IMG/VR virus record: IMGVR_UViG_3300042401_001499
Direction: 5' to 3' (one strand)
Length of the DNA: 64,000 nucleotides
From: a virus
Lineage: Duplodnaviria > Heunggongvirae > Uroviricota > Caudoviricetes
Below the pieces are notes generated by a model. That model worked only from the letters and a program-made list of their open reading frames with translations, did not search any database and had not been told where the DNA came from. Positions 1-64,000 of this stretch are shown here, in pieces; within the stretch, counting starts at the first letter, position 1, and each line of letters starts with the position of its first letter. Made by a program: the position numbers and the translations under genes.

Positions 1-224
1 CTCAAGAGTTTGCTTTCTATTCAGATTATAAATGGATATACTCTTTAGATACTTCCAATCCAGTTGTTCACGGAATAAAAGGAATTGAATACAGAGAAGA
101 CGGACTATGGTCAAAAGAATCTCAGAAGTTATTTGAATTAATAAATCATCAGGTAGAAGATATTAATCCAATACTATATAATATCAATAAGTTCAAATGG
201 TTTACAAATGGAAGCAAAGTATAA
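1..224 (+). CDS. C-terminal fragment of an upstream gene (5-prime partial), unknown function
   Basis: Open frame from the window edge to TAA at 222-224. It is co-oriented with the downstream operon. Confidence 0.35.
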   Translation, partial: QEFAFYSDYKWIYSLDTSNPVVHGIKGIEYREDGLWSKESQKLFELINHQVEDINPILYNINKFKWFTNGSKV

Positions 225-384
225 AGTAGGACAAAAAGTTGATATTAATCGTGATAATGAAATACTAGAAGTACAGATATTCGGACATTTTAAAATGAGA
301 GAAAGAGTACTTTACAGTGTTAGATCAGAAGGAAAGTTTCACGTAATAGAAGAATCAGAAATATTAGAAAGAGTAAATGATTAG
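208..384 (+). CDS. Small hypothetical protein (58 aa), overlaps neighbours at both ends
   Basis: ATG at 208 to TAG at 382-384. Not in the ORF track (under 60 aa). The tight overlap is typical of this operon. Confidence 0.25.
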   Translation: MEAKYKVGQKVDINRDNEILEVQIFGHFKMRERVLYSVRSEGKFHVIEESEILERVND

Positions 385-904
385 ACCTTGGATAGCATTT
401 TTTAGTCAAACAGGATCAGAGATCGTAGAAGTATCAAAGCTTCTAGGAAGATGGCCTGATATGATAGTAACAAACGAAAGACCAGAACATCTTAGAAAGA
501 TTCATCCGGCTTTAGAGAACAAGCATTTAATCTTCGTAGATAATAAACCTTCAGAAGAAGAATTAGGACTAATATTAGGTCACTATAAAGAACCTTTAGT
601 AACTCTTCATGGATGGTTAAGAGTTATGCCTCCGGATATCTGTAATAGGTTTGAAATCTATAATGGACATCCAGGACTTATAACTGAACATCCAGAACTA
701 AAAGGAAAAGATCCACAACAAAAAGCTTTTGACTTAGGATTAGAATCTTCCGGATGTGTTATTCATAGAGTAACAGAAGGAGTTGATGAAGGAGAGATAC
801 TTCGAAGTAGAAAAGTTTCTATAAAAGGGTTGGAAATAGGAGAATTATTTCATATCTTACATAGTATATCAGTAAGTCTTTGGGTAGACTTCTTAAAAAA
901 TTAG
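377..904 (+). CDS. Formyltransferase-domain protein (PurN/Fmt family), candidate 7-deazaguanine-modifying formyltransferase
   Basis: NGHPGLITEHP...GCVIHRVTEGVDEGEIL matches the N10-formyl-THF transferase core (N-x-HPSLLP ... GxTxH ... DxG). It sits in an operon with QueF. Confidence 0.7.
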   Translation: MIRPWIAFFSQTGSEIVEVSKLLGRWPDMIVTNERPEHLRKIHPALENKHLIFVDNKPSEEELGLILGHYKEPLVTLHGWLRVMPPDICNRFEIYNGHPGLITEHPELKGKDPQQKAFDLGLESSGCVIHRVTEGVDEGEILRSRKVSIKGLEIGELFHILHSISVSLWVDFLKN

Positions 905-1431
905 TTATGAAAAGAATAGCATTAGTAGGAGCATCATCAGTAGGTAAGACTACGGTATATGAATTACTTAAAAGTAAATTACCTGAGTATGATTTCATAA
1001 ATGAATCAACAAGAACGGTTGGTAAATTTGGATTTCCTATTAATGAAGCAGGAACTTCTGAAACACAGCTTGCTATTTCTTCTTTCCATTTAGAAGCTCT
1101 ATTAGCTCCTAAGGATGTAATCTTAGATAGATGTTATTTGGATTTGGTAGTATACTCTACTTATATGGATAAGTTATCTACTAGCGCATATGATTACATA
1201 TTAGATACTTGGGTAAGAGTTAGGCATCAGTATACACATTTTATTTACTTCCCTATCGAATTTGCATCAGTAGACGATGGAGTAAGAAGTGTAAACGAAG
1301 AATGGAGAGAGGCAATTGATAAGCAGTTTGAAATTAACTTAAAAGCAATTAAATTTGCTGGAGGAGATTATTTAACAGTAACAGGAAGTCCTAATCAAAG
1401 AGTTGAACAAATATTAAACTACATAAAATAA
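880..1431 (+). CDS. P-loop NTPase / putative kinase
   Basis: Walker A motif ALVGASSVGKTT. Start overlaps the upstream stop. Lies between the formyltransferase and QueF. Confidence 0.55.
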   Translation: MGRLLKKLVMKRIALVGASSVGKTTVYELLKSKLPEYDFINESTRTVGKFGFPINEAGTSETQLAISSFHLEALLAPKDVILDRCYLDLVVYSTYMDKLSTSAYDYILDTWVRVRHQYTHFIYFPIEFASVDDGVRSVNEEWREAIDKQFEINLKAIKFAGGDYLTVTGSPNQRVEQILNYIK

Positions 1432-1432
1432 T

Positions 1433-2359
1433 ATGACACAAGAATTAAATCAAGCAGAAGTTGTAAAGATTGCAGGAAAGCATCTAGGACAAGTAGGTGG
1501 AGCAGGTTATAGCGATACTTATGATCCAAGCCTATTGGTAGAAATTCCACGTTACTTGAATAGAGAAGCGTATGGAATTGATGATAACAGTTTACCATTC
1601 GTGGGAGGAGATGTATGGAATGCATACGAAGTATCTGCAATTACTACAAAAGGACTTCCAGTTGTTGGAATGTTAAAGATTTGGTATCCAGCAGATTCAA
1701 AACTTCACGTAGAGTCTAAATCAATTAAATTGTATTTGAATTCATTCAATATGACTCAATTGGGAGAAACAGATCATGAATGTATCAAGTTACTAAAACA
1801 AAGAGTAAAGAAAGACTTATCTGACTTACTACAAACAAAAGTACAGGTAGAGATGTTTACCTCAGAGCATTCTCCAAGCTATGCCTTCAAAGGATATGCA
1901 CCACTAGATGCTTTAGTAGATCTAAATGCAATTGAATTTACTTCTTACCATTCAGACGCTACACAATTGGAAACAGAAGAAGTAGATGAGGATGTTGAAA
2001 TAGGAGAAATAAAAGTACAATCAAATCTTTTAAGATCAAATTGTAGAGTAACAAATCAACCAGACTGGGGTGATGTATTTATTCACATCAAGCCTAAAGC
2101 AGGAGTTGTTCCTAATCTACAATCACTAGCAAAATATATTGTAAGTCATAGACAAGTAAGTCACTTCCATGAAGAGATTTGTGAAATGATCTACATGCAC
2201 TTAAAAGAAGCTTACAATCCAGAAGAATTAATGGTAGCTTGTCTTTACACTCGTAGAGGAGGATTAGATATTAATCCAATTAGAGCTTCACATAAGAAAC
2301 TAATACCAGGATTCTTTACAGACATTACTTGTAGAATGGCTAAAACATTACGTCAATAA
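1433..2359 (+). CDS. queF: NADPH-dependent 7-cyano-7-deazaguanine (preQ0) reductase QueF, bimodular type
   Basis: QueF motif E(S/L)K(S/A)hK(L/Y)(Y/F/W) is present as ESKSIKLYL. Catalytic Cys context NCRVTNQPDWGD matches E. coli QueF (C..T.QPDWG). 308 aa, bimodular T-fold. Confidence 0.85.
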   Translation: MTQELNQAEVVKIAGKHLGQVGGAGYSDTYDPSLLVEIPRYLNREAYGIDDNSLPFVGGDVWNAYEVSAITTKGLPVVGMLKIWYPADSKLHVESKSIKLYLNSFNMTQLGETDHECIKLLKQRVKKDLSDLLQTKVQVEMFTSEHSPSYAFKGYAPLDALVDLNAIEFTSYHSDATQLETEEVDEDVEIGEIKVQSNLLRSNCRVTNQPDWGDVFIHIKPKAGVVPNLQSLAKYIVSHRQVSHFHEEICEMIYMHLKEAYNPEELMVACLYTRRGGLDINPIRASHKKLIPGFFTDITCRMAKTLRQ

Positions 2360-2640
2360 TGTCAGAAGGTAGGCAGATAACTGAAATGCGATTCAGAGTA
2401 ATTGCAAAAAGAGAAGCTCCAGGAGATAGATGGAGACTAGTAGATGATAATCATAAACCTTCTGGAGAGATCATAGAAGGTTTAGTTGAGACTTTGTCAG
2501 CTTACATGAAAAAAACCGGACACAAAGAAGGTTATCGATTGGAGCCTTTGAGAGGAACTTTGATGGCAATAGAGTGGGCAGAGCCAGAAGCAGTAATACC
2601 ACCACCTCCAAAAACTTATGATCTTTACGGGGAATTTTAA
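2359..2640 (+). CDS. Hypothetical protein (93 aa), proline-rich C-terminus
   Basis: ORF with TAATG coupling to queF. No recognisable domain. Confidence 0.4.
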   Translation: MSEGRQITEMRFRVIAKREAPGDRWRLVDDNHKPSGEIIEGLVETLSAYMKKTGHKEGYRLEPLRGTLMAIEWAEPEAVIPPPPKTYDLYGEF

Positions 2641-2644
2641 TACA

Positions 2645-2675
2645 AAAGAGTTGTTTAATCGCAACTCTTTTCTTA
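2645..2675 (+). terminator. Rho-independent terminator after the queF operon
   Basis: 9-bp stem AAAGAGTTG / CAACTCTTT with an 8-nt loop, followed by a T-rich tract. Confidence 0.55.
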
Positions 2676-2694
2676 TCTTTATAGTATATAAAAT
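2669..2694 (+). promoter_or_regulatory. Promoter-like motif, class 2 (TTTTCTTATCTTTATAGTATATAAAAT) upstream of polA
   Basis: Near-identical motif recurs at 10300-10324 upstream of another gene. Contains a TAnnTTT-like -7 element. Confidence 0.4.
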
Positions 2695-2699
2695 CAGTT

Positions 2700-5033
2700 A
2701 TGCAAATAGAAAAAAAGTACTACCATGTTGACAGTATCGAGACTGTTAATCTTCTTATCGAACATATTAATCAGTCAGAGGTTATTGCCTATGATACTGA
2801 GACAAGTGGCTTAAATGTTAGAAAAGGATCTATCGTAGGATGGTCCATATCAGGAGAAGAAGGAATAGGATTTTATCTCCCTACTCAGAAATGGAATACA
2901 GAAACAAATCAATTGGAAGAATGTAGTATTGGTGGCAAAGGAGCACATGGTATTACTAAAAAGTTACTCCCGCTGCTTAAGGGTAAGAAACTAGTAATGC
3001 ACAATGCTTCTTTTGACTGCCGTTTTACAAAGAACTATTACGGAGTATCTTTATTAGAAGATCTTTGGGTAGATACAGCTCTACTTGTTCATACAGTACA
3101 GGAAGAGGGAGCAGGTATGGGAGTATTTGGATTAAAAGCATTAGCAATCTCTATTCAGAAAGAGATTGGATTAGATGTACAAGAAGCAGCCAATAAGGAA
3201 CAAGTAGAGTTAAAAGAATCTATTAAAGCAAACGGAGGATCAACCACGAAAGACCTCTATGAAATTTTCAAAGCAGATATGGCAATTCTGTCAAAGTATG
3301 CTGCAGCCGATACAGATTTAACCCTCAGGGTTTGTAATCACTTCCTAAAAGTGTTAAAGGCGGAAGGATTAGAGAAATTCTTCTTTGAAGAAGAAGTAAT
3401 GCCTCTTTATAGAGAAGTAACTATTCCAATGGAAGAGTTAGGAGTAGCATTAGATCTTCCACTACTGGAAAAGACTAAAGAGGATATTACAAATGATTTA
3501 CAGTCAAATAAAAAGATTGTAATCGATAGCATTTTAAGTATTCCAGAGGCCAAGGAATGGGTAGTCGATACAGCACTATATACTTATCCACCTTCGCATA
3601 AAGGAAACTGGGCACAGAATTTAATTATGCTTCATTCACTTCCCCTAGAAAGAAGCGAGAAGACTAGAAAGTATTCTTTAACTAAGAAAGCTATTGACGA
3701 ATTAGATGAGAGTAACATAAAACAATTTCTACTAACAGGAGATTTATCTCTACTAGACGAAATGGAAGTTGTTAGAATCTCTATGTCAATGTGGAAGGAA
3801 GACAATGAAGGAGACTATTTGAATATACAATCAAAGAAACACTTAGGTGAGATTGCATTTAAGTATATGGGAATTAAACCTCTTACTCAGACTAAAAAAG
3901 GACAAGATCAATTCGATATGGATATGTTAGAGGAACTAGCCAAGACATATGAATGGGCAAATAATCTTAGAACATATAATAAGTTACTAAAGATTAAATC
4001 AACCTACATCGATAGATTCCTAGACGGTCAAGAAGACGGAAGATACTATTTCTATTATAAGCAGCATGGTACAGTATCAGGACGATATGGTTCAGATGCA
4101 CAACAATTACCTAAACCTAAAGAAGAAGGAGAAGATACCCCACTACTTGTAAAATATACAAATGTAGTAAGAGAGTTCTTAATTGCAGGAGAAGGAAGAA
4201 AGTTAATCGATAATGATTATACTTCTCTAGAACCTCACTGCTTTGCTTCTGTAGCAGGTGATATTAATCTTCAAGAGATCTTTAACAACGGATGGGATTT
4301 TTATTCTACTGTTGCCATAAGAACTGAGAAGCTAGATCAAGATAAAGTAAAGTATCCAAATGGTGTTTCACCTGATACTAAATCTCCTATCTTCTTAAAG
4401 AAATTAGATCCAGTAAAAAGAAATCAAGCAAAGGCTTATTCATTAGGAATTGCATACGGAATGGAAGCATACGCATTGGCTAAAACTCTAGATATATCTC
4501 AGAAAGAAGCTGATACTCTTGTAGCAGGTTACCTAGATGGTTTTCCTCAATTAAAAGAGTGGAGAGTTAATTCTAGAGAGCAAGTAAAACAACATGGGTA
4601 TATCCAAAATAAAGTAGGACGAATCAGACACTTACCAAAAGTAAAACTTATCTTTGAGAAATTTGGAGATCAAGTATTGGATTGGAGATTTAGAAAGAGT
4701 CTAGAGAATCAATACGGAAAAGAGCCTGTAATGCAGATGTATAGAGATTATCGAAATGGATTGAACAACTGCTTGAATTATCAGCTACAGTCACTAGCAG
4801 CGGCGGTTGTGAATAGAGCAGCAGTACAGATCAACAGAAAGGCAAAAGAGTTAGGAATAGATGCTAGAGTACAGGCACAGATTCATGATCAACTTATCAT
4901 AAACATTAGAGAAGATCAAGCAGAAATGTTTATGCCTTATGTAAAAGAGCTAATGGAACTAACAACACAACTTCCAGGAGTAACTCTAAAGGCACCACCA
5001 CAAATAGCAAATAACTTTGCAGAAGGTCATTAG
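2700..5033 (+). CDS. polA: DNA polymerase I (family A) with 3-prime to 5-prime exonuclease domain
   Basis: Exo I motif YDTETSGL. Motif A DYTSLEPHCFA. Motif B KRNQAKAYSLGIAYGM (R..K...G..YG). Motif C IHDQLII. Confidence 0.9.
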   Translation: MQIEKKYYHVDSIETVNLLIEHINQSEVIAYDTETSGLNVRKGSIVGWSISGEEGIGFYLPTQKWNTETNQLEECSIGGKGAHGITKKLLPLLKGKKLVMHNASFDCRFTKNYYGVSLLEDLWVDTALLVHTVQEEGAGMGVFGLKALAISIQKEIGLDVQEAANKEQVELKESIKANGGSTTKDLYEIFKADMAILSKYAAADTDLTLRVCNHFLKVLKAEGLEKFFFEEEVMPLYREVTIPMEELGVALDLPLLEKTKEDITNDLQSNKKIVIDSILSIPEAKEWVVDTALYTYPPSHKGNWAQNLIMLHSLPLERSEKTRKYSLTKKAIDELDESNIKQFLLTGDLSLLDEMEVVRISMSMWKEDNEGDYLNIQSKKHLGEIAFKYMGIKPLTQTKKGQDQFDMDMLEELAKTYEWANNLRTYNKLLKIKSTYIDRFLDGQEDGRYYFYYKQHGTVSGRYGSDAQQLPKPKEEGEDTPLLVKYTNVVREFLIAGEGRKLIDNDYTSLEPHCFASVAGDINLQEIFNNGWDFYSTVAIRTEKLDQDKVKYPNGVSPDTKSPIFLKKLDPVKRNQAKAYSLGIAYGMEAYALAKTLDISQKEADTLVAGYLDGFPQLKEWRVNSREQVKQHGYIQNKVGRIRHLPKVKLIFEKFGDQVLDWRFRKSLENQYGKEPVMQMYRDYRNGLNNCLNYQLQSLAAAVVNRAAVQINRKAKELGIDARVQAQIHDQLIINIREDQAEMFMPYVKELMELTTQLPGVTLKAPPQIANNFAEGH

Positions 5034-5096
5034 AAGTTGTTTCCTTAGATATTTATTCATATATTAATAAAATAAGTTATAAATTAAAATCAGTTT

Positions 5097-7045
<1,949 letters not shown>

Positions 7046-7068
7046 TATTAATTAAACAAATAAAAAAA

Positions 7069-7236
7069 ATGAACAAGCAAGAATTATTCGAACAAATCGA
7101 TGAATTGTATCAAAGTTTTGTAGCAAGCCATAACGGAACTACTAAAAAATCACAAGCAGGAGCAAGAAAATCTATTGGAGAGGTTAAGAAATTAATCACG
7201 GACTATAGAAAAGCTTCAACAGCAGAGAGTAAATAA
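7069..7236 (+). CDS. Small Lys-rich protein (55 aa), histone-H1-like / nucleoid-associated candidate
   Basis: ATG at 7069 to TAA at 7234-7236. Not in the track (under 60 aa). Fills an otherwise gene-free gap after groEL. Confidence 0.35.
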   Translation: MNKQELFEQIDELYQSFVASHNGTTKKSQAGARKSIGEVKKLITDYRKASTAESK

Positions 7237-7246
7237 GAAGGGACCG

Positions 7247-7294
7247 AGAGGGGAGGGGGCGTCAAAACCTCCTCACCGAAGGTGTCACGCGCAA
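7247..7294 (+). repeat. GC-rich conserved intergenic element, copy 1 (GAGGGGAGGGGGCG ... CTCACCGAAGGTGTCACGCGCAA)
   Basis: A 13-mer plus a 23-mer are identical to a second copy at 32822-32865. The GC content is strikingly above the local AT-rich background. Confidence 0.6.
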
Positions 7295-7315
7295 AATTAA
7301 CCAATTAACAAACAT

Positions 7316-7687
7316 ATGACAATTTTAACATCATTTATTCTAGTAGTAGCTATCACAGCAATAGCTCTATTCATTGCATACAATGTGCAAAAAGGTACAA
7401 AAACCTTAAAAGAATTTAAAACAGACTTCGATAACAACGAGGAAGCTCAAGAGTTAGTACAGTTATCTAAAGAATTGTATAACAAAGACCTACGTCCAGT
7501 TACAGCAAAGAAAGCACCTAAGAAAGAAAAGGTAGCAGAAATAACACCAGAGGTTGTAGAGAAAGTAGTAGAGATTGCCCAAGTAACACCAGACACTACA
7601 ACAGTAAACGTTGAAGCAGTAGTGGAATCAACCAAGCCTAAGAAAAAAAGAAAGTATTATCCAAAAGCTCCTAAGGGGAAGGCATAA
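7316..7687 (+). CDS. Membrane-anchored Lys-rich protein
   Basis: N-terminal transmembrane helix (ILTSFILVVAITAIALFIAY) and a KKxPKK-rich C-terminus. Confidence 0.45.
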   Translation: MTILTSFILVVAITAIALFIAYNVQKGTKTLKEFKTDFDNNEEAQELVQLSKELYNKDLRPVTAKKAPKKEKVAEITPEVVEKVVEIAQVTPDTTTVNVEAVVESTKPKKKRKYYPKAPKGKA

Positions 7688-7941
7688 TGTCAGATTCAAG
7701 AGCCAAGTACGAGGAATTAAGAGAGAAGCCTACCTTTGTTGAAAATACAGAACAGCAAAGAAGCGTGGCCATTATTGTAGAAATTCTACAGGCAAGTGAT
7801 CATACCTCTCTCACCAAGCACCTTTTATCAAAAGTGTTAGAAGTATCAAAGGAGGGTCCAAACCTTTCACCGGCCACTGTCTTTCAAATAGCAGCAGATG
7901 CTACAAAGGTAGATGAATTATGCAATGCAAAACAAAACTAA
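7687..7941 (+). CDS. Hypothetical protein
   Basis: ORF with ATGA-type coupling to its neighbours. Confidence 0.4.
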   Translation: MSDSRAKYEELREKPTFVENTEQQRSVAIIVEILQASDHTSLTKHLLSKVLEVSKEGPNLSPATVFQIAADATKVDELCNAKQN

Positions 7942-8179
7942 AATGGAACAACAACCAAGAATGAATCTATCGATTGATCAAACACTTCCGGTAGAATGCG
8001 AAAAATGTGGACACACCTTCTTTGAAGAAGCACTTCATATTAGAAAAGCATCGGGAATACTTACAGGTACAGGTCAAACAACCTACATGCCTATTCCGGT
8101 ATTTGCGTGCAAGGCCTGCGGCCATGTCAACACAGAATTTCTTCCAAAGGAATTAAAAGGGTTGAATTCTGAGGAATAA
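7913..8179 (+). CDS. Double zinc-ribbon protein
   Basis: Motifs CEKCGH ... CKACGH. Confidence 0.45.
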   Translation: MNYAMQNKTKMEQQPRMNLSIDQTLPVECEKCGHTFFEEALHIRKASGILTGTGQTTYMPIPVFACKACGHVNTEFLPKELKGLNSEE

Positions 8180-8200
8180 ACCAGACTTTACTTAAACTTC

Positions 8201-8228
8201 AAAGAGGCCTCGTGCCTCTTTTTTTTGT
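8201..8228 (+). terminator. Rho-independent terminator
   Basis: Stem AGAGGC / GCCTCT with loop CTCGT, followed by TTTTTTTT. Confidence 0.6.
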
Positions 8229-8560
8229 GCTATTTATATCAAAGAGTTACTATGAAAATTTTGTTACTACCAATTAGTTACGTCCTAACTAACTTAAAAA
8301 AATATTTTATGGGATTTTTCAGTATCTTTAAAAAATCAAATGATTACAATGAAAAGGTTGTAATTGGATTCATGTCATTCATGGTGATGGTAATTGCCAT
8401 TGCAGTAGACCTTGTAACAGGTTACATGGGTAAAGCTTTAGAATTAAACGAGTACATCTTTGATGCATTCATGTACATCACATTAGGTTCATTCCTTCCA
8501 GATGTATTGGAGAAATTTGCAGCAATGAAAAACGGAGGTAAATCAAACAACGAAGAATAA
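8225..8560 (+). CDS. Small membrane protein, holin candidate
   Basis: Two predicted transmembrane segments. Sits immediately upstream of the endolysin. Confidence 0.4.
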   Translation: MCYLYQRVTMKILLLPISYVLTNLKKYFMGFFSIFKKSNDYNEKVVIGFMSFMVMVIAIAVDLVTGYMGKALELNEYIFDAFMYITLGSFLPDVLEKFAAMKNGGKSNNEE

Positions 8561-8570
8561 AAATTAGATT

Positions 8571-9182
8571 ATGAGCTTAAAAAGTTTACAAGAAAAAGTA
8601 GGAGTAACAGCCGATGGTGCTTTTGGTCCAGGAACAATGAAAAAAGCAATGGAGTTTTATAAATTAACTCCAGTAAGAGCAGCACATTTCTTTGCACAAA
8701 CAGCACACGAAACAGGAGGGTTTAAAGCATTTGCAGAAAATCTAAACTACTCAGGAGATGGATTAAAAGGTATCTTTGGAAAATACTTTCCAGGTAACTT
8801 AAATGAACTATACGCTCGTAATCCTGAAAAGATTGCCAATAGAGTATACGGATCAAGAATGGGTAATGGAGCAGAAGCTTCAGGAGATGGATACAAGTTC
8901 AGAGGAAGAGGAGCTCTTCAATTGACAGGAAAAGAAAACTACAAAGCATTTTCAGATTATTTGAAAAAGCCAGAAATCATGACCAATCCAGATCTAGTAG
9001 CAACTACTTACTCTTTTGAATCAGCAATGTTCTTTTTTGATAAAAATAAATTATGGTCAATATGTGACCAAGGAGTGAACGATGCTTCAATCCTAGCTCT
9101 TACAAAAAGAATTAACGGCGGTACTCATGGTTTAGCAGATCGTTCTGAGAAAACTAAAAAATATTACGAATACGTTAAATAG
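8571..9182 (+). CDS. Endolysin: N-terminal peptidoglycan-binding domain plus GH19 (chitinase-like lysozyme) catalytic domain
   Basis: PG_binding-like motif ADGAFGPGTMKKA. GH19 motifs FFAQTAHETGGF and RGRGALQLTGKENY. Confidence 0.8.
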   Translation: MSLKSLQEKVGVTADGAFGPGTMKKAMEFYKLTPVRAAHFFAQTAHETGGFKAFAENLNYSGDGLKGIFGKYFPGNLNELYARNPEKIANRVYGSRMGNGAEASGDGYKFRGRGALQLTGKENYKAFSDYLKKPEIMTNPDLVATTYSFESAMFFFDKNKLWSICDQGVNDASILALTKRINGGTHGLADRSEKTKKYYEYVK

Positions 9183-9193
9183 GTAAATATAAG

Positions 9194-9619
9194 ATGAAAA
9201 CTTCACTATTAATCACATTATCATTGACAACAGCATTAGCATTTATTGGTACATATTTTATGCACCTAACAGCAGATAACATCGAACAATACCTTTCAGT
9301 AGGGTTGGTTGTCTTTGCTGATGGCTTCTTTGGTATATGGGCAGGAGTTAAGAGAGAAGGTTTTCAGACTTTTAAAGCATTAAGCGTATTAAAAACATTT
9401 GGCTTTTGGGTAGTAATGCTATCAGCTATCTTATCAATAGAAAAAGGATTTACTGGAACAGCTTGGTTAAGCGAGACTATTATGGCTCCCTTCTTAGTAT
9501 TCCAGTTAATTTCTATTTTAAAAAATGCCTCAATGGTAGGTTTAGTAAAAAATGAATTAGCAGTTCAGATATTGGACAGACTAGATAAACACAAAGGAGA
9601 AAGAGATGTTACAGAATAA
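9194..9619 (+). CDS. Holin-like multi-pass membrane protein
   Basis: Three to four hydrophobic helices and a charged C-terminus. Directly follows the endolysin. Confidence 0.45.
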   Translation: MKTSLLITLSLTTALAFIGTYFMHLTADNIEQYLSVGLVVFADGFFGIWAGVKREGFQTFKALSVLKTFGFWVVMLSAILSIEKGFTGTAWLSETIMAPFLVFQLISILKNASMVGLVKNELAVQILDRLDKHKGERDVTE

Positions 9620-9959
9620 ACAAAACTTATTACTGGTTATAGTAGTTGTATTAATTGGTTATAATATTTTCAATACAAATAGCATCAGAACAGATGTAAA
9701 AGGGTACAAAGCTGAAATAGAATTATTACAAACTAAAGTAGATTCAGCTAAGACAGTAAACAAACAAATCGATACTAAAATCGATTCAGTAAAAGAAAAG
9801 GTAGTTTCTATTTCAAAAGAAATACATCACATAGACAATACAATAACAATCGTAAAAAATCAAACAAATGAAAAAGCTGCTAATGCTGGTAAGTTTTCTA
9901 ATGTTGAGCTTGAGCAGTTTTTCGCAAGCAGATACAACAAAAGTCTTACTCCCAACTAA
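9606..9959 (+). CDS. Spanin-like protein (N-terminal TM plus coiled coil; i-spanin candidate)
   Basis: Single N-terminal transmembrane segment followed by a heptad-rich periplasmic domain. Confidence 0.35.
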   Translation: MLQNKQNLLLVIVVVLIGYNIFNTNSIRTDVKGYKAEIELLQTKVDSAKTVNKQIDTKIDSVKEKVVSISKEIHHIDNTITIVKNQTNEKAANAGKFSNVELEQFFASRYNKSLTPN

Positions 9960-10263
9960 AATTGCTAGACAAGTTGCAAAAGACCTTATTAGGTATGATG
10001 GTTGCAAACAAGAACTAAAACTTACTCAAGAAAAAATTATCAAGTTAGAAGAAAGAGAAGTACAAAAAGATACTATCATCAAGCTTCTAAACGATAAGGA
10101 TGAGAACAATAAATACATCATTCATCAGAATGAACTTCAAATTGGACAGTACGAACATATGACTGACGATTTACAAAAAGAGTTAAAGGCCTCTAGAACA
10201 AAAACCTTCCTCTATAAAGTAGGAACATTTGTCGGATTGGCATTAGCACTCTACCTCTACTAA
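9868..10263 (+). CDS. Overlapping, out-of-frame ORF with signal peptide and C-terminal TM (o-/u-spanin-like candidate)
   Basis: Overlaps the upstream ORF by 92 nt in another frame, reminiscent of Rz/Rz1 architecture. No lipobox Cys is seen, so the call is tentative. Confidence 0.3.
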   Translation: MKKLLMLVSFLMLSLSSFSQADTTKVLLPTKIARQVAKDLIRYDGCKQELKLTQEKIIKLEEREVQKDTIIKLLNDKDENNKYIIHQNELQIGQYEHMTDDLQKELKASRTKTFLYKVGTFVGLALALYLY

Positions 10264-10276
10264 AATAATTAAATTA

Positions 10277-10302
10277 AGGCTTGCTTTTGCAGGCCTTTTT
10301 TC
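10277..10302 (+). terminator. Rho-independent terminator after the lysis cassette
   Basis: GGCTTGC-TTTT-GCAGGCC hairpin plus a T-run. Confidence 0.55.
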
Positions 10303-10324
10303 TTATATTATAGTTATATAAAAT
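10300..10324 (+). promoter_or_regulatory. Promoter-like motif, class 2 (TTCTTATATTATAGTTATATAAAAT)
   Basis: Same motif as upstream of polA (2669-2694). Confidence 0.4.
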
Positions 10325-10329
10325 ACGTT

Positions 10330-10620
10330 ATGACAAAGAACAGTGATGTAAAACCTTTAGTAAAAGAGAAGGTTGTAAACAAAATGGTCGACCATCCTCA
10401 ACACTACGGAGGTAAGGGAAACAAATACGAAGCCATAAAAGTAATTGAAGCATGGGACTTAGGTTTCTGTTTAGGAAATACTGTGAAGTATATCTCCAGA
10501 GCAGGAAAGAAAGATAACATAGTTCAAGAATTAGAAAAAGCTCTTTGGTATTTAAAAAGAGAAATCAAAACACTAAAGAAAAATGGCCAAGAAAATACTC
10601 AAGCAGGTAAGTCTAATTAA
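10330..10620 (+). CDS. DUF3310-like small phage protein
   Basis: Pattern HPQHYGG ... KYEAIKVIEAW ... GNTVKYISRAGKK ... LEKALWYL is typical of DUF3310. Confidence 0.4.
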   Translation: MTKNSDVKPLVKEKVVNKMVDHPQHYGGKGNKYEAIKVIEAWDLGFCLGNTVKYISRAGKKDNIVQELEKALWYLKREIKTLKKNGQENTQAGKSN

Positions 10621-11524
10621 GGACTTCTGCAATCCAGTTATAGATTATAACATCAGCAAATCAATATCGTATAGTCAAACTCTAGCATACAATACTTGTC
10701 CGCACCAATGGGCATTAAAATATGTTAAAGGACTGCAGGAGTATAAGCCCTCCATTCATACAGTCTTTGGAACAGCCTTACACGAAGTTGTACAGGAATG
10801 GCTAACAGAACTCTATGAAGGGACTGTAAAGAAAGCAACTGAGATGGATCTTGGAGCACTTCTACATGAAAAGCTCTTTAGTATTTATGCTCAAGAAAAA
10901 GATAAGTACGGAAAACATTTCTCTACCTCTGAGCAGTTATCTGAGTTTCATAATGATGGAGTTGAAATATTGAATTACGTACGTAAGAAACGCTCTATTT
11001 ACTTCGGTACCAAGTATTATAAGTTGGTAGGAGTAGAGATTCCTTTGATACATCAAATAGCTGAGAATATTTTCTTCAAAGGATTTATTGATATTGTTCT
11101 CTATGATGAGCAGGATGACAGGTATATCATTTTAGATATCAAAACATCAACCTCAGGATGGAATGATTATGCAAAGAAGGATGATAAAAAGCTAGCACAA
11201 TTACTTCTCTATAAAGAATTCCTAGCAAGACAATTTGATATAGATGTTGATAAGGTAGATGTAAAGTACTTCATCGTAAAGAGAAAAGTACCTGCCGATC
11301 CAGAATATCCAGCCATGGGTAGAAGAGTTCAAGAGTTTGTACCACCTTCAGGAAAAATTAAAAGAGGACAAGCAACCACAGCTCTTACAAAATTTATTGA
11401 CGATGCTTTCGATTCACATGGAAAGTATATTGATAAGGAATATGATAAGAAGCCATCCAAGTCCAATTGTATGTTCTGTGATTTTAAAGGTACAGAGCAT
11501 TGCCATGCAGGTGTTTTGATATAA
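10583..11524 (+). CDS. PD-(D/E)xK nuclease with C-terminal Cys cluster (Cas4 / RecB-family exonuclease-like)
   Basis: GFIDIV ... ILDIKTS core. C-terminal CMFCDFKGTEHCHAG looks like an Fe-S-type Cys cluster. Confidence 0.65.
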   Translation: MAKKILKQVSLIKDFCNPVIDYNISKSISYSQTLAYNTCPHQWALKYVKGLQEYKPSIHTVFGTALHEVVQEWLTELYEGTVKKATEMDLGALLHEKLFSIYAQEKDKYGKHFSTSEQLSEFHNDGVEILNYVRKKRSIYFGTKYYKLVGVEIPLIHQIAENIFFKGFIDIVLYDEQDDRYIILDIKTSTSGWNDYAKKDDKKLAQLLLYKEFLARQFDIDVDKVDVKYFIVKRKVPADPEYPAMGRRVQEFVPPSGKIKRGQATTALTKFIDDAFDSHGKYIDKEYDKKPSKSNCMFCDFKGTEHCHAGVLI

Positions 11525-11559
11525 GGGTATATTTATATATACATATAATTATATAAACA

Positions 11560-11742
11560 ATGAACACAAAAAAATTAACATCGGTTAAGGTAGAAGAGGA
11601 TCTTCTACAAGAATTTAAAGAGCAATGCGTAAGAGATAAATTTTCTTTACAGAAGCTTGTAGACAGAGCAATTTTTCTTTATATTACAGAAGAGAGCTTT
11701 AAACAAAAATTACGCACACAAACAGATATTAAATTAAAATAG
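11560..11742 (+). CDS. Small hypothetical protein (possible ribbon-helix-helix)
   Basis: 60-aa ORF. Weak call. Confidence 0.3.
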   Translation: MNTKKLTSVKVEEDLLQEFKEQCVRDKFSLQKLVDRAIFLYITEESFKQKLRTQTDIKLK

Positions 11743-11746
11743 TTAC

Positions 11747-13189
11747 ATGAAAGAAAAATTTCGTTATGTTAAGAAAGAAGATCGTAAAAAGATACTTCTG
11801 TTATGCGATGATATTAGGATGCATTCCGGTATCGCAACGATGGCTAGAGAGATTGTTGTAGGAACATCTCATCACTTTAACTGGATCAATCTAGGAGCTG
11901 CAATTAACCACCCCGAAGCAGGAAAAGGATTTGACATCTCAGGAGAGGTTAATAGGTTAACAGGGCTAGAAGATTCAGATGTAAAGGTATTGCCTAACAA
12001 TGGTTATGGAGATGCTATGCAAATTAGAGCTTTAATTGCACAAGAAAAGCCAGATGCTATTTTTATCTTTACAGATCCAAGGTACTGGGTATGGTTATTT
12101 GAAATAGAAAGAGAGATTAGAAATGAAATTCCTTTGATGTACTTAAACATTTGGGATGACTATCCAGCTCCTCTTTATAACAAACCGTACTACGAGTCAT
12201 GTGATTTGTTAATGGCAATCTCAAAACAAACTAAAAATATTAATGAAATAGTTTTAGGAGAAGCAGTTGAGAATAAGATTTTAAAATATGTTCCTCATGG
12301 AATAAATGAAGAGCACTTCTTTCCAATGACCTCAGTAGATCAACTTGAGACTTTAGGTCAATTTAAAAAAGACTTATTTCAAGGAAAGGATATCGAATTC
12401 GTAGCATTCTTCAATTCAAGAAACATCAGAAGAAAATCTCCAGGAGATGTAATTCTATCTTATAGAATGTTCTGTGATTTAATCGGAGAAGAGAAAGCTA
12501 AGAAATGTGCTTTAGTAATGCACACACAGGCTGTAGATGAAAACGGTACAGACCTTTATGCAGTAAGAGAAGCAATTTGTGATGAGAGTTATGTAAATGT
12601 ATTCTTCTCACAAGAGAGATTAGATACTCCACAAATTAATTTACTTTATAACATAGCTGATGTAGGATTGCTTATCACTTCAAATGAAGGATGGGGATTA
12701 TCTCTAACTGAGACTATGATGGCAGGTAAAATGATCATAGCCAACGTAACAGGCGGTATGCAAGATCAAATGAGATTTACAGATGAGAATGGTGAGTGGA
12801 TTAACTTCACTCCTGACTTCCCTTCTAACCATAGAGGTACTTATAAAGAGCATGGAGAGTGGGCAGTGCCTGTCTATCCTTCAAACATCTCAATGGTAGG
12901 TTCAGTTCCAACTCCATACATCTTCGATGATAGGTGTGCACCAGAAGACGTAGCTAAAGCTTTAGAAGAGGTTTACAACATGGGGAAAGAAGAGAGAGAT
13001 AGAAGAGGATTATTAGCTAGAGAATGGGTAACATCAGATGAATCAGGAATGTCAGCACGTCAAATGTGTACAAACGTTATTGATGCAATGGATGAGACAT
13101 TTGAAAAGTTTACTCCAAGATCTAGATTTGACCTATATAAAGTAACAGACAGACCAAAAAAATATATCACACATAAATTAATATACTAG
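11747..13189 (+). CDS. Glycosyltransferase, GT-B fold (GT4-like)
   Basis: ITSNEGWGLSLTETMMAGKMIIA matches the GT4 E-x7-E region (EGFGLP..EAMA.G.PVIA). Confidence 0.6.
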   Translation: MKEKFRYVKKEDRKKILLLCDDIRMHSGIATMAREIVVGTSHHFNWINLGAAINHPEAGKGFDISGEVNRLTGLEDSDVKVLPNNGYGDAMQIRALIAQEKPDAIFIFTDPRYWVWLFEIEREIRNEIPLMYLNIWDDYPAPLYNKPYYESCDLLMAISKQTKNINEIVLGEAVENKILKYVPHGINEEHFFPMTSVDQLETLGQFKKDLFQGKDIEFVAFFNSRNIRRKSPGDVILSYRMFCDLIGEEKAKKCALVMHTQAVDENGTDLYAVREAICDESYVNVFFSQERLDTPQINLLYNIADVGLLITSNEGWGLSLTETMMAGKMIIANVTGGMQDQMRFTDENGEWINFTPDFPSNHRGTYKEHGEWAVPVYPSNISMVGSVPTPYIFDDRCAPEDVAKALEEVYNMGKEERDRRGLLAREWVTSDESGMSARQMCTNVIDAMDETFEKFTPRSRFDLYKVTDRPKKYITHKLIY

Positions 13190-13191
13190 TT

Positions 13192-14478
13192 ATGAGTAAA
13201 CCTACATTAGTAGTAAGCTGTCCAGTAGACACTTACTCAGGATATGGAGCAAGAGCAAGAGACTTTGTACAATCAATTATCGATACAGATAAGTACGAAG
13301 TAAAGATCCTATCACAAAGATGGGGAGGTACTAGATTTGGATATCTTAAAGATCATAAGAATGAATCTTTAGCCTCTAGAATTATACCACAACTAACACA
13401 ACAGCCAGACATCTGGATTCAAATTACAGTACCGAATGAATTTCAAAAGGTTGGTAAATACAATATTGGACTAACAGCAGGAATTGAAACTACAATCTGT
13501 GATCCTTCCTGGATTGAAGGATGTAACAGAATGGACTTAGTATTAGTATCAGCACAACATGCTAAGAAAGTATTTGAAGATAGTAAATTCAATATGCAAG
13601 ATTCAAATACAGGACAAGTAACAGGACAGTTAGCACTTAGTACAAAGGTAGAAGTTCTATTTGAAGGAGCTGATATAGAGAAGTATGCACCATTGTCATG
13701 GCCAGTCACATTAGATCTTTCAACTATACCGGAAATGTTCTGCTTCCTAACAGTAGGTCACTGGCTTCAGGGGTCTCTTGGAGAGGATAGAAAGAATATT
13801 GGATACACTATTAAAGCATTCTTAGAAACATTTAAGAATAAAAAAGATCAACCGGCACTTATTTTAAAAGTACAAGCAGGAGCAGGAACCTCTATCATGG
13901 ATAGGGAAGCAGTGTTGGATAAAATTGATGCAATCAGAAAGACAGTAAAGGGAAAGTTACCAAACATTTACGTACTACATGGAGAAATGTCTGATGCTGA
14001 AGTAAATGAACTATACAACCACGGTAAGGTAAAGGCGATGATCTCTTTAACAAAAGGAGAAGGATTTGGAAGACCTCTACTAGAATTTAGTTTAATAAAC
14101 AAACCAATCATAGCTTCAGGATGGTCAGGGCATATTGACTTCCTTGATAATCGATATACAAAACAAATAGGAGGAACTCTTACAAACGTACATCCATCAG
14201 CAGCTGTAGACAAAATGATCTTACAAGAAAGCCAGTGGTTTACACCAGACGATGCTCTTGTAGGAAAAGCTCTTAAGGATGTATTTGAGGATTATAAACC
14301 ATATAAGGAATTAGCCAAAAGACAGGGGTATAAGAGTAGAACTGAGTTCTCGTATGATAAGATGAGAGAGACGCTAGATACTCTTCTAACACAGTACATT
14401 CCTGAATTCCCTAAGCAAGTACAGTTAAAGTTACCTCAACTTAAGAAAATAGAACTACCAAAATTAACTAAAATATAA
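13192..14478 (+). CDS. Glycosyltransferase, GT-B fold (GT4-like)
   Basis: TKGEGFGRPLLEFSLINKPIIAS matches the GT4 signature. Confidence 0.6.
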   Translation: MSKPTLVVSCPVDTYSGYGARARDFVQSIIDTDKYEVKILSQRWGGTRFGYLKDHKNESLASRIIPQLTQQPDIWIQITVPNEFQKVGKYNIGLTAGIETTICDPSWIEGCNRMDLVLVSAQHAKKVFEDSKFNMQDSNTGQVTGQLALSTKVEVLFEGADIEKYAPLSWPVTLDLSTIPEMFCFLTVGHWLQGSLGEDRKNIGYTIKAFLETFKNKKDQPALILKVQAGAGTSIMDREAVLDKIDAIRKTVKGKLPNIYVLHGEMSDAEVNELYNHGKVKAMISLTKGEGFGRPLLEFSLINKPIIASGWSGHIDFLDNRYTKQIGGTLTNVHPSAAVDKMILQESQWFTPDDALVGKALKDVFEDYKPYKELAKRQGYKSRTEFSYDKMRETLDTLLTQYIPEFPKQVQLKLPQLKKIELPKLTKI

Positions 14479-14936
14479 TGGAAGAAAAAATGTCAATCTG
14501 TCCACATTGTGGAGGAAATGCTTGCTATGAACAAGCAGTAACAGAAGAAGTAACAACAAGCTTTTGCTTTGGATGCGGGTATTCAACTTCAACTCTAATG
14601 GTTGAAGGAGGAGATTTAGTAAACAAAACACTAGAAGCATCACCAGAACTTTATAAAGATCTTATGTTTGTAAGTGAAGATAAGAAAGTATGGTTCCCTT
14701 CTACAGTTACTCTTCCAAATAAAGGAATGGTATTCTTAGACGGAACAGCAAAAGAGAATTGGAGATGGGCAGCAGTAACCTCAGTAGAGATTCTAGAAGA
14801 AGAGAAAGCTAAATTTCCAAAAGGTCAGACAACTAAAATGGATATGAAAAATATCAAACATTTTGAGAAAGAAGATTTTATGGAAGCATTAGATGCTATC
14901 AAATTCTTTGATGTAGAAGTTGCTGAATCAGAATAA
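14478..14936 (+). CDS. Zinc-ribbon protein
   Basis: Motifs CPHCGG ... CFGCGY. Start is ATGA-coupled. Confidence 0.4.
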   Translation: MEEKMSICPHCGGNACYEQAVTEEVTTSFCFGCGYSTSTLMVEGGDLVNKTLEASPELYKDLMFVSEDKKVWFPSTVTLPNKGMVFLDGTAKENWRWAAVTSVEILEEEKAKFPKGQTTKMDMKNIKHFEKEDFMEALDAIKFFDVEVAESE

Positions 14937-14954
14937 ATTTCTTATCTTAATAGG

Positions 14955-15572
14955 ATGAAAATAAGTTATGCAATAACAGTTTGTAATGAGTTGGAGGAGA
15001 TTAAACGCTTAGTGACTTTCCTCCTTCTTACTAAACGTAAAGAAGACGAAGTAGTTATTTTATTTGATGAGAAGAACGGAACAGATGAAGTATTTGATTA
15101 CATAGAGTCTCAAGTTTATCACTGTGAAGTATTCTGTGAAAAGTTTGAAGGACACTTTGCTGATTGGAAAAATGAACTTACATCACACTGTACAGGAAAG
15201 TACATCTTTCAAATAGATGCAGACGAACTTCCAACTGAAGACCTTATTGTAAACCTTCCGTACATCTTAGAAGTTAATCAAGATGTAGATGTATTTCTTG
15301 TACCAAGAATTAATACAGTAGAAGGACTAACACTTCAACATATTCAGAAATGGGGATGGAATGTAAATGATAAAGGTTGGGTAAACTTCCCAGACTACCA
15401 ATGGAGAATTTATAGAAATGATCCTAGTATAAAATGGAAGAACAGAGTACACGAAGTACTAGAAGGATTTAAAACATCCACACTACTTCCAGCAGAGGAG
15501 ATGTATTGCCTATATCATCCAAAGACAATCGACAGACAAGAGAAACAGAATAATTATTACGATACATTATAA
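14955..15572 (+). CDS. Glycosyltransferase family 2-like (GT-A)
   Basis: N-terminal YAITVCNE typical of GT2, with DxD-like acidic motifs. Confidence 0.4.
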   Translation: MKISYAITVCNELEEIKRLVTFLLLTKRKEDEVVILFDEKNGTDEVFDYIESQVYHCEVFCEKFEGHFADWKNELTSHCTGKYIFQIDADELPTEDLIVNLPYILEVNQDVDVFLVPRINTVEGLTLQHIQKWGWNVNDKGWVNFPDYQWRIYRNDPSIKWKNRVHEVLEGFKTSTLLPAEEMYCLYHPKTIDRQEKQNNYYDTL

Positions 15573-15579
15573 ATTAGTT

Positions 15580-16890
15580 ATGGATAGTATTTTAAATTTA
15601 GTACAAGAGTACATTACAAAGAAGGATAGCGAGAAGAAATGGGTAGCAGGAGAAGACTTAGTTCAATATGCTGGACCTTACTTCGATGGTCAAGAAGCTC
15701 AAGCGGTTGTTAGGACTATGCTTGAAGGATGGTTAGTTCTAGGAAAAGAAGGAGCAATGTTTGAAAGACGTTTCCCTAAAAAATTAGGGCAGAAGACTGG
15801 AGTCATTGTTAATAGCGGTTCAAGTGCTAATTTACTAATGATGTTAGCCTTAACATCTAAGAGAGGAATGAACTTACCAAAAGGTACAAAAGTAATTACT
15901 CCAATAGCAGGATTCCCTGCAACACTTAGTCCTACTATTCAAGTAGGCTTTACACCAATCTTTGTTGATATTGAATTAGAATCTCTTAATCTAGACTTAG
16001 ATCAAGTAGAGCAAGCATGCATTGATCATCCGGATGCAAAGATAATTACATTTGCTCACGTATTAGGTAATCCACCTAACATGGATCGATTAATGGAAAT
16101 TGTAAACAAATATAATTTAATTCTATTAGAAGACTGTTGTGATGCTTTAGGAACGACATACGATGGTAAGATGTTAGGATCATTTGGTAAAATGTCTTCA
16201 TGCTCATTCTATCCAGCACATCACATTACAATGGGTGAAGGAGGATTTGTAGCTTGTGGAGATGCTCATACAGAAAAGATACTAAGAAGTTTTAGAGACT
16301 GGGGTAGAGGGTGTTTCTGTCAAGGTAAAGCAAATGCTTTAGAATGTGGTTCATGTGGTATTAGATTTAGTAATTGGTTACCAAGTCTTCCTAATGAGAT
16401 CTTTGATCACAAATATACTTATGAAGAGATTGGATACAATTTAAAACCTACAGAGTTACAAGCAGCAATGGGTAATGTTCAGTTAGGTAAGTTAGAAGAG
16501 ATTGGAGTACTGAGAAGAAGAAATCATAAAGCAATTGTTGACATCTTTAAGAAGTATGAAGATAAATTTATCCTTCCTAAAGCTACAGATAAATCAGATC
16601 CAGATTGGTTTGCAGTAGCATTAACATTAAGAGACGGAGTAGGATTTACAAGATCTGAATTCTGTCAATACTTAGAAGCAAATAAGATTCAAACAAGACC
16701 TTACTTTGCAGGTAACATTATGTTACAGCCAGGCTATTCACATTTAATTGATTCAAAAGAAGTTATTGAGAAATATCCAGTATCAAGAAAAGTAACAACA
16801 GATACTTTCTTCTTAGGATGCTCACCAATCATTACATTGGAACAAATAGAATACATTGGAACAATTGTAGATAAATTCTTCAGTAAATAG
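15580..16890 (+). CDS. ddhC: E1-type PMP-dependent, Fe-S NDP-4-keto-6-deoxyhexose 3-dehydrase (DdhC/AscC/RfbH family)
   Basis: DegT/AHBA-synthase fold. The Schiff-base Lys is replaced by His (SFYPAHHITMGEGG), the E1/ColD hallmark. The Cys spacing C-x57-C-x1-C-x8-C (CC ... CFCQGKANALEC) matches the E1 [2Fe-2S] site. Confidence 0.8.
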   Translation: MDSILNLVQEYITKKDSEKKWVAGEDLVQYAGPYFDGQEAQAVVRTMLEGWLVLGKEGAMFERRFPKKLGQKTGVIVNSGSSANLLMMLALTSKRGMNLPKGTKVITPIAGFPATLSPTIQVGFTPIFVDIELESLNLDLDQVEQACIDHPDAKIITFAHVLGNPPNMDRLMEIVNKYNLILLEDCCDALGTTYDGKMLGSFGKMSSCSFYPAHHITMGEGGFVACGDAHTEKILRSFRDWGRGCFCQGKANALECGSCGIRFSNWLPSLPNEIFDHKYTYEEIGYNLKPTELQAAMGNVQLGKLEEIGVLRRRNHKAIVDIFKKYEDKFILPKATDKSDPDWFAVALTLRDGVGFTRSEFCQYLEANKIQTRPYFAGNIMLQPGYSHLIDSKEVIEKYPVSRKVTTDTFFLGCSPIITLEQIEYIGTIVDKFFSK

Positions 16891-16891
16891 T

Positions 16892-17737
16892 ATGAAAAAA
16901 TTTGTAATAAGTACACATGGGTTTGATATGGGAATAGGAGGCTTAAAGGTTTTACATAAACTTTGTCACCTTCTAAATGAAAATGGATACGACGCATATC
17001 TAATACCAGTAAATTTTAATGAACCATTCGGCATGTATGAGGGGTATAATACCAAAATGATTACACAAGACATACTAGATAATCTGGAAGAGGCCATAGT
17101 AGTGTACCCTGAAAGCTGGAACGGTAACTACCTCAATGCACCAAACGTAGTTAGGTGGATGATAGGACCTCCTACCAAGGATGTTGCTGCTACATGGTCT
17201 AGCAAGGACCTATGGTTTTGGTATATTCCTTTTTATAAGTCTTCTGAGTTTACTAAGCATTTAGAAAATCAACTGTATATAGGAGAGCAGCATAGGGATA
17301 TCTTTTTTAATAGAAACTTAGAAAGGACTATTACTAGTTGGACTTTAAGAAAAGCTCAAGGGTTAGTACAAGAAGTAAATTACAAACACCCTAAGGATAG
17401 TTTGTTTCTTCCGTATCATGCAGCAGGAGATTTAGCCTCTCTTTCTGATATATTTAATAGATCTAAAGCATTCTACTGCTACGATACATATACCTACTTA
17501 ACAATACAGAGCCTACTATGCGGTACAGAGGCCATAGTGCTTCCAAATAGTTGGACCGAGAAAGAACATTTTCTAAAAGGATTTGCACTAAGCAAGTATG
17601 TAGCCTATGGAATAGACGATCTACCCAGAGCCAGAAGTATCCGTAATGAATTTTTAGAAGAAGTAGAAGAGATTGAAACATTAACAATAAAACAGTTACA
17701 TGAATTTACAGAAAAATGCTCTACCTACTTTAGCTGA
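16892..17737 (+). CDS. Hypothetical protein in the sugar island
   Basis: 281-aa ORF with no clear motif. Confidence 0.35.
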   Translation: MKKFVISTHGFDMGIGGLKVLHKLCHLLNENGYDAYLIPVNFNEPFGMYEGYNTKMITQDILDNLEEAIVVYPESWNGNYLNAPNVVRWMIGPPTKDVAATWSSKDLWFWYIPFYKSSEFTKHLENQLYIGEQHRDIFFNRNLERTITSWTLRKAQGLVQEVNYKHPKDSLFLPYHAAGDLASLSDIFNRSKAFYCYDTYTYLTIQSLLCGTEAIVLPNSWTEKEHFLKGFALSKYVAYGIDDLPRARSIRNEFLEEVEEIETLTIKQLHEFTEKCSTYFS

Positions 17738-18728
17738 GTTTAGCTTCTTGATCGTAACTGCAGCAAGAGATGAGAATAGACTAAGAGAAGCCTACAGGTC
17801 AATAAGGCTACAATACCCGGAAAATGAAATAGTAGTAGTATATGATAACACTGGTGTTTTATTACTAAATAGAGAAGATATAAACCTACTGGAGATTCCA
17901 ACTTCGGAAAGAGTGTATGTTAGTAGGGGATATAATATAGCATTAAAAAACTGCTCTAAGCCATATTTTGTATTTCTACATGATGATACTTTTATTGCTC
18001 CTAACTTTCTAGAAAACATATTACCCCATATAAGCGAAAGTCAGTTTTGTAACTTCACTGCAATAGAGCCTCCAGTATTTGGCAACATCGATTCAGCAAC
18101 AGCACCAATTAGGGATTTTGGTAGAAGCTTAGATACGTTTGTAGTAGAGAACTTTAATAAATATACAGAAAAGTATGTACAGACCTTAGAACACAGAACA
18201 GTAGAATCTCCTTTTGGAGGATTTTTTATGGTGGGAAGTACTAAGAGTATATTAAGTATAGGAGGATTTGATGAAACCTTTCAACCCTATTTCTTTGAAG
18301 ACAGTGACTTAATGGTACGGCTACACCTAGCAAACTTTAGGTTTATACAGGTACTAGATAGTTTAGTATATCATATGGTAAGCCTAACCTCTAGAGGAAC
18401 TCCGGAGAGTAGGGTAGCTGAGAGTATCACTCATAAGTTGTTTGTTAAGAAATGGAAGGTAGAATTCAATTACTTCAGACAGTATACAATGTCAGCAGGT
18501 ATTCCATATAAGAAGATACCAGTCTTAATTAAACACACAAACTGTAGTGAATCATTACAAGAGTACCTATCCTTAATAAGTGAACCTAGTACAGTAGAGC
18601 TAATAGTAGACGGACTGCAAATATCTCAAGAAGATGTAGGATATATACAATCATTACCGTATATTATACAGGATACAATACTATCAGGTAGCTACCAACT
18701 GGGAAGTATGCAACTAAATTTTAACTAA
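17700..18728 (+). CDS. Glycosyltransferase family 2-like
   Basis: VVVYDN ... LHDDTFIAP (DxD) GT-A pattern. Confidence 0.4.
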   Translation: MNLQKNALPTLAEFSFLIVTAARDENRLREAYRSIRLQYPENEIVVVYDNTGVLLLNREDINLLEIPTSERVYVSRGYNIALKNCSKPYFVFLHDDTFIAPNFLENILPHISESQFCNFTAIEPPVFGNIDSATAPIRDFGRSLDTFVVENFNKYTEKYVQTLEHRTVESPFGGFFMVGSTKSILSIGGFDETFQPYFFEDSDLMVRLHLANFRFIQVLDSLVYHMVSLTSRGTPESRVAESITHKLFVKKWKVEFNYFRQYTMSAGIPYKKIPVLIKHTNCSESLQEYLSLISEPSTVELIVDGLQISQEDVGYIQSLPYIIQDTILSGSYQLGSMQLNFN

Positions 18729-18755
18729 ATAACATAAAAAGATAATTTTATAAAG

Positions 18756-19712
18756 ATGAAAAAAGTAGTTTACGTTACCGGTTGTTTAGGATTTATTGGA
18801 TCCTACGTAACAAGGAAGTGTTTAGATAGAGGATGGTACGTTAAGGGAGTTGATAAGAAGACCTATGCAGCTAATAAAGACTTATTAAAAGAGTTTAAAG
18901 AGTATGAAAACTTTTCATTTGTAGATTGTGATATAAATGATTTGAAGTTCCTATATGACTGTGACTATATAATTAATACAGCAGCTGAGACTCATGTAGG
19001 AAACTCTATAATGGATTCGGATGTATTTGTACATTCAAATGTAAATGGAGTTCACAATCTACTAGAGTTAATAAAAAATCATAGAGGAGAGAATGCTACT
19101 AAGCCTACACTCCTTCACTTTAGTACAGACGAAGTTTATGGAGATATCGAAGAAGGAGAGCATATCGAGACTGACATACTTAAACCATCTAATCCATACT
19201 CAGCTACTAAAGCTGCAGCAGATATGCTAATAACAGCTTGGGCAAGAACTTACAAACTTCCTTATATTATAATAAGGCCAACAAACAATTACGGAATAGG
19301 GCAGTATGTAGAGAAGTTAATACCTAAAGCCTGTAAGTACTTACGACTTGGTAAAAAGATTCCTCTACACAATAACGGTACTCCAATTAGAAACTGGCTC
19401 CATGCCCAGGATACAGCTGAGGCTGTAATTAGAATTATTGAATCAGGAGTGCAGAATGAAATCTATAATATTTGTGGAGGATTTGAGCAAACTAATTTGG
19501 ATACTATTAAAAAAGTTCTTATATTGTACTATAAGGATTTAGGAGTAGACATAGAAGCTAACTTAGACCTAAAATGTAATAGACAAGGACAAGATGTTAG
19601 GTATGCCTTAAATGATGATAAATTAAGAGCATTAGGATGGAAACCTACAATTGACTTTGACTTGGAATTAAAAAATGTTGTAGAATATTATAGAGAAAAA
19701 TTCATATGGTAA
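18756..19712 (+). CDS. rfbB: NDP-hexose 4,6-dehydratase (RfbB-like extended SDR)
   Basis: Rossmann motif VTGCLGFIGS. FSTDEVYG and catalytic PYSATKAAADM (YxxxK), followed by NNYGIGQYVEKLIP, closely match dTDP/CDP-glucose 4,6-dehydratases. Confidence 0.75.
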   Translation: MKKVVYVTGCLGFIGSYVTRKCLDRGWYVKGVDKKTYAANKDLLKEFKEYENFSFVDCDINDLKFLYDCDYIINTAAETHVGNSIMDSDVFVHSNVNGVHNLLELIKNHRGENATKPTLLHFSTDEVYGDIEEGEHIETDILKPSNPYSATKAAADMLITAWARTYKLPYIIIRPTNNYGIGQYVEKLIPKACKYLRLGKKIPLHNNGTPIRNWLHAQDTAEAVIRIIESGVQNEIYNICGGFEQTNLDTIKKVLILYYKDLGVDIEANLDLKCNRQGQDVRYALNDDKLRALGWKPTIDFDLELKNVVEYYREKFIW

Positions 19713-21460
19713 AAGTAAGTGATGTAATCGTTCAATACCTTAAAGCTAATAAGATAGAGATTGTATTTGGAATAATTGGCTCAGCTAATTCTCACATATT
19801 CAATTCGATATTAGAAGAAGGAAGTATCAAATTGGTATCGGTACATCATGAACAAGCCGCTGTAATGGCTATGGGAGCTTATTACCGTTCAACCGGAAAG
19901 ATGGCTGTTGCATTAGTAACAGCAGGAGGAGGAGCATCAAATGCTTCAACAGGAATTCTTTCCAACTGGGCTGACTCCATTCCAGGAATAACTATCTCAG
20001 GACAAGAACAATCCTACTACTTAGCTGAATATAAAGATATGAGAATGTTTGGAGTACAAGGTTATGATGCAACTAAAGCATATGAAAACTGTACTAAAAT
20101 GTCTTATGTACTTACAGAAAATACCTTACATTCAATAATGCCTTTTGCATTTGCTTTAACACAAGAAGGTAGACCAGGGCCAGTATTCCTGGAAGTACCT
20201 TTCGATGTTCAAAGTAAAATGATAGAAGAAGTAGAAATAAAAGTAACTCCAATTGTAGAAATATACCCTGAGACTTCTTCTGATACAGACTATATCCTCT
20301 CTGCACTTTCACAAGCAGAGCGACCAGTTATACTAGGAGGTCACGGCGTTAAGCTAGCTAAAGCAGAAGAATTATTTAAACAATTTGTAGGAGACTATAA
20401 CATACCAACAGTATTAAGCTGGTCAGCAGTAGACTTACTTGATGATAATGATCCTAACTATTTCGGAAGACCAGGAGTACAGGGTCAGAGAGCAGCTAAC
20501 TTTATAGTACAGAACTCTGATTTACTAATTGTATTAGGAAGCAGACTATCATTACTTCAGACAGGCTACAAAAGAGAAGACTTTGCTCCATATGCTAATA
20601 TCATTCATGTTGATGTAGATGATACAGAAATTAATAAGTTCAACGGAAAGAATATAAAAGCAGATGTAGGAGAATTACTTACAAGTTTAAATTCTAAATG
20701 GAAAGCTGAGATTGAAATAGAGGAATGGATACAATACTGTAATCAAATTAAAGAAAAGTATCCTTTAGTAATGCCTGAGCATTTAGCAGACCCTACCAAT
20801 TCATATACATTTATTGATAAATTCTCACAAAAAGTATCGGACAATTATACAATCGTTACTGATATGGGAACAGCTTTATTAAGTGGATTCTATGGATGGA
20901 GAATTAAACCTAACCAAAAGATGTTTACCTCTCTAGGATTAGGAGAGATGGGATATGGATTAGCAGCAGCAGTTGGAGCTGGATTTGGAGAAAGACCAGT
21001 GATGTGTTTAAATTGTGATGGAGGTATGATGATGAACATACAAGAGTTACAAACAATTAAGACACATAACCTTCCAGTAAAGATTATCATATTCAACAAT
21101 GACGGATACTTAATGATCAAACATACTCAGAATATGTTATTTAAAGGAGCACGTACTTGTGTTGACAAAGAGACAGGAGTAACACTTCCTGATTATAAAA
21201 AAGTAGCACATGCATTTGATTTTGAATACTTCACAGAAGATAACGTAGATGACTTCTTAGCATTTGAAGGCCAGGCTATCATGGAAGTATTTATGGATCC
21301 AAATCAAGAATTTATTCCTAAGGTAAGAGGAATGAAGCTAGAAGATAGTACAATCCAAGCAGGACTATTAGAGGAGATGTCTCCACTTCTTCCGTTAGAA
21401 GAAATAGAACAAGCAATGGTTGCAGGAATTAACCAAAGAAGTAAAACAGTTGTAAGATGA
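19706..21460 (+). CDS. ThDP-dependent enzyme of the acetolactate-synthase family (YerE-like sugar C-branching enzyme candidate)
   Basis: 584 aa. ThDP motif GDG-x~26-NN (CDGGMMMN ... IIFNNDGY). Located inside a deoxysugar cluster. Confidence 0.7.
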   Translation: MVKVSDVIVQYLKANKIEIVFGIIGSANSHIFNSILEEGSIKLVSVHHEQAAVMAMGAYYRSTGKMAVALVTAGGGASNASTGILSNWADSIPGITISGQEQSYYLAEYKDMRMFGVQGYDATKAYENCTKMSYVLTENTLHSIMPFAFALTQEGRPGPVFLEVPFDVQSKMIEEVEIKVTPIVEIYPETSSDTDYILSALSQAERPVILGGHGVKLAKAEELFKQFVGDYNIPTVLSWSAVDLLDDNDPNYFGRPGVQGQRAANFIVQNSDLLIVLGSRLSLLQTGYKREDFAPYANIIHVDVDDTEINKFNGKNIKADVGELLTSLNSKWKAEIEIEEWIQYCNQIKEKYPLVMPEHLADPTNSYTFIDKFSQKVSDNYTIVTDMGTALLSGFYGWRIKPNQKMFTSLGLGEMGYGLAAAVGAGFGERPVMCLNCDGGMMMNIQELQTIKTHNLPVKIIIFNNDGYLMIKHTQNMLFKGARTCVDKETGVTLPDYKKVAHAFDFEYFTEDNVDDFLAFEGQAIMEVFMDPNQEFIPKVRGMKLEDSTIQAGLLEEMSPLLPLEEIEQAMVAGINQRSKTVVR

Positions 21461-22314
21461 AAATAAAAGTAGCAATTATTGGTACAGGTAATATCGGAAC
21501 AGATTTATTACTCAAAGCCTTAAAGACAGACTTCATGGATGTAGTAGCATTCGTAGGTCGTAGATTAGATTCAGATGGAATGCTAACAGCTAAGAAATAC
21601 AATGTACTGATATCAGATCAAGGTATTCAATACTTTATTGACAATCCAAAGTGTTGTGATGTAGTTTACGATTGTACCTCAGCAGCAGATGCTATTGAAC
21701 ATGCTAAGATATTTAAAGACCAGGAAATAAAAGTAATTGACCTAACACCAGCCAAGGTAGGAGATATGTGCGTACCAGATGTTAACTCTGAGATTATATT
21801 GACAGATGATAATGTAAATATGATTACTTGCGGAGGACAAGCTTCAATGCCTATGCTTCATTTACTATCAAAAGAGTGCATAGGATTAGAATACATCGAA
21901 GTAGTATCACAGATTGCATCTAAGAGTGCAGGAATGGCTACAAGAATAAACGTAGACAATTACATTCAAACAACTCAGAAAGCTATAACAAAGTTTACTG
22001 GTTGTTCAAATAACAAAGTAATACTAAACCTTAACCCTGCTGAACCCTGTGTTGATATGCAGACAACTATCTTTATCAAAGCAAAGAAAGTTAATTTTGA
22101 AAATCTAACAGAGAAGGTCTTAGAAAAAATTGAAGAGTTAAGAACATACATTCCATATTACGAAATGGTGCTTCCTCCAACTATGAACGATAATGGTGTA
22201 GTTGTAATGAGTATTAAAGTAAGAGGTACAGGAGACTATCTTCCAGCCTATGCTGGTAACCTGGATATTATTAACTGTGCAGCAATTAAAGTAACAGAAA
22301 GATTGGTAAAATGA
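21457..22314 (+). CDS. Acetaldehyde dehydrogenase (acetylating), DmpF/MhpF family
   Basis: N-terminus MKIKVAIIGTGNIGTDLLLK closely matches DmpF/MhpF. ~290 aa. Confidence 0.75.
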   Translation: MKIKVAIIGTGNIGTDLLLKALKTDFMDVVAFVGRRLDSDGMLTAKKYNVLISDQGIQYFIDNPKCCDVVYDCTSAADAIEHAKIFKDQEIKVIDLTPAKVGDMCVPDVNSEIILTDDNVNMITCGGQASMPMLHLLSKECIGLEYIEVVSQIASKSAGMATRINVDNYIQTTQKAITKFTGCSNNKVILNLNPAEPCVDMQTTIFIKAKKVNFENLTEKVLEKIEELRTYIPYYEMVLPPTMNDNGVVVMSIKVRGTGDYLPAYAGNLDIINCAAIKVTERLVK

Positions 22315-23309
22315 GAAAAGTAATCATAACAGATTCAAGTCTTAGAGATGGAAATCATAGTGTTAAGCATACTATAAGTTTAGATAGTATAGCAAGGTAT
22401 TGTCAATTTGCTGATAGAGCTGGCGTACCAATTGTAGAGGTAGGTCACGGAAATGGATTAGCAGCATCCTCTTTACTTGTAGGTAAGTCTGTTAATACAG
22501 ATGAAGAGATGCTAACAACTGCTAGAAAGAATCTAAAGAATTCTAAACTAGGAATTCATATGATACCAGGACTAGCAACACTAGAACATACTAGGAGAGC
22601 AATTGATCTAGGAGTAGATGTAGTGAGAGTGGCAACACATTGTACAGAAGCAACACTATCTAAATCTCATATTGAAGCACTAGCAAAAGCAAATGTAGAA
22701 GTGTTCGGAGTATTGATGATGAGTGCTTTAATTACTCCTCTAGAATTATTAGAGCAAGCTAAAATAATGGAAGGGTATGGAGCTAAGGCTATTATTATAA
22801 TGGACTCTACAGGAACATATCTACCATTTGATGTACAGCAGAGAATTGCCCTACTGACAAGCAATCTAAATATTGCAGTAGGATTTCATGCTCATAACAA
22901 CTTAGGATGTGCAGTAGCCAATTCCCTAACAGCAGTAGAATTTGGAGCAGACTATATTGACGGATGTATTAGAGGATTTGGAGCCGGAGCAGGAAATGCA
23001 CCACTAGAAATACTTATACCAGTATTAGAGCAAACAGGCTTTCAAGTAGGAATAAACTTCCAGGAGACGATCAAAGAAGCTGATAATGTAATGAACTACT
23101 TAGTTCCATCAGCTCCTATCACAACTCCAATTAACATACTAACCGGACTTAAGAAACTATTCTCAGGATTTGAAAAGCCTATCGTAAGTGCTTCTAAGTT
23201 GTATGGAATAGAATATTCATCTCTTATCTTTGAATTAGGTAATAGAAAGTTGGTAGCCGGGCAAGAAGATCTTATCTTAGAGGTAGCACAGAAGCTAAAG
23301 AAGAGATAG
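22311..23309 (+). CDS. 4-hydroxy-2-oxovalerate aldolase-like (DmpG/MhpE DRE-TIM family)
   Basis: SLRDGNHSVKH and VEVGHGNGL motifs of the HOA aldolase family. Overlaps and pairs with the DmpF homolog. Confidence 0.75.
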   Translation: MRKVIITDSSLRDGNHSVKHTISLDSIARYCQFADRAGVPIVEVGHGNGLAASSLLVGKSVNTDEEMLTTARKNLKNSKLGIHMIPGLATLEHTRRAIDLGVDVVRVATHCTEATLSKSHIEALAKANVEVFGVLMMSALITPLELLEQAKIMEGYGAKAIIIMDSTGTYLPFDVQQRIALLTSNLNIAVGFHAHNNLGCAVANSLTAVEFGADYIDGCIRGFGAGAGNAPLEILIPVLEQTGFQVGINFQETIKEADNVMNYLVPSAPITTPINILTGLKKLFSGFEKPIVSASKLYGIEYSSLIFELGNRKLVAGQEDLILEVAQKLKKR

Positions 23310-24221
23310 ATGAACATATTAATTACAGGAGGGAATGGATTCTTAGGATCTAATATTGTTAGAAAGCTGTTAAAGGAAGGACATAGTGTCTACTTATTTT
23401 CAAACAATACAAATAACATAGAGGACATACTTCCTCAAGTTTTATTTGACTACAGTAGTACTAATTCACTACCTATGTTTAAGAAGAAAATAGAGACATT
23501 TTCACCAGACATAGTAATACATTGTGGATGGAGTGGAGGAAATAGTTACGCAGATACTAATAGTATGGATCAGTTTTATGAAAATGTAGATCCAAGTATC
23601 TCTCTACTACAACTACTAAGTAAGCTCAAGAAGAAGCCTAAGTTTGTAGGTTTTGGAAGTTTTGCAGAGTATGGAGAGATGTTCAATCCAGTAAGTGAAA
23701 CAGTCCAAGAAGTTCCTACAAACCTATATGGACTATCAAAGTATACTTTTAAGAAGTATAGTGAAATGATATGCAACCAACACAGTATAGAATGGGTATG
23801 GATAAGGCCCTGCTACGTTTACGGACCAGGAGATGTAAGCACAAGACTTCTTCCTAGTATAATTAAGAAGTTCTTAAGGAATGAAGCAGTAATACTTGAT
23901 GAGTGTACTTCTACTGTAGATTATATTTATATAGATGATTTTGTTAATTCAATTTATTTTCTTATATTAACAAAACATACAGGAGTGTACAACATATGCT
24001 CAGGAAAACAATACAAGATAAGAGATATAGTTGAGCAAGTTCATAAACAAATTGAGAGTAGTAGTACTATTGAATTTAGTGCTAATCTAAAAAGAACCTC
24101 TACATACTCTTATGTATGTGGGGACAGACGAAAGATTGATGCTGTTGCAAATATTCCAACTCAGATATCTTTAAATGAAGGATTAGTTAAAACAATAACA
24201 TATTATAAAGTAAGAAAATGA
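23310..24221 (+). CDS. NAD(P)-dependent SDR epimerase/reductase (sugar ketoreductase candidate)
   Basis: ILITGGNGFLGSNIV Rossmann motif and a YxxxK-type core (YGLSK). Confidence 0.6.
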   Translation: MNILITGGNGFLGSNIVRKLLKEGHSVYLFSNNTNNIEDILPQVLFDYSSTNSLPMFKKKIETFSPDIVIHCGWSGGNSYADTNSMDQFYENVDPSISLLQLLSKLKKKPKFVGFGSFAEYGEMFNPVSETVQEVPTNLYGLSKYTFKKYSEMICNQHSIEWVWIRPCYVYGPGDVSTRLLPSIIKKFLRNEAVILDECTSTVDYIYIDDFVNSIYFLILTKHTGVYNICSGKQYKIRDIVEQVHKQIESSSTIEFSANLKRTSTYSYVCGDRRKIDAVANIPTQISLNEGLVKTITYYKVRK

Positions 24222-24859
24222 AAAACGAAGTTGTAGTAAAAGAAGGAGGCTGGATTTGGCCTAAGAAGGATGAGAGAAGTTGGCAAGGTCAAATAAAACA
24301 AAAGGAACTAGCTCAATACATACTTCCCTATGTAGTGAAGAATGATGTAATGATACAAGCAGGTGGTAATTGTGGATTCATTCTAAGTACCTTTGTTCCC
24401 TACTTTAACAACATCTATACATTTGAACCAGATCCAATAAACTTTTATTGCTTGAATCAGAATGTTACAGCACCAAGTGTTATTAAGATGCAATGTTGCT
24501 TAGGAAAAGAAAGTACACCAGTAGCTGTACAACATCTACAAAGAGGTATAGGAGAGGGAATAGACATAGGGGGAGTACATGTTAGTGGAGTAGGGTTTAC
24601 TCCTACTATTGTTATCGACAAATTAAACCTACAGGCATGTGACTTAATTCAACTAGACATAGAAGGGTATGAACTCAATGCACTACTGGGTGCAGTAGAG
24701 ACTATTAAGAAATATAAACCTGTACTATGTATAGAGTTCTGTGAAAACTGGTTAAATAGGTATGAAGCTACGTCAGATAGTGTTGAAACTCTTTTAGTTG
24801 AATTAGGATACAAACATGTAGAATCGTACCAAGCAGATAGAATTTACATAACACAATAG
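24218..24859 (+). CDS. FkbM-family methyltransferase
   Basis: IQAGGNCGF ... YTFEPDPINFYCLNQN matches the FkbM domain signature. Confidence 0.55.
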   Translation: MKNEVVVKEGGWIWPKKDERSWQGQIKQKELAQYILPYVVKNDVMIQAGGNCGFILSTFVPYFNNIYTFEPDPINFYCLNQNVTAPSVIKMQCCLGKESTPVAVQHLQRGIGEGIDIGGVHVSGVGFTPTIVIDKLNLQACDLIQLDIEGYELNALLGAVETIKKYKPVLCIEFCENWLNRYEATSDSVETLLVELGYKHVESYQADRIYITQ

Positions 24860-24877
24860 GTTACATATATACATACA

Positions 24878-26155
24878 ATGGAAAATTCAATTAGTTTTTG
24901 CATCAATACAGCAGTAGATGAACTACCTTATTTAAAACTACTAATGAAGTCGTTAAAAGAAAATCTTAAGTACGACCACCACGAGGTAATTGTGTTTGTT
25001 GATTCTGATAATCAAAAAACCTTCGAATGGCTGACTACTCAAAAGTTAGAGTTTAAGAATCTAAAAATACTTAAAAACATACTCCCAGTATGTTATGGCC
25101 CTATTAGGAATATAAATGAAATGTTTAAATTTGCTTCTCATGAAATAGTTTCTTACCTACAGTCTGATATGGTTGTTTCTAGAAACTATGATGAGTATCT
25201 CTTAAAGCATATTAAACCTAATACGATACTATCTAGCACTAGAATTGAACCACCACTACATGGACCAGGTCCTGAGAAGCATACTGTGAACTTTGGACTA
25301 ACTCCCTCTGAGTTTGATTATGAGGGGTTTTTAAACTACTGTGACATATGTAGAGAAGATAAAACAACAAGTTACTATTTTGCACCATTTACTTTATATA
25401 GAGAGATTTGGAACACTATAGGAGGGCAAGACAACACCTTTAGACGGTCAAGAGATGACTCTGATATTTTAAATAGGTTTATACTTTCAGGAGTAGAGAT
25501 TGTTCAAACATGGGAAGCACTGGTATACCATTTTACTTGTACTTCTAGTAGAGGACCGGGCTGGCATGAGCCAAGTAATACAAAGGCACAGGAAAAGTTA
25601 CAACTCCAAGCAAGAGCAGATAAGGTAGAACTTACTAGAATATTTAGAAAGTGGGGAGAATTTAGCCATGGACATCCAACACCGTACTACTATAATATAG
25701 TCTCAGAAATTAATATAGATATAGATATAGGTAACTTAGAGTTATTTAAAAACGTTGAGATGTTTTTTATAAAAAACTACATAACTTCTAAAAAACTATA
25801 TAACGAGTTTATAAATGAGAATGAACATCTATATGCTAATATACTTTACAAGTACTCTCAAGAACAGTGGGAGGAGTACAAGTACATGTGCAACATAGAG
25901 AGATTAGAGGATAGAGTTTGTATAGGAGAACCAGAAGGAGATGTGGTAGTTTCATTTAACCTTAGTAGTATTAACCAAAATACATTTAATAATGTACTAA
26001 GTAAGTTACAACACATAATACACGAAGCAGAACCAGGTGATTATGAATTCGAAGGATTTACTTTCTCAATAAAGAACAAAGAGAATATTATAGAGACTAA
26101 ACTTAAAGTAAACAATCCTGATATAAAACCAGAACATCTATATAAGGTATACTAG
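24878..26155 (+). CDS. Glycosyltransferase family 2-like, with C-terminal extension
   Basis: VIVFVDSDN acidic motif within a GT-A-like N-terminal half. Confidence 0.4.
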   Translation: MENSISFCINTAVDELPYLKLLMKSLKENLKYDHHEVIVFVDSDNQKTFEWLTTQKLEFKNLKILKNILPVCYGPIRNINEMFKFASHEIVSYLQSDMVVSRNYDEYLLKHIKPNTILSSTRIEPPLHGPGPEKHTVNFGLTPSEFDYEGFLNYCDICREDKTTSYYFAPFTLYREIWNTIGGQDNTFRRSRDDSDILNRFILSGVEIVQTWEALVYHFTCTSSRGPGWHEPSNTKAQEKLQLQARADKVELTRIFRKWGEFSHGHPTPYYYNIVSEINIDIDIGNLELFKNVEMFFIKNYITSKKLYNEFINENEHLYANILYKYSQEQWEEYKYMCNIERLEDRVCIGEPEGDVVVSFNLSSINQNTFNNVLSKLQHIIHEAEPGDYEFEGFTFSIKNKENIIETKLKVNNPDIKPEHLYKVY

Positions 26156-26182
26156 AAAATAAACTATTTATAACAAAAACAT

Positions 26183-26533
26183 ATGAGCTTAATCAACGAA
26201 ATAAAAGAGATGCTATCAGAAGTTACCAAAGTAAACTTCAAAGGAAATAAATTTGTCCTTAAGATAGATGTAAATGAAGATCCAAATAAGAAAGGAATTA
26301 AAGTACAATTCCTTCCAACAACATTCTCAGGTATGTCTAAACAACAACAAGACGATATCGCTATGGACTTAGGAGCTAAATTAAATCAAGGATTAGCACC
26401 TCTAGGGTTAGCAGTAGAGAGAGACAGAGAGTTAAAGGATAAGACAATTGTAGGCTTCTTTATCTATATCGAATATCTAGATAAGATTATTATCAATGCT
26501 CTAAATCAAGCAGCACAAACAAGTAACGACTAA
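26183..26533 (+). CDS. Hypothetical protein
   Basis: ORF only. Confidence 0.4.
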   Translation: MSLINEIKEMLSEVTKVNFKGNKFVLKIDVNEDPNKKGIKVQFLPTTFSGMSKQQQDDIAMDLGAKLNQGLAPLGLAVERDRELKDKTIVGFFIYIEYLDKIIINALNQAAQTSND

Positions 26534-26544
26534 ATAAAAAAGAT

Positions 26545-26757
26545 ATGCCACAGTTTTGTTTTTATTCAAAGAATAACCCTACACAAGAACCAGTAGGAGT
26601 TCTACACGCAGCAAGTAGAGAAGAAGCAATAAAATTCTTCTCATTGTCAAAACAATTATCAACAAATGATTTTCTAACAATTTTCGAAGTAAAAAACTAT
26701 ACGTATGGAGCTCAAGAAGGAATTAAGGAAAACGCTAAACAATTACTTAAAGGGTAA
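26545..26757 (+). CDS. Hypothetical protein
   Basis: ORF only. Confidence 0.4.
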   Translation: MPQFCFYSKNNPTQEPVGVLHAASREEAIKFFSLSKQLSTNDFLTIFEVKNYTYGAQEGIKENAKQLLKG

Positions 26758-26779
26758 TATTAGGATAAAAGAAAGAGAT

Positions 26780-27103
26780 ATGGCTAGAGATACAATGGAA
26801 AAGAAACTTTTTATCGAAAGCATAATCCTTTTAAGAGAGATAGAAGATAGAAGAGACTTTATGGAGGAAGAGATTGGAATGGATATGTCTATGTATGAAG
26901 AGAAGTTCTTACAGATTATAGAGAATCTATTTAAAGTTCATTTTACAAAAGAACAATTTGCTTTAATACAATACTACCTATATAAAGTTCCGGAGATTGA
27001 AGATTGGGATGGAAAGATTGATATTACAGACGGAAAGGAAATGATTACTGTTGACTTTGAAACTCCTGATCAAGTATGGAATGTTATATCCAGCTTAAAA
27101 TAA
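26780..27103 (+). CDS. Hypothetical protein (start moved to the internal ATG after the upstream stop)
   Basis: Track ORF 26705 overlaps the upstream gene. ATG at 26780 is in frame and non-overlapping. Confidence 0.4.
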   Translation: MARDTMEKKLFIESIILLREIEDRRDFMEEEIGMDMSMYEEKFLQIIENLFKVHFTKEQFALIQYYLYKVPEIEDWDGKIDITDGKEMITVDFETPDQVWNVISSLK

Positions 27104-27114
27104 ATAAGAAAATA

Positions 27115-27151
27115 GTTGCTAGATAAGACTATTGTTCGTATATTTAGGTAT
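27115..27151 (+). promoter_or_regulatory. Conserved phage promoter, copy 1 (AGTTGC - ~20 nt - TATATTTAGGTAT)
   Basis: First of more than 21 near-identical copies. Bacteroidetes-type -33 TTG / -7 TAnnTTT architecture. Gene ATG at 27173. Confidence 0.6.
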
Positions 27152-27172
27152 AAATAATAAATTAAAACGGTT

Positions 27173-27580
27173 ATGAGCTTAGAACAAATTAAATGTACAA
27201 GGTGTAGGAATGATATGCCTAAACTTAGATTGGACAATTACGGATACGATTTCTGTATAGAATGTTCAGATGTAAAGCCTAAGGTAGGACGTATTAGAGT
27301 AGTTGGGGAAGGAGACTATACAGTCACTGAACTTGATATCTTAGACCAGGATACAGCTAGAAGACTTCAAGAGCTGGAGAATACCTCTAGAGGAGTTAGA
27401 AATGTTCCATTAGAGATCTTAAACTTTGATGAGGATGAAATGTCTGACGACAGTAGAGCAATCTCAGAAGCTACAGACAAAGCATTAGAAGGTGAATTAG
27501 AAGTCTTAGATGATGAAGAAGACTTAGAAGACCTAGAAGATGTTGAAGATGTAGAGCTTGAAGACGAAGACGACGAATAG
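27173..27580 (+). CDS. Zinc-ribbon protein with a highly acidic Asp/Glu-rich C-terminal tail
   Basis: CTRCRN ... CIEC C4 ribbon (DksA/TraR-like). Last 40 aa are almost entirely D/E/L. Confidence 0.5.
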   Translation: MSLEQIKCTRCRNDMPKLRLDNYGYDFCIECSDVKPKVGRIRVVGEGDYTVTELDILDQDTARRLQELENTSRGVRNVPLEILNFDEDEMSDDSRAISEATDKALEGELEVLDDEEDLEDLEDVEDVELEDEDDE

Positions 27581-28234
27581 ATGCCACCACCAAAATTCAT
27601 ATCGAAAGATGATTGCTTAAGAGCAATGCAAAATACTAGAAGTAACCGAGGAGCAGCTCGGTTTCTTCGATGTAGCTTTGTACACTATAAGAAGTATGCT
27701 AGAACGTATGTTAATGATCAAGGAGTAACTCTATGGGAGGCTCATAAGAATCAATCAGGCATAGGTATTCCTAAATATCTTCCTAACAAAGGTAAGCAAG
27801 CACCTCTTAAAGAATTGATTGAAGGGAAGATATCAGTAGCTTCTTTTGAGCCGGCTAAGATCAAACAGAGATTAATCTTTGAAGGCTATTTAAAAGAGGA
27901 ATGTAATCGATGTGGCTTTCATGAAGAGAGAGTAACAGATCATAAGATACCTTTGATACTTCAATTTAGAGATAAGAACAAAGTCAACTACGAGCTTTCT
28001 AATATAGAGCTTATGTGTTACAATTGCTCTTTCCTATACTCTGTATCACCTATCACCGATAGACAAGTAGCAGCAGCAGAGGATTCTGTAGACAGACAAG
28101 TAAGAGATTTTGATTGGGAGGTAGATGATGCAATGAAAGAGCATTTAGAATCATTAGGACTTTGGAATGAAGTACCAACAGATGGTTCACAATACATCTC
28201 AGAAAACTATAAAGGGAATGAAAAAGAAGACTAA
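27581..28234 (+). CDS. HNH-type endonuclease-like protein
   Basis: CNRCGFHEERVTDHKIP ... N ... CYNC resembles the HNH beta-beta-alpha-Me motif. Confidence 0.45.
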   Translation: MPPPKFISKDDCLRAMQNTRSNRGAARFLRCSFVHYKKYARTYVNDQGVTLWEAHKNQSGIGIPKYLPNKGKQAPLKELIEGKISVASFEPAKIKQRLIFEGYLKEECNRCGFHEERVTDHKIPLILQFRDKNKVNYELSNIELMCYNCSFLYSVSPITDRQVAAAEDSVDRQVRDFDWEVDDAMKEHLESLGLWNEVPTDGSQYISENYKGNEKED

Positions 28235-28345
28235 GCCCTCTAGGGAGAGAATTGTAGCTAACAAGCTTGTCAAACAATCTGAACAGAATGAAAAGCTGAG
28301 AGAGAAAACAATTAGTAATTCTTTTTGGAAATTATTTAGGAAATA

Positions 28346-28382
28346 GTTGCTAGAACAAACCTTTGTTCGTATATTTAGGTAT
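28346..28382 (+). promoter_or_regulatory. Conserved phage promoter, copy 2
   Basis: AGTTGCTAGAACAAACCTTTGTTCGTATATTTAGGTATGG. The ATG directly replaces the usual leader. Confidence 0.55.
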
Positions 28383-28707
28383 GGAAAAAACAGGTGCAAC
28401 AGTAAAGAAGCTTCATGACTTTAATACCTCAGGAGTATTAGAAGTATGTATAAAAGGTAACTGGTATAGGACTACTTGTAATGATTTTAGATCATTCGAT
28501 GGTAAGAGAAGAATAACTGAGCCAATCAAACAGCCAGGTATAGGGGATAGTTTTAATGATATAGAATTTAAGACCTATGACTATAACGGTCCAGTATATG
28601 TTCTTCAAACAAACTTAGAAGTAATCAGAATGGATACAGAGACAATTGTAACTAATCCATATATTGAATCAACACAAAAATCTTTACCTAACAGCAATCG
28701 TATATGA
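28381..28707 (+). CDS. Hypothetical protein (start at ATG 28381, probably leaderless)
   Basis: The track start at 28363 lies inside the promoter -7 element. ATG 28381 is in frame. Confidence 0.4.
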   Translation: MEKTGATVKKLHDFNTSGVLEVCIKGNWYRTTCNDFRSFDGKRRITEPIKQPGIGDSFNDIEFKTYDYNGPVYVLQTNLEVIRMDTETIVTNPYIESTQKSLPNSNRI

Positions 28708-29000
28708 AAAAATTAGTATTCAGATCCACAGATGAATTCTCAGAATTCTTTAAAGGAAAGAGCCCAGAGCTTACAAATGCAATAGTACATTCTATAAGAG
28801 AGGCTTTCATGTTTCATAAGAAGACAGCCAATCTATTTGAGATTACTTTTGATGAGAGTGATTCCGTATTTGAAATATCGCTATCGCATAAGGAATGGAT
28901 AATAGCATTAGAGAATTGTCTTTCTCACTATGAGGAGTGGGAGATGGGAGACGACGCAATAGATACATTTTTATTAATTAAAGAAATAAAAACATGGTAA
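28704..29000 (+). CDS. Hypothetical protein
   Basis: ORF, ATGA-coupled. Confidence 0.4.
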   Translation: MKKLVFRSTDEFSEFFKGKSPELTNAIVHSIREAFMFHKKTANLFEITFDESDSVFEISLSHKEWIIALENCLSHYEEWEMGDDAIDTFLLIKEIKTW

Positions 29001-29248
29001 AGCCTTATACTAAAACATTTACATGTGATATCACAGGAATTATAACGACCTACACTTACAACGGTGCTAGCATTGTAAATGGTATCATAAAAGCAGAGTT
29101 CGAATATCCTAAAGAATACTTAGATGAATTCAATAAAAAGGAAAAAAGACAGAGTAATCTTCCGAAAACAAAACAAATGTTCTTAAATCCTGCAACAGGA
29201 AAAGAAGTGGGATATTACAGAGCTAAGAATTTAGGCCTTGTAAAATAA
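28994..29248 (+). CDS. Hypothetical protein
   Basis: ORF only. Confidence 0.4.
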   Translation: MVKPYTKTFTCDITGIITTYTYNGASIVNGIIKAEFEYPKEYLDEFNKKEKRQSNLPKTKQMFLNPATGKEVGYYRAKNLGLVK

Positions 29249-29270
29249 ATTAAAAAAAGTTTGTATATTA

Positions 29271-29307
29271 GTTGCTAGAACGAATCTTTGTTCGTATATT
29301 TAGGTAT
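29271..29307 (+). promoter_or_regulatory. Conserved phage promoter, copy 3
   Basis: AGTTGCTAGAACGAATCTTTGTTCGTATATTTAGGTAT. Gene ATG at 29333. Confidence 0.6.
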
Positions 29308-29332
29308 AGAAATCAATTAAAAACAATAAGTT

Positions 29333-30157
29333 ATGTTAGCAAAATTCAACACAGGTTTAGATTCTTACCTTTCAAAAGATCAAGTAAAAGCTTTAGCACC
29401 AGTAGCATTCGCTACAGCACCAACAAGTGATAAAGTTAGTAAGGATTACTTACTAGTAAATACTGAGACTATCATCGATGACTTAGAAAAGTTAGGATGG
29501 CTTCCAGTTACAGCCTCTCAAAGAAAGGCTAGAAAGTCTGAAAAGGCTACAATCTTCTCCAAGCACATGGTATCCTTTCAGAATCCAGATCTTATGATCA
29601 AGGGTAAGAATGGTGATGATGCTTTTCCAAGAATCATTTTAACGAACTCCCATGATGGATTTAATTCTTTTCAGTTTAGAATTGGAATCTACAGATTGGT
29701 ATGTTCAAATGGATTGGTAGTAGCTGACGAGGAATTCTCAGCATTCAGAATACGTCACACAGGATATACCTTCGAAGAATTAAGAGGAGTAGTAGCACAA
29801 GCAGTAGCTGATCTTCCTAATAAGGTAATGATTTTAAATCAAATGCAGTTGAGAGAATTGTCTCCAGTAGAGCAAAGACAGTTAGCTATCGATGCAATGC
29901 AATTGAGAACAAATAGAATCGATGCTGTATGGGATGAAGAAACTATTCAAGACGTTTTAACTCCTATAAGAGATGCTGATAAAGGAAATGATCTTTGGAC
30001 AGTCTTTAATGTAATTCAAGAGAAGATTACTCAAGGAGGATATTCAGCAGCATTGAATGGTGCTAAGGTTAGAAAGGTTAGAAAGATCAAATCATTCGAG
30101 AAAGATCTTAAAGTGAATCAAGATTTATTCAAGCTAGCAGTAGCATTAGTAAACTAA
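29333..30157 (+). CDS. DUF932-family protein
   Basis: Size and the conserved stretch ILTNSHDGFNSFQFRIGIYRLVCSNGLV are typical of DUF932. Confidence 0.5.
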   Translation: MLAKFNTGLDSYLSKDQVKALAPVAFATAPTSDKVSKDYLLVNTETIIDDLEKLGWLPVTASQRKARKSEKATIFSKHMVSFQNPDLMIKGKNGDDAFPRIILTNSHDGFNSFQFRIGIYRLVCSNGLVVADEEFSAFRIRHTGYTFEELRGVVAQAVADLPNKVMILNQMQLRELSPVEQRQLAIDAMQLRTNRIDAVWDEETIQDVLTPIRDADKGNDLWTVFNVIQEKITQGGYSAALNGAKVRKVRKIKSFEKDLKVNQDLFKLAVALVN

Positions 30158-30396
30158 TGGATAGAGCAAAGTATATACAGATGAGAAAATCAGGCCAGTA
30201 TGATCTGGCTTGGTTTTACCAATACTTCCTGGAGAATAAGGATAAGAATAGAGTAACACCTCCCTTTGAAATATTTCAACAAGCCTTCAATATGTACTTC
30301 CAAATGAATGGAGCATTTATTCTAGAGCATATGGACAAGAAGATGGATGTATCAAAGATAGAAGATCAACAAGGAAATTTAATATACATAAACTAA
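30157..30396 (+). CDS. Hypothetical protein
   Basis: ORF only. Confidence 0.35.
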   Translation: MDRAKYIQMRKSGQYDLAWFYQYFLENKDKNRVTPPFEIFQQAFNMYFQMNGAFILEHMDKKMDVSKIEDQQGNLIYIN

Positions 30397-30398
30397 AC

Positions 30399-30638
30399 AT
30401 GGAAGGAAAAGTAAAAACACCGAAGGAATTAATGGCAGACTTAAAAGGAAATTACATTCAAGTAATTAAAAAGAATGGAAAGACTCACGATAAGCTTTAT
30501 AAAGATCCTCAGAGAGCAATCAGAGGAGTAGGAGGAGTAGAATATGTAAAGTACTTAAGAGAAGTTCTTAAAGAGCAAGTCAATTCAAGATACACAGAAG
30601 TAGATTCATTAACAGGAACACCAGAAAACGAATTATAA
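30399..30638 (+). CDS. Hypothetical protein
   Basis: ORF only. Confidence 0.35.
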   Translation: MEGKVKTPKELMADLKGNYIQVIKKNGKTHDKLYKDPQRAIRGVGGVEYVKYLREVLKEQVNSRYTEVDSLTGTPENEL

Positions 30639-30844
30639 TGGTAGAAAAAGTAGGATTAGCAGTAATGGCAGCTTTAGGAGTTGCAGTACTAACAGCAGTA
30701 TTATTGGCTTGGCCAACACAGTGGCTTTGGAATAACGCTCTAGTAGGAGCAGTGGATGGAATCAATCCAATAGGATTTTGGCAAGCATTAGGACTTACAT
30801 TCCTTTGCAATATATTATTCAAATCAACATCAAATAGTAAATAA
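30638..30844 (+). CDS. Small two-TM membrane protein
   Basis: Hydrophobic helices LAVMAALGVAVLTAVLLAW and GFWQALGLTFLCNILF. Confidence 0.4.
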   Translation: MVEKVGLAVMAALGVAVLTAVLLAWPTQWLWNNALVGAVDGINPIGFWQALGLTFLCNILFKSTSNSK

Positions 30845-30845
30845 G

Positions 30846-31133
30846 ATGAAGACAAAAACAATTTTAAAAGCAATTGGATTTTTTATAGGATGGTTGTTAT
30901 CATTCCAATTAATAGGTGTGGGAACATATCTAATGAATCAACCAAGCAATCTTTCATTTACATTTGGAGTATTAGCAGCACTATCAACAATTGGAGCCAT
31001 AGGGTACTTTGCATGGAACTTAGGAGGGTACATGGGTAAGTTATCAAAGGAGTATCTAGAGAGTAAAGAAGTTAAGCAAGAAGAGCCTGAGCAAGAAGTA
31101 GAAGAAGAAGTTAAACAAGTTAAACAAGAATAG
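30846..31133 (+). CDS. Small membrane protein with acidic C-terminal tail
   Basis: Two transmembrane helices and an EEPEQEVEEEVKQ tail. Confidence 0.4.
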   Translation: MKTKTILKAIGFFIGWLLSFQLIGVGTYLMNQPSNLSFTFGVLAALSTIGAIGYFAWNLGGYMGKLSKEYLESKEVKQEEPEQEVEEEVKQVKQE

Positions 31134-31135
31134 TT

Positions 31136-31498
31136 ATGGTATTTTTAATAGTAGTTTTAGTAGTACTGCTGCTTATATTCACAATAGTACTGGGAATATT
31201 TTTAGCAGAGAATGACGGTATATTAGATGACCAAACCGTAAAAGATTATCTAGATAAATTAGGAGATAGCTTTAACGTATACATCTCAGAATACACTCAC
31301 AGAATAGATCCAACATATTCAGCAAATGTAAAGAAGAGTATTGAACAATCTCCTGCAGTAATTCGATTAGTTTTCCCATATCACATAGAGTATGTAGGAG
31401 CAATTCCAGCATGGAGTAAATCAAAGCCTAGAATTGATGCAATGTTTGGACAAGGAACAAAAAGCAATTGGAAGAGAAAAAAATTAGGATTAGAGTAG
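31136..31498 (+). CDS. N-terminally anchored membrane protein
   Basis: Transmembrane helix VFLIVVLVVLLLIFTIVLGIFLA. Confidence 0.4.
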   Translation: MVFLIVVLVVLLLIFTIVLGIFLAENDGILDDQTVKDYLDKLGDSFNVYISEYTHRIDPTYSANVKKSIEQSPAVIRLVFPYHIEYVGAIPAWSKSKPRIDAMFGQGTKSNWKRKKLGLE

Positions 31499-31518
31499 AT
31501 TTATCGAAGTAAGTTTCG

Positions 31519-31531
31519 TATCTTTAAGTAT
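31519..31531 (+). promoter_or_regulatory. Variant promoter -7 box (TATCTTTAAGTAT)
   Basis: Degenerate copy of the conserved -7/leader core. Gene ATG at 31580. Confidence 0.35.
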
Positions 31532-31579
31532 TATTAAAAACAAATAAAAGTAAACAATTAAATTTAAACAAAAGTAGTT

Positions 31580-32437
31580 ATGAACAGAATTTTAGTAGTA
31601 GTAGCGTTGATCTTAGTAACATTAGGATTAGCAGGGTCATGTAAGATTGCCGATTCGGCAGAAGTAGCATTAGTGGTAGATCAAATTGGAACCAATAAAG
31701 GAGTTCCCAACATTGAAATGGCAAGTGGATTTATTTTCTATTTCCCGCCAACACAAGATGTATTTATGTATCCAACATCAGTTCAACACAAGGTATGGAC
31801 AGCATCAGTAGATGAAGACTCTCCAACAGATGAGCATATTGATGTAACGTCAGCAGATGGAGCGACATTTGGATTAGATGTATCTATTAACTTACAATTG
31901 CAGAGAGCAAGAGCAGCTGAATTATTTATCAAGTATAGAGTTGATATGGAAGATCTAATTAATTCAAGAGTAAGAACTATAGTTAGAAAAGAGTTACTAG
32001 ACAATGCAGTTAACTTCGCTTCAGATAGTTTATTACAGCATAGAAATATCTATGAAGGTAATGTAACAAGATCTTTAACAGCTTCTTTAGAGAAGGAAGG
32101 ATTCACATTAAATAACATTGCAATTCTTAAAATGCAATTGCCTAAATCATATAAAGCAGCTATTGAAAGAAAGATTGCAGTATTACAAGAGACAGCAACT
32201 ATTATCTCTCAGACAAAGCAAGCAGAGCAGACAGCATTAAAGAAAGTAGCATTAGCAAAAGGTAACTATGAAGCAGCACAATATGATGCTAAAACAAAAG
32301 AAATCTTATCTCAACCTAAGTTATTAGAATTGTACAAAGCAGAGACAGCTAGAATAAGAGCTACCAATGGTACATCAGAGTATGGATCTAATAACGTCTT
32401 TGGATCTACATCAGGAATACTCTTGAATAGAAACTAA
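31580..32437 (+). CDS. SPFH/band-7 (prohibitin/HflC-like) domain lipoprotein
   Basis: Signal peptide plus lipobox LAGSC, then an SPFH core with a C-terminal coiled coil. Confidence 0.65.
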   Translation: MNRILVVVALILVTLGLAGSCKIADSAEVALVVDQIGTNKGVPNIEMASGFIFYFPPTQDVFMYPTSVQHKVWTASVDEDSPTDEHIDVTSADGATFGLDVSINLQLQRARAAELFIKYRVDMEDLINSRVRTIVRKELLDNAVNFASDSLLQHRNIYEGNVTRSLTASLEKEGFTLNNIAILKMQLPKSYKAAIERKIAVLQETATIISQTKQAEQTALKKVALAKGNYEAAQYDAKTKEILSQPKLLELYKAETARIRATNGTSEYGSNNVFGSTSGILLNRN

Positions 32438-32457
32438 AATATATTAAAAATAAATGT

Positions 32458-32487
32458 AAAAAGGCTTGCTTATGTGAGCCTTTTTTC
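32458..32487 (+). terminator. Rho-independent terminator
   Basis: AGGCT - 10-nt loop - AGCCT followed by TTTTTT. Confidence 0.55.
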
Positions 32488-32488
32488 T

Positions 32489-32501
32489 TATCTTTAAGTA
32501 T
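32489..32501 (+). promoter_or_regulatory. Variant promoter -7 box (TATCTTTAAGTAT)
   Basis: Same variant as at 31519. Directly follows a terminator and precedes a small ORF. Confidence 0.35.
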
Positions 32502-32523
32502 TAGAAACAAACAAATAAAGGTT

Positions 32524-32700
32524 ATGAAAGTACAAGATTTAAAAGCAGGTGATAAGTTTAAGATGAATGGACTATCAGTAAGCGGTAAGCAGACTAAGGT
32601 TAAATGCGAGATGATTAGATACAATGGAATGGATAAGTACATTGTAGTATGCCAGGGTATTAGTATATTGGTAGATGGTACTGATGAAGTCTCTGTATAA
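32524..32700 (+). CDS. Small hypothetical protein (58 aa)
   Basis: ATG at 32524 to TAA at 32698-32700. Not in the track. Preceded by the variant promoter. Confidence 0.35.
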   Translation: MKVQDLKAGDKFKMNGLSVSGKQTKVKCEMIRYNGMDKYIVVCQGISILVDGTDEVSV

Positions 32701-32821
32701 CTAAAGGATAAGAGCTATGACAGAAGAAGAGTTACAGGCATTACTTGATGAGGAAGAGAAATACATCAATGAATGGAGAGATAGTTTAACACAGGAGCAG
32801 ATTGATTCGATTTAAAAACTT

Positions 32822-32894
32822 AGGGGAGGGGGCGCAAGACTACTCACCGAAGGTGTCACGCGCAATTTCTCCCAACCTTCCAGGTTGTTGGAGG
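32822..32894 (+). repeat. GC-rich conserved element, copy 2, plus adjacent bulged hairpin
   Basis: AGGGGAGGGGGCG ... CTCACCGAAGGTGTCACGCGCAA is identical to copy 1. It is followed by the stem TCTCCCAACC / GGTTGTTGGAG. Confidence 0.6.
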
Positions 32895-32915
32895 TAAAAT
32901 CTAAATAAAAACTAT

Positions 32916-33170
32916 ATGAAAACAATTTACAAGTACGAATTAAGATCACAAGATGCTAGTATAAAGCTTCCTCTAGGGGCAGAGATACTTACAGTACAGA
33001 TTCAAGACGGTAGGCCAATGATATGGGCTTTAGTAGATCCAGAGAATGTATTAGTGGATAGATTTATATCCATTGTAGGTACAGGATGGCAAGTAGAGGA
33101 CAATACGAAATATATTTGTACATTCATGGAAGGATATTTTGTGTGGCATGTATTTGAAATGATACAATAG
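32916..33170 (+). CDS. Hypothetical protein
   Basis: ORF only. Confidence 0.4.
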   Translation: MKTIYKYELRSQDASIKLPLGAEILTVQIQDGRPMIWALVDPENVLVDRFISIVGTGWQVEDNTKYICTFMEGYFVWHVFEMIQ

Positions 33171-33298
33171 TATGAAAGTAATCTATATGGAAAGAACTAT
33201 TGCTCTTATGTTACATGAAAGAGCCAAAGAGACAGAGATATTAATAGCCTCAGGAGAGGTTAAGAAGTCAGAACAAGGAGTTAATTATTTACTAACAA

Positions 33299-33493
33299 TT
33301 GAAGAGGATGGTGATAGTATTGTATCAGAAGAAGTATAAGGGGATGAAGGTCATGTTCAATTCTAGAAAAGGAAGCGGGATGATAATAGAGGGGATAGCC
33401 GTACAAGAGGTACCGGAACTAGATGTAGTAATTCTCAGAGATAGAGAAAACTTCTCACATGCAGTAAGTAAGAATTCAATAACAGAGATATGA
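33299..33493 (+). CDS. Hypothetical protein
   Basis: ORF only. Confidence 0.35.
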   Translation: MKRMVIVLYQKKYKGMKVMFNSRKGSGMIIEGIAVQEVPELDVVILRDRENFSHAVSKNSITEI

Positions 33494-33696
33494 AAAAGTT
33501 ACTTTGGATATTGTATTGGAGACTTACAGGAATGATAGGGTATACAATCGTCCTTAGCGATTGGTATGATCCGGAAACATTTACATTAAAGAGAAAGAAC
33601 AGTCACATGACCTTTCTCAAGATTCTAAGTAAGGAGGATGCAAACGGACATAGAAAAATAAAGGAAGTATTTAAAATACAAATAAGAAAGATATGA
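33490..33696 (+). CDS. Hypothetical protein
   Basis: ORF only. Confidence 0.35.
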   Translation: MKKLLWILYWRLTGMIGYTIVLSDWYDPETFTLKRKNSHMTFLKILSKEDANGHRKIKEVFKIQIRKI

Positions 33697-33842
33697 AAGA
33701 AATAACAATCAAAGATGTTTTTAATAAGGAGAAAGCCCAGGAAATAAAAACAACCTTAGATGAGATAAAAAGGCTTAGAAATGAAAATAAAATACTCAGA
33801 GAGGAATTAGAATACGAAAAAAGAAAGAACATTATAAAATAA
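33693..33842 (+). CDS. Small coiled-coil protein (49 aa)
   Basis: ATG at 33693 to TAA at 33840-33842. Fills a gap in an otherwise gap-free gene string. Not in the track. Confidence 0.3.
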   Translation: MKEITIKDVFNKEKAQEIKTTLDEIKRLRNENKILREELEYEKRKNIIK

Positions 33843-33847
33843 TAGAG

Positions 33848-34045
33848 ATGATAAAGACTAGAATGGTTATAATGAAAGGAGGTCATACAGAATATGATTT
33901 CGAAACAGAGATTATAAAGCCTAGAATAGGGGAGTTAATCTCCATAGGAGGTAATCATTATGAAGTAAAATTCATACAATACCTCTTTGATGATGAAAAA
34001 CAATTCAAACATATACTTGTAACAGCAATAAATGGAGGAAGATGA
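33848..34045 (+). CDS. Hypothetical protein
   Basis: ORF only. Confidence 0.35.
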   Translation: MIKTRMVIMKGGHTEYDFETEIIKPRIGELISIGGNHYEVKFIQYLFDDEKQFKHILVTAINGGR

Positions 34046-34302
34046 CAGTTAAAGAACTAATTGAAAGTCTAAGTAAGATAGAAGACAAGGACATAAGAGT
34101 AATAGTAAGTGGATATGAAGGAGGCGTAGATGATATAGTAATAGGAAACGGTATAGATAATAGTACTATAGTAATTCCAGCAATCATACATGTAGCCTTA
34201 GATGTAAATAAAGAATGGTATTACGGTAAACATAAAAGAGTAGATGATATGTATGGAGCGACTAATAGTGAATACCATATAGTAAAGGCAATTATACTAT
34301 AG
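34042..34302 (+). CDS. Hypothetical protein
   Basis: ORF only. Confidence 0.35.
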   Translation: MTVKELIESLSKIEDKDIRVIVSGYEGGVDDIVIGNGIDNSTIVIPAIIHVALDVNKEWYYGKHKRVDDMYGATNSEYHIVKAIIL

Positions 34303-34305
34303 AGA

Positions 34306-34396
34306 TACCCATTCATAGACCCGTTTACATACCCGTTTACATACCCAATTCGTTACCCATTTGTAACCCGTTTCTGTCCCCGTTTCATACCCATAC
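34306..34396 (+). repeat. Iteron array A: 8 copies of ACCC(G/A)TTT-like motif at ~12-bp phasing
   Basis: ACCC cores at 34307, 34319, 34331, 34343, 34355, 34366, 34379 and 34389. The region is non-coding. Confidence 0.7.
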
Positions 34397-34682
34397 ATAC
34401 ATGCATGTCACGTACGGAAGATACCTGGAGAGACATAGAGAGAACTACTGAGATACAATAAGAAAAGGTAAGACTTTGATTAAACATAAAGAGTAGTAAA
34501 ACCCTTTGAAGAGTATAAAGACATATAGTACTAGGTATGAAAAGGTACTGTAAAGGATATACGATGTGTAAGAAAAGAATAAAGGCACGGTAAAATAAAG
34601 TAAGGAAAAATGTGGGGACTGTGTCTCCTTATTACTTTTTTTTCTATATAGAGATAATCTATTGTCTATAGTGTAAGGAGAT

Positions 34683-34867
34683 ACCCGATTTCGATACCCA
34701 TTTGGTACCCGTTCCTATAGGCGACAGGGAGAGAGTGTAAGGAAAAACCCGTTCTAGCTACCCGTTTGTAACCCGTCCTGTTACCCGACCTAGTAACCCG
34801 TTTGGAAACCCCTCTAGTGACCCGGTTGAGACCCGTTTCTTTCCCCGTTTTCTACCCCCTTCGGGGG
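34683..34867 (+). repeat. Iteron array B: ~13 copies of (T/A)ACCCG(T)TT motif at 11-13-bp phasing, ending in a CCCCC-TTC-GGGGG hairpin
   Basis: ACCC cores at 34683, 34696, 34707, 34747, 34760, 34771, 34783, 34796, 34808, 34820, 34831, 34843 and 34854. Confidence 0.7.
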
Positions 34868-34884
34868 AAATAACTTAAAATAAA

Positions 34885-34921
34885 GTTGCCTAACATAACT
34901 ATTGTTCGTATCTTTAGGTAT
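34885..34921 (+). promoter_or_regulatory. Conserved phage promoter, copy 4 (TATCTTTAGGTAT variant)
   Basis: AGTTGCCTAACATAACTATTGTTCGTATCTTTAGGTAT immediately right of the iterons. Confidence 0.55.
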
Positions 34922-34942
34922 AAAGATAAAAAAACAGACACT

Positions 34943-35155
34943 ATGAGAACAATGAGAACAGAGAAGGTAGCAGAATGGTTAGGAAATCAAGGAATGGTTG
35001 AGGCTAAGGCTAACTTACTCAGCACCTTTGGTCATATGGAGAATATTGACTACGGAGGAATAGAAGGTTTCTTGTATATCTATTATAAAGACTTTGCTGG
35101 GGATGTTTTCCTCTCTATGCAGTGTCAGGTTTCTACAACTCTAACCTTTGATTAA
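34943..35155 (+). CDS. Hypothetical protein (start moved to ATG 34943)
   Basis: Track ORF 34886 starts inside the promoter. First ATG after the leader is in frame. Confidence 0.4.
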   Translation: MRTMRTEKVAEWLGNQGMVEAKANLLSTFGHMENIDYGGIEGFLYIYYKDFAGDVFLSMQCQVSTTLTFD

Positions 35156-35269
35156 ACACTATGAAGACAATTCAATTTACCATGCAAGAGAGATGGGCTG
35201 CCTCACGGCATACCGTACAGAAGTCTAAGAAGACCTACAACAGGAAGGAGAAGCACTCCTCAAAGAAAC

Positions 35270-35297
35270 AGGGGCCTCAAAAGGGTCCCTTTTATTA
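35270..35297 (+). terminator. Rho-independent terminator
   Basis: AGGGGCC - loop - GGTCCCT (7 bp including one G-U) followed by TTTTATTA. Confidence 0.45.
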
Positions 35298-35465
35298 TAC
35301 CTAAAGCTTTGCTTTAAGTGCCAGGACCAGTTAAAGCATCACTTTAAGTTAAAGCATCACTTTAAGTGGGTATGAAACAGTAGTGTGTATTACCTACTAC
35401 AGAATATAAGGTACCGGCCCGTCTACTCTTCCGACTCTCTTTCAAGATCAGGCCCCTTATCCTTC
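35298..35465 (-). ncRNA. Putative non-coding RNA transcribed leftward from the minus-strand promoter
   Basis: A full-consensus promoter on the minus strand points into ~170 nt. That stretch has no ORF longer than 3 codons on either strand and contains the 18-mer tandem repeat. Confidence 0.3.
35331..35366. repeat. Perfect tandem duplication of an 18-mer (TTAAAGCATCACTTTAAG x2)
   Basis: Exact direct repeat. Lies inside the antisense transcript region. Confidence 0.8.
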
Positions 35466-35469
35466 TAAC

Positions 35470-35507
35470 ATACCTAAAGATACGAACATAACTCCTCTCT
35501 AGCAACT
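35470..35507 (-). promoter_or_regulatory. Conserved phage promoter, minus-strand copy (only one in the window)
   Basis: The reverse complement reads AGTTGCTAGAGAGGAGTTATGTTCGTATCTTTAGGTATG. Confidence 0.55.
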
Positions 35508-35556
35508 ATTTTTACATTTATTTTGTTATTAATAATGAATATAAATAACGTACAGG

Positions 35557-35593
35557 AGTTGCCTCCTATGTACTTATTCCTTATCTTTAGGTA
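35557..35593 (+). promoter_or_regulatory. Conserved phage promoter, copy 6
   Basis: AGTTGCC ... CTTATCTTTAGGTATCAATAATTAAAACA. Gene ATG at 35618. Confidence 0.55.
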
Positions 35594-35617
35594 TCAATAA
35601 TTAAAACAATAAAGGTC

Positions 35618-35872
35618 ATGACTAAATCAGAAACATTCAAATTACATTTTCCAGAGTTTAAAGGAGTGGTACATTTCTTCACCTCAGATTGTGAGCAATT
35701 AAACTTTATAGATGTACCTAATGATACAGTTGAATTCACTACTTCTTTTACATTGAGTTGTGGATGTTGTTCTGACTTTGATCAGAGAGAGGGATCTCTA
35801 AGTCATATCATGGATCTTATGAGTGGAGGTGAATTTGTAGAACTTTTATCAATAGTAAATAATTTAAAATAA
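35618..35872 (+). CDS. Hypothetical small protein
   Basis: ORF behind a promoter copy. Confidence 0.45.
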   Translation: MTKSETFKLHFPEFKGVVHFFTSDCEQLNFIDVPNDTVEFTTSFTLSCGCCSDFDQREGSLSHIMDLMSGGEFVELLSIVNNLK

Positions 35873-35873
35873 A

Positions 35874-35910
35874 GTTGCTTAATTAAATTATAGTTCATAT
35901 ATTTAGGTAT
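35874..35910 (+). promoter_or_regulatory. Conserved phage promoter, copy 7
   Basis: AAATAAAGTTGC ... TAGTTCATATATTTAGGTAT. Confidence 0.6.
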
Positions 35911-35933
35911 CAATAATTAAAACGACATATATT

Positions 35934-36149
35934 ATGAATGCAATTTACAAATGTGAGGATTTTAAAATCGAAAATGGAGTATTAACAATATGGGGAGCTG
36001 AGCTAATAGGAATGGCTGCATCTGTTAATGATTTCAATAAGGTATATGAAATATTTTGTAAGGGTAAAGGAATCCTTCCTAATGGATTAATATGTCCAGC
36101 ATTATATTGTGAACAAAGGGAAATTAATATTGTGGTATTTGAAAAATAA
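35934..36149 (+). CDS. Hypothetical small protein
   Basis: ORF behind a promoter copy. Confidence 0.45.
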   Translation: MNAIYKCEDFKIENGVLTIWGAELIGMAASVNDFNKVYEIFCKGKGILPNGLICPALYCEQREINIVVFEK

Positions 36150-36150
36150 A

Positions 36151-36187
36151 GTTGCTCGTTTAAATTAAAGTTCATATATTTAGGTAT
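36151..36187 (+). promoter_or_regulatory. Conserved phage promoter, copy 8
   Basis: Consensus copy. Confidence 0.6.
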
Positions 36188-36210
36188 CAATAATTAAAAC
36201 GACATATATC

Positions 36211-36606
36211 ATGGTAAACAAAATTAAAGGATTAACAGTAGTAGACTTCATCGGAGGTAGAAAAGGTATCTTCCAGGCCATTACAAAAGTACCAGCAGGC
36301 TTTATGATAGCCTATGAGATAGGTACAGAATTACCTTCTCTTGATAGATGGAAGAAAGGAGCTCTTCAGACTATCCAATTTAAAGCTGAAGGAACTAGCC
36401 ATTGGACAACAGTATTTGCTAAGAAAGGCACAAAGGTAATCTTATTGGATCAGTCTTTGGCTGAGACTATAGAGGTAGGAACAATCAATTCTTTATTCTA
36501 CAATACAAATCTAATGGATCACAATCAGTATCAAGCTGTAAAGGCTAAGACATGGGCAGATAAAGTATTTGTAGTGAATGAAAATAATTTAGAAAAAGTT
36601 GTATAA
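36211..36606 (+). CDS. Hypothetical protein
   Basis: ORF behind a promoter copy. Confidence 0.45.
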   Translation: MVNKIKGLTVVDFIGGRKGIFQAITKVPAGFMIAYEIGTELPSLDRWKKGALQTIQFKAEGTSHWTTVFAKKGTKVILLDQSLAETIEVGTINSLFYNTNLMDHNQYQAVKAKTWADKVFVVNENNLEKVV

Positions 36607-36609
36607 ATA

Positions 36610-36646
36610 GTTGCTCGTTTAAATTATAGTTCATATATTTAGGTAT
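36610..36646 (+). promoter_or_regulatory. Conserved phage promoter, copy 9
   Basis: Consensus copy. Confidence 0.6.
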
Positions 36647-36668
36647 CAATAATTAAAACAATATAGAA

Positions 36669-36905
36669 ATGGAAAATCAAGAAATTAAAGATTATGTTTT
36701 AGATTTTATTTTTGATGATATGGATGTATTTGAAGATTGTACTTCAAAGAAATCTTTCATTGAACTTGCTATTACTATTTTAGATGCAAATCTTTTAGCT
36801 GAGTTTGATTTCAAGGGGGAAGATTTAAGCCAAGATCTCCAATATGAATTCTTAGAAGGGGTAAAAGTTGAATGGAAAATATTTAAAAAATTAAATGGAT
36901 TATAG
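36669..36905 (+). CDS. Hypothetical acidic small protein
   Basis: ORF behind a promoter copy. Confidence 0.45.
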   Translation: MENQEIKDYVLDFIFDDMDVFEDCTSKKSFIELAITILDANLLAEFDFKGEDLSQDLQYEFLEGVKVEWKIFKKLNGL

Positions 36906-36941
36906 TTGTTTAATTGAATCTTAGTTCGTATATTTAGGTAT
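36905..36941 (+). promoter_or_regulatory. Conserved phage promoter, copy 10
   Basis: Consensus copy with GTTGT at -33. Confidence 0.55.
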
Positions 36942-36964
36942 CAATAATTAAAACAATATAAACT

Positions 36965-37246
36965 ATGGGTTATTCTTCAATGTTATTAGGGAAAGGTTTT
37001 GACCAGCCTTATCGTTCAGTTAAAGAAATTGTTAGTTTTCTTCAAACTTCAAATTACCAAACAGAATCTCAAATACAAGAAAAAGTATTTGGTTACTTCA
37101 GAAATTCAACTTGGGAATCAAATAAGAAATATGCCGACATGTTGAGAAGAGGTTTGGAAAAAGGACTGTATAAGAGAATCCTATGGAAAAAGAAATCTGA
37201 TAGTAGAAATCTATACTACTATTATGTTGTAAATAAATCAAAATAA
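36965..37246 (+). CDS. Hypothetical protein
   Basis: ORF behind a promoter copy. Confidence 0.45.
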   Translation: MGYSSMLLGKGFDQPYRSVKEIVSFLQTSNYQTESQIQEKVFGYFRNSTWESNKKYADMLRRGLEKGLYKRILWKKKSDSRNLYYYYVVNKSK

Positions 37247-37247
37247 A

Positions 37248-37284
37248 GTTGCTCGTTTAAATTTTTATTCATATATTTAGGTAT
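37248..37284 (+). promoter_or_regulatory. Conserved phage promoter, copy 11
   Basis: Consensus copy. Confidence 0.6.
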
Positions 37285-37307
37285 CAATAATTAAAACATA
37301 TAAAAAC

Positions 37308-37580
37308 ATGGGAAATTTATTATCGACTGCAAAACAAGTATTAATTGACGGGGCTATTGAATTGTATGAAATGAGAAGATCAGATTTAGATTTTGATGTT
37401 CTTTCATATGAAAATCATTATCGAAATCTTGGAAGTTTAATTTTTCAAATCGATTCTTATAATTCATTAGGAGATATCTTAAATGATATGGAAAATGATA
37501 ATCTTCAGGAATTGGGATATTTCGGAGCTGATGAGTTTTTAATTGAAGAATTTTTAAAAGCTGTTAGAGAAAGTATTTAA
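37308..37580 (+). CDS. Hypothetical protein
   Basis: ORF behind a promoter copy. Confidence 0.45.
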   Translation: MGNLLSTAKQVLIDGAIELYEMRRSDLDFDVLSYENHYRNLGSLIFQIDSYNSLGDILNDMENDNLQELGYFGADEFLIEEFLKAVRESI

Positions 37581-37587
37581 AAAAATA

Positions 37588-37624
37588 GTTGCCTCTTCGG
37601 AGGCAATTTACTATCTTTAGGTAT
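37588..37624 (+). promoter_or_regulatory. Conserved phage promoter, copy 12, with embedded UUCG-tetraloop hairpin
   Basis: GTTGCCTCTTCGGAGGC ... TATCTTTAGGTATCATTAATTAAAACA. GCCTC-TTCG-GAGGC at 37591-37604. Confidence 0.55.
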
Positions 37625-37647
37625 CATTAATTAAAACAATATAAGTT

Positions 37648-37746
37648 ATGGAAGATGCAAATAAATTTTACGAGTGGATGTTAAAGATTAAAAGTATTCA
37701 TTTGGCTGACAATAATAAGATGGCTAAGGCTTTCGAAAAGTTTTCT
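37648..37746 (+). CDS. Tiny ORF (32 aa) behind a promoter copy
   Basis: Only ORF between this promoter and the tRNA-like elements. May be non-functional. Confidence 0.2.
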
Positions 37747-37761
37747 GAGAAATAAATAATA

Positions 37762-37864
37762 TTTGTTGTGTGGCGAAATTGGTATACGCTAAATCACCTC
37801 AAGTAGAATAGCCGGTAGACGTGGGTGACGTGCAAAGGCGTGAGGGTTCGAGTCCCTTCACAAC
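37762..37864 (+). other. tRNA-like element 1 (acceptor, D-arm and T-arm recognisable; 71-nt central segment with no canonical anticodon arm)
   Basis: TGTTGTG ... GCG-AAATTGGTATA-CGC ... GAGGG-TTCGAGT-CCCTT-CACAACA-T. The 7-bp acceptor pairs perfectly and the T-loop is canonical GTTCGAGTC. Confidence 0.35.
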
Positions 37865-37914
37865 ATCAAAATAATTAGCTTAGTCTGCATTAATTATTTG
37901 GATCTGCAGGTCCA

Positions 37915-37975
37915 GGAGAGGTCTGGTTAAAGTGGGCAGTGCCAACACAGGAAGTTCGAATCTTCCCTCTCCACA
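37915..37975 (+). other. tRNA-like element 2 (T-arm GGAAG-TTCGAAT-CTTCC plus 6-7-bp acceptor; about 61 nt, too short for a canonical tRNA)
   Basis: AGGAGAG ... CTG-GTTAAAGTGGG-CAG ... GGAAGTTCGAATCTTCC-CTCTCCA-C. Confidence 0.3.
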
Positions 37976-38003
37976 AAATAAATTAAAAATAAATAATAAA
38001 ATA

Positions 38004-38040
38004 GTTGTTAGATTAAATTAATGTTCGTATATTTAGGTAT
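38004..38040 (+). promoter_or_regulatory. Conserved phage promoter, copy 13
   Basis: Consensus copy. Confidence 0.6.
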
Positions 38041-38063
38041 CAATAATTAAAACATATAACATT

Positions 38064-38840
38064 ATGACAAGAATTCAAATTTTAGAAGATCAAAAAGCAA
38101 TCTTCGTAGCACAGAAAGAAGTATTAGAAAACAAAAGAGGAGACATTTATGTTAGAGAGCAACAAGCAATCTCAGATGCTTTGCTTCCTTTTTTTTATGA
38201 ATTTTCGGAAGAAGTAGAAATTGAAGTAACTAGAGGATCTGTTTATTTTAAAATGGCTCATCCAGAAGTAACTTACAAGAAAGAATTATTTAATCTTTAT
38301 TTAAGAGAGAATTGGGACGATAGTTTAGCTAAATCTTTTAAAGGAGTTGATCTTTCTTATTATACTACTCAAACAAAAGGGGAGTCAAAATGGGAATTAA
38401 AGAGATTGCAATTGTTAGGAAAGTTAGCTGAGATTGTAGATGAGTTTCAACAAAAAATGGTTTATGTTGTAAACGAAGCTGTATTTCCTTTTAAAGAAGA
38501 ATTCAAAGCAGTTTTTGCTCAAATGGAATTAGTAGGGAAAGCTATTAGAGAATTAGACGTTAAGATTGCATCCTTTGAAAAGGAAGTGATTGAATGGGAA
38601 TTGAGATATGCAAAGATTGAATTTGCAAAAGCAAGAGAGGTTCAAATGAAGTTTAATTATTCTCCAAGAATTGTATCTTTGAAATTATTTGAGTTCTCTA
38701 AATCCGGAAAGAAAGCTACTGCAATCTTTGAATGGGAAAAAGGAAGAGAATCTAGAGAAGAAAATGTAAGCGTTAGTTCCATAGTTGATCAAGTATTTGG
38801 ACTACGTAAAGATATTGTTCAGCACACTTTAGCTGAATAG
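38064..38840 (+). CDS. Hypothetical protein (258 aa), coiled-coil rich
   Basis: Largest ORF of the small-gene array. Confidence 0.5.
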   Translation: MTRIQILEDQKAIFVAQKEVLENKRGDIYVREQQAISDALLPFFYEFSEEVEIEVTRGSVYFKMAHPEVTYKKELFNLYLRENWDDSLAKSFKGVDLSYYTTQTKGESKWELKRLQLLGKLAEIVDEFQQKMVYVVNEAVFPFKEEFKAVFAQMELVGKAIRELDVKIASFEKEVIEWELRYAKIEFAKAREVQMKFNYSPRIVSLKLFEFSKSGKKATAIFEWEKGRESREENVSVSSIVDQVFGLRKDIVQHTLAE

Positions 38841-38860
38841 TTTTTAATTATTGATCGAAG

Positions 38861-38886
38861 AAAGGGCTCCTATTAGGGGCCTTTTT
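38861..38886 (+). terminator. Imperfect GC hairpin plus T-run (terminator-like)
   Basis: AAAGGGCTCCTATTAGGGGCCTTTTT. Confidence 0.35.
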
Positions 38887-38909
38887 GGGTTAAAATAGTT
38901 TGTGAAATA

Positions 38910-38946
38910 GTTGCTAGTTACAATCTTTGTTCGTATATTTAGGTAT
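38910..38946 (+). promoter_or_regulatory. Conserved phage promoter, copy 14
   Basis: Consensus copy. Confidence 0.6.
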
Positions 38947-38967
38947 CAATAATTAAATAGATATATT

Positions 38968-39150
38968 ATGAAAGAAGTTAGAGAGTACTTTGATTTGAAT
39001 TATGGTTATGTTGATCTAGGAGGAATAGATGATCATGTATTAGAGAGTTTTTTATCTCGATCTTATTTGATTGACTTAAGTTTTATAAGAAAGATGGATT
39101 GTTTATACGATTATATTCTTTCTCAGGATTTATGTAATGTTCAAGAATAA
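38968..39150 (+). CDS. Hypothetical small protein
   Basis: ORF behind a promoter copy. Confidence 0.4.
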   Translation: MKEVREYFDLNYGYVDLGGIDDHVLESFLSRSYLIDLSFIRKMDCLYDYILSQDLCNVQE

Positions 39151-39176
39151 TTAATAATAATTTAAAAAATAAGACT

Positions 39177-39530
39177 ATGACTAAATTATTCAGAGATGTA
39201 AACTACTACATCGTACAAGCTTCTAATAGCACACAGAGAGAATTTGAATTGGACTTCGCAGATGTCATAGAGGTCTATGATACAAATTCCATAACTTTAA
39301 CTACTGAAGATAAAAGAGAGGTAGTTATTAGTTGGGATGAAAAAGGTTATTTTAAATCTTACTTCATACAGGAAGAAACAATACTAATGAGATCACATCC
39401 GGGAATGGTAGAAGAAGTAATCTCTATGTTAAGACATATGGAGATAGATGGAGAAACAATGGAGTACATTCTAGATAAAGTAGGAATGACAGATCAAATG
39501 TTAAAACAACTCTCAGGGAAATACTTATAA
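39177..39530 (+). CDS. Hypothetical protein
   Basis: ORF with no dedicated promoter copy; probably co-transcribed. Confidence 0.4.
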   Translation: MTKLFRDVNYYIVQASNSTQREFELDFADVIEVYDTNSITLTTEDKREVVISWDEKGYFKSYFIQEETILMRSHPGMVEEVISMLRHMEIDGETMEYILDKVGMTDQMLKQLSGKYL

Positions 39531-39535
39531 AAAAA

Positions 39536-39572
39536 GTTGCTAGTTACAAAGTTAGTTCATATATTTAGGTAT
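39536..39572 (+). promoter_or_regulatory. Conserved phage promoter, copy 15
   Basis: Consensus copy. Confidence 0.6.
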
Positions 39573-39595
39573 CAATAATTAAAACAATATAAATC

Positions 39596-39832
39596 ATGGC
39601 TACATTAATCAAAGATCAAAAAGAAGTTACATTTGCACAAGGAGAGAGAGTTCAATTCAGAATGTTAGATTCTAAAGCTCCTGGAGATAATTACTCTCCA
39701 CCACAAAAGACAGTTTATGGAACAGTTGGAAATATAAACAAAGTTTCAATGATTGTTCAAGGAGTGGATGGAAATCTATATAGAGTAATGAAGAATGAAG
39801 TTAAAAAATATGTTGATCCTTTTGCAAAATAA
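39596..39832 (+). CDS. Hypothetical small protein
   Basis: ORF behind a promoter copy. Confidence 0.45.
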   Translation: MATLIKDQKEVTFAQGERVQFRMLDSKAPGDNYSPPQKTVYGTVGNINKVSMIVQGVDGNLYRVMKNEVKKYVDPFAK

Positions 39833-39833
39833 A

Positions 39834-39870
39834 GTTGCTAGTTACAAAGTTAGTTCATATATTTAGGTAT
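39834..39870 (+). promoter_or_regulatory. Conserved phage promoter, copy 16
   Basis: Consensus copy. Confidence 0.6.
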
Positions 39871-39890
39871 CAATAATTAAAACAAACAAT

Positions 39891-40070
39891 ATGAAAAATT
39901 CAATTAGATTACAAAGTTCAATTTACATTTACGATGTAGAGTTTGATGAAGTTCAATATGAAGTTCAAGTAACAGATGGAGTAATAAGTGCTATGTATAG
40001 ATCAGATGGCTTCAATATTTCAGGGGTAGAGGGAGAAGACCTTAGGGATTTTATCTACAATAATAAGTAA
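39891..40070 (+). CDS. Small hypothetical protein (59 aa)
   Basis: ATG at 39891 to TAA at 40068-40070. Sits behind a promoter copy. Not in the track. Confidence 0.4.
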   Translation: MKNSIRLQSSIYIYDVEFDEVQYEVQVTDGVISAMYRSDGFNISGVEGEDLRDFIYNNK

Positions 40071-40077
40071 AAATAAA

Positions 40078-40114
40078 GTTGCTAGTTACAATTAAAGTTC
40101 ATATATTTAGGTAT
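40078..40114 (+). promoter_or_regulatory. Conserved phage promoter, copy 17 (extended leader)
   Basis: Consensus copy. The leader carries an extra AATTAATCAATCAATAATTAAAAACA. Confidence 0.55.
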
Positions 40115-40150
40115 CAAAATTAATCAATCAATAATTAAAAACAAAACATT

Positions 40151-40489
40151 ATGAAAAAAGTAAATGTATTAGAGTCAGTTCAAAATTCAGTTAGTTCAAT
40201 CTTTAGTAAAGAAGATGTAATCAATCTTATCAATTCAATTGAAGGAGAAGGAGGAAGAGTTATTACAGTTACAGAAATTGGAGCAGCTATTGATAGATTA
40301 GTTGATAGCTTGGAAAATAATGAAGATGAAATAGTTGATACAGATTCAGTAGAGTTCAGTATTGCTTATGATAATCGAATTGAAGTTGATAGGGTAAGAG
40401 TAAACTTTGATTACATCAGAGAAGCTCTTGAAAATACTTTTATGGACTTTGGTGAAGCTGAAGAAGAAGTTACAGAAAATGAATTGTAA
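40151..40489 (+). CDS. Acidic hypothetical protein
   Basis: ORF behind a promoter copy. Strongly D/E-rich. Confidence 0.45.
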   Translation: MKKVNVLESVQNSVSSIFSKEDVINLINSIEGEGGRVITVTEIGAAIDRLVDSLENNEDEIVDTDSVEFSIAYDNRIEVDRVRVNFDYIREALENTFMDFGEAEEEVTENEL

Positions 40490-40494
40490 ATAAA

Positions 40495-40531
40495 GTTGCC
40501 TCTTCGGAGGCTTCTTCTTATCTTTAGGTAT
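40495..40531 (+). promoter_or_regulatory. Conserved phage promoter, copy 18, with embedded UUCG-tetraloop hairpin
   Basis: GCCTC-TTCG-GAGGC at 40498-40511, followed by TATCTTTAGGTATCATTAATTAAAACA. Confidence 0.55.
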
Positions 40532-40554
40532 CATTAATTAAAACATATAACATC

Positions 40555-40752
40555 ATGAAAGAATTTTTCGAAGCACAGTTTAAAATGTTGGACAGAGGAA
40601 TAGTTGCAACTCCTAAAACAAGAGAAGATCTTGAATACTTTGCAAAGGCTAATCAAGGGTCGATGGATATCTTATTAATGCAAATGGCTATGAACTTTGG
40701 TTATAAAATGGCATTAGAGAATGTTCAAGAAGAACTAGAGAAAGTGGCATAG
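40555..40752 (+). CDS. Hypothetical small protein
   Basis: ORF only. Confidence 0.4.
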   Translation: MKEFFEAQFKMLDRGIVATPKTREDLEYFAKANQGSMDILLMQMAMNFGYKMALENVQEELEKVA

Positions 40753-40980
40753 ATGTCTGAGTTGTATAAGAGCTGGAAAGGAAAAGGAAAGAAGGTCGCT
40801 AAGGTCTTCTCTCCGATGGTAGGGATGGTATATCAAGGACAAGATAAGTTCTTTGGAAAGATAGTAATAGGAATGTTAGTCGAGATGTTTGATCAGAACG
40901 ATGAAGCAGTACTAAGAACAAAAGACAATAAATTAATCTCAGTAGATATTAAATCTTTAAAAGCAATCATATGTCATTAA
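40753..40980 (+). CDS. Hypothetical small protein
   Basis: ORF only. Confidence 0.4.
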   Translation: MSELYKSWKGKGKKVAKVFSPMVGMVYQGQDKFFGKIVIGMLVEMFDQNDEAVLRTKDNKLISVDIKSLKAIICH

Positions 40981-41168
40981 ATGTAGATCAAAGATTATCT
41001 TTCACATCCTCTGAAGGAGTAGAGGTAACAGTAAGCCAATATGGAGGCAGTAAGATGGTTCAGTTAACATTGAAAGATGTAGATGAGGATGGAAAGGCAG
41101 TAGCTCTTATCTCTTTCTTAAACAAAGATGAAGTAGTAGCCCTTATAAGTATGCTGGAAGAGATTTAA
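40971..41168 (+). CDS. Hypothetical small protein
   Basis: ORF only. Confidence 0.4.
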   Translation: MSLNVDQRLSFTSSEGVEVTVSQYGGSKMVQLTLKDVDEDGKAVALISFLNKDEVVALISMLEEI

Positions 41169-41174
41169 TAAAGA

Positions 41175-41211
41175 GTTGCTATTCTGTAAAAGAGTTCTTA
41201 TATTTAGGTAT
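41175..41211 (+). promoter_or_regulatory. Conserved phage promoter, copy 19
   Basis: Consensus copy. Confidence 0.55.
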
Positions 41212-41234
41212 CAATAATTAAAAAGAGATACATT

Positions 41235-41483
41235 ATGACAAGAGAAGATTTTATTGCAGGGGTAGAGTTCGAGATTAAAGGCAATTACTTTAAGCTGGAT
41301 AGGGATCAAAGATCTATTACAAAGGTCTTTAGAACATCTGATAGGAGTAGAGTAGTAATGGAGGACTATCATATGAATGTAGAAATGATAGGCAGGGTAA
41401 GGTTTGAATGCTACAGCTACATGATGGGTAGGAAAGTAGAAAGAAGAATTAGGTTTGAGGACCTAGAAGTTTTTAAAGGTTAG
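41235..41483 (+). CDS. Hypothetical small protein
   Basis: ORF behind a promoter copy. Confidence 0.45.
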   Translation: MTREDFIAGVEFEIKGNYFKLDRDQRSITKVFRTSDRSRVVMEDYHMNVEMIGRVRFECYSYMMGRKVERRIRFEDLEVFKG

Positions 41484-41506
41484 TCTTCGGACTAACTTTT
41501 TTTTTG
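41480..41506 (+). terminator. Rho-independent terminator (UUCG-type loop)
   Basis: TTAGTC-TTCG-GACTAA followed by a T10 tract. Confidence 0.7.
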
Positions 41507-41513
41507 ACCGGTG

Positions 41514-41546
41514 GTCAAGGTGACGTCAAGGTGAGGTCAAGTTGAG
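41514..41546. repeat. Three tandem 11-mers (GTCAAGGTGAC / GTCAAGGTGAG / GTCAAGTTGAG)
   Basis: Direct repeats inside a 450-bp non-coding island. Confidence 0.6.
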
Positions 41547-41941
41547 AGAAGTTTGATAGTTAAGTTCCCTCAACGGGTAGCCACTCGGGTATTTGGGCCC
41601 ACATAGAGTTGTATATTTCTGATGAAAATTGAGGTATGGGGGTATATATTTATATATACTATGTAGCTTTAAGAAAGATGTTGTTATGAGCCCAACCTAC
41701 CTAACCTAGTCCCTCCGAAGAAGAATTACTGCTCAAGGTGTCCTCCTTCTTTAAGTTTGGTCTATATAGCTGCTAAACCCTAGCACGGTTACCACCTATA
41801 CCCCTAACCTACCTCTTATGTTGTATTACTATGTGTTTGTTTCTTATATTTAATATAGAACATTTCCAGCAATTCTCCAACTACCCAAGGGATTTTTTCC
41901 GGACAATTTTTCGTTATACAAACATTATATATTTATATAAG

Positions 41942-42355
41942 ATGAAGAAGCTTAATAGTAACGACCTTTTTGATATATTCTCCCAGGGGGATGAAGCTGT
42001 CTATAGAGAAAACCATGTAGAGGAGGTATTGGACAATTCCTTTGTATTATTCGGTATGGTGATAAGAGGGGTAGAGAATTATTTCATCATAGATAAGATC
42101 TATTCAAATAGATACGGAAAAGACTATGCCTCTATGTCCGATTCTATAAAACTAAAGTACTTTAACGGCCTTATTGGATACCTTGAGAGAATCAATCTAT
42201 CACAGTCAGACACGGTTTTAGAACTTGTTGATGAATTCGGACCTCAAGCTATCAAATACGCCTTGGAAGAATTATTAGAATTCTATGAAGAGAGAGAGTA
42301 TTACGAGAAATGTGCAATTATTTTTAAGTTTTACGACCTTTTCTTTAAGAAATAG
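41942..42355 (+). CDS. Hypothetical protein (start moved to ATG 41942)
   Basis: The first 37 codons of the track ORF lie in the AT-rich leader. MKKLNSND starts right after a TATATTTAT-like box. Confidence 0.4.
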   Translation: MKKLNSNDLFDIFSQGDEAVYRENHVEEVLDNSFVLFGMVIRGVENYFIIDKIYSNRYGKDYASMSDSIKLKYFNGLIGYLERINLSQSDTVLELVDEFGPQAIKYALEELLEFYEEREYYEKCAIIFKFYDLFFKK

Positions 42356-42391
42356 TTGCTAGAAGTGACCTTTATTCGTATATTTAGGTAT
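42355..42391 (+). promoter_or_regulatory. Conserved phage promoter, copy 20
   Basis: Consensus copy. Confidence 0.6.
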
Positions 42392-42415
42392 AGAAATCAA
42401 TTAAACAAATAGGTT

Positions 42416-42610
42416 ATGGAAAATTTAATTTTAAACATCGCAATTGGTTATTTCATTACAGGGGGGATTCTTTCAGTTATTACCGACATCTCTATAAGAT
42501 TGATCAAGGTAAGCCCTCCATTCACATTCAAGGATGTAATCATTGTTGCCCTCATCTGGCCGACGGTTATATCTGTATTGGTAACGGATTACTTAAACGG
42601 AGATTTTTAA
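42416..42610 (+). CDS. Small two-TM membrane protein, paralog 1
   Basis: DISIRxxKxSxPFTF ... WP ... NGD(F/Y) is shared with the next ORF. Confidence 0.5.
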   Translation: MENLILNIAIGYFITGGILSVITDISIRLIKVSPPFTFKDVIIVALIWPTVISVLVTDYLNGDF

Positions 42611-42795
42611 TGATAGTAGATTACATGTTAACATACCTCGGTATAGGTGTTTTTATATACATTCTATCGGATATCTCCATTCGGGAGATGAAAACAAGTG
42701 AACCTTTTACTTTTATAGAGATAATATCATGTGTGTTATTCTGGCCTTTTGTAGTGTTTGCTTTTATAAGAGAATTTTTTAATGGAGATTATTAA
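42610..42795 (+). CDS. Small two-TM membrane protein, paralog 2 (tandem duplicate)
   Basis: Clear paralog of the 42416 ORF. ATGA-coupled. Confidence 0.5.
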   Translation: MIVDYMLTYLGIGVFIYILSDISIREMKTSEPFTFIEIISCVLFWPFVVFAFIREFFNGDY

Positions 42796-42810
42796 TTAAA
42801 CAAATAAGTT

Positions 42811-43443
42811 ATGTATAAAGACAAAATAAGTATGGGAGAGGCCATGTCTCTTGAATTATTAGGAGAGATTACAATTGTTGATGCTTCGCCAGAGTCTGCC
42901 ACCCCTTTTGGAGAAAACGGAAAACAGTGGAAAGAAGCATTTATAAAACTACAATCCAAACACAGGCATATATCCCCAGATAAACTCCTTAACTTCCTTT
43001 CGGCAAAATACCTTATAGAGGTATCTGAAGGCATAGTGGATACAGATAGTAATACTTATTCCTGGAGATATTTCCATGGTATAGAGAATAGACAAATAAA
43101 AGAGAAATCTAAAGATAATATCGAGTATGTCTATATTCTGGTTAATCCGGGTTATCCTTCCTTGGTTAAGATAGGAATGACCATTAAGGAAGTTCATAGC
43201 AGAGTCACGTCAATTAACGCTACTGCGACAGTTGAGGAGTGGGTTCCAAAATTTGCTCTTCCGGTAGAGAAAGGTACTGCCTTTTATGTAGAACAGGCTG
43301 TTCACACTTTCTTTGCCCCTGTAAGGGTTTCTTCCGATCTTGGTTCTTCAAGAGAGTTTTTTACCCTAGATCCATTAACGGCTTTTGATAAGGTTCGTGA
43401 GGTAGGGGCAGTGTTTGCTATAGGAAATCCTATTACTTATTAA
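42811..43443 (+). CDS. T5orf172 / GIY-YIG-like domain protein
   Basis: YVYILVNPGYPSLVKIGMT ... R ... EWV ... matches the T5orf172 (MUG113) signature. Confidence 0.5.
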   Translation: MYKDKISMGEAMSLELLGEITIVDASPESATPFGENGKQWKEAFIKLQSKHRHISPDKLLNFLSAKYLIEVSEGIVDTDSNTYSWRYFHGIENRQIKEKSKDNIEYVYILVNPGYPSLVKIGMTIKEVHSRVTSINATATVEEWVPKFALPVEKGTAFYVEQAVHTFFAPVRVSSDLGSSREFFTLDPLTAFDKVREVGAVFAIGNPITY

Positions 43444-43525
43444 GGATTAACAGGAAATTAACAGAGGTTAGGCAAGGATATATAAAATCTTGCGCGGCGA
43501 TTCTTCGAAAATAAATTAAAAAATA

Positions 43526-43562
43526 GTTGCCTCCTTTAGTTTTTCTTCTTATATTTAGGTGT
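43526..43562 (+). promoter_or_regulatory. Conserved phage promoter, copy 21 (last; degenerate leader)
   Basis: AGTTGCC ... CTTATATTTAGGTGT. Confidence 0.5.
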
Positions 43563-43579
43563 AATCAAAAAGATATATT

Positions 43580-44233
43580 ATGAAACAGTTTAAATTTTTA
43601 TTTTTAGCATTAGTATCGTTATTTATTTTTAGCTGTACTCCTGATGAGATTCAACAAGATGTTTGTTTAAATGGGGATTGCGGTGTAGAATTCTGGATTG
43701 ATACTCTAGGTCATCCTGGGACCTACCAAGACCCACAAGGGGTATGGCATATAAAACATGCTGATCTAGACTATTTTACTGTAAAAGGTCGTATAAATGA
43801 GTTGGATCCTCACTATGTTATAAATGGAGTTCCTTTAGTAGAAACAGGATTTGATTCTAATTTCTTCTATACTCTTGGAAATGTTATTTGGACTTACCCT
43901 ACTTATTCTTTTCTAGGACTTTGGTCAAGTAGTCAGATGAACACACCAATTCCTTACGGAACTGCTTCTTATACATTTCCGCAACTAATAGGACAGACTA
44001 CTATAATCAACCTAGCAGGGTATGAGATTCAACGTAATCCTCATGTTAATACAAATCACCCGGCTTACCAAGGATATTTCGCAACTTACAGCAAATACAC
44101 GTATACTCCTCAGCAGAGCATGGTTTTCTTTGACGATTTTGAAGGGATGACAGCAACAATATATTTAGAGGTGACTTTAGGAGAAAATAAAAAAACTATT
44201 AACAAAGAGATAAAGATATCTTTTGAACCTTAA
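43580..44233 (+). CDS. Lipoprotein (signal peptide plus Cys)
   Basis: LALVSLFIFSCTPDE lipobox-like Cys after a signal peptide. Confidence 0.5.
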   Translation: MKQFKFLFLALVSLFIFSCTPDEIQQDVCLNGDCGVEFWIDTLGHPGTYQDPQGVWHIKHADLDYFTVKGRINELDPHYVINGVPLVETGFDSNFFYTLGNVIWTYPTYSFLGLWSSSQMNTPIPYGTASYTFPQLIGQTTIINLAGYEIQRNPHVNTNHPAYQGYFATYSKYTYTPQQSMVFFDDFEGMTATIYLEVTLGENKKTINKEIKISFEP

Positions 44234-44341
44234 TAGTTGTTTCCCAAAAAAAAAGTTCATACCTTACCTCTATAAGAAATTATCCCGGACTAAAAAAGGA
44301 ATAAAAACTTAAAAAAATAGTAATTAATAAAAATAAACAAA

Positions 44342-44515
44342 ATGAGAAACAAAGATTTATTCGAACAAAAGTTAGAAAGATTTGAAGCAGAAGTAAAAAA
44401 TATGGGGTATAATATTCATAAAAATGAATTAGATGTTGCATATGGTTTGGTAGAGGTATTATTAGAGAAGATAGGTGATCTTAGAACTCTATTGAATACC
44501 GAACACCAAGACTAA
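44342..44515 (+). CDS. Small hypothetical protein (57 aa)
   Basis: ATG at 44342 to TAA at 44513-44515. Overlaps the next start in a TAATG junction. Not in the track. Confidence 0.35.
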   Translation: MRNKDLFEQKLERFEAEVKNMGYNIHKNELDVAYGLVEVLLEKIGDLRTLLNTEHQD

Positions 44516-45252
44516 TGAATCTTTCGGCAGAACAAATAGAACGTAATTGGGATAAACATCTTAAAATCGTTGATACTTTTATAACAGGTGATCGTAAAGA
44601 GAAGTTAAAAGCTCTTTACCTTGACCTTGCCGATGAAATGGTTATGGCTCCTGCCTCCGGAAAGACTTTTTACCATAATGCTTTCCCGGGAGGGTATATT
44701 GACCATGTTAATCGTGTTGTTCATTGTGCTTTAAAAACTAAAGCATTATGGGAAGAGATGGGTACCTCTATAGATTTTACAGATGAAGAGTTAGTTTTTG
44801 CAGCTCTTAATCATGATTTAGGTAAAATAGGTTCTAAAGGAAAACCTAACTATATTCAACAAACAGATAAGTGGAGACAGGATAAATTAAATGAAATGTA
44901 TACTCCTAATAAGGATTTAACTTTTATGCTTATTCAAGACCGTTCTCTTTTTACTCTACAGCAATATGGTATAGCTTTAACAGAAAGAGAATTCTTAGCT
45001 ATTAAATTACATGATGGATTATATGATGATGTAAATAAGCCTTACTATATGTCTTTTAGTCCTGATGCTAAATTTAAAACTAATTTAGTCTATATTCTTC
45101 ATAATGCAGACTTCCTAGCTTCTAAAATAGAATACGATAACTGGAAGTCCTTAGGAGGTTCTACGGAGAATAAGGCAGAGAAAACCAAAGCAAGTACAGG
45201 TAGAACAGTTAATGCTTCAGAGGGATTAATGAATTTAGTAAAAAATATTTAA
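44515..45252 (+). CDS. HD-domain phosphohydrolase
   Basis: H ... HDLGK ... D pattern (VHCAL ... LNHDLGKIG ... LHDGLYDD). Confidence 0.65.
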   Translation: MNLSAEQIERNWDKHLKIVDTFITGDRKEKLKALYLDLADEMVMAPASGKTFYHNAFPGGYIDHVNRVVHCALKTKALWEEMGTSIDFTDEELVFAALNHDLGKIGSKGKPNYIQQTDKWRQDKLNEMYTPNKDLTFMLIQDRSLFTLQQYGIALTEREFLAIKLHDGLYDDVNKPYYMSFSPDAKFKTNLVYILHNADFLASKIEYDNWKSLGGSTENKAEKTKASTGRTVNASEGLMNLVKNI

Positions 45253-45253
45253 A

Positions 45254-45547
45254 ATGGAAATCTTATTAATAATATCAGCAATAGTAATTTTAGCACTAGC
45301 TTATATAACTTTCAACTTAAACCGTAAGGTAATTAAGCAAGAAGAGATCTTAGAATACCAAGTAGGTTACCTTAGAAATGTTTCGTACCTTATACAAGAA
45401 TCAAAAATTTATGTTGAACAATTAGATGAGAAAGGTGCATTTAGAGCAGATGATGAAGTTGGAGTTTTCTTCAATTTTATGAAAGAAATACAGGAAACTA
45501 TAAATGCTTACCGTCTCCCAGAAGACTATGGCAAAGCCACCAAATAA
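45254..45547 (+). CDS. N-terminally anchored membrane protein
   Basis: Transmembrane helix ILLIISAIVILALAYITF. Confidence 0.4.
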   Translation: MEILLIISAIVILALAYITFNLNRKVIKQEEILEYQVGYLRNVSYLIQESKIYVEQLDEKGAFRADDEVGVFFNFMKEIQETINAYRLPEDYGKATK

Positions 45548-46226
45548 AGATAATTACTATTTTACACAAGAGACAGAGGATGCAATCGTAAGATATAACG
45601 CATCCTCTGACCCTATTTTCCGAGACACGGTATTTAAGAAAGAAATATACCACCCACTTTATAAGCTAGCAGAAAATATTATACATACTTTTAAGTTTTA
45701 TTACTTAGATGTAGATAGTATTGAAGATTTAAAGCTAGATGTAGTGAGTATGCTTGTTGAAGAGAAACTCTATAGGTTTGATGCAACCAACGGCGCTAAG
45801 GCGTTTTCCTATTTTCAAACAATAGTGAAGAGGTGGCTTATCAACTATAATAACCGTAACTATAAAAAACTAAAACAAGTAGGATCTTTCGAAGAAATGG
45901 AAGATTCTTACGAAGTAGAAGGTTTACCTGATTCTGAAAGAAGAATAACTCTAGCAGTAGTGGTGAATCTTTTTGTTGAAAGTAGTTATGAAAATATAGA
46001 AGAGCTATTTCCTAGAGAACAAGACCAAAAGGTAGCAGACGCCATACTCACACTCTTTAGAACACGTCACGACTTAGAAATTTTTAGAAAGAAAGCTCTA
46101 TACATATACATAAGAGAGATGACCGATTGTGAAACCCCTACACTTACTAAGGTAATCTCTAAACTTAAAGAAGAATTTTATAGAATATATAAAACCTACC
46201 AAGAAGCAGGATTTACTATTCAATAA
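45504..46226 (+). CDS. Sigma-70-family-like transcription factor (candidate late sigma)
   Basis: GAKAFSYFQTIVKRWLINY resembles sigma region 2.2-2.4 (G.KFSTYA.WWI). Sits immediately upstream of the structural module. Confidence 0.45.
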   Translation: MLTVSQKTMAKPPNKDNYYFTQETEDAIVRYNASSDPIFRDTVFKKEIYHPLYKLAENIIHTFKFYYLDVDSIEDLKLDVVSMLVEEKLYRFDATNGAKAFSYFQTIVKRWLINYNNRNYKKLKQVGSFEEMEDSYEVEGLPDSERRITLAVVVNLFVESSYENIEELFPREQDQKVADAILTLFRTRHDLEIFRKKALYIYIREMTDCETPTLTKVISKLKEEFYRIYKTYQEAGFTIQ

Positions 46227-46259
46227 CATATCTTTCGATATTTATATAATAAATAGACT

Positions 46260-46607
46260 ATGGGATTAGAGACAACAATATTCGGAAAAAAGACTGTTTC
46301 TGATGTTTTGAAAGAAATTTACGACAATTCTCGAAATAAGGACAAACAAATCAATGCTCTTATTGGAGAACTAAAACCTCTTGTTGAGAACATAGGTGAT
46401 GCAACTTTAGTTGTTCCTATGATAAAAGAGTATTTAGAGGTAGGAGTAAAGAATGATGAACATCTTATTAAAATGGTAGCACTTGTTCAAAGACTAGAAG
46501 GAGGAGCAAAAGGATCTGAAGCAGACTTTTTCAACCCTGAAGAGCTTGCAAAGCTAATGGAACAGAGTGAAGAGCTTGGAAAGCAATTAGATAAAAAAGA
46601 CGAGTAA
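46260..46607 (+). CDS. Hypothetical protein
   Basis: ORF at the start of the structural module. Confidence 0.45.
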   Translation: MGLETTIFGKKTVSDVLKEIYDNSRNKDKQINALIGELKPLVENIGDATLVVPMIKEYLEVGVKNDEHLIKMVALVQRLEGGAKGSEADFFNPEELAKLMEQSEELGKQLDKKDE

Positions 46608-47758
46608 TGGCAGCAGGTAATTATTTCTTAGGAAGTAAGATAGGGGGCATAGTACAGTCTCAAAATGGAGGAGGATCTCAACAAGCTTCCCCTGTTTTCG
46701 GAAGAGTTATGAAGATTGCTCTAGATGAAAGTACAGAAATCCTAGATGCACAAGGAAATTCTTTACCTATCGGAACTATCCTGTACAGGGATATTACAGC
46801 TGAGAAAGAAACAACAGCAACTGAATATCCAGCACTACCCCTACAAAGTAACTTCAAGCAATTTCCATTACTAAACGAAGTAGTACTGTTAATACAAGGA
46901 CCTACCTCAGATATTCAAACAAACGTAAGTACAAAAGATGTATACTACTCAACAGTAGTAAATCTCTGGGGGAGTAGTCATCACAATGCCCTACCTGAAC
47001 CCAACACAGATATTAGTACAATTTTAGGTAAAGATGTAAAAGAGCTTTCTGACGTAAACCCTATGTACCCATACCCAGGAGACGTACTAATAGAAGGAAG
47101 ACAGGGTCAGTCTATAAGAATAGGAGGAAATATGTCTCCTAAAAATACATTAGTAGACTCTATTAATAATGCAAAGCCTTTTATTTTAATAAGTAACGGG
47201 CAAATTAAGACAGATAACGGGATAGATCATATTGTAGAAGATATAAACAAAGATCCTAACTCGTTATACTTTTTATCTGATCATAAATCTGATTTAGTAG
47301 CTGCTAATACAAAGAGAGATTCTTATGACCTAGTTCCTCTAAACTCAGATCAATATATAGGAAATCAAGTAATTATAAACGGAGGAAGACTTTTTTTTAA
47401 TGCAAAAGAAGATTCAATCTTACTATCTGCTAAAGAATCAGTAGGATTAAATGCAAGAACTTTAAATTTAGATGCAACAGAGTACTTCTGCGCCGATTCA
47501 AAAAAGATATACCTAGGTAAAGCAGCTAGAACCTCAGGAGGTAAAGAGCCGGTAATACTCGGAGCACAGTTAGAGAACTGGTTAACCACCTTATTAGATA
47601 CTTTGAATAACCTAGCAATCGCTATGACTACTGCAACATCGGTAATAGGCGGCCCAGTAGTACAGCTAAATGCTGCAGGTCCAGAACTACAAGCAGTTGT
47701 TAACTCTTTGAAGACTCAAATTAAGTTATTTCAATCTAAAAAGGTATTTACAGAATAA
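46607..47758 (+). CDS. Baseplate/tail structural protein (hub or spike candidate)
   Basis: 383 aa, ATGA-coupled in the baseplate gene string. Confidence 0.4.
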   Translation: MAAGNYFLGSKIGGIVQSQNGGGSQQASPVFGRVMKIALDESTEILDAQGNSLPIGTILYRDITAEKETTATEYPALPLQSNFKQFPLLNEVVLLIQGPTSDIQTNVSTKDVYYSTVVNLWGSSHHNALPEPNTDISTILGKDVKELSDVNPMYPYPGDVLIEGRQGQSIRIGGNMSPKNTLVDSINNAKPFILISNGQIKTDNGIDHIVEDINKDPNSLYFLSDHKSDLVAANTKRDSYDLVPLNSDQYIGNQVIINGGRLFFNAKEDSILLSAKESVGLNARTLNLDATEYFCADSKKIYLGKAARTSGGKEPVILGAQLENWLTTLLDTLNNLAIAMTTATSVIGGPVVQLNAAGPELQAVVNSLKTQIKLFQSKKVFTE

Positions 47759-48759
47759 TGGCAGAGCAGATACAAAATCAAGAAGATTCTATAGCAAAAG
47801 CTAGAGAAGCTCAAAAGAAATACGAAGAGGCTAAAAGTAAAGCAGAGGCATCTAGTAAAAAAGCAGCTGACGCTACCAAAAGAGCAAAAGAGCTTCAAAA
47901 GAGAATAAAAGAAACACAGGCTATAAGTAAGGTGGCTGGAAAAGTAACTGGAGGAATAGCAGCAGTAGTAGCTATACAAGTAGGTGGGTTACGTGGGAAG
48001 ATAGTAGCTCAAGTACAAGCTCAAGTACTTACATTATTGAATAAGTTCTCAAATAAATGCCCAGATCCAGCAGAACTACAGGAGATTATTAAAATAAGAA
48101 ACACCCTTATAAACCATTTATCTAGTTTTGAAAAAAGGGTATCTAAATTCTCTACAATAGCAACTCAGATATTAGCAATTGTCGCTATAGTTAAGATTGC
48201 TATTAAGATAATAACCTCCATCCCAATACCAACAGCAATTATACCCCCAATGTCAGGGGGAATAGGTATTCCAATTAGTATACTAACAAAGTATAGTAAA
48301 GCCTTAGTAGCACTAGATAAGACATTAGATAAGTTATTAGGAGAAGCAGCAGCTATAACAGTAACAATTGCATCTATAACTCCTATAATACAGAACTTAA
48401 AGAATAGATTAACCTCTATAGATCAAGCAATAGAGCAATGTAGCTTAGGTAACCCTGCTGATTTGAATGAAATAATAGCAACTGCACAACCACCAGAGAA
48501 TACAGGTTCAGAAGGAACTCCGACAGATACCCAGGGTAATATTGATCCAAATTATATTCATACAAGTGCTACAACAGGAAAGGTATACACATTAGCTATC
48601 AATCAAGATCCAGATTCTCCTAAAATAGCTCCAAAAAGATACGCAACTGCAATAGACAATAGGGGAATAGTAGTACTAAAAGGACCTTCCTCATTTAGTT
48701 CATCAACACAGGTACTATTGGATGAGGTAAAATTTAGAATAGATAATCAATTATTATAA
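47758..48759 (+). CDS. Coiled-coil plus multi-TM virion protein (tape-measure-like or ejection protein candidate)
   Basis: N-terminal Lys/Glu/Ala coiled coil, then several hydrophobic Gly/Ile/Ala helices. Confidence 0.4.
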   Translation: MAEQIQNQEDSIAKAREAQKKYEEAKSKAEASSKKAADATKRAKELQKRIKETQAISKVAGKVTGGIAAVVAIQVGGLRGKIVAQVQAQVLTLLNKFSNKCPDPAELQEIIKIRNTLINHLSSFEKRVSKFSTIATQILAIVAIVKIAIKIITSIPIPTAIIPPMSGGIGIPISILTKYSKALVALDKTLDKLLGEAAAITVTIASITPIIQNLKNRLTSIDQAIEQCSLGNPADLNEIIATAQPPENTGSEGTPTDTQGNIDPNYIHTSATTGKVYTLAINQDPDSPKIAPKRYATAIDNRGIVVLKGPSSFSSSTQVLLDEVKFRIDNQLL

Positions 48760-48776
48760 CATAACTATTTATTAAT

Positions 48777-49190
48777 ATGAAGTTAGACTTATTAAAAAAA
48801 TTAATCAAAGAAGCTGTAAGTGAAGCAGTTCGAGAGGAATTAGGTAAAATTCTTTCTGAAGATGTGAAACCTGTTCAAACACAAGTACAGCAAGTAACGA
48901 AGTATGCAGAACATAAACCAGTTATTGCAAAACCGGTTGCTACAGGTAATCCACTTATGGATTTAATGAACGAGACAAAGTATTCAATGACTCAAGGAGA
49001 GTATCAAAACCTAGTAAGTGCAACATCAGACATGGTATCAGCACCAGGAATGGGAATGCAAACAGGTTTAGAGCAGTTTAGACCAGGTGTAGAACCGGGA
49101 TTAGATATTTCTCAATTTGACTTCATGATGAGAGCAGGAGACGTATATAAAGCATCAGTACAGAAAGATAAAGAAAGATTCGGAGCATAA
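48777..49190 (+). CDS. Hypothetical structural protein
   Basis: ORF only. Confidence 0.4.
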   Translation: MKLDLLKKLIKEAVSEAVREELGKILSEDVKPVQTQVQQVTKYAEHKPVIAKPVATGNPLMDLMNETKYSMTQGEYQNLVSATSDMVSAPGMGMQTGLEQFRPGVEPGLDISQFDFMMRAGDVYKASVQKDKERFGA

Positions 49191-49600
49191 TGGCGTTTAA
49201 TGTACAAAAAATAAATCCACTAGATCTACAACCTAGGAAAGCAGTTGGAGTTAGCTTACCCTTCTCCTCTACCTCTGTGTTTAACTCTACATACTCCACT
49301 CAAGACGCTTTAAAATCTAATTTAGTTAATCACTTTCTTACAGAAAAAGGAGAGAGATTCCTAAACCCTAACCTAGGTGCAGGATTAAGGAGATTGTTAT
49401 TTGATCAGATAACAGTGGATAAACAGGATGAGATAGAGGGAGTAGTTAGGACAGAAATATCAACCTGGTTTCCAAATCTACAGGTGAACGATATAAAGGT
49501 AGCAACCTCACCAGATACAAATACAGTAACAGTCTATATAAAATATAGCGTCACTCAAACAAATATACAAGACGAATTGTTAATTAACTTCGAACAATAA
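49190..49600 (+). CDS. Baseplate wedge protein, gp25/GPW family
   Basis: TEKGERFLNPNLGAGLRRLLFDQ matches the gp25/GPW T.kGER..P.fG..l..llF core. 136 aa. Confidence 0.6.
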   Translation: MAFNVQKINPLDLQPRKAVGVSLPFSSTSVFNSTYSTQDALKSNLVNHFLTEKGERFLNPNLGAGLRRLLFDQITVDKQDEIEGVVRTEISTWFPNLQVNDIKVATSPDTNTVTVYIKYSVTQTNIQDELLINFEQ

Positions 49601-51420
49601 TGGCTCAGGATAGAGATATAAAATATGTAAATAAAGACTTTGGAGACTTTAGAAGTCAACTAACAGAGTACGCTAAAAACTACTTCCCAGACACTTACAA
49701 CGACTTCTCACCTTCATCACCAGGTATGATGTTTATTGAGATGGCTGCATATGTAGGAGATGTTTTATCATTCTACCAAGATACACAGCTACAAGAAACA
49801 TACCTCCAACATGCAAAAAATCCTGCTAACTTATACAATCTAGCATACATGATGGGATATAGACCTAAGATAACATCTCCCTCAGAAGTTGATTTAGAAA
49901 TTTCTCAAATAGTAGGAGCAGTAGGCGGGGAGCCTAACTGGGGTCAAGCACTATACATACCAGCCTATACAAGATTAAAGTCAACAGTAGCAGATCAAGT
50001 TAACTTTTTTATAGATAAGCATATAGACTTCACTTTCTCAAGCTCTTACGACAATACTGAAGTAACAGTAGAAACCCTATCAGGAGCTAACCCTAGTCAG
50101 TTCAGGTTAACAAAAACAGCAAAAGCAATATCAGGAGAAGTAAAGACTATAACAGAGACTATTACATCTGTAGAGAAGTTTAAGACACTTATAATAGATG
50201 ATGTAAATATTATCGGTATTCAATCAATAGTAGATAGTAATAGTAATATTTGGTATGAAGTTCCTTTCTTAGGACAAGATACTATCTTTGTAGATAATAC
50301 AAATAATACACCGGACAAGCAGGTTGTTCCTTACAGTTTGGCTCTTCAAAAAGTACCAAGAAGGTTTGTAACAAGATTTACAGCAACCGGACAATTACAA
50401 GTACAATTTGGAGCAGGAATTAATGGACAAGACGATTCAATAATAACACCTGACCCAACTAATGTAGGGTTCGGATCAAATCAAGGAATTTCAAGAATTG
50501 ATTATGCATTCGATCCTTCTAACTTTTTATCAACAAAGTCTTACGGACTCGCACCCTCAAATACAACACTTACAATAAAGTACCTAGTAGGAGGAGGAGT
50601 AGCAGCAAATGCCCCTGCAAATACGATTAACACGTTAGTAGGTTATAGCGGTACACCGACAGCAGTAGATACTTCACAATTATCAACAGTTACATTTAAC
50701 AATATACTCCCAGCAGCTGGAGGAAGAGATGGAGATACAGTTGATGAGTTAAGAGAAAATTCAATGAGAGCTTTTAACGAACAAGGAAGAGCGGTAACAC
50801 TACAAGATTACACTGTAAGAGCATTATCAATGGATTCTAAATACGGTTCTATTGCAAAAGTTTATGTTACACAAGATCAATTAACAAATCCAAATAGCTC
50901 TACAGATAGTATAGTAGATAGTAATCCACTATCATTATCGATATATACACTAGCTTACGATAACAATAAGAATCTAACACCTGCAACAACTACACTAAAG
51001 AATAACTTAAAGACATATCTTGCAGAGTATATGATGTTAACAGACGCTCTTAATATAAAAGATGCTTTTGTAGTAAATATTGGTATTAACTTTGACATAA
51101 TAGTAAAACCTAACTTCTCAGGAAGAGATGTATTACTTGCTTGTACAAACAGAATAAAAGATTATTTTAATATTACAAAATGGAATATTAACCAACCAAT
51201 TAACCTATCGAGTATATACACACTCTTAGATCAAGAAAAAGGGGTTCAAACAGTACAAAAAGTAGAAGCAATTAACAATGCAGGAGGAATATACTCTCAG
51301 TATGCATATGATATAGTAGGAGCAACAAGGAGTAATATAGTATACCCATCTTACGATCCATGCATATTTGAAGTAAAATACCCGGATACAGATATTAAAG
51401 GAAGAATAACAACACTATAA
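49600..51420 (+). CDS. Baseplate J / gp6-like wedge protein
   Basis: 606 aa directly after the gp25-like gene, with ATGG-overlap coupling. Confidence 0.45.
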   Translation: MAQDRDIKYVNKDFGDFRSQLTEYAKNYFPDTYNDFSPSSPGMMFIEMAAYVGDVLSFYQDTQLQETYLQHAKNPANLYNLAYMMGYRPKITSPSEVDLEISQIVGAVGGEPNWGQALYIPAYTRLKSTVADQVNFFIDKHIDFTFSSSYDNTEVTVETLSGANPSQFRLTKTAKAISGEVKTITETITSVEKFKTLIIDDVNIIGIQSIVDSNSNIWYEVPFLGQDTIFVDNTNNTPDKQVVPYSLALQKVPRRFVTRFTATGQLQVQFGAGINGQDDSIITPDPTNVGFGSNQGISRIDYAFDPSNFLSTKSYGLAPSNTTLTIKYLVGGGVAANAPANTINTLVGYSGTPTAVDTSQLSTVTFNNILPAAGGRDGDTVDELRENSMRAFNEQGRAVTLQDYTVRALSMDSKYGSIAKVYVTQDQLTNPNSSTDSIVDSNPLSLSIYTLAYDNNKNLTPATTTLKNNLKTYLAEYMMLTDALNIKDAFVVNIGINFDIIVKPNFSGRDVLLACTNRIKDYFNITKWNINQPINLSSIYTLLDQEKGVQTVQKVEAINNAGGIYSQYAYDIVGATRSNIVYPSYDPCIFEVKYPDTDIKGRITTL

Positions 51421-51421
51421 C

Positions 51422-52534
51422 ATGGCAGTATACAGAATATTTCCCGAAAAAGATACATTTATATCAACAGAAGTTCCTACAGGTAATGCTGGAAAGGATG
51501 AAATAATTGAAATAGGAGGGTATGTAGATATATCAGATACAGGAGAAACTAACCGTATATTAATACAGTATAGTACTTCCGAAATTCAAGATGTAATAGC
51601 TAATAAAATAGGAGCAGCAACTTATAGTGCTAGTTTAAACCTATACCTAGCAGATGCTTATGAAATACCAGTTAACTACAGTCTCTATGCCTATCCGGTA
51701 TACGGAGCATGGGATAACGGGGTAGGAAAGTTTGGAGATATTCCAACAAATACAACAGGAGTTTCCTGGCAGTATAAAAAAGCAGGAGGAACAGATGCAT
51801 GGACAGTAACAGGATTTGTAGCAAATACAACCGGTTCATACTTATCTGGATCAATAGCAGGAGGAGGAAACTGGTATACAACCGTAGGGGGTATTAGTCA
51901 GGAATTTACACAGTCACATGCTTTCAATTCTAGTAACGATGTTAACATAAATGTTACAAAAGCTATTCAACTCTTTAATATAGGTACAATTGATAATAAC
52001 GGGTTTATAATAAAACTGCCTAATAATTTAGAATATAATACTACATCCTCTATCCGACTTAAATACTATGGTGCAGATACAAATACTATCTACCCACCAT
52101 TCTTAGAGTTTAAATGGGATGACAGTGTATACAGTACAGGATCTTTATCAGTTCTTTCAAATAGTATTTCAATTGTTAACCTAACAAATAATAAAGGGAA
52201 GTATGCCGATGTAGGAAAGCAAAGATTTAGAGTATCTGCAAGACCTAAATACCCGGTTAGATCATTCACAACCTCTTCAGCATATTTAACAAACCACGCC
52301 CTACCCTCAGGTTCATACTGGGGATTAAGAGATGAGAACACAGAAGAGATGGTTGTTGATTTTGATACTAAGTTTACTAAGATAAGTTGTGATTCAAATG
52401 GATCATTCTTCGATGTGTATATGGATGGCTTGCAACCGGAGAGATATTATCGTATATTAGTAAAAACGACTTTAGATGGAAGCACTACAGTAGTAGATAA
52501 CCAAAATATATTTAAAGTAGTAAGAAATGGCTAA
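51422..52534 (+). CDS. Baseplate/tail-fiber structural protein
   Basis: 370 aa, Ser/Thr/Asn/Tyr-rich. Confidence 0.4.
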   Translation: MAVYRIFPEKDTFISTEVPTGNAGKDEIIEIGGYVDISDTGETNRILIQYSTSEIQDVIANKIGAATYSASLNLYLADAYEIPVNYSLYAYPVYGAWDNGVGKFGDIPTNTTGVSWQYKKAGGTDAWTVTGFVANTTGSYLSGSIAGGGNWYTTVGGISQEFTQSHAFNSSNDVNINVTKAIQLFNIGTIDNNGFIIKLPNNLEYNTTSSIRLKYYGADTNTIYPPFLEFKWDDSVYSTGSLSVLSNSISIVNLTNNKGKYADVGKQRFRVSARPKYPVRSFTTSSAYLTNHALPSGSYWGLRDENTEEMVVDFDTKFTKISCDSNGSFFDVYMDGLQPERYYRILVKTTLDGSTTVVDNQNIFKVVRNG

Positions 52535-52865
52535 TGATATTAACATACAGAAAACTGTATTTAGCTCCACAGAGTTTAATAAAGTTATTGATAATAATTT
52601 TAAAACCTTCACTCAACCAGTACCAGAGGAAGATACAGATACTCCGGAAGAGTTATTTAGGTTATACGAAAAGCTTTACTATGTTATAGATGTAACTGGA
52701 GATACAGATTCACATGAATACCTAGTAAAAAAGAGCTCTGAATTACTAACTTTTGATAGAGTAACAGAAGATATTCAACCTTTACTGGATGAAATAGCAC
52801 AATTAAGACAAGAAAACCTAGCACTAAGTCAGGAAGTACTTACATTAGAAACAAAGACAGCATAG
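52527..52865 (+). CDS. Small acidic protein with C-terminal coiled coil (fiber assembly/chaperone candidate)
   Basis: LLDEIAQLRQENLALSQEVLTLETK heptads. Sits upstream of the large fiber gene. Confidence 0.35.
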   Translation: MANDINIQKTVFSSTEFNKVIDNNFKTFTQPVPEEDTDTPEELFRLYEKLYYVIDVTGDTDSHEYLVKKSSELLTFDRVTEDIQPLLDEIAQLRQENLALSQEVLTLETKTA

Positions 52866-55800
52866 ATGGCAGATATAGTTTATACAGCTTACCAAGACTC
52901 ACCAGAAGCTATAACAGGCTTTGAACAATTCTCTCAGGAAGATCAAGCCCTAGTAAGCTCATTTGAGATCAACAGCGTATTTGACCCAGCCAAGCATTAC
53001 TCGGAAATACATATACTATCTCTAGCAGATGAATTACTAGAAAGTAGTTACAATTACACCTCGTATAAGTTACTAGGAAATGCCCAATCTGCCGGACAGT
53101 CAGGAGCATCGGTACTAACTCTAGACCCTATACAGGATAGTAAGGCTTATGGATACGAAAATGGAGGAGTAAAACTACTTTACCATTTTCTAGATGATCT
53201 GTACACCGAAGATAATAATACCCTAGAGTTCTTTATACAAGATATCTCAGCTGATAGAACAGAATTATCACTATCTACTTTAAATCTAATACCAGAGACT
53301 ATTACTGCAATAACCTCTAAAATTAAAACTAACCTACAAAGCCAATCTTACTTTACCGGGTTTAGGTTAAATTTTAAAGATAACGATTTATTCATTGCAA
53401 CAAACATAGATACTTTAGATACAAGCGCTGGAACGGTAGTTGTAGTTAAGTTATACGAACCGCTACCTACTCTTTATGATATAAAAAGTAAACTAAATAT
53501 AGTAGATGTAGTATCAAACTCAGTAGCTTATGAGGTAGATGCAGAAACAGTTATACCCCCTACAGTAGCTCCAACCTTAAGATCTCCTAATTTTAACATT
53601 GATATAACAGATCAAAGCATAATACCTACAGGGTATTATAATTACGACGAATTATTTAGCTACCCAGTTAATAACGCTAACAGCCAAATATTTTCAACCG
53701 TTAGTGAAAAGGGAATAGACATAAGTGTTGATTATACTACATTTAATGACTTTGTACATTTCTCATCAGCACAAGAACGACTTTTAAACTTTAAGTATAA
53801 AGTAGACTTATTAGAGACTTACTCTGGAAGCATAGCCTCAATTGCAAACGCAACCCTAGGCTCTACAGGGATATCTGGAAGTAGAACATACTACGAAGGA
53901 TTAATGGCAGGAGTTGTAGATAATTTTGATCATTACGAAAGATTCTTATACTACGAATCAGGAAGTAGTTCTTGGCCAAAGAGTAATACTACAAAACCAT
54001 ACGTAAACAAACTTAGCACAGATCCAGAATCGGTAACTTGGTATACAAGTCAAATTGCAACTGCAGTCGAGTATGATTTAGTAAATTATAACTCGCTGGT
54101 ATATAGTATTCCAACCTACCTAAGAGATGATGCAAACAATGAAAACTATTTGACATTTGTTTACATGGTAGGGCAGCACTTTGATAACTTGTGGTTATAC
54201 GCAAAAGCAGTAACAGATAAGTATGATGCTGATAATAGAATAGATTTTGGTATATCAAAAGACTTAGTTGCAGAGGCGTTAAGAAACTTTGGAGTAAAGT
54301 TATATACCTCTAATAAATCAGTAGAAGATCTTTTTAGTACATTTATAGGACAATCATACCAGTCAGGAAGCGAGGTAATTAACCACTACATAACAGGTTC
54401 TTTAACAGGATCAAATACCCCTATTCAACCTACCTCATATAATGATTACCAAAAAGAAGTACAAAAACGTGTTTACCACAACTTACCTTTACTTTTAAAA
54501 TCTAAAGGAACTGAAAGAGGATTAAGAGCATTAATAAACTGTTACGGCATACCAGGAGATATTTTAGACATAAAACTATCAGGCGGTAGAGATACGAATA
54601 ATCTTCCATTTTTTGGGGACTACAGAGCATCTACTTCATCTATAGATAAAGTACGTTTAGATAATACCGGTAGCATAGTAACGGGAAGTACCTTATCAAA
54701 CTTTACTTCTATAGTAAAGCGAGATTCAAAATACACAGACGATTTACACCTTATCGAGGTAGGGTTCTCCCCTACAGATAATGTTGATGAATATATCTTA
54801 TCAAACTCAATATCCACCTTTACCATTGACAGGTATTTAGGGGATCCAAGCAACCTAACATCTGACAACTATTCAGGACTAGGAGCATTAGCAGAAGGAA
54901 TCTTAGGTAACCTACAGCAGTATAACCTGCAAGATTATGTAAGATTAATCAAATTTTTTGATAATACAATCTTTAAAACAATTAAAGATTTTATACCAGC
55001 TAAAGCAACTGCCGACACAGGTATAGTTATTAAACCAAACTTACTTAATAGGTCTAAAGCAAAATCAGTAACTGTTACCGGAACACAACCAGAGTATACA
55101 GGATCAATCGATACTGCTTTTATAACAGGATCAGATGGTGGAGCATTTACAACCTCTACAAGACACTCAGATCCTTCTTGGACAGAGGTATTACAAACCC
55201 CTCAAGGTTTAGCAAATAGCTACATTAATCAAGGTACAGATCAACCACTCTATACAGGAGAGTTAGGAGGAACAGAAATAAGAGTATCAAATGGAGAATT
55301 AAACGAAGCAAATCCGCACAAATACATAGATACATATAGTACAATACCTAAGAATGTAATATTAATAAAGGACTTCCCAGCAGATATCTGTGCAATAGAA
55401 TCAGCATATCCTTCAGTGAATATTTCACTCCCTCAAAACGTAGATGTAAGAACTGCATTTAATATACCGGGAGACAACTACGTCACATATTACTCAGGAT
55501 CAACAGATATAACAACTACCGCTAGTGCTTTCCCAATGACTACTAACTACACCACTTTCGCTATTACTGCATCAAAGACAGGTATAGCAGGGTGTACAGG
55601 GTCAAAAGTATATACAACAAGTTTTTGTTCAATATCATTAACATCATCAGGATCAACAACACTTGTACAGCAAAACACTTCATACGATCTTACAACATGG
55701 TTTACATCTTCATACAATACAAACTTAACATACACCCTGTATACTAACAATGGAACCGTTTCTTCTAATATTAGCAATTCAGGAAGTTATATATTTACAG

Positions 55801-56504
55801 TTGATACTGGAAGTTACATTTATGTAGAAGTAAGTGATCCAATTACCATAGATTCATGTACTCAAAAAACAAGGGACATACTGGTACAACCACAGGTAAC
55901 AGTAACAATGGATACATCAGGAAGTAATTATTTATACGATGGGCTGCCATTAGGACCAAGTACAAGTACACTACTTAATAGATTCTACCCAGATACACCA
56001 GGTGCAAGAACGTATTACTATTACGGAAGTCCATTTACAGGCTCAACATATACAACACAATCAAACCAGCCAACAGCTAGTGGAAATTACGAAGTATACG
56101 TAAGAGTTCCATCAGATATATACTACCCAGAAATAACATCTTCACGTTTACCATTTACTATCTATAAAAACATATTAACAATAGAAGCAAACGATAGATT
56201 AATACCTACAGAAGGAACAGCTTCAGAATACGTTACAAGTTCTACAAACAATACTTATACAGTATTTAATCTACAGAATAACGAAACAACAAGTAGTGTA
56301 ATTTCAGGAACAGTAACGTATACATCAAACTATACAGAATCAACACCAGGAGGAACAACAGGTATTTATATCCGTCCAATAGTAACAGAACTATCAGCAA
56401 TTAACTACACATTTATAAGTAGTGACGGAGTGGTAACAATAGGAGGTACAACGTACAATCCTTCCGACTACTCAGCAGATGATTACATAACAGGTTCAGT
56501 ATAA
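52866..56504 (+). CDS. Large tail fiber / structural protein (1212 aa)
   Basis: Extremely Ser/Thr/Tyr/Asn-rich, consistent with a beta-structure-rich fiber-like composition. Confidence 0.5.
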   Translation: MADIVYTAYQDSPEAITGFEQFSQEDQALVSSFEINSVFDPAKHYSEIHILSLADELLESSYNYTSYKLLGNAQSAGQSGASVLTLDPIQDSKAYGYENGGVKLLYHFLDDLYTEDNNTLEFFIQDISADRTELSLSTLNLIPETITAITSKIKTNLQSQSYFTGFRLNFKDNDLFIATNIDTLDTSAGTVVVVKLYEPLPTLYDIKSKLNIVDVVSNSVAYEVDAETVIPPTVAPTLRSPNFNIDITDQSIIPTGYYNYDELFSYPVNNANSQIFSTVSEKGIDISVDYTTFNDFVHFSSAQERLLNFKYKVDLLETYSGSIASIANATLGSTGISGSRTYYEGLMAGVVDNFDHYERFLYYESGSSSWPKSNTTKPYVNKLSTDPESVTWYTSQIATAVEYDLVNYNSLVYSIPTYLRDDANNENYLTFVYMVGQHFDNLWLYAKAVTDKYDADNRIDFGISKDLVAEALRNFGVKLYTSNKSVEDLFSTFIGQSYQSGSEVINHYITGSLTGSNTPIQPTSYNDYQKEVQKRVYHNLPLLLKSKGTERGLRALINCYGIPGDILDIKLSGGRDTNNLPFFGDYRASTSSIDKVRLDNTGSIVTGSTLSNFTSIVKRDSKYTDDLHLIEVGFSPTDNVDEYILSNSISTFTIDRYLGDPSNLTSDNYSGLGALAEGILGNLQQYNLQDYVRLIKFFDNTIFKTIKDFIPAKATADTGIVIKPNLLNRSKAKSVTVTGTQPEYTGSIDTAFITGSDGGAFTTSTRHSDPSWTEVLQTPQGLANSYINQGTDQPLYTGELGGTEIRVSNGELNEANPHKYIDTYSTIPKNVILIKDFPADICAIESAYPSVNISLPQNVDVRTAFNIPGDNYVTYYSGSTDITTTASAFPMTTNYTTFAITASKTGIAGCTGSKVYTTSFCSISLTSSGSTTLVQQNTSYDLTTWFTSSYNTNLTYTLYTNNGTVSSNISNSGSYIFTVDTGSYIYVEVSDPITIDSCTQKTRDILVQPQVTVTMDTSGSNYLYDGLPLGPSTSTLLNRFYPDTPGARTYYYYGSPFTGSTYTTQSNQPTASGNYEVYVRVPSDIYYPEITSSRLPFTIYKNILTIEANDRLIPTEGTASEYVTSSTNNTYTVFNLQNNETTSSVISGTVTYTSNYTESTPGGTTGIYIRPIVTELSAINYTFISSDGVVTIGGTTYNPSDYSADDYITGSV

Positions 56505-56522
56505 CAGAATAAATTAAAAATT

Positions 56523-56921
56523 ATGGCAACACCAAAAACAAAGACAGAACTAACCGCACTAATTAACAGTTATATAGCGGATACAGCTCCAAATATAAAA
56601 AAAGAAGAACATAAAGAGATTGAATTAGCAATACTTGATCGTGTAGATGCTAGAGTGCTTACTACAGGTACGTTTACCCATGGAAATATCACCAATTTTG
56701 AATCTAAAACTATTACCTTCACAAAAACAATATACACAACAAATTACTTAGTAAACATAACACCATTCGATCCACCACCCTATACCCTTTACTCCTATAG
56801 AACCTCTTGGGCAATAACAAACAAAACAACAACAGGATTCACAGCACAGTTAAAGAGAAACGGCTCACAAGGTTCAGGAAGGTTTTTTTATGTAGTTATT
56901 AATTTAAGTAATACAATATAA
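56523..56921 (+). CDS. Small structural protein, paralog A (132 aa)
   Basis: N-terminus MATPKTKTELTALINSYIAD ... EHKEIELAILDRVDA is shared with the next two ORFs. Confidence 0.45.
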   Translation: MATPKTKTELTALINSYIADTAPNIKKEEHKEIELAILDRVDARVLTTGTFTHGNITNFESKTITFTKTIYTTNYLVNITPFDPPPYTLYSYRTSWAITNKTTTGFTAQLKRNGSQGSGRFFYVVINLSNTI

Positions 56922-56961
56922 AGCAGGTAATTATATTAATATCTTTCAAATAAAGTAAATA

Positions 56962-57372
56962 ATGGCAAAGACAAGGGCAAAAATGAACGAGTTGATAATT
57001 GCAAACCTAAGTTCATCACCTGCAGATAAGATAACTGCACTAGAGCATAATGAGGTTGCAAGAGAATCTGTAGAGTATATTACAGGACAGGTTGTAGCAG
57101 GAGGTAGTGTACCTATAGGAAATATACTCGGAGGAGATAATAACTTTGGACCAATATCACTAGGGGTAACCCTACCAGACACAAACTACGGAATAGTAGG
57201 GCACTTGACATCCCTAATTGCAGGAGGAGGAAATCAGTGGGATTATGATAATGATGGAGTTTGGCAGTTGGCTGCAAAGACAACAACATCTTTTACAATA
57301 AGACTAGGAGAATGGGCAGGACATGGTCAAAATTTAAACTTTGACTGGTTAGCAATAATAGATCAAGTATAG
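56962..57372 (+). CDS. Small structural protein, paralog B (136 aa)
   Basis: MAKTRAKMNELIIANL ... EHNEVARESVEY. Confidence 0.45.
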   Translation: MAKTRAKMNELIIANLSSSPADKITALEHNEVARESVEYITGQVVAGGSVPIGNILGGDNNFGPISLGVTLPDTNYGIVGHLTSLIAGGGNQWDYDNDGVWQLAAKTTTSFTIRLGEWAGHGQNLNFDWLAIIDQV

Positions 57373-57412
57373 TAGTATACACTGTAGTAATTAACATAAG
57401 TACGTATATAAA

Positions 57413-57808
57413 ATGGCAACACAAAAGGCAACAACACTAGCTCTAATTAATACAAATATAGTAAATAAACCAGCTAAAATATCTCCTGCAGATCATAGAG
57501 AGGTATCACAGGCAATGGTAGGATGTATAGATAATAGGTTCCTAATAGCAGGAACCCAAGCATTAGTGAGAATAGACACACCCGATCAAAAATTTACAAT
57601 AGTATTCAATGCAATAGACACAATAAATTATACTGTAGTATATTCAATTAGCTCAGCAACAGTTTTTGCAAACAACGCTGCAAATTTTATTACAATAAAA
57701 GACAAAGGAACAACTCAATTTGATGTTTTAATGAGATCTGTTAATCAAACTCCAACAGCAAACATAACTTTTGAGTATGCATTATTTAGAACATCTGAAC
57801 CTTCGTAA
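57413..57808 (+). CDS. Small structural protein, paralog C (131 aa)
   Basis: MATQKATTLALINTNIVN ... DHREVSQAMVG. Confidence 0.45.
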   Translation: MATQKATTLALINTNIVNKPAKISPADHREVSQAMVGCIDNRFLIAGTQALVRIDTPDQKFTIVFNAIDTINYTVVYSISSATVFANNAANFITIKDKGTTQFDVLMRSVNQTPTANITFEYALFRTSEPS

Positions 57809-57820
57809 AAATAACAACTA

Positions 57821-59131
57821 ATGACTTTAGCAGAATTCAAATACTTAGCAGCAAATACTACTCAAGGTTTAATTACCTACGGGAACTATGTAGCACAGTT
57901 ATACTGGCCCTCAGGATATGTTGCCCCCAGTTATGGCACATACGGAAACGAAGTAATAATATTATTTAATATCTACCCAGGTAACGTAATAAGAGTAGAT
58001 GCAATAGGCTTGCAGATATCCAATTTTCCACTAGAAGTACTAGAACAAGTTATAGCAATAGATGTAAATATACCAGGAGTAGGTCCTATGCAAAACGTAC
58101 AAACTATGGATTCTGATGTACCTTATAGACGGGTAGAAAAAACTGTAAACGGGCCGTATTTTATATATGCATTTTCACCAGAAGATCAACGAATAGCCAT
58201 AAACTCTCCTACAACCGGTTCAGAAGGTTACGAAGAATATAGCTCATTTACAGCGCTAGAATATCCTAGTATATCTTTTTTCCGTAGAGCAGTAGACTAC
58301 GATTTAGAATTAATAATTAATAAACCTAGAGAATCTAGCTATATCTATAAATGTGATAGAGTAAACCCAACACTTACCTCAAAAACAAATCCTGTAAACC
58401 TACCTAATATCTTAGCCAATGCCGCACCATCTGCTACAGTACAAGACAGTAACTATACGAGTACACCATGGGTGAATGCAAGATATCAAGGAAGTAAACT
58501 AGATACAGCCACAAACACAGGTACAGATCCATTTATACAAGGAGCGTTTTTTAAAGGAGCATTTTTTACAAAAGACGTAACAGATAGTTACATAGAAAAC
58601 TTAGTATCTACAAGTAACATAACATATATAGATTATTTCGCAGTAAGTAAATTATCAACACCTGCATATACAGTAGAAAGCTTAAACTTAAAACTCTCAA
58701 CAAATATCAATACCAGCTCAATACTACAAACAGTAACAGATCTACTGCCAGCTTCAAATACAGACATAGCAATTGGAGATCTTCTACAAATAAGTAATAA
58801 GACTTCAGGAGACTTTACAGGAGAGGTATTAAGAGTAAATATACCGACTCCACCGGGACTGTACACTCCTTATGAATTTCTAACAAGAAATGTAATATCA
58901 GGAGAAACCTCAGCAATTAACACAGTAAGGAGTTATTCAAATACTCCCCGTACAGATTATTTAGCTCAAGATACTGTATACAGGATAGTACCTGTTCAGA
59001 TATTACAGATAGGTAAGGCAAAGACCACTGCTGTACAGGAGGGTAAGTTAAAGATAGAGGGTACTGAGGGGATTCTAACCCTTAGTATAGATGGATACGT
59101 AATAAGTGGAAGCACTAGAGCATTTATATAG
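57821..59131 (+). CDS. Structural protein (436 aa)
   Basis: ORF in the tail module. Confidence 0.45.
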   Translation: MTLAEFKYLAANTTQGLITYGNYVAQLYWPSGYVAPSYGTYGNEVIILFNIYPGNVIRVDAIGLQISNFPLEVLEQVIAIDVNIPGVGPMQNVQTMDSDVPYRRVEKTVNGPYFIYAFSPEDQRIAINSPTTGSEGYEEYSSFTALEYPSISFFRRAVDYDLELIINKPRESSYIYKCDRVNPTLTSKTNPVNLPNILANAAPSATVQDSNYTSTPWVNARYQGSKLDTATNTGTDPFIQGAFFKGAFFTKDVTDSYIENLVSTSNITYIDYFAVSKLSTPAYTVESLNLKLSTNINTSSILQTVTDLLPASNTDIAIGDLLQISNKTSGDFTGEVLRVNIPTPPGLYTPYEFLTRNVISGETSAINTVRSYSNTPRTDYLAQDTVYRIVPVQILQIGKAKTTAVQEGKLKIEGTEGILTLSIDGYVISGSTRAFI

Positions 59132-59172
59132 AAACAATAACACGATATATTTATTAATAAAAACAAAGTAAA

Positions 59173-59829
59173 ATGGGATACTTAAGTAATACAGTAGTAA
59201 CTGTAGATGCAATTTTAACAAAAAAAGGAAGAGAATTACTTGCAAGAGGAGATGGTTCTTTTAAAATAACACAATTTGCCTTAGCAGATGATGAAATAGA
59301 CTATACTCTTTACAATCCAGCTCATATATCCGGATCAGCTTACTACGGAGAAGCTATTGAAGCAATGCCGTTATTAGAAGCATTTCCTGATGAGTCACAA
59401 ATTATGAAGTACAAACTGACAACTCTTCCAAGAGGTACAGCCAAGCTACCAGTAATCGACCTAGGATTCTCAGCAATAGTATTAAAACAAGGAGCATCAC
59501 TTGCAATCACACCTCAAACACTAAACTACCTTAGTAGTACAAATACTTTTGAAGCAGGAGGATATGTAGCAACTATAGCAGATGCTAGAGTATTAAACAC
59601 ATTTAACGGAGTAGGAATTAATACAACAGAAGCAGTAGCATTAAATTCAACAACTACACTAGGTACTAATGTATCTAAAACAGTAATTGGAACTTCTATC
59701 AATTTAACTGCTACAACAGTTAATACTCTATTTGGAACAAATACATCACTACAAACAACCATTACAGTAGTAGGTAGAGATTCAGGAGCTAGATTAACAA
59801 TTCCAGTAACAATCACAAAAGTAAACTAA
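59173..59829 (+). CDS. Structural protein (218 aa)
   Basis: ORF only. Confidence 0.45.
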   Translation: MGYLSNTVVTVDAILTKKGRELLARGDGSFKITQFALADDEIDYTLYNPAHISGSAYYGEAIEAMPLLEAFPDESQIMKYKLTTLPRGTAKLPVIDLGFSAIVLKQGASLAITPQTLNYLSSTNTFEAGGYVATIADARVLNTFNGVGINTTEAVALNSTTTLGTNVSKTVIGTSINLTATTVNTLFGTNTSLQTTITVVGRDSGARLTIPVTITKVN

Positions 59830-59835
59830 TAAGAT

Positions 59836-60828
59836 ATGTCATTTAAAAGATTCGATACAGAAGATATAGCATTAAGTGCAGATTCAGTAGTAGCACCAGC
59901 TTGGTCAAATCAGATAACTAAGCTAACTTCTATGGCTCTTGGTACACAAGCAAACCTATCATCAGGAAAGTACTACTATAATGTTTATACCCCAACTGTG
60001 ACAGATACTCAATTCTCTACAGCATACGGAAATAGAAACGGAAGTGGTTCTACATTAATTACTTCTACAGAGGTGGGTAAGTCTCCTTCATCTGTGATAT
60101 ACGGACAGTATAGGACTTTAATTAATGGAGATGAGAATACAGATTTTAACTTCGGAGGACCTACACCAGACTCAGTACATGTAATAACAGTTAATAGAGC
60201 TAGATTTAAAGAAAAATTACTACCAGGTAGTTTTGAACTAACACTAACAAGCGGTAGCAACACAATTACACTTGTAGATAACAGTAGTACTATAAGTACA
60301 CTTTCTTATGTAGATGCAGGAAGAGTATACGACATAGTTAGTGGTTCAATTACAAATGGAGTTTATAGCGCTAATAGTACCTTTACAGCAGCATCAGGAT
60401 CTTTTGGTAAATTTTTACCAGATGTAGGTATCTTTATATTTAACGCTAACGCACTTAAAGACTCCACTTATGGAATTAATTTACTTGTATCTGAAAGTTA
60501 TAATGCAGAAGGAAATAATAAGCAAGCGTTTACTAATGCAATTATCTCTGGATCAAACTTCAGTGTAAGATCAGAAGAAACAATCACATCAAACTATGTA
60601 TTTGTTAGGGTTAGAAATACAGAGTTTAACTACTCAACAAATCCATCTAACATTTCAGGTTCAGGTGATTTAAGACATAGTATAATGATAAACAGTCCAC
60701 AAGCTTACATGACTACAGTTGGACTGTATAACGATAACAATGACTTACTAGGAGTGGCAAAACTATCAAAGCCATTAATTAAAGACTTTACAAAAGAAGC
60801 ATTAATACGAATTAAACTTGACTTTTAA
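59836..60828 (+). CDS. Structural protein, paralog 1 of a pair
   Basis: C-terminal YMTTVGLYNDNNDLLGVAKLSKPL ... IRIKLDF is shared with the 60832 ORF. Confidence 0.45.
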   Translation: MSFKRFDTEDIALSADSVVAPAWSNQITKLTSMALGTQANLSSGKYYYNVYTPTVTDTQFSTAYGNRNGSGSTLITSTEVGKSPSSVIYGQYRTLINGDENTDFNFGGPTPDSVHVITVNRARFKEKLLPGSFELTLTSGSNTITLVDNSSTISTLSYVDAGRVYDIVSGSITNGVYSANSTFTAASGSFGKFLPDVGIFIFNANALKDSTYGINLLVSESYNAEGNNKQAFTNAIISGSNFSVRSEETITSNYVFVRVRNTEFNYSTNPSNISGSGDLRHSIMINSPQAYMTTVGLYNDNNDLLGVAKLSKPLIKDFTKEALIRIKLDF

Positions 60829-60831
60829 TGA

Positions 60832-61653
60832 ATGGGTGCTTACAAAAAATTAAACAAACAGGATGCCTACATAACAACCTACGTTGCTCATAAGCAGTGG
60901 TCAATACCTCTCGCTCAGTATCCCACTTACGAGATATCCACAACATTAGCAGACGAAAGTTATAAAAGTAGCTTATCGCAACTATACTACCCTAGTAAAT
61001 CTCTAGGGAACATAGTTTCACATTCATTCGACTACTACCCGCAAACTACTCTATACAACTCAGAATCTAGAAACCTTACTGGAGACGCTTTAGTTGTATC
61101 AATTCCGAGAACATTATACGGAACAAGTATAAAACCGGGAGTTATACTAGGTTTTTACGGAGCAATCAACTCACAGTTTGTAAATAGAATTATTCTTGAT
61201 GATTTAGAAGGTAGTCTCTACATATCAGGGAGCTCCCCTAGACTGTATGTAGGAGATATTATATACACCCATGGAATAGCAGTAATTACTCAAGGAGAAT
61301 ATGTATATGGTAGTATTAGTAGCGTAGCTTTTAAATCAAGCCAACCTATTTATACATATAATTATCACTGTAAGATAAGAGAGTCGGAGTATAACTATAC
61401 CTATAACCCATCAGTATTGAGTGGATCTATAAAAACGATCTACGATAGTACCGGAAATGTTTATTCAACAACCGGAAGTGTTAATGATGGAGCATTAAAA
61501 AATAATGTAACAGGAAGTTCTTTTCAACCGTATATAACAACAGTAGGATTATATAATGATGCAAACGAATTAATTGCAGTGGGAAAAATGTCACAACCAG
61601 TACCTAAACCTGCTAATACAGAAATGACAATTGTAGTAAAAATAGATATTTAA
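60832..61653 (+). CDS. Structural protein, paralog 2 of a pair
   Basis: C-terminal YITTVGLYNDANELIAVGKMSQPV ... VVKIDI. Confidence 0.45.
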   Translation: MGAYKKLNKQDAYITTYVAHKQWSIPLAQYPTYEISTTLADESYKSSLSQLYYPSKSLGNIVSHSFDYYPQTTLYNSESRNLTGDALVVSIPRTLYGTSIKPGVILGFYGAINSQFVNRIILDDLEGSLYISGSSPRLYVGDIIYTHGIAVITQGEYVYGSISSVAFKSSQPIYTYNYHCKIRESEYNYTYNPSVLSGSIKTIYDSTGNVYSTTGSVNDGALKNNVTGSSFQPYITTVGLYNDANELIAVGKMSQPVPKPANTEMTIVVKIDI

Positions 61654-61663
61654 AAAATAAAAC

Positions 61664-64000
61664 ATGGGAATAACATTAAGAATAGTAACAGGATCAACAC
61701 TTACTTATGGACAGGTAGATACTAACTTTTCATCACTATACTACTCAGCATCTCAATCAGGAAATAACTTAGTACTGCATACAACGGGAAGTTTTGTACA
61801 AGCAGCAACAACAACTACTTTTAACTTAGGGTTAGGATATAATACAATAGCAACAGGTATATATTCACATGCAGAAGGAGATCAGACAATAGCATCAGGA
61901 CAAGGTTCGCATGCTGAAGGACTCTTTACATTCGCGAGTGGATCTTATTCACATGCAGAAGGTATGAACACAACCGCATCAGGAGCTAACTCACATGCAG
62001 AAGGTCAGAACACCCTAGCAAGTGATACCGCAGCACATGCAGAAGGTAACTATACAACCGCATCAGGACCTTATTCACATGCTGAAGGATATCAAACAAA
62101 TGCTGCATTTTGGGGATCACACACAGAAGGAACCGGTACAAGAACTACAAACTACTATGCACATGCTGAAGGACTTTCTACATTAGCATCAGGAGGATCT
62201 TCACATGCAGAAGGACATAGTGTAACTGCATCAGGAGACTACTCACATGCAGAAGGGCTTACTAATAAGTCATTAGGACCTTGGTCACATGCTGAAGGGC
62301 AGTCTACTATAGCATCTGGAACAGGTTCACATGCTGAAGGCTTTTATACAACAGCATTAGGAGATTTCCAACACGTACAGGGTCAATATAATATATCTTC
62401 ACCATTCCAATCAGCTTTCATTTTAGGAAACGGAACATCAGATGGTTCTAGATCAAATTTAATCTATGCATCAGGATCAGAAGTTCAAATATCAGGTTCA
62501 TTAACAGTAGGATCAGGATCATCTACTGTAGCTCCAACTTACGGGTTTACGCCTAATCTAGCTATAGGTATGCCTACTGGCTCTACAGGAGCAGTATTAG
62601 ATTTAAGCAATACAAGGGGAATTATAGTTGGAGGAGATACCTTAGGAATCTTACAATTCTCAGGACTAGCCTCAGGTACAAGCTATGCTTCTTCTCAAAT
62701 TAGAGCAACTGTAAATTCCTCAGCAGGTTCAGGAGATCCTGGAGGAGGTATTTTATCATTCTGGACTGGTAATGATTATGGAGGTGCATCCCCAGAAGAA
62801 CGTATGCGTATCACCCACCAAGGTAAAGTAGGTATCGGAACAACAGGTCCTAGTCATCCGTTAGATGTAAATGGTGTAGCTGTTTTTAGAAGTGATTTAT
62901 ACATGACAGCGGGAGGAGGTTCAGCTGTACCTGATTGGTATTTTGCAATAAATGGTGCTGGGGATTTAGTTATAGATGACGCAGTAGGTTCAAAAAATTT
63001 TATATTTAGTAATAGTGGTAGAGTAGGTATAGGAACAACAACACCAAATGCAAAACTAGATGTAAATGGTAGTACTATAATAACAGGTTCACTAACTGTA
63101 ACAAATGGTATAACAGGTTCATTCAAAGGAGATGGTTCTCAAATAACTGGTGTAACAGCTGAATGGGATGGTTCTCATAATGGTAATGCTTCAATAACAG
63201 GTTCATTGACTGTGACTGGAGATATAACGGGTTCTGGAAATCTATTGCTATCTAAAACAGGAACTAGGGTATTAACAATGGAAGCTCAAGTTGCTGGAGG
63301 TACAGAACTGAGACTACTTCCAAATAATGCAGGAGGTCATGCTAGGATAAACGTAGGTAATACTAATGCTCCATTAGACTTTCAAATGAACAGTGTTGAT
63401 GTAATGAGAATTACACAAGCAGGTAACATCCTTATAGGGACAACTGCAGATACTGGAGATATACTAAGGGTGCAAGGAAACACTAGTATTAGCGGTATTG
63501 CAAAAGTAACAGGTTCACTAATAGTAACGGATAAGTTATCAAACGGAAATGCAGTAAGTGCATTAGGAGGCTATTCACATGCTGAAGGAGGATATACAAA
63601 AGCTACAAACTATTACGCACATGCTGAAGGCTATTCTACAAAAGCAGGTACAGACAAAGCATATCTTGCTACTTCTTTTAATGAAGGAATTATTGAATTA
63701 TCTTCAATTTATGGAAATGTAACAAGTTCATTCCCTAGTGGTGATTTGTTTTTTTATGATGATAATCCCTATGACGGTGATTTAGGTGAAATCAATGAGT
63801 TTATATCAGATAGTCAATACAGTGGTGGAGTAACCACTATAGAATTAGCTGGTGATTGGACTTCTTACTATGGTAATAATGGTATTGTAGGAAACCTTAG
63901 TAAACCTCTAAGAACTTGGAATGGTAATATGAACTATAGAGGTGAGTGGAGTCATGCTGAAGGATATAGTAGTATATCATATGGCGTTGGCTCCCATGCT
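61664..64000 (+). CDS. Tail fiber protein with 14-residue SHAEG repeats (3-prime partial; runs off the window)
   Basis: Open frame from ATG 61664 to the window end (779 codons). More than 15 tandem (Y/S)SHAEGxxT(T/L)ASGxx repeats, then a GTTGPS/Gly-rich beta-helix-like region. Absent from the track because no stop codon falls inside the window. Confidence 0.6.
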   Translation, partial: MGITLRIVTGSTLTYGQVDTNFSSLYYSASQSGNNLVLHTTGSFVQAATTTTFNLGLGYNTIATGIYSHAEGDQTIASGQGSHAEGLFTFASGSYSHAEGMNTTASGANSHAEGQNTLASDTAAHAEGNYTTASGPYSHAEGYQTNAAFWGSHTEGTGTRTTNYYAHAEGLSTLASGGSSHAEGHSVTASGDYSHAEGLTNKSLGPWSHAEGQSTIASGTGSHAEGFYTTALGDFQHVQGQYNISSPFQSAFILGNGTSDGSRSNLIYASGSEVQISGSLTVGSGSSTVAPTYGFTPNLAIGMPTGSTGAVLDLSNTRGIIVGGDTLGILQFSGLASGTSYASSQIRATVNSSAGSGDPGGGILSFWTGNDYGGASPEERMRITHQGKVGIGTTGPSHPLDVNGVAVFRSDLYMTAGGGSAVPDWYFAINGAGDLVIDDAVGSKNFIFSNSGRVGIGTTTPNAKLDVNGSTIITGSLTVTNGITGSFKGDGSQITGVTAEWDGSHNGNASITGSLTVTGDITGSGNLLLSKTGTRVLTMEAQVAGGTELRLLPNNAGGHARINVGNTNAPLDFQMNSVDVMRITQAGNILIGTTADTGDILRVQGNTSISGIAKVTGSLIVTDKLSNGNAVSALGGYSHAEGGYTKATNYYAHAEGYSTKAGTDKAYLATSFNEGIIELSSIYGNVTSSFPSGDLFFYDDNPYDGDLGEINEFISDSQYSGGVTTIELAGDWTSYYGNNGIVGNLSKPLRTWNGNMNYRGEWSHAEGYSSISYGVGSHA

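What the first reader, a model, noticed from the sequence alone, without database searches (positions are those of the whole stretch)
34303..34880. Iteron-rich ORF-free segment: candidate replication origin
About 21 copies of ACCCG(T)TT-like 8-mers lie with 11-13-bp (one helical turn) phasing in two arrays (34306-34396 and 34683-34867). They bracket a ~280-bp core containing a T9 tract, TATATAGAGATAATCTATTGTCTATAG and CATGCATGTCACGTACG palindromes. The segment is terminated by a CCCCC-TTC-GGGGG hairpin. It is distinctly GC-richer than its surroundings and contains no ORF on either strand. Phased iterons plus an AT-rich unwinding element are the classic origin architecture. No obvious initiator gene is annotated nearby.
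Basis: seen in the sequence. Interest (0 to 1): 0.75.

Follow-up and report, generated by a model that had tools for sequence, protein, structure and literature searches.

The report
Conserved double repeat-array element in phage
A unique non-coding stretch in a T4-like Flavobacterium phage carries 21 copies of ACCCGTT(T), one every 11-13 bases, in two arrays around a conserved 280-base core; 33 related phages keep it, so it is almost certainly a docking platform for one DNA-binding protein, perhaps the replication origin, but its role cannot be settled from sequence.

Summary
Window 34303-34396 holds 8 co-oriented ACCCGTT(T)-type units and 34680-34860 holds 13, spaced 11-13 bp. They flank a 283-bp core with no conserved ORF. 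The window is a close relative of Flavobacterium phage immuto, a 160-kb T4-like myovirus. The same array-core-array layout occurs once per genome in immuto and in 33 distinct relatives. Unit number varies (5-9 left, 9-15 right) while the motif, orientation and spacing are kept. The core is as conserved as nearby conserved genes, although the genes immediately flanking it are swapped between phages. It is not a structured RNA and not coding, and it has no internal promoter of the phage's two recognisable classes.

The origin reading remains the single most likely one (about 0.35) but is unproven:
- No initiator gene or DNA-binding domain was found nearby.
- The units are much shorter and closer together than classical iterons.
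- The core is not AT-rich overall; only one 40-bp stretch melts easily.
- GC skew is uninformative, because the whole genome is transcribed from one strand.

The closest anatomical analogues are the T7 concatemer junction, split plasmid and prophage centromeres (tubC, parC), and iteron origins. I rate it a new variant of a known kind, of moderate interest.

The parts
34303..34396 (+). Left array: 8 co-oriented units (G/A/T)ACCC(G/A)TT(T/C), steps of 11-12 bp. It starts directly after the stop codon of the upstream ORF. C/G = 3.6.
   Evidence: relatives have 5-9 units
34392..34416 (.). Alternating purine-pyrimidine, palindromic tract (CATACATACATGCATGTCACGTACG). Relatives have TATACATACGTA(T/C) at the same place.
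34425..34445 (+). Conserved polypurine block CTGGAGAGACATAGAGAGAAC. Its GGAGAGACA part is an inverted match to TGTGTCTCC at 34620-34628.
   Evidence: I14
34508..34571 (+). Most conserved block of the core. It includes the near-invariant AGTACT-N2-GTA-N2-AAAAGGTAYT (34527-34549), which I used as the family anchor.
34606..34643 (+). Conserved GGAAAAATG(T/A)GG...TGTGTCTCC followed by a T-run (T8 at 34636-34643). There is a weak hairpin at 34614-34628, but its pairing is not conserved in relatives.
34626..34673 (.). The only easily melted stretch (98th percentile). It carries the CTATATAG and ATAGA...TCTAT palindromes and abuts the right array.
34680..34860 (+). Right array: 3 + 10 co-oriented units with steps of 11-13 bp, interrupted at 34715-34746 by CCTATAGGCGACAGGGAGAGAGTGTAAGGAAAA. 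This is the most stable duplex of the window. C/G = 1.4.
   Evidence: relatives have 9-15 units
34855..34867 (.). CCCCC-TTC-GGGGG hairpin with no T-run on either strand. It is present in about 60% of relatives.
34885..34922 (+). Early, host-type promoter GTTGCC-N18-TATCTTTAGGTATA. It is the first of 15 such promoters in the next 8.6 kb.
35161..35304 (+). 47-aa very basic ORF (MKTIQFTMQERWAASRH...). It is the only gene strictly linked to the element, starting 575-651 bp right of the anchor in all 24 relatives with enough flank. Function unknown.

Best explanation
The element is a cis-acting docking platform on double-stranded DNA. One sequence-specific protein, probably phage-encoded, early and not yet identified, binds each ACCCGTT(T) unit head-to-tail. 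It coats about 95 bp on the left and about 180 bp on the right. Because the units repeat every ~11.9 bp rather than every 10.5 bp, successive proteins spiral around the helix. The two stiff, GC-rich coated arrays therefore clamp and strain the conserved 280-bp core between them. The most likely purpose is initiation of phage DNA replication: the complex would open the one easily melted stretch next to the right array (34626-34665), or stabilise an RNA-DNA hybrid on the purine-rich core, and so give the phage's DnaB-type helicase, DnaG-type primase and family-A polymerase an entry point.

Shown: the repeats, their phasing and orientation, that the element occurs once per genome, that it is conserved in 33 relatives, and that it is non-coding and not a structured RNA.

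Inferred: that a protein binds, that binding is to DNA rather than RNA, and the link to replication.
For: - Enrichment and strand bias of the motif.
- A logo from 277 units in 15 relatives puts nearly all information in A-C-C-C-G-T-T. Spacing is 11 bp (27%), 12 bp (55%) or 13 bp (16%). This mix excludes a reading frame and fits a binding site of one major groove.
- Arrays gain and lose whole units between relatives, while motif and orientation are kept.
- There is only one such cluster in the 160-kb immuto genome.
- The core is 84% identical to immuto. The polymerase gene is 89% identical, and syntenic early genes are 72-86% identical or not alignable. The genes directly flanking the element are swapped between phages.
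- No structured RNA: RNAalifold gives -10.5 to -11.5 kcal/mol over 400 columns with no compensatory pairs, and Rfam gives nothing even at E <= 1.
- No conserved ORF.
- The arrays are the most stable duplex of the window. An easily melted 40-mer lies at the core/right-array junction.
- A-tracts in the window's core are phased at about 11 bp, the 99th percentile for the window.
- The phage encodes its own replisome: DnaB-type helicase, DnaG-type primase, family-A polymerase, SSB and a RecA-like protein.
Against: - No initiator or DNA-binding domain was found in the 20 nearest ORFs.
- Unit size and spacing are unlike classical iterons.
- The core has average AT content.
- There are no DnaA boxes.
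- A-tract phasing is significant in only 7 of 25 relatives.
- GC skew gives no signal, because the genome is unidirectional.
- No similar iterons occur in 72,556 plasmids.
- T4-like phages can replicate largely by recombination and from promoter-type origins that have no iterons (review PMC3016281).
- The same anatomy is found in elements that are not origins: the T7 junction arrays and split centromeres (PMC6009700).
Confidence: 0.35

Rival explanations
1. A non-replicative nucleoprotein complex: a transcriptional boundary or silencer, or a centromere-like or genome-anchoring site. A small protein coats the two arrays, as ParR does on parC or TubR on the split tubC. This would insulate the upstream early operon from the dense early-promoter block, regulate the promoter that abuts the right array, or tether the phage DNA.
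For: - Short head-to-tail repeats of 10-12 bp, split into two blocks, are the hallmark of type II and type III centromeres, which also repress the adjacent promoter. tubC in prophage c-st is described as a 350-500-bp non-coding split site that forms a double ring (PMC6009700).
- The right array ends 25 bp before an early promoter.
- The element sits inside the early region, with three early-type promoters (27116-29272), the last heading a 5-kb promoter-free operon, on its left and 15 promoters on its right.
- A small, strictly linked basic ORF lies just downstream.
Against: - No ParR, TubR, ParM, TubZ or ParA/ParB homologue was found among the neighbours or in the immuto annotation.
- The gene directly downstream of the arrays is not conserved.
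- A lytic T4-like phage has no obvious need for partition.
- The 280-bp conserved core is far larger than a promoter and has no recognisable promoter.
- The 47-aa protein gives no confident fold.
Confidence: 0.25
2. A packaging or terminus structure of the T7 type. The core would be a short direct terminal repeat, collapsed to one copy in assemblies. The arrays would be the equivalents of T7's SRR and SRL short-repeat arrays at the concatemer junction, so that the early genes enter the cell first.
For: - I read T7 directly. Co-oriented CCTAAAG 7-mers at 12-13 bp (positions 175-338) lie immediately right of the 160-bp terminal repeat. A looser array lies to its left (39621-39706). The early promoters follow. 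This is the same order, unit size and spacing as here.
- The whole immuto genome is transcribed in one direction, as in T7.
- The dense early-promoter block starts right after the right array.
Against: - The large terminase of immuto is of the T4 gp17 type (E 2.5e-38 to 3ezk/3cpe; Terminase_6N). The head genes are T4-like. From established knowledge this goes with headful packaging and no fixed ends.
- Four (immuto) or three (window) early-type promoters lie upstream of the element.
- True metagenome contig ends inside the core number 6 against 3.0 expected, and their positions are scattered.
- The deposited genome was opened at an arbitrary gene.
Confidence: 0.12
3. An RNA-level function. When transcribed from the sense strand, the arrays present CCC every ~12 nt. 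They would act as strong Rho-loading (rut-like) sites, or as a sponge for an RNA-binding protein, terminating read-through from the upstream early operon.
For: - All units lie on the sense strand.
- The left array starts at the stop codon of the upstream ORF, with no intervening terminator in the window.
- The left array is C-rich and G-poor (C/G 3.6).
- From established knowledge of Rho's primary binding sites, 11-13-nt spacing of pyrimidine-C dimers over about 70-80 nt is what a Rho hexamer prefers.
Against: - The right array is not G-poor (C/G 1.4, G 21%).
- Conservation of A at position 0 and of G-T-T is far more specific than Rho requires.
- Immuto has a hairpin plus T-run terminator just upstream of its left array, so little transcript would reach it.
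- Constant orientation is expected anyway in a family without inversions.
Confidence: 0.1
4. The core encodes a small RNA or micro-protein, and the arrays are merely its regulatory flanks.
For: - The core is strongly conserved.
- A 9-bp hairpin at 34523-34551 needs G-U pairs, which work only on the + strand.
- An 18-aa ORF, MKRYC..., is present in 6 relatives.
Against: - No promoter of either recognisable class lies inside the element.
- The consensus fold is very weak and has no compensatory changes.
- No Rfam match.
- The micro-ORF's ATG is lost in L016, L028, L048, L127 and L017.
- The minus-strand ORF is absent in 9 of 22 relatives, and there is no codon periodicity.
Confidence: 0.06

Closest known systems
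T7 concatemer junction (SRR array - 160-bp terminal repeat - SRL array - early promoters)
   Same: Both have two co-oriented arrays of a 7-8-nt motif on a 12-13-bp spacing around a unique segment of a few hundred bp. In both the right array is longer and more regular, strong early host-type promoters follow directly, and the genome is transcribed in one direction.
   Different: The motif is unrelated (CCTAAAG against ACCCGTT). T7's central segment is its terminal repeat and itself carries the motif, whereas this core carries none. This phage has a T4-type terminase and head, and early promoters also lie upstream. To my knowledge the function of the T7 arrays is itself unknown.
Split centromeres of type II and type III partition systems (R1 parC; tubC of pBtoxis and prophage c-st)
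   Same: Both are blocks of short head-to-tail repeats with a period of about one helical turn plus 1-2 bp, split in two around a spacer. They lie in a non-coding stretch of several hundred bp next to a promoter and are coated cooperatively by a small protein into a ring or solenoid (PMC6009700; the parC details are from my own knowledge).
   Different: There is no ParR/TubR-like gene and no motor gene here. The spacer is 280 bp, conserved and promoter-less, rather than a promoter of about 40 bp. The host is a lytic phage.
Iteron-type replication origins (lambda ori, plasmids P1/F/RK2/R6K) and T4 oriE
   Same: Both have multiple direct repeats next to an easily melted stretch. They occur once per genome, in an early-expressed region. 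[quoted passage not shown]
   Different: Classical iterons are 17-22 bp on a spacing of about 22 bp, with an adjacent rep gene; neither holds here. The T4 oriE repeats lie inside gene 5 and follow the 24-nt period of its beta-helix coding repeat, whereas these are non-coding.

Membership tests
Iteron-type replication origin | Cluster of direct repeats that are initiator-binding sites | tested here: inconclusive
   The repeat cluster is present and conserved. Binding cannot be tested.
Iteron-type replication origin | Repeat units of about 17-22 bp spaced about two helical turns apart | tested here: not met
   The informative core is 7-8 bp and the spacing is 11-13 bp.
Iteron-type replication origin | Adjacent AT-rich DNA-unwinding element | tested here: inconclusive
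   One 40-bp window (34626-34665) is at the 98th percentile for ease of melting. The core overall has GC 0.325, the window average.
Iteron-type replication origin | Cognate initiator (Rep) gene next to or overlapping the iterons | tested here: not met
   Pfam and PHROGs on the 20 nearest ORFs show no Rep or DNA-binding domain. A novel small protein cannot be excluded.
Iteron-type replication origin | Replication starts here | not testable with these tools
   GC skew is uninformative because the genome is transcribed from one strand and the skew has no sign change.
T7-type concatemer junction / terminal repeat | Co-oriented short-repeat arrays on both sides of a unique segment, followed by early promoters | tested here: met
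   against T7 read.
T7-type concatemer junction / terminal repeat | The central segment is duplicated at the physical ends of virion DNA | not testable with these tools
   No reads are available. Contig ends show no clustering (6 observed against 3.0 expected, scattered).
T7-type concatemer junction / terminal repeat | Terminase of a fixed-end (short terminal repeat) type | tested here: not met
   TerL matches T4 gp17 (E 2.5e-38) and Terminase_6N.
Type II/III plasmid or prophage centromere (parC, tubC) | Blocks of short direct repeats split into two sites | tested here: met
   comparator described in PMC6009700.
Type II/III plasmid or prophage centromere (parC, tubC) | Sits directly upstream of the centromere-binding protein gene and its motor gene (ParR-ParM or TubR-TubZ) | tested here: not met
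   The downstream gene is not conserved. No such domains are nearby or in the immuto annotation.
Rho-loading (rut) site | C-rich, G-poor, unstructured transcript with pyrimidine-C dimers about every 12 nt | tested here: inconclusive
   The left array fits (C/G 3.6). The right array does not (C/G 1.4).
Structured non-coding RNA | Conserved secondary structure supported by compensatory changes, or a match to a known family | tested here: not met

The most novel reading that the evidence does not exclude
The element and its strictly linked neighbours form a self-contained 1.3-kb module (34303-35606): double array, core, promoter, a variable small ORF, the 47-aa basic protein, and a conserved antisense-promoter region with palindromic 18-bp repeats. 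This would be a new kind of phage genome-handling device. A tiny basic protein, or another orphan early protein, would polymerise on 12-bp head-to-tail sites and organise or fire the genome of a lytic T4-like phage. It would work like a T7-style junction or a centromere-like wrap, but with no terminal repeat and no motor, and with no sequence or protein homology to any described system.
Probability: 0.12. Interest if true: 0.75.

Novelty: new variant of a known kind. Interest (0 to 1): 0.5.

Why it matters
Replication origins, packaging signals and other cis-elements are essentially unmapped in phages of Bacteroidota and in most environmental T4-like phages. This work gives a sharply defined, unique and deeply conserved candidate, with 33 natural variants that already show what is constrained: the 7-nt motif, its orientation, its 11-13-bp spacing and a 60-bp central block. 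One isolate, immuto on Flavobacterium sp. LMO8, is cultivable, so the element can be tested directly. The work also corrects the public annotation, in which two small 'hypothetical proteins' (immuto26A_121 and _122) are called across the arrays. Finally, it supplies a second, unrelated example of the puzzling T7-type short-repeat arrays, which could help to explain them.

Tried and rejected
- **GC skew as an origin test.** Rejected as uninformative. All immuto genes are on one strand and the skew is positive throughout.
- **Contig ends as evidence for genome termini.** The ends of loci from the viral collection turned out to be storage cuts, not contig ends: L020 and L133 are one contig, and L007 is internal to immuto. 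Using only metagenome contigs returned whole, ends in the core number 6 against 3.0 expected and are scattered.
- **18-aa micro-ORF MKRYC...** Its start codon is lost in 5 relatives.
- **Minus-strand ORF MFNQS...** Absent in 9 of 22 relatives, with no codon periodicity. It is an artefact of the pyrimidine-rich strand.
- **Intrinsic terminator at 34614-34645.** The pairing is not conserved in relatives and 7 nt separate the stem from the T-run.
- **Structured RNA.** Rejected.
- **T4 oriE 'iterons' as a homologue.** They follow the coding repeat of gene 5.
- **Scans for the array pattern elsewhere.** The viral hits outside this family are coding tetrapeptide repeats such as EPVx and PVEA. The bacterial-genome hits are chance matches, plus 11-bp ACCCGTTAATC tandem repeats in Bacteroidales intergenic regions next to housekeeping genes (ClpB, SRP54, Maf). 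No link to the phage element was shown.
- **Plasmid search.** Nothing found.
- **The 47-aa linked protein as the binder.** Its homologues occur only in this phage family, and AlphaFold gives pLDDT 63 with no fold.
- **DnaA boxes.** None within 2 mismatches.
- **A-tract curvature.** Strong in the window, not general in the family.
- **Literature.** No paper describing this element or the genome ends of immuto was found.

Full report
**What is there.**
- Exact ACCCGTT occurs 11 times in the 64-kb window on both strands. Eight copies lie in 34319-34837, all on the + strand. The expectation for the whole window is 1.7, and none of 100 shuffles reaches 11.
- All ten + strand copies of CCCGTT lie in the region.
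- Listing the units gives 8 units at 34307-34396, 3 at 34683-34714 and 10 at 34747-34860. Steps between units are 11, 12 or 13 bp.
- The two arrays flank a 283-bp core (34397-34679).
- The arrays have GC 0.44 and 0.51 and are pyrimidine-rich on the + strand. The core has the window's average GC (0.325 against 0.342) and is purine-rich (63%).
- The T tract is T8, not T9.
- There is no tRNA and no Rfam match, even at E <= 1.

**Whose genome it is.**
The window is a close relative of Flavobacterium phage vB_FspM_immuto.
- Immuto is a 160,410-bp myovirus. Its family-A DNA polymerase is 93.8% identical in protein and 89% in DNA to the window's.
- Immuto has T4-type head, portal, baseplate and terminase genes and its own replisome. 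Essentially every gene is on one strand.
- GC skew is positive along the whole genome and never changes sign.
- A motif GTTGCC-N18-20-TATCTTTAGGTATA, close to the Bacteroidota host promoter consensus (my own knowledge), occurs 18 times on the + strand of the window between 27116 and 43527. It occurs 14 times in the matching part of immuto.
- The element lies inside this early region. Three such promoters lie at 27116-29272, and the last of them heads a 5-kb stretch without one that runs up to the element. A run of 15 promoters in 8.6 kb starts 25 bp after the right array.

**Conservation.**
- Immuto has the same layout at 66.3-66.9 kb: left array, conserved core, right array, C-rich hairpin, early promoter.
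- It is the only cluster of the motif in immuto's 160 kb.
- Pattern scans of viral and metagenome collections, using a near-invariant 23-mer of the core and the array pattern itself, recovered the element in 42 contigs. These fall into 33 clusters at 97% identity.
- A logo of 277 units from 15 distinct elements puts almost all information in A-C-C-C-G-T-T, followed by T or C. Spacing is 11 bp in 27% of steps, 12 bp in 55%, 13 bp in 16% and 14 bp in 1%. Left arrays have 5-9 units and right arrays 9-15, always in the same orientation.
- Arrays differ between relatives by whole units, and the spacers between motifs vary freely. This is how arrays of binding sites evolve.
- The core is 84% identical between the window and immuto. 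Syntenic early genes are 72-86% identical or not alignable.
- The genes immediately flanking the element are swapped between phages. The upstream 86-aa ORF is missing in at least six relatives, and the downstream ORF is not conserved.
- The element is therefore an independently maintained module in a mosaic region.

**What it is not.**
- *Not coding.* The 11/12/13 spacing mix cannot keep a reading frame. An 18-aa ORF in the core loses its start codon in five relatives. A minus-strand ORF of 30-57 aa seen in 13 of 22 relatives is absent in the other nine, including immuto. Substitutions show no three-base periodicity. The two small genes annotated across the arrays in the immuto record are therefore very likely spurious.
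- *Not a structured RNA.* The consensus fold is only -10.5 to -11.5 kcal/mol over about 400 columns, with no compensatory pair.
- *No recognisable internal promoter.* It contains neither the early promoter motif nor the TATTTATA motif that is enriched upstream of non-early genes.
- *No terminator.* The terminator-like hairpin at 34614-34628 is not conserved as a pairing.
- *No DnaA boxes.* No DnaA-box-like site is present within two mismatches.

**Physical features of the DNA.**
- The arrays are the most stable 100-bp duplexes of the whole window. The only easily melted stretch is 34626-34665, at the 98th percentile, where the T8 and CTATATAG abut the right array.
- A-tracts in the window's core are phased at about 11 bp, the 99th percentile for the window. 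This reaches p < 0.05 in only 7 of 25 relatives, so I give it little weight.
- Conserved sub-blocks of the core, from left to right:
  - an alternating purine-pyrimidine, palindromic tract next to the left array;
  - a polypurine block GGAGAGACATAGAGAGA, whose inverted copy TGTGTCTCC lies about 180 bp to the right;
  - a 60-bp near-invariant centre containing AGTACT-N11-GGTACT.

**Candidate binder.**
- None of the 20 nearest ORFs has a DNA-binding or initiator domain in Pfam or PHROGs. Hits were only DUF932, an SPFH domain and DUF7352, together with sub-threshold matches I disregard.
- The only gene strictly linked to the element is a 47-aa very basic ORF (35161-35304). It starts 575-651 bp right of the anchor in all 24 relatives with enough flank.
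- This ORF is under purifying selection. It has homologues only in this phage family, and its structure model has no confident fold.
- The binder therefore remains unknown.

**Explanations weighed.**
*Shared inference.* The high-information asymmetric 7-mer, the one-per-turn spacing and the head-to-tail order all point to one conclusion. One protein binds cooperatively to many sites on the DNA and coats both arrays.

*Origin of replication (my estimate 0.35).* This is the best single guess for what the complex does. In its favour:
- the element occurs once per genome;
- it lies in the early region;
- an easily melted stretch adjoins an array;
- the phage has its own helicase, primase and polymerase.

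Against it:
- the units are unlike classical iterons;
- no initiator was found;
- the core is not AT-rich.

T4-type phages are also known to use promoter-dependent R-loop origins and recombination (PMC3016281). The T4 oriE '12-nt iterons' mentioned there lie inside gene 5 and follow its 24-nt coding repeat, so they are a poor precedent.

*Regulatory or centromere-like coat (0.25).* The layout matches split centromeres such as tubC of prophage c-st (PMC6009700). However, no cognate protein or motor gene is present.

*T7-type junction (0.12).* Reading T7 itself showed a strikingly similar order. A loose array comes first, then the 160-bp terminal repeat, then twelve co-oriented CCTAAAG units at 12-13 bp, then the early promoters. 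Against a fixed terminus here:
- the terminase is of the T4 gp17 type;
- early promoters also lie upstream of the element;
- true contig ends do not cluster in the core.

*RNA-level, rut-like arrays (0.10).* The left array fits (C/G 3.6) but the right does not (C/G 1.4). Rho binding would also not explain the conserved A, G and TT.

*Small RNA or peptide in the core (0.06).* The evidence against this is given under 'What it is not'.

**Novelty.**
- No paper describing the element was found.
- Nothing similar exists in the plasmid collection.
- Outside this phage family, the array pattern hits only coding tetrapeptide repeats and unrelated tandem repeats.
- The element belongs to a known general kind, phased short-repeat protein-binding arrays. 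Its particular anatomy is not described elsewhere: two co-oriented 12-bp-period arrays around a large, conserved, promoter-less core in a T4-like phage.
- I rate it a new variant of a known kind. It is of moderate interest and directly testable in the cultivable immuto-LMO8 system.

Noticed in passing
window 35290-35560 (immuto 67.4-67.66 kb): A second conserved ORF-poor stretch lies right after the 47-aa gene. It holds 2-4 tandem 18-bp units (AGTTAAAGCATCACTTTA), each a small palindrome TTAAAG-N5-CTTTAA. It also holds the only minus-strand copy of the early promoter motif (35505 to 35470), which faces a hairpin at 35270-35290. This may be a minus-strand RNA of about 170 nt, or an operator for a dimeric protein. 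The RNA fold is not significant (z = -1.55).
   Followed up: partly
window 35161-35304: A 47-aa, lysine/arginine-rich ORF (MKTIQFTMQERWAAS.H.V.KSKK.Y.RK.KH...) sits at a fixed distance from the element in all 24 relatives with enough flank. Homologues occur only in this phage family. There is no Pfam or PHROG match and no confident fold.
   Followed up: yes
window 27116-43527; immuto 60.9-76.2 kb: There are 18 + strand copies (14 in immuto) of a 40-bp early promoter, GTTGCC-N18-20-TATCTTTAGGTATA, often preceded by an A-rich tract. Each precedes a small ORF, giving a dense promoter-rich early region.
   Followed up: partly
L001 3895-3945, L003, L006 (twice); absent from the window: A 45-bp hairpin-forming insert (ATCGTAGATTGAGAAACAGAGTATCTCACCTACTCTGTCTTCGAC) lies between the left array and the core in some relatives. 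In L006 a second copy lies inside the core. It looks like a small mobile hairpin element.
   Followed up: no
immuto record MW353175, 66350-66445 (-) and 66811-66933 (+): Two annotated 'hypothetical protein' genes (immuto26A_121 and _122) lie across the left and right arrays. Given the variable unit spacing and the lack of conservation, they are very likely false gene calls.
   Followed up: partly
immuto genome, upstream regions of non-early genes: TATTTAT(A) is enriched upstream of non-early genes (20 of 54 intergenic gaps against 1.7 expected). It is a candidate middle or late promoter element.
   Followed up: no
immuto 18.6-37 kb; the window starts near immuto 35 kb: The relative carries DpdA plus QueC, QueD, QueE, QueF and FolE, which implies 7-deazaguanine modification of its DNA. 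Its DNA polymerase is most similar to those of T5-like phages (26-27% identity), while its head and terminase are T4-like.
   Followed up: no
L152, L162, L165, L172, L184, L211, L239, L248 (Bacteroidales genomes): Tandem 11-bp repeats ACCCG(T/A)TAATC, in 3-7 copies, lie in intergenic regions next to unrelated housekeeping genes (ClpB, SRP54, Maf, an ABC-2 permease). This looks like a dispersed short-repeat family of Bacteroidales. No link to the phage element was shown.
   Followed up: partly
window 34534-34549 against 34380-34391, 34324-34345: Read on the minus strand, the invariant centre of the core (GTACCTTTTCATACCTAG) resembles two adjacent degenerate repeat units (ACCT instead of ACCCG). 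It matches CCGTTTCATACC of the left array at 11 of 12 positions. This could be chance from base composition, or an inverted operator-like site.
   Followed up: no

Follow-up and report, generated by a model that had tools for sequence, protein, structure and literature searches.

Sequence comparison places two tRNA-like elements of a Flavobacterium-type phage in conserved phage RNA families rather than among working tRNAs

Are phage genes that resemble tRNAs at both ends and not in the middle damaged tRNAs, tRNAs of unusual make, or RNAs of a different kind? Two such elements lie next to each other in the window, the whole 64-kb stretch of phage DNA that was analysed, and ARAGORN in default mode finds no canonical tRNA anywhere in it. 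The preliminary description regarded them as aberrant tRNA-like elements between small promoter-driven genes; this core reading is correct, with the promoters being putative ones. It also considered that tRNA finders might return canonical cloverleafs with different boundaries: none were returned, and both elements remained unreported by the default mode of ARAGORN as well as by a scan of the whole window with Rfam at gathering threshold. From the comparison with related sequences we conclude that both elements are conserved members of phage RNA families and not working tRNAs.

Element 1 (37764-37867; this and all following features are on the + strand) has a tRNA-Leu-type frame with a 52-nt body that is not an anticodon arm. 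Its location was recognised correctly at the outset, with a start (37762) that is 2 nt early. The acceptor stem is closed by the element's own ends and consists of seven Watson-Crick pairs out of seven (TGTTGTG, 37764-37770, and CACAACA, 37859-37865). The D-arm GCG-AAATTGGTATA-CGC (37773-37789) is preceded by U8 and G9, the T-arm GAGGG-TTCGAGT-CCCTT (37842-37858) starts with a G.U pair, and the 3' end has U73 (37866) and C74 (37867). The nucleotides needed for the elbow are present, namely U8, A14, G18-G19 and the T-loop UUCGAGU. The perfect acceptor and the canonical D- and T-arms had been noticed before, as had the stretch of 71 nt that separates the 5' strand of the acceptor from the T-stem, and all are indeed there. 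The D-arm and the variable/T-arm region match annotated phage tRNA-Leu genes, and type II tRNA-Leu is alike in the geometry of acceptor, D-arm and T-arm, in U8, in G18-G19 and in the T-loop. What element 1 does not have is a 7-nt anticodon loop with U33 and a purine at position 37; instead, a 5-bp stem closes a 25-nt loop.

A bare frame of acceptor and T-arm is not rare by chance: over its two strands, a shuffled 64-kb window contains 0.23 frames with a 7-bp acceptor and 0.37 with a 6-bp one. The significance comes from the D-arm, the Rfam score, the covariance-model match and, above all, the covarying homologues. In a 501-nt scan with relaxed filters, the Rfam tRNA model (RF00005) scores element 1 with 31.7 bits at a gathering score of 29 (E = 8.7e-5), and a 44-nt insertion replaces the anticodon arm in this alignment; canonical neighbour tRNAs in relatives reach 50-75 bits. 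In the alignment of element 1 (A2), 100% of the cells are paired, compared with at most 43% in slid controls. Eight pairs of frame and body stem have changes on both sides and two of these are within the body stem; as there are only five homologues, the covariation of the body stem rests on these two pairs.

The body stands in place of both the anticodon arm and the variable arm. Its stem (TCACC, 37794-37798, with GGTGA, 37824-37828) occurs in three compensatory variants, TCACC/GGTGA, TTACC/GGTAA and TCATC/GATGA: the earlier statement that there is no foldable anticodon arm is right for the missing anticodon loop and wrong for the stem, since a covarying 5-bp stem occupies this position. The 3' segment of the loop, GAATAGCCGGTAGACGTGG (37806-37824), is unchanged across five homologues and the linker CGTGCAAAGGCGT (37829-37841), which leads from the body stem to the T-arm, is conserved. 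RNAalifold predicts AGCC/GGCU pairing in the body; this pairing is invariant among the homologues and thus outside the reach of covariation. In a structural model, GGC (37837-37839) may pair with GCC in the loop (37811-37813) to form an H-type pseudoknot. The folding energy of the body is unremarkable (z = +0.2). No antisense target of the invariant loop was found within the 64-kb window, and 55 kb of related loci yielded no known RNA family within the bodies; a partner protein, an antisense target or a known RNA motif was not found for any body.

Could the extra sequence be an intron? The intron mode of ARAGORN reads element 1 as 'tRNA-Ser(aga)', its anticodon loop interrupted by 18 nt of intron. 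The preliminary description listed both an intron-containing tRNA and a split tRNA; in the second case, each element could supply one half of a decoding tRNA. We consider such an interrupted or split tRNA very improbable. The anticodon stem proposed for element 1 is poor, as a.g and t+g pairs occur in it, and there is a C at position 37; over 64 family members, the same mode returns about 40 different anticodons, indicating that it is fitting noise. Introns of bacterial tRNAs are group I introns of at least 200 nt. The extra sequence in element 1 has only 18-25 nt, there is no match to Intron_gpI in Rfam and no group I core, and the covarying stem encloses the whole 25-nt loop. Against a split tRNA argues that each element closes an acceptor stem of its own.

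The body of element 1 recurs in four other viral contigs, within a different acceptor/T-stem frame. Between element 1 and one of these homologues (L229), the body differs at 2 of 52 positions, while four of the seven acceptor pairs and two of the five T-stem pairs are changed on both sides, and one further T-stem pair is changed on one side. The sequences indicate that the body has moved between two different frames in evolution: the body was kept and the frame was swapped.

Element 2 (37915-37974) is a minimal tRNA-like RNA of 58 nt. It consists of a 6-bp acceptor (GGAGAG, 37915-37920, with CTCTCC, 37967-37972), an unpaired G7 (37921), a D-loop-like linker with an invariant GG and no D-stem (37922-37931), a bulged hairpin of 6 bp with a 3-nt loop (GTG-GGC-AGT-GCC-AA-CAC, 37932-37948), the T-arm GGAAG-TTCGAAT-CTTCC (37950-37966) and the 3' nucleotides A73 (37973) and C74 (37974), the latter invariant among the copies. 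Like element 1, it has a canonical T-arm, and its D-loop contains GG; the D-stem, the seventh acceptor pair and the 7-nt anticodon loop are missing. The T-arm is as perfect as first described; of the acceptor of 6-7 bp, only 6 bp hold, as G7 has no consistent partner. A seventh pair was tried in two ways: pairing of G7 with the last base of the T-stem is excluded by the covariation of the fifth T-stem pair, and a pair between positions -1 and 73 is ruled out by 21 of 23 copies, in which A73 faces an A or a G at position -1. Likewise, an alternative D-arm CTG-GTTAAAGTGGG-CAG is broken by one homologue (L107, with CAG changed to CGA), and the alignment favours GTG-GGC...GCC-AA-CAC.

Element 2 is known in 20 distinct variants. 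Its structure is supported by alignment A1, which comprises 18 sequences: 95.7% of pair cells are paired (at most 59% in slid controls), both sides have changed in 10 of 17 pairs, and none of 500 shuffles reaches the covariation score. Element 2 scores 73.9 bits with the covariance model, which includes element 2 itself, and has no match in Rfam even at E values up to 10; none of the finders calls it a tRNA or a tmRNA. Its acceptor (GGAGAG/GGAGGG) is found among 372 canonical tRNA calls only in tRNA-Ser, in just two cases, and the 3' half of the D-loop is also similar to that of tRNA-Ser. The covariance model shows no isotype preference, with tRNA-Ser making up 2 of 13 weak matches, and the likeness to serine tRNAs is a weak resemblance at sequence level.

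With the tRNA-like domain of tmRNA, element 2 shares the acceptor helix, the stemless D-loop, a helix leaving the core and the T-arm; however, the mRNA-like region and the pseudoknots are missing, and the third acceptor pair is A3-U70 and not G3.U70. Neither the tmRNA mode of ARAGORN nor Rfam returned a tmRNA match for either element, and with its 58 nt element 2 is rejected as a tmRNA or part of a two-piece tmRNA.

Degeneration and integration-site relics, both raised in the preliminary description, would make the elements decaying pseudogenes or attachment-site remnants without function. The lack of a canonical tRNA in the window, the absence of the elements from the closest cultured relatives and the unremarkable folding energy of the element 1 body would all suit such a history, which is nevertheless very unlikely. 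Three contigs whose flanks are unrelated carry copies of element 2 that are 100% identical, compensatory changes are found in both elements, including both bodies, and the acceptor, D-arm and T-arm are intact. A relic is expected to be the 3' fragment of a host tRNA, whereas the elements are whole frames, and the frames that were searched for (see below) are absent from host chromosomes. There is also no integrase among the window's ORFs of at least 170 aa, and neither is there a CCA-adding enzyme, RNA ligase or synthetase.

Family membership, the tRNA-cluster setting in relatives and the retention of the element 1 body while its frame was exchanged were not part of the preliminary description. 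Element 1 belongs to a superfamily of about 172 non-canonical frames with about 140 unrelated body clusters in uncultured phages. The Leu-type D-arm and T-arm are common to 68 distinct elements with middles of 38-66 nt, most of which are missed by ARAGORN, and 55 of these 68 have A as discriminator. Within a lineage the acceptor sequence is invariant and the T-stems covary. In the ten distinct elements with the acceptor of element 1, the loop measures 4 nt (a GNRA tetraloop), 5, 6, 8 or above 20 nt, or else U33 is missing. In relatives (L105, L108, L111, L127 and others), a short hairpin and element 2 have canonical tRNA genes and further non-canonical frames around them. All canonical tRNAs of the contigs that carry this module have C74 (72/72), with CAA as trailer in 43 and CCA in 9 of the 72; the trailers of elements 1 and 2, U-CAAA and A-CAAA, have the same N73-C-A-A-A pattern as the canonical tRNAs of the lineage.

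Co-occurrence of elements 1 and 2 is confined to this phage group. None of 185,579 cellular genomes contains the unit of hairpin and element 2, and the AGTCAGG frame, which carries the element 1 body elsewhere, is found in cellular genomes only on five phage-like MAG contigs; the scan covered these two queries. A metagenome scan with the hairpin as anchor returned at least 119 stretches, and about 100 of those 119 had matched GC-rich coding DNA by chance and were filtered out. Syntenic loci in four contigs (L094-L097) and in cultured immuto phages, reached through a flanking 258-aa gene, served as negative controls: they have kept the flanking genes and have no elements. Literature searches gave no description of these RNA families; what they did find was one general reference to tRNA-like candidates in IMG/VR.

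Upstream of both elements is an early promoter-like motif, AGTTGCC...TATCTTTAGGTATCATTAATTAAAAC (37587-37640), copies of which also precede neighbouring genes and occur in related contigs; the scan also found a terminator-like hairpin (37587-37608) that overlaps it. The motif is likely the start of a transcript that carries a 35-aa ORF and both RNAs. This ORF (MEDANKFYEWMLKIKSIHLADN..., 37648-37755) has no Pfam family; its homologues are directly upstream of element-1-type RNAs in three contigs (L098, L099, L102) and are also present in L094, where such RNAs are missing. Between the elements, AATAATTA (37870-37877) and TAATTATT (37891-37898) form an AT-rich spacer hairpin (37870-37898), and AT hairpins with different loops are found in the same place in L100, L102 and L104. 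It is followed by the hairpin GGATC-TGCA-GGTCC (GGATCTGCAGGTCC, 37900-37913), which ends 1 nt before element 2. The same hairpin is present 1 nt upstream of every copy of element 2 that was retrieved, in 23 distinct contexts, an observation that is circular, as the hairpin was the search anchor. A putative dedicated promoter of element 2 was also considered: relatives have a -10-like tendency upstream of the hairpin, which is absent in the window.

This arrangement bears on the question of whether the folds might serve as processing punctuation, that is, as RNase P/RNase Z sites that define the ends of the flanking mRNAs, with the excised RNAs as by-products. Element 1 starts 8 nt after the stop codon of the conserved small ORF, as it likewise does in L098, L099 and L102, and element 2 ends about 30 nt ahead of the next promoter motif. 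There is also a documented precedent in plant mitochondrial t-elements, which are natural tRNA-like processing modules (PMC1920247). Punctuation would, however, need neither a body with compensatory changes nor a 100%-conserved element 2 hairpin; in relatives the elements stand among tRNA genes with no adjoining ORF to punctuate, and in the negative-control loci the flanking genes do without them. We consider this function improbable.

The explanation that we favour, with a probability of roughly 0.55, is that the elements encode stable RNAs framed by tRNA parts and excised by tRNA-processing enzymes, with the frame providing ends and stability and the inner part being the working moiety. The 35-aa ORF and both RNAs would be transcribed together early in infection from the promoter-like motif, host RNase P would cut the 5' ends, and the 3' ends would be trimmed and completed to CCA at N73-C74. 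Precise ends and stability would be conferred by the acceptor stem, the T-arm and the elbow-forming D-loop. In element 1, the working part would be the 52-nt body, with its 5-bp stem, its 25-nt loop that includes the invariant 19-nt segment, and possibly the pseudoknot. Element 2 is nearly without cargo and fits such a division between frame and body poorly; as it is essentially a bare elbow with an acceptor helix, it is predicted to be a tRNA mimic that probably binds a tRNA-recognising protein. A pure role in processing and stability also does not explain why the acceptor is invariant within a lineage while the T-stems covary, and this invariance may point to a partner that recognises the acceptor end by its sequence.

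The same features can be read to mean that the frame itself is the active part: both RNAs would be CCA-tailed mimics that present the acceptor/T-arm/elbow surface of a tRNA, either as decoys or competing substrates for host enzymes that recognise tRNA independently of the anticodon or as chargeable, non-decoding substrates of the LeuRS/SerRS type. Acceptor-end-modifying toxins are one example of a target. In bacteria, leucine and serine identity do not depend on the anticodon. Such mimicry would agree with the strong conservation of the Leu-type D-arm, the frequent A discriminator, the acceptor that stays constant while T-stems change, the invariant C74, the nearly bare frame of element 2 and its acceptor shared only with tRNA-Ser. 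However, the discriminators are unlike those of leucine and serine tRNAs: element 1 of the window has U73, whereas leucine identity needs A73, and element 2 has A73, whereas serine tRNAs typically have G73. The lack of a tRNA-Ser preference among the covariance-model matches of element 2 also speaks against it, and a conserved, covarying body that outlasts a frame swap is unexpected if the frame alone matters. We therefore regard acceptor-end mimicry as possible but doubtful. Of the tRNA-like decoys that had been suggested earlier, which are possible in general, those for anticodon nucleases are unlikely because the anticodon loop is not mimicked.

Returning to the stable framed RNAs, the closest parallel is found in phage T4. 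By analogy, both elements resemble T4 species 1 RNA. The T4 species 1 and 2 stable RNAs (rnaC, rnaD) are likewise encoded by small non-tRNA RNA genes inside a phage tRNA cluster, and towards the 3' end of rnaC there is a canonical T-arm (CCGGG-TTCGAAT-CCCGG), after which comes a strand that resembles an acceptor. A tRNA-cluster setting together with a T-arm and an acceptor-like 3' end is found in the relatives, whereas the window has no canonical tRNA. There are clear differences: the T4 RNAs have 119-139 nt and are single genes of one phage group. Here, by contrast, the D-arm is of the Leu type, the acceptor is a perfect 7-bp stem, bodies of one family change frames and the superfamily is hyperdiverse. 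We saw no sequence relationship to rnaC or rnaD. When 37740-38000 (261 nt) was compared with 50,697 phage records by blastn, nothing beyond short T-arm or D-arm matches to tRNA genes came up, and no T4-group record is among the 40 matches listed. No function is known for the T4 species 1 and 2 RNAs.

In engineered tRNA scaffolds, in mascRNA, in the tRNA-like RNAs of murine gammaherpesvirus 68 and in the plant mitochondrial t-elements, a tRNA frame recruits RNase P or RNase Z and stabilises or releases a non-decoding RNA. Engineered scaffolds carry their cargo in the position of the anticodon arm, just like the body of element 1. However, the scaffold is synthetic, while mascRNA, the gammaherpesvirus RNAs and the t-elements are eukaryotic or organellar; none of these is a phage family with exchangeable frames and many bodies. 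The bacterial Y RNA-like YrlA is a non-coding RNA with a tRNA-like elbow, present in bacteria and some phages. Its ends form a Ro-binding stem and its 'acceptor' is closed by a loop, whereas the ends of the elements form the acceptor stem, and Rfam gave no YrlA match for the elements.

The observations can tentatively be taken further. In Bacteroidota phages, a few frames that derive from tRNA-Leu and are specific to a lineage may serve as a natural 'tRNA scaffold' for the expression of a very large and rapidly changing repertoire of structured RNA effectors, with element 2 as a separate, constant tRNA-mimic cofactor; the phage of the window would have been left with two effectors and would have lost its decoding tRNAs. 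RNA decoys or aptamers directed against host defence or translation factors are examples of such effectors, and recombination in the conserved D-arm and T-loop is a way in which bodies could be shuffled between frames.

Phage tRNA clusters have so far been read almost entirely as codon supply or as an escape from anticodon nucleases. According to our comparisons, many of the 'tRNA-like' genes that uncultured Flavobacterium-type phages carry, a considerable proportion of the total, are unable to decode, yet conserved and structurally constrained. The phage of the window keeps two such genes and no real tRNA, which suggests a function that is independent of translation. Bodies that are conserved while frames are exchanged, a sample of about 140 unrelated bodies and an acceptor that is invariant in a lineage suggest a modular RNA expression system, one that escapes Rfam and the standard tRNA finders. 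Should the RNAs prove stable in vivo, they would widen the comparative basis for the 50-year-old puzzle of the T4 species 1 and 2 RNAs, provide concrete candidates for RNA-based manipulation of the host and represent a natural counterpart of the tRNA scaffolds used in RNA engineering.

Element 1 is a tRNA-like RNA gene on the plus strand (37764-37867) with the acceptor stem TGTTGTG/CACAACA followed by U8 and G9, the D-arm GCG-AAATTGGTATA-CGC and the T-arm GAGGG-TTCGAGT-CCCTT; at the 3' end, U73 is followed by C and AAAA. Element 2, downstream on the same strand (37915-37974), has the acceptor GGAGAG/CTCTCC, the T-arm GGAAG-TTCGAAT-CTTCC and A73, followed by C and AAAA. On re-examination of the sequence, the preliminary description of two aberrant tRNA-like elements proved correct save for two details: all features of element 1 are present but its start was misplaced by 2 nt, and element 2 has the T-arm and acceptor described, but the acceptor is 6 bp and not 7 bp long. 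The proposed check with tRNA finders returned no canonical cloverleaf: in the whole window, ARAGORN in default tRNA and tmRNA mode made no call, canonical tRNAs included, and Rfam at gathering thresholds had no match. With relaxed filters, the Rfam tRNA model (gathering score 29) gives element 1 a score of 31.7 bits, a match that the whole-window gathering scan misses; the model leaves out 44 nt at the position of the anticodon arm. The intron mode of ARAGORN reads element 1 as 'tRNA-Ser(aga), 18-nt intron'; the stem of this call is poor and position 37 is C. A search of the 64 kb, both strands included, for the acceptor plus T-arm frame found element 1 as the sole match, but bare frames of this kind are not rare in shuffled sequence (0.23 per window) and the weight of evidence must therefore rest on comparative data.

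A pattern consisting of the element 1 D-arm, a gap of 40-70 nt and the T-loop is matched in 92 viral contigs with 68 distinct elements; their shared D-arm and T-loop are a requirement of the search pattern, and all of them also have a closed acceptor stem of 7 bp. In this superfamily AGTCAGG/CCTGACT is very often the acceptor, the discriminator is A in 55 of the 68 elements, and the middles (38-66 nt) are mutually unrelated. ARAGORN misses 84 of 102 superfamily elements and its intron mode proposes about 40 different anticodons across the superfamily, which rules out a consistently spliced tRNA. The D-arm sequence matches annotated tRNA-Leu genes in many cultured phages; the full AGTCAGG frame was not found in cultured phages and, in cellular genomes, only in five MAG contigs that are short and AT-rich (the labels include Flavobacterium for two and Chitinophagaceae for one), all five with non-canonical bodies.

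The key point is that the body of element 1 is conserved, with acceptor and T-stem replaced. The body (37790-37841) is kept in four other viral contigs (L229, L045/L076, L228, L230), where it sits within AGTCAGG frames; the copy in L229 differs at 2 of 52 positions. The large loop of the body is closed by a stem that occurs in three compensatory forms (TCACC/GGTGA, TTACC/GGTAA and TCATC/GATGA), and in the alignment 100 of 100 pair cells are paired in the proposed structure, versus at most 43% in slid controls. Neutral decay cannot yield a conserved body with replaced acceptor and T-stem. RNAalifold proposes an alternative pairing within the body (AGCC/GGCU plus ACGU/ACGU), which is invariant and so out of reach of covariation analysis; in topology, AGCC/GGCU can coexist with the covarying stem and could possibly form an H-type pseudoknot with it. 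No antisense target of the invariant loop was found within the window.

When all of the approximately 172 non-canonical frames gathered in this analysis were clustered, they fell into about 140 body clusters, of which a second one (L034/L045/L082) has compensatory change too; no Rfam family matched any body across 55 kb of related loci. One body family (L008, L017 and L042, with GGATGTA or GAAGGAA acceptors) has hairpin loops GGUCAA and UUGAC that are complementary, and this complementarity is kept across the three variants, suggesting a loop-loop kissing interaction within the body.

Ten distinct elements share the element 1 acceptor and a 'TC-AAA' trailer; they have six different T-stems, unrelated bodies and total lengths of 70-118 nt. 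None of the element-1-type RNAs compared (window, L098, L099, L101, L102, L104, L107, L115) has a canonical anticodon loop: the loop at this position is a GNRA tetraloop (L102), has 5 nt (L104), 6 nt (L098, L101), 8 nt (L099) or more than 20 nt (window, L107), or has 7 nt without U33 (L115). At their 5' side, TGTTGTG directly follows AATAAGTT in L098, L099, L101, L104 and L107 and ATAATATT in the window (37756-37770). This junction is similar to the sequence at gene starts in these phages, AATAAGTT followed by ATG, and suggests that genes and RNA cassettes are swapped at a common junction.

Element 2 had no match in a relaxed Rfam scan, even at E-values up to 10. Copies were sought in viral contigs and metagenomes by T-arm and acceptor sequence and then by the GC hairpin GGATCTGCAGGTCC (37900-37913), which precedes element 2 by 1 nt; after removal of about 100 chance matches in GC-rich coding DNA, at least 29 loci with at least 20 distinct elements of 51-58 nt remained. 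Despite differing flanks, L098, L099 and the window have element 2 sequences that are 100% identical. In the fold supported by an alignment of 18 sequences, the 6-bp acceptor of element 2 is followed by a linker of 11 nt, in which U8 is nearly invariant and one G of a GG dinucleotide is invariant; then come a bulged hairpin of 6 bp with a loop of 3-4 nt, a single A and a T-stem of 5 bp with the loop UUCGANU. Pairing is found in 95.7% of cells, versus at most 59% in every slid control, both sides change in 10 of 17 pairs, and none of 500 shuffles reached the observed covariation score. The fifth T-stem pair covaries (CG, AU, GC, GU) and the acceptor is therefore 6 bp long; position -1, opposite A73, is A or G in 21 of 23 copies. 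The unit of hairpin and element 2 is absent from 185,579 bacterial and archaeal species (one genome per species). Element 2 is a mini-RNA that is structured, conserved and confined to phages. Its acceptor (GGAGAG/GGAGGG) and linker (GGUUAAAG-CC) resemble tRNA-Ser, a weak lead from sequence likeness; the covariance model has no isotype preference among weak matches. Among 23 distinct copies, the stretch from -7 to -1 relative to the hairpin frequently looks like TATAAT/TATAAC (17 have T at -7, 19 have A at -3), which may point to a separate promoter for element 2 in some contigs; ATTATTT in the window does not fit this pattern.

The contigs with the ten elements have, often after a conserved 35-aa ORF, one or two element-1-type RNAs, then an AT hairpin or other conserved spacer, the GC hairpin, element 2 and the next promoter. 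In relatives, the module comes with two further intergenic stretches, conserved and apparently structured, that are missing from the window: the spacer GCAAGGGCAGGTTAAACCCTAGGATTGCAATGGTCCTAGC 5' of the hairpin and ATTATCC...GGCTGGTGAAGCTCCAGAAGGATAAT after element 2 (L098, reverse strand, about 5424-5465 and 5556-5650; L099, L101, L117; L100, L102). In some relatives, the hairpin and element 2 occur within genuine tRNA clusters (L105/L224, L108, L111/L163/L220, L127). Beside element 2, relatives have three other recurrent non-canonical acceptor plus T-arm frames of 77 nt (RTTAGG...), 96-100 nt (AATCATG...) and 120 nt (GGTTCYTG...), none of them called by ARAGORN (on the reverse strand, L105 4601-4696 and 4703-4823, L127 3198-3297 and L106 96-172; also L209 617-736 and 781-857). 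The element 2 model found no relatives in contigs with the wider element 1 family, which makes the two elements independent modules; both are absent from the syntenic relatives L094-L097 and the immuto phages.

All 72 distinct canonical tRNAs of module-bearing contigs have C74, with the trailer CAA in 43 and an encoded CCA in only nine. Elements 1 and 2 have the same N73-CAAA trailer, which is the strongest evidence at hand for 3'-end maturation like that of real tRNAs. As an alternative to a processing and stability role of the frame, the function may lie in the acceptor end, as a decoy or chargeable mimic. This is favoured by an acceptor that is invariant within the lineage and by A73 in the wider element 1 family, whereas the discriminators of the two window elements, U73 and A73, argue against charging with leucine or serine. 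Punctuation of mRNA is another alternative.

The window is related to the Flavobacterium myophages vB_FspM_immuto (about 83% identity, patchy). The region 37587-38060 (plus strand) lies among short genes, and one promoter-like motif, GTTGC...TATCTTTAGGTATCA...TAATTAAAAC, stands before each of them. A recurring promoter-like motif of AAAAGTTGC/T, about 20 nt and TAT(C/A)TTTAGGTATCA(A/T)TAATTAAAAC lies 5' of many small plus-strand genes (37587-37640 and 38000-38056; also L098, L099, L102 and L228), resembling the Bacteroidota promoter type (-33 TTG / -7 TAnnTTTG); at 37587-37608 the -33 part sits within a terminator-like hairpin. No tRNA-processing enzyme was found among ORFs of at least 170 aa. 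Some 5 kb beyond the 3' end of the RNA module, the window encodes a protein (42811-43443) with a T5orf172/MUG113 domain, which is GIY-YIG-like and commonly linked to homing endonucleases. A QueF-type preQ0 reductase (QueF_N and QueF domains; 1433-2359), directly preceded by a formyltransferase-domain protein (377-904), suggests 7-deazaguanine chemistry on DNA or tRNA. The phage further encodes a GroEL-type chaperonin (Cpn60_TCP1, E = 1e-69; 5405-7045) and, odd cargo for a phage, a long sugar-biosynthesis block (11747-26155) with several GT1 and GT2 glycosyltransferases, a DegT aminotransferase, epimerases/dehydratases, a TPP enzyme, a DmpFG-like acetaldehyde dehydrogenase and aldolase pair and an FkbM methyltransferase.

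Both elements are RNAs of conserved structure in which a tRNA frame lacks an anticodon loop; they have a tRNA-cluster context in relatives and a common 3' trailer. The nearest precedent is T4 species 1 RNA, a stable non-tRNA within the T4 tRNA cluster with a T-arm at its end; further analogues are the tmRNA tRNA-like domain, YrlA, tRNA-like processing modules of eukaryotes and organelles, and synthetic tRNA scaffolds. A 2023 survey mentions unspecified tRNA-like candidates in IMG/VR (PMC10690425); no description of either RNA family, or of exchange between frame and body, was found in the literature. The finding is clearly real. Elements 1 and 2 would be co-transcribed from an early promoter and cut out by RNase P and 3'-end enzymes, with the frame supplying defined ends and stability; the body of element 1 would be the effector, and element 2 may be a bare tRNA mimic.
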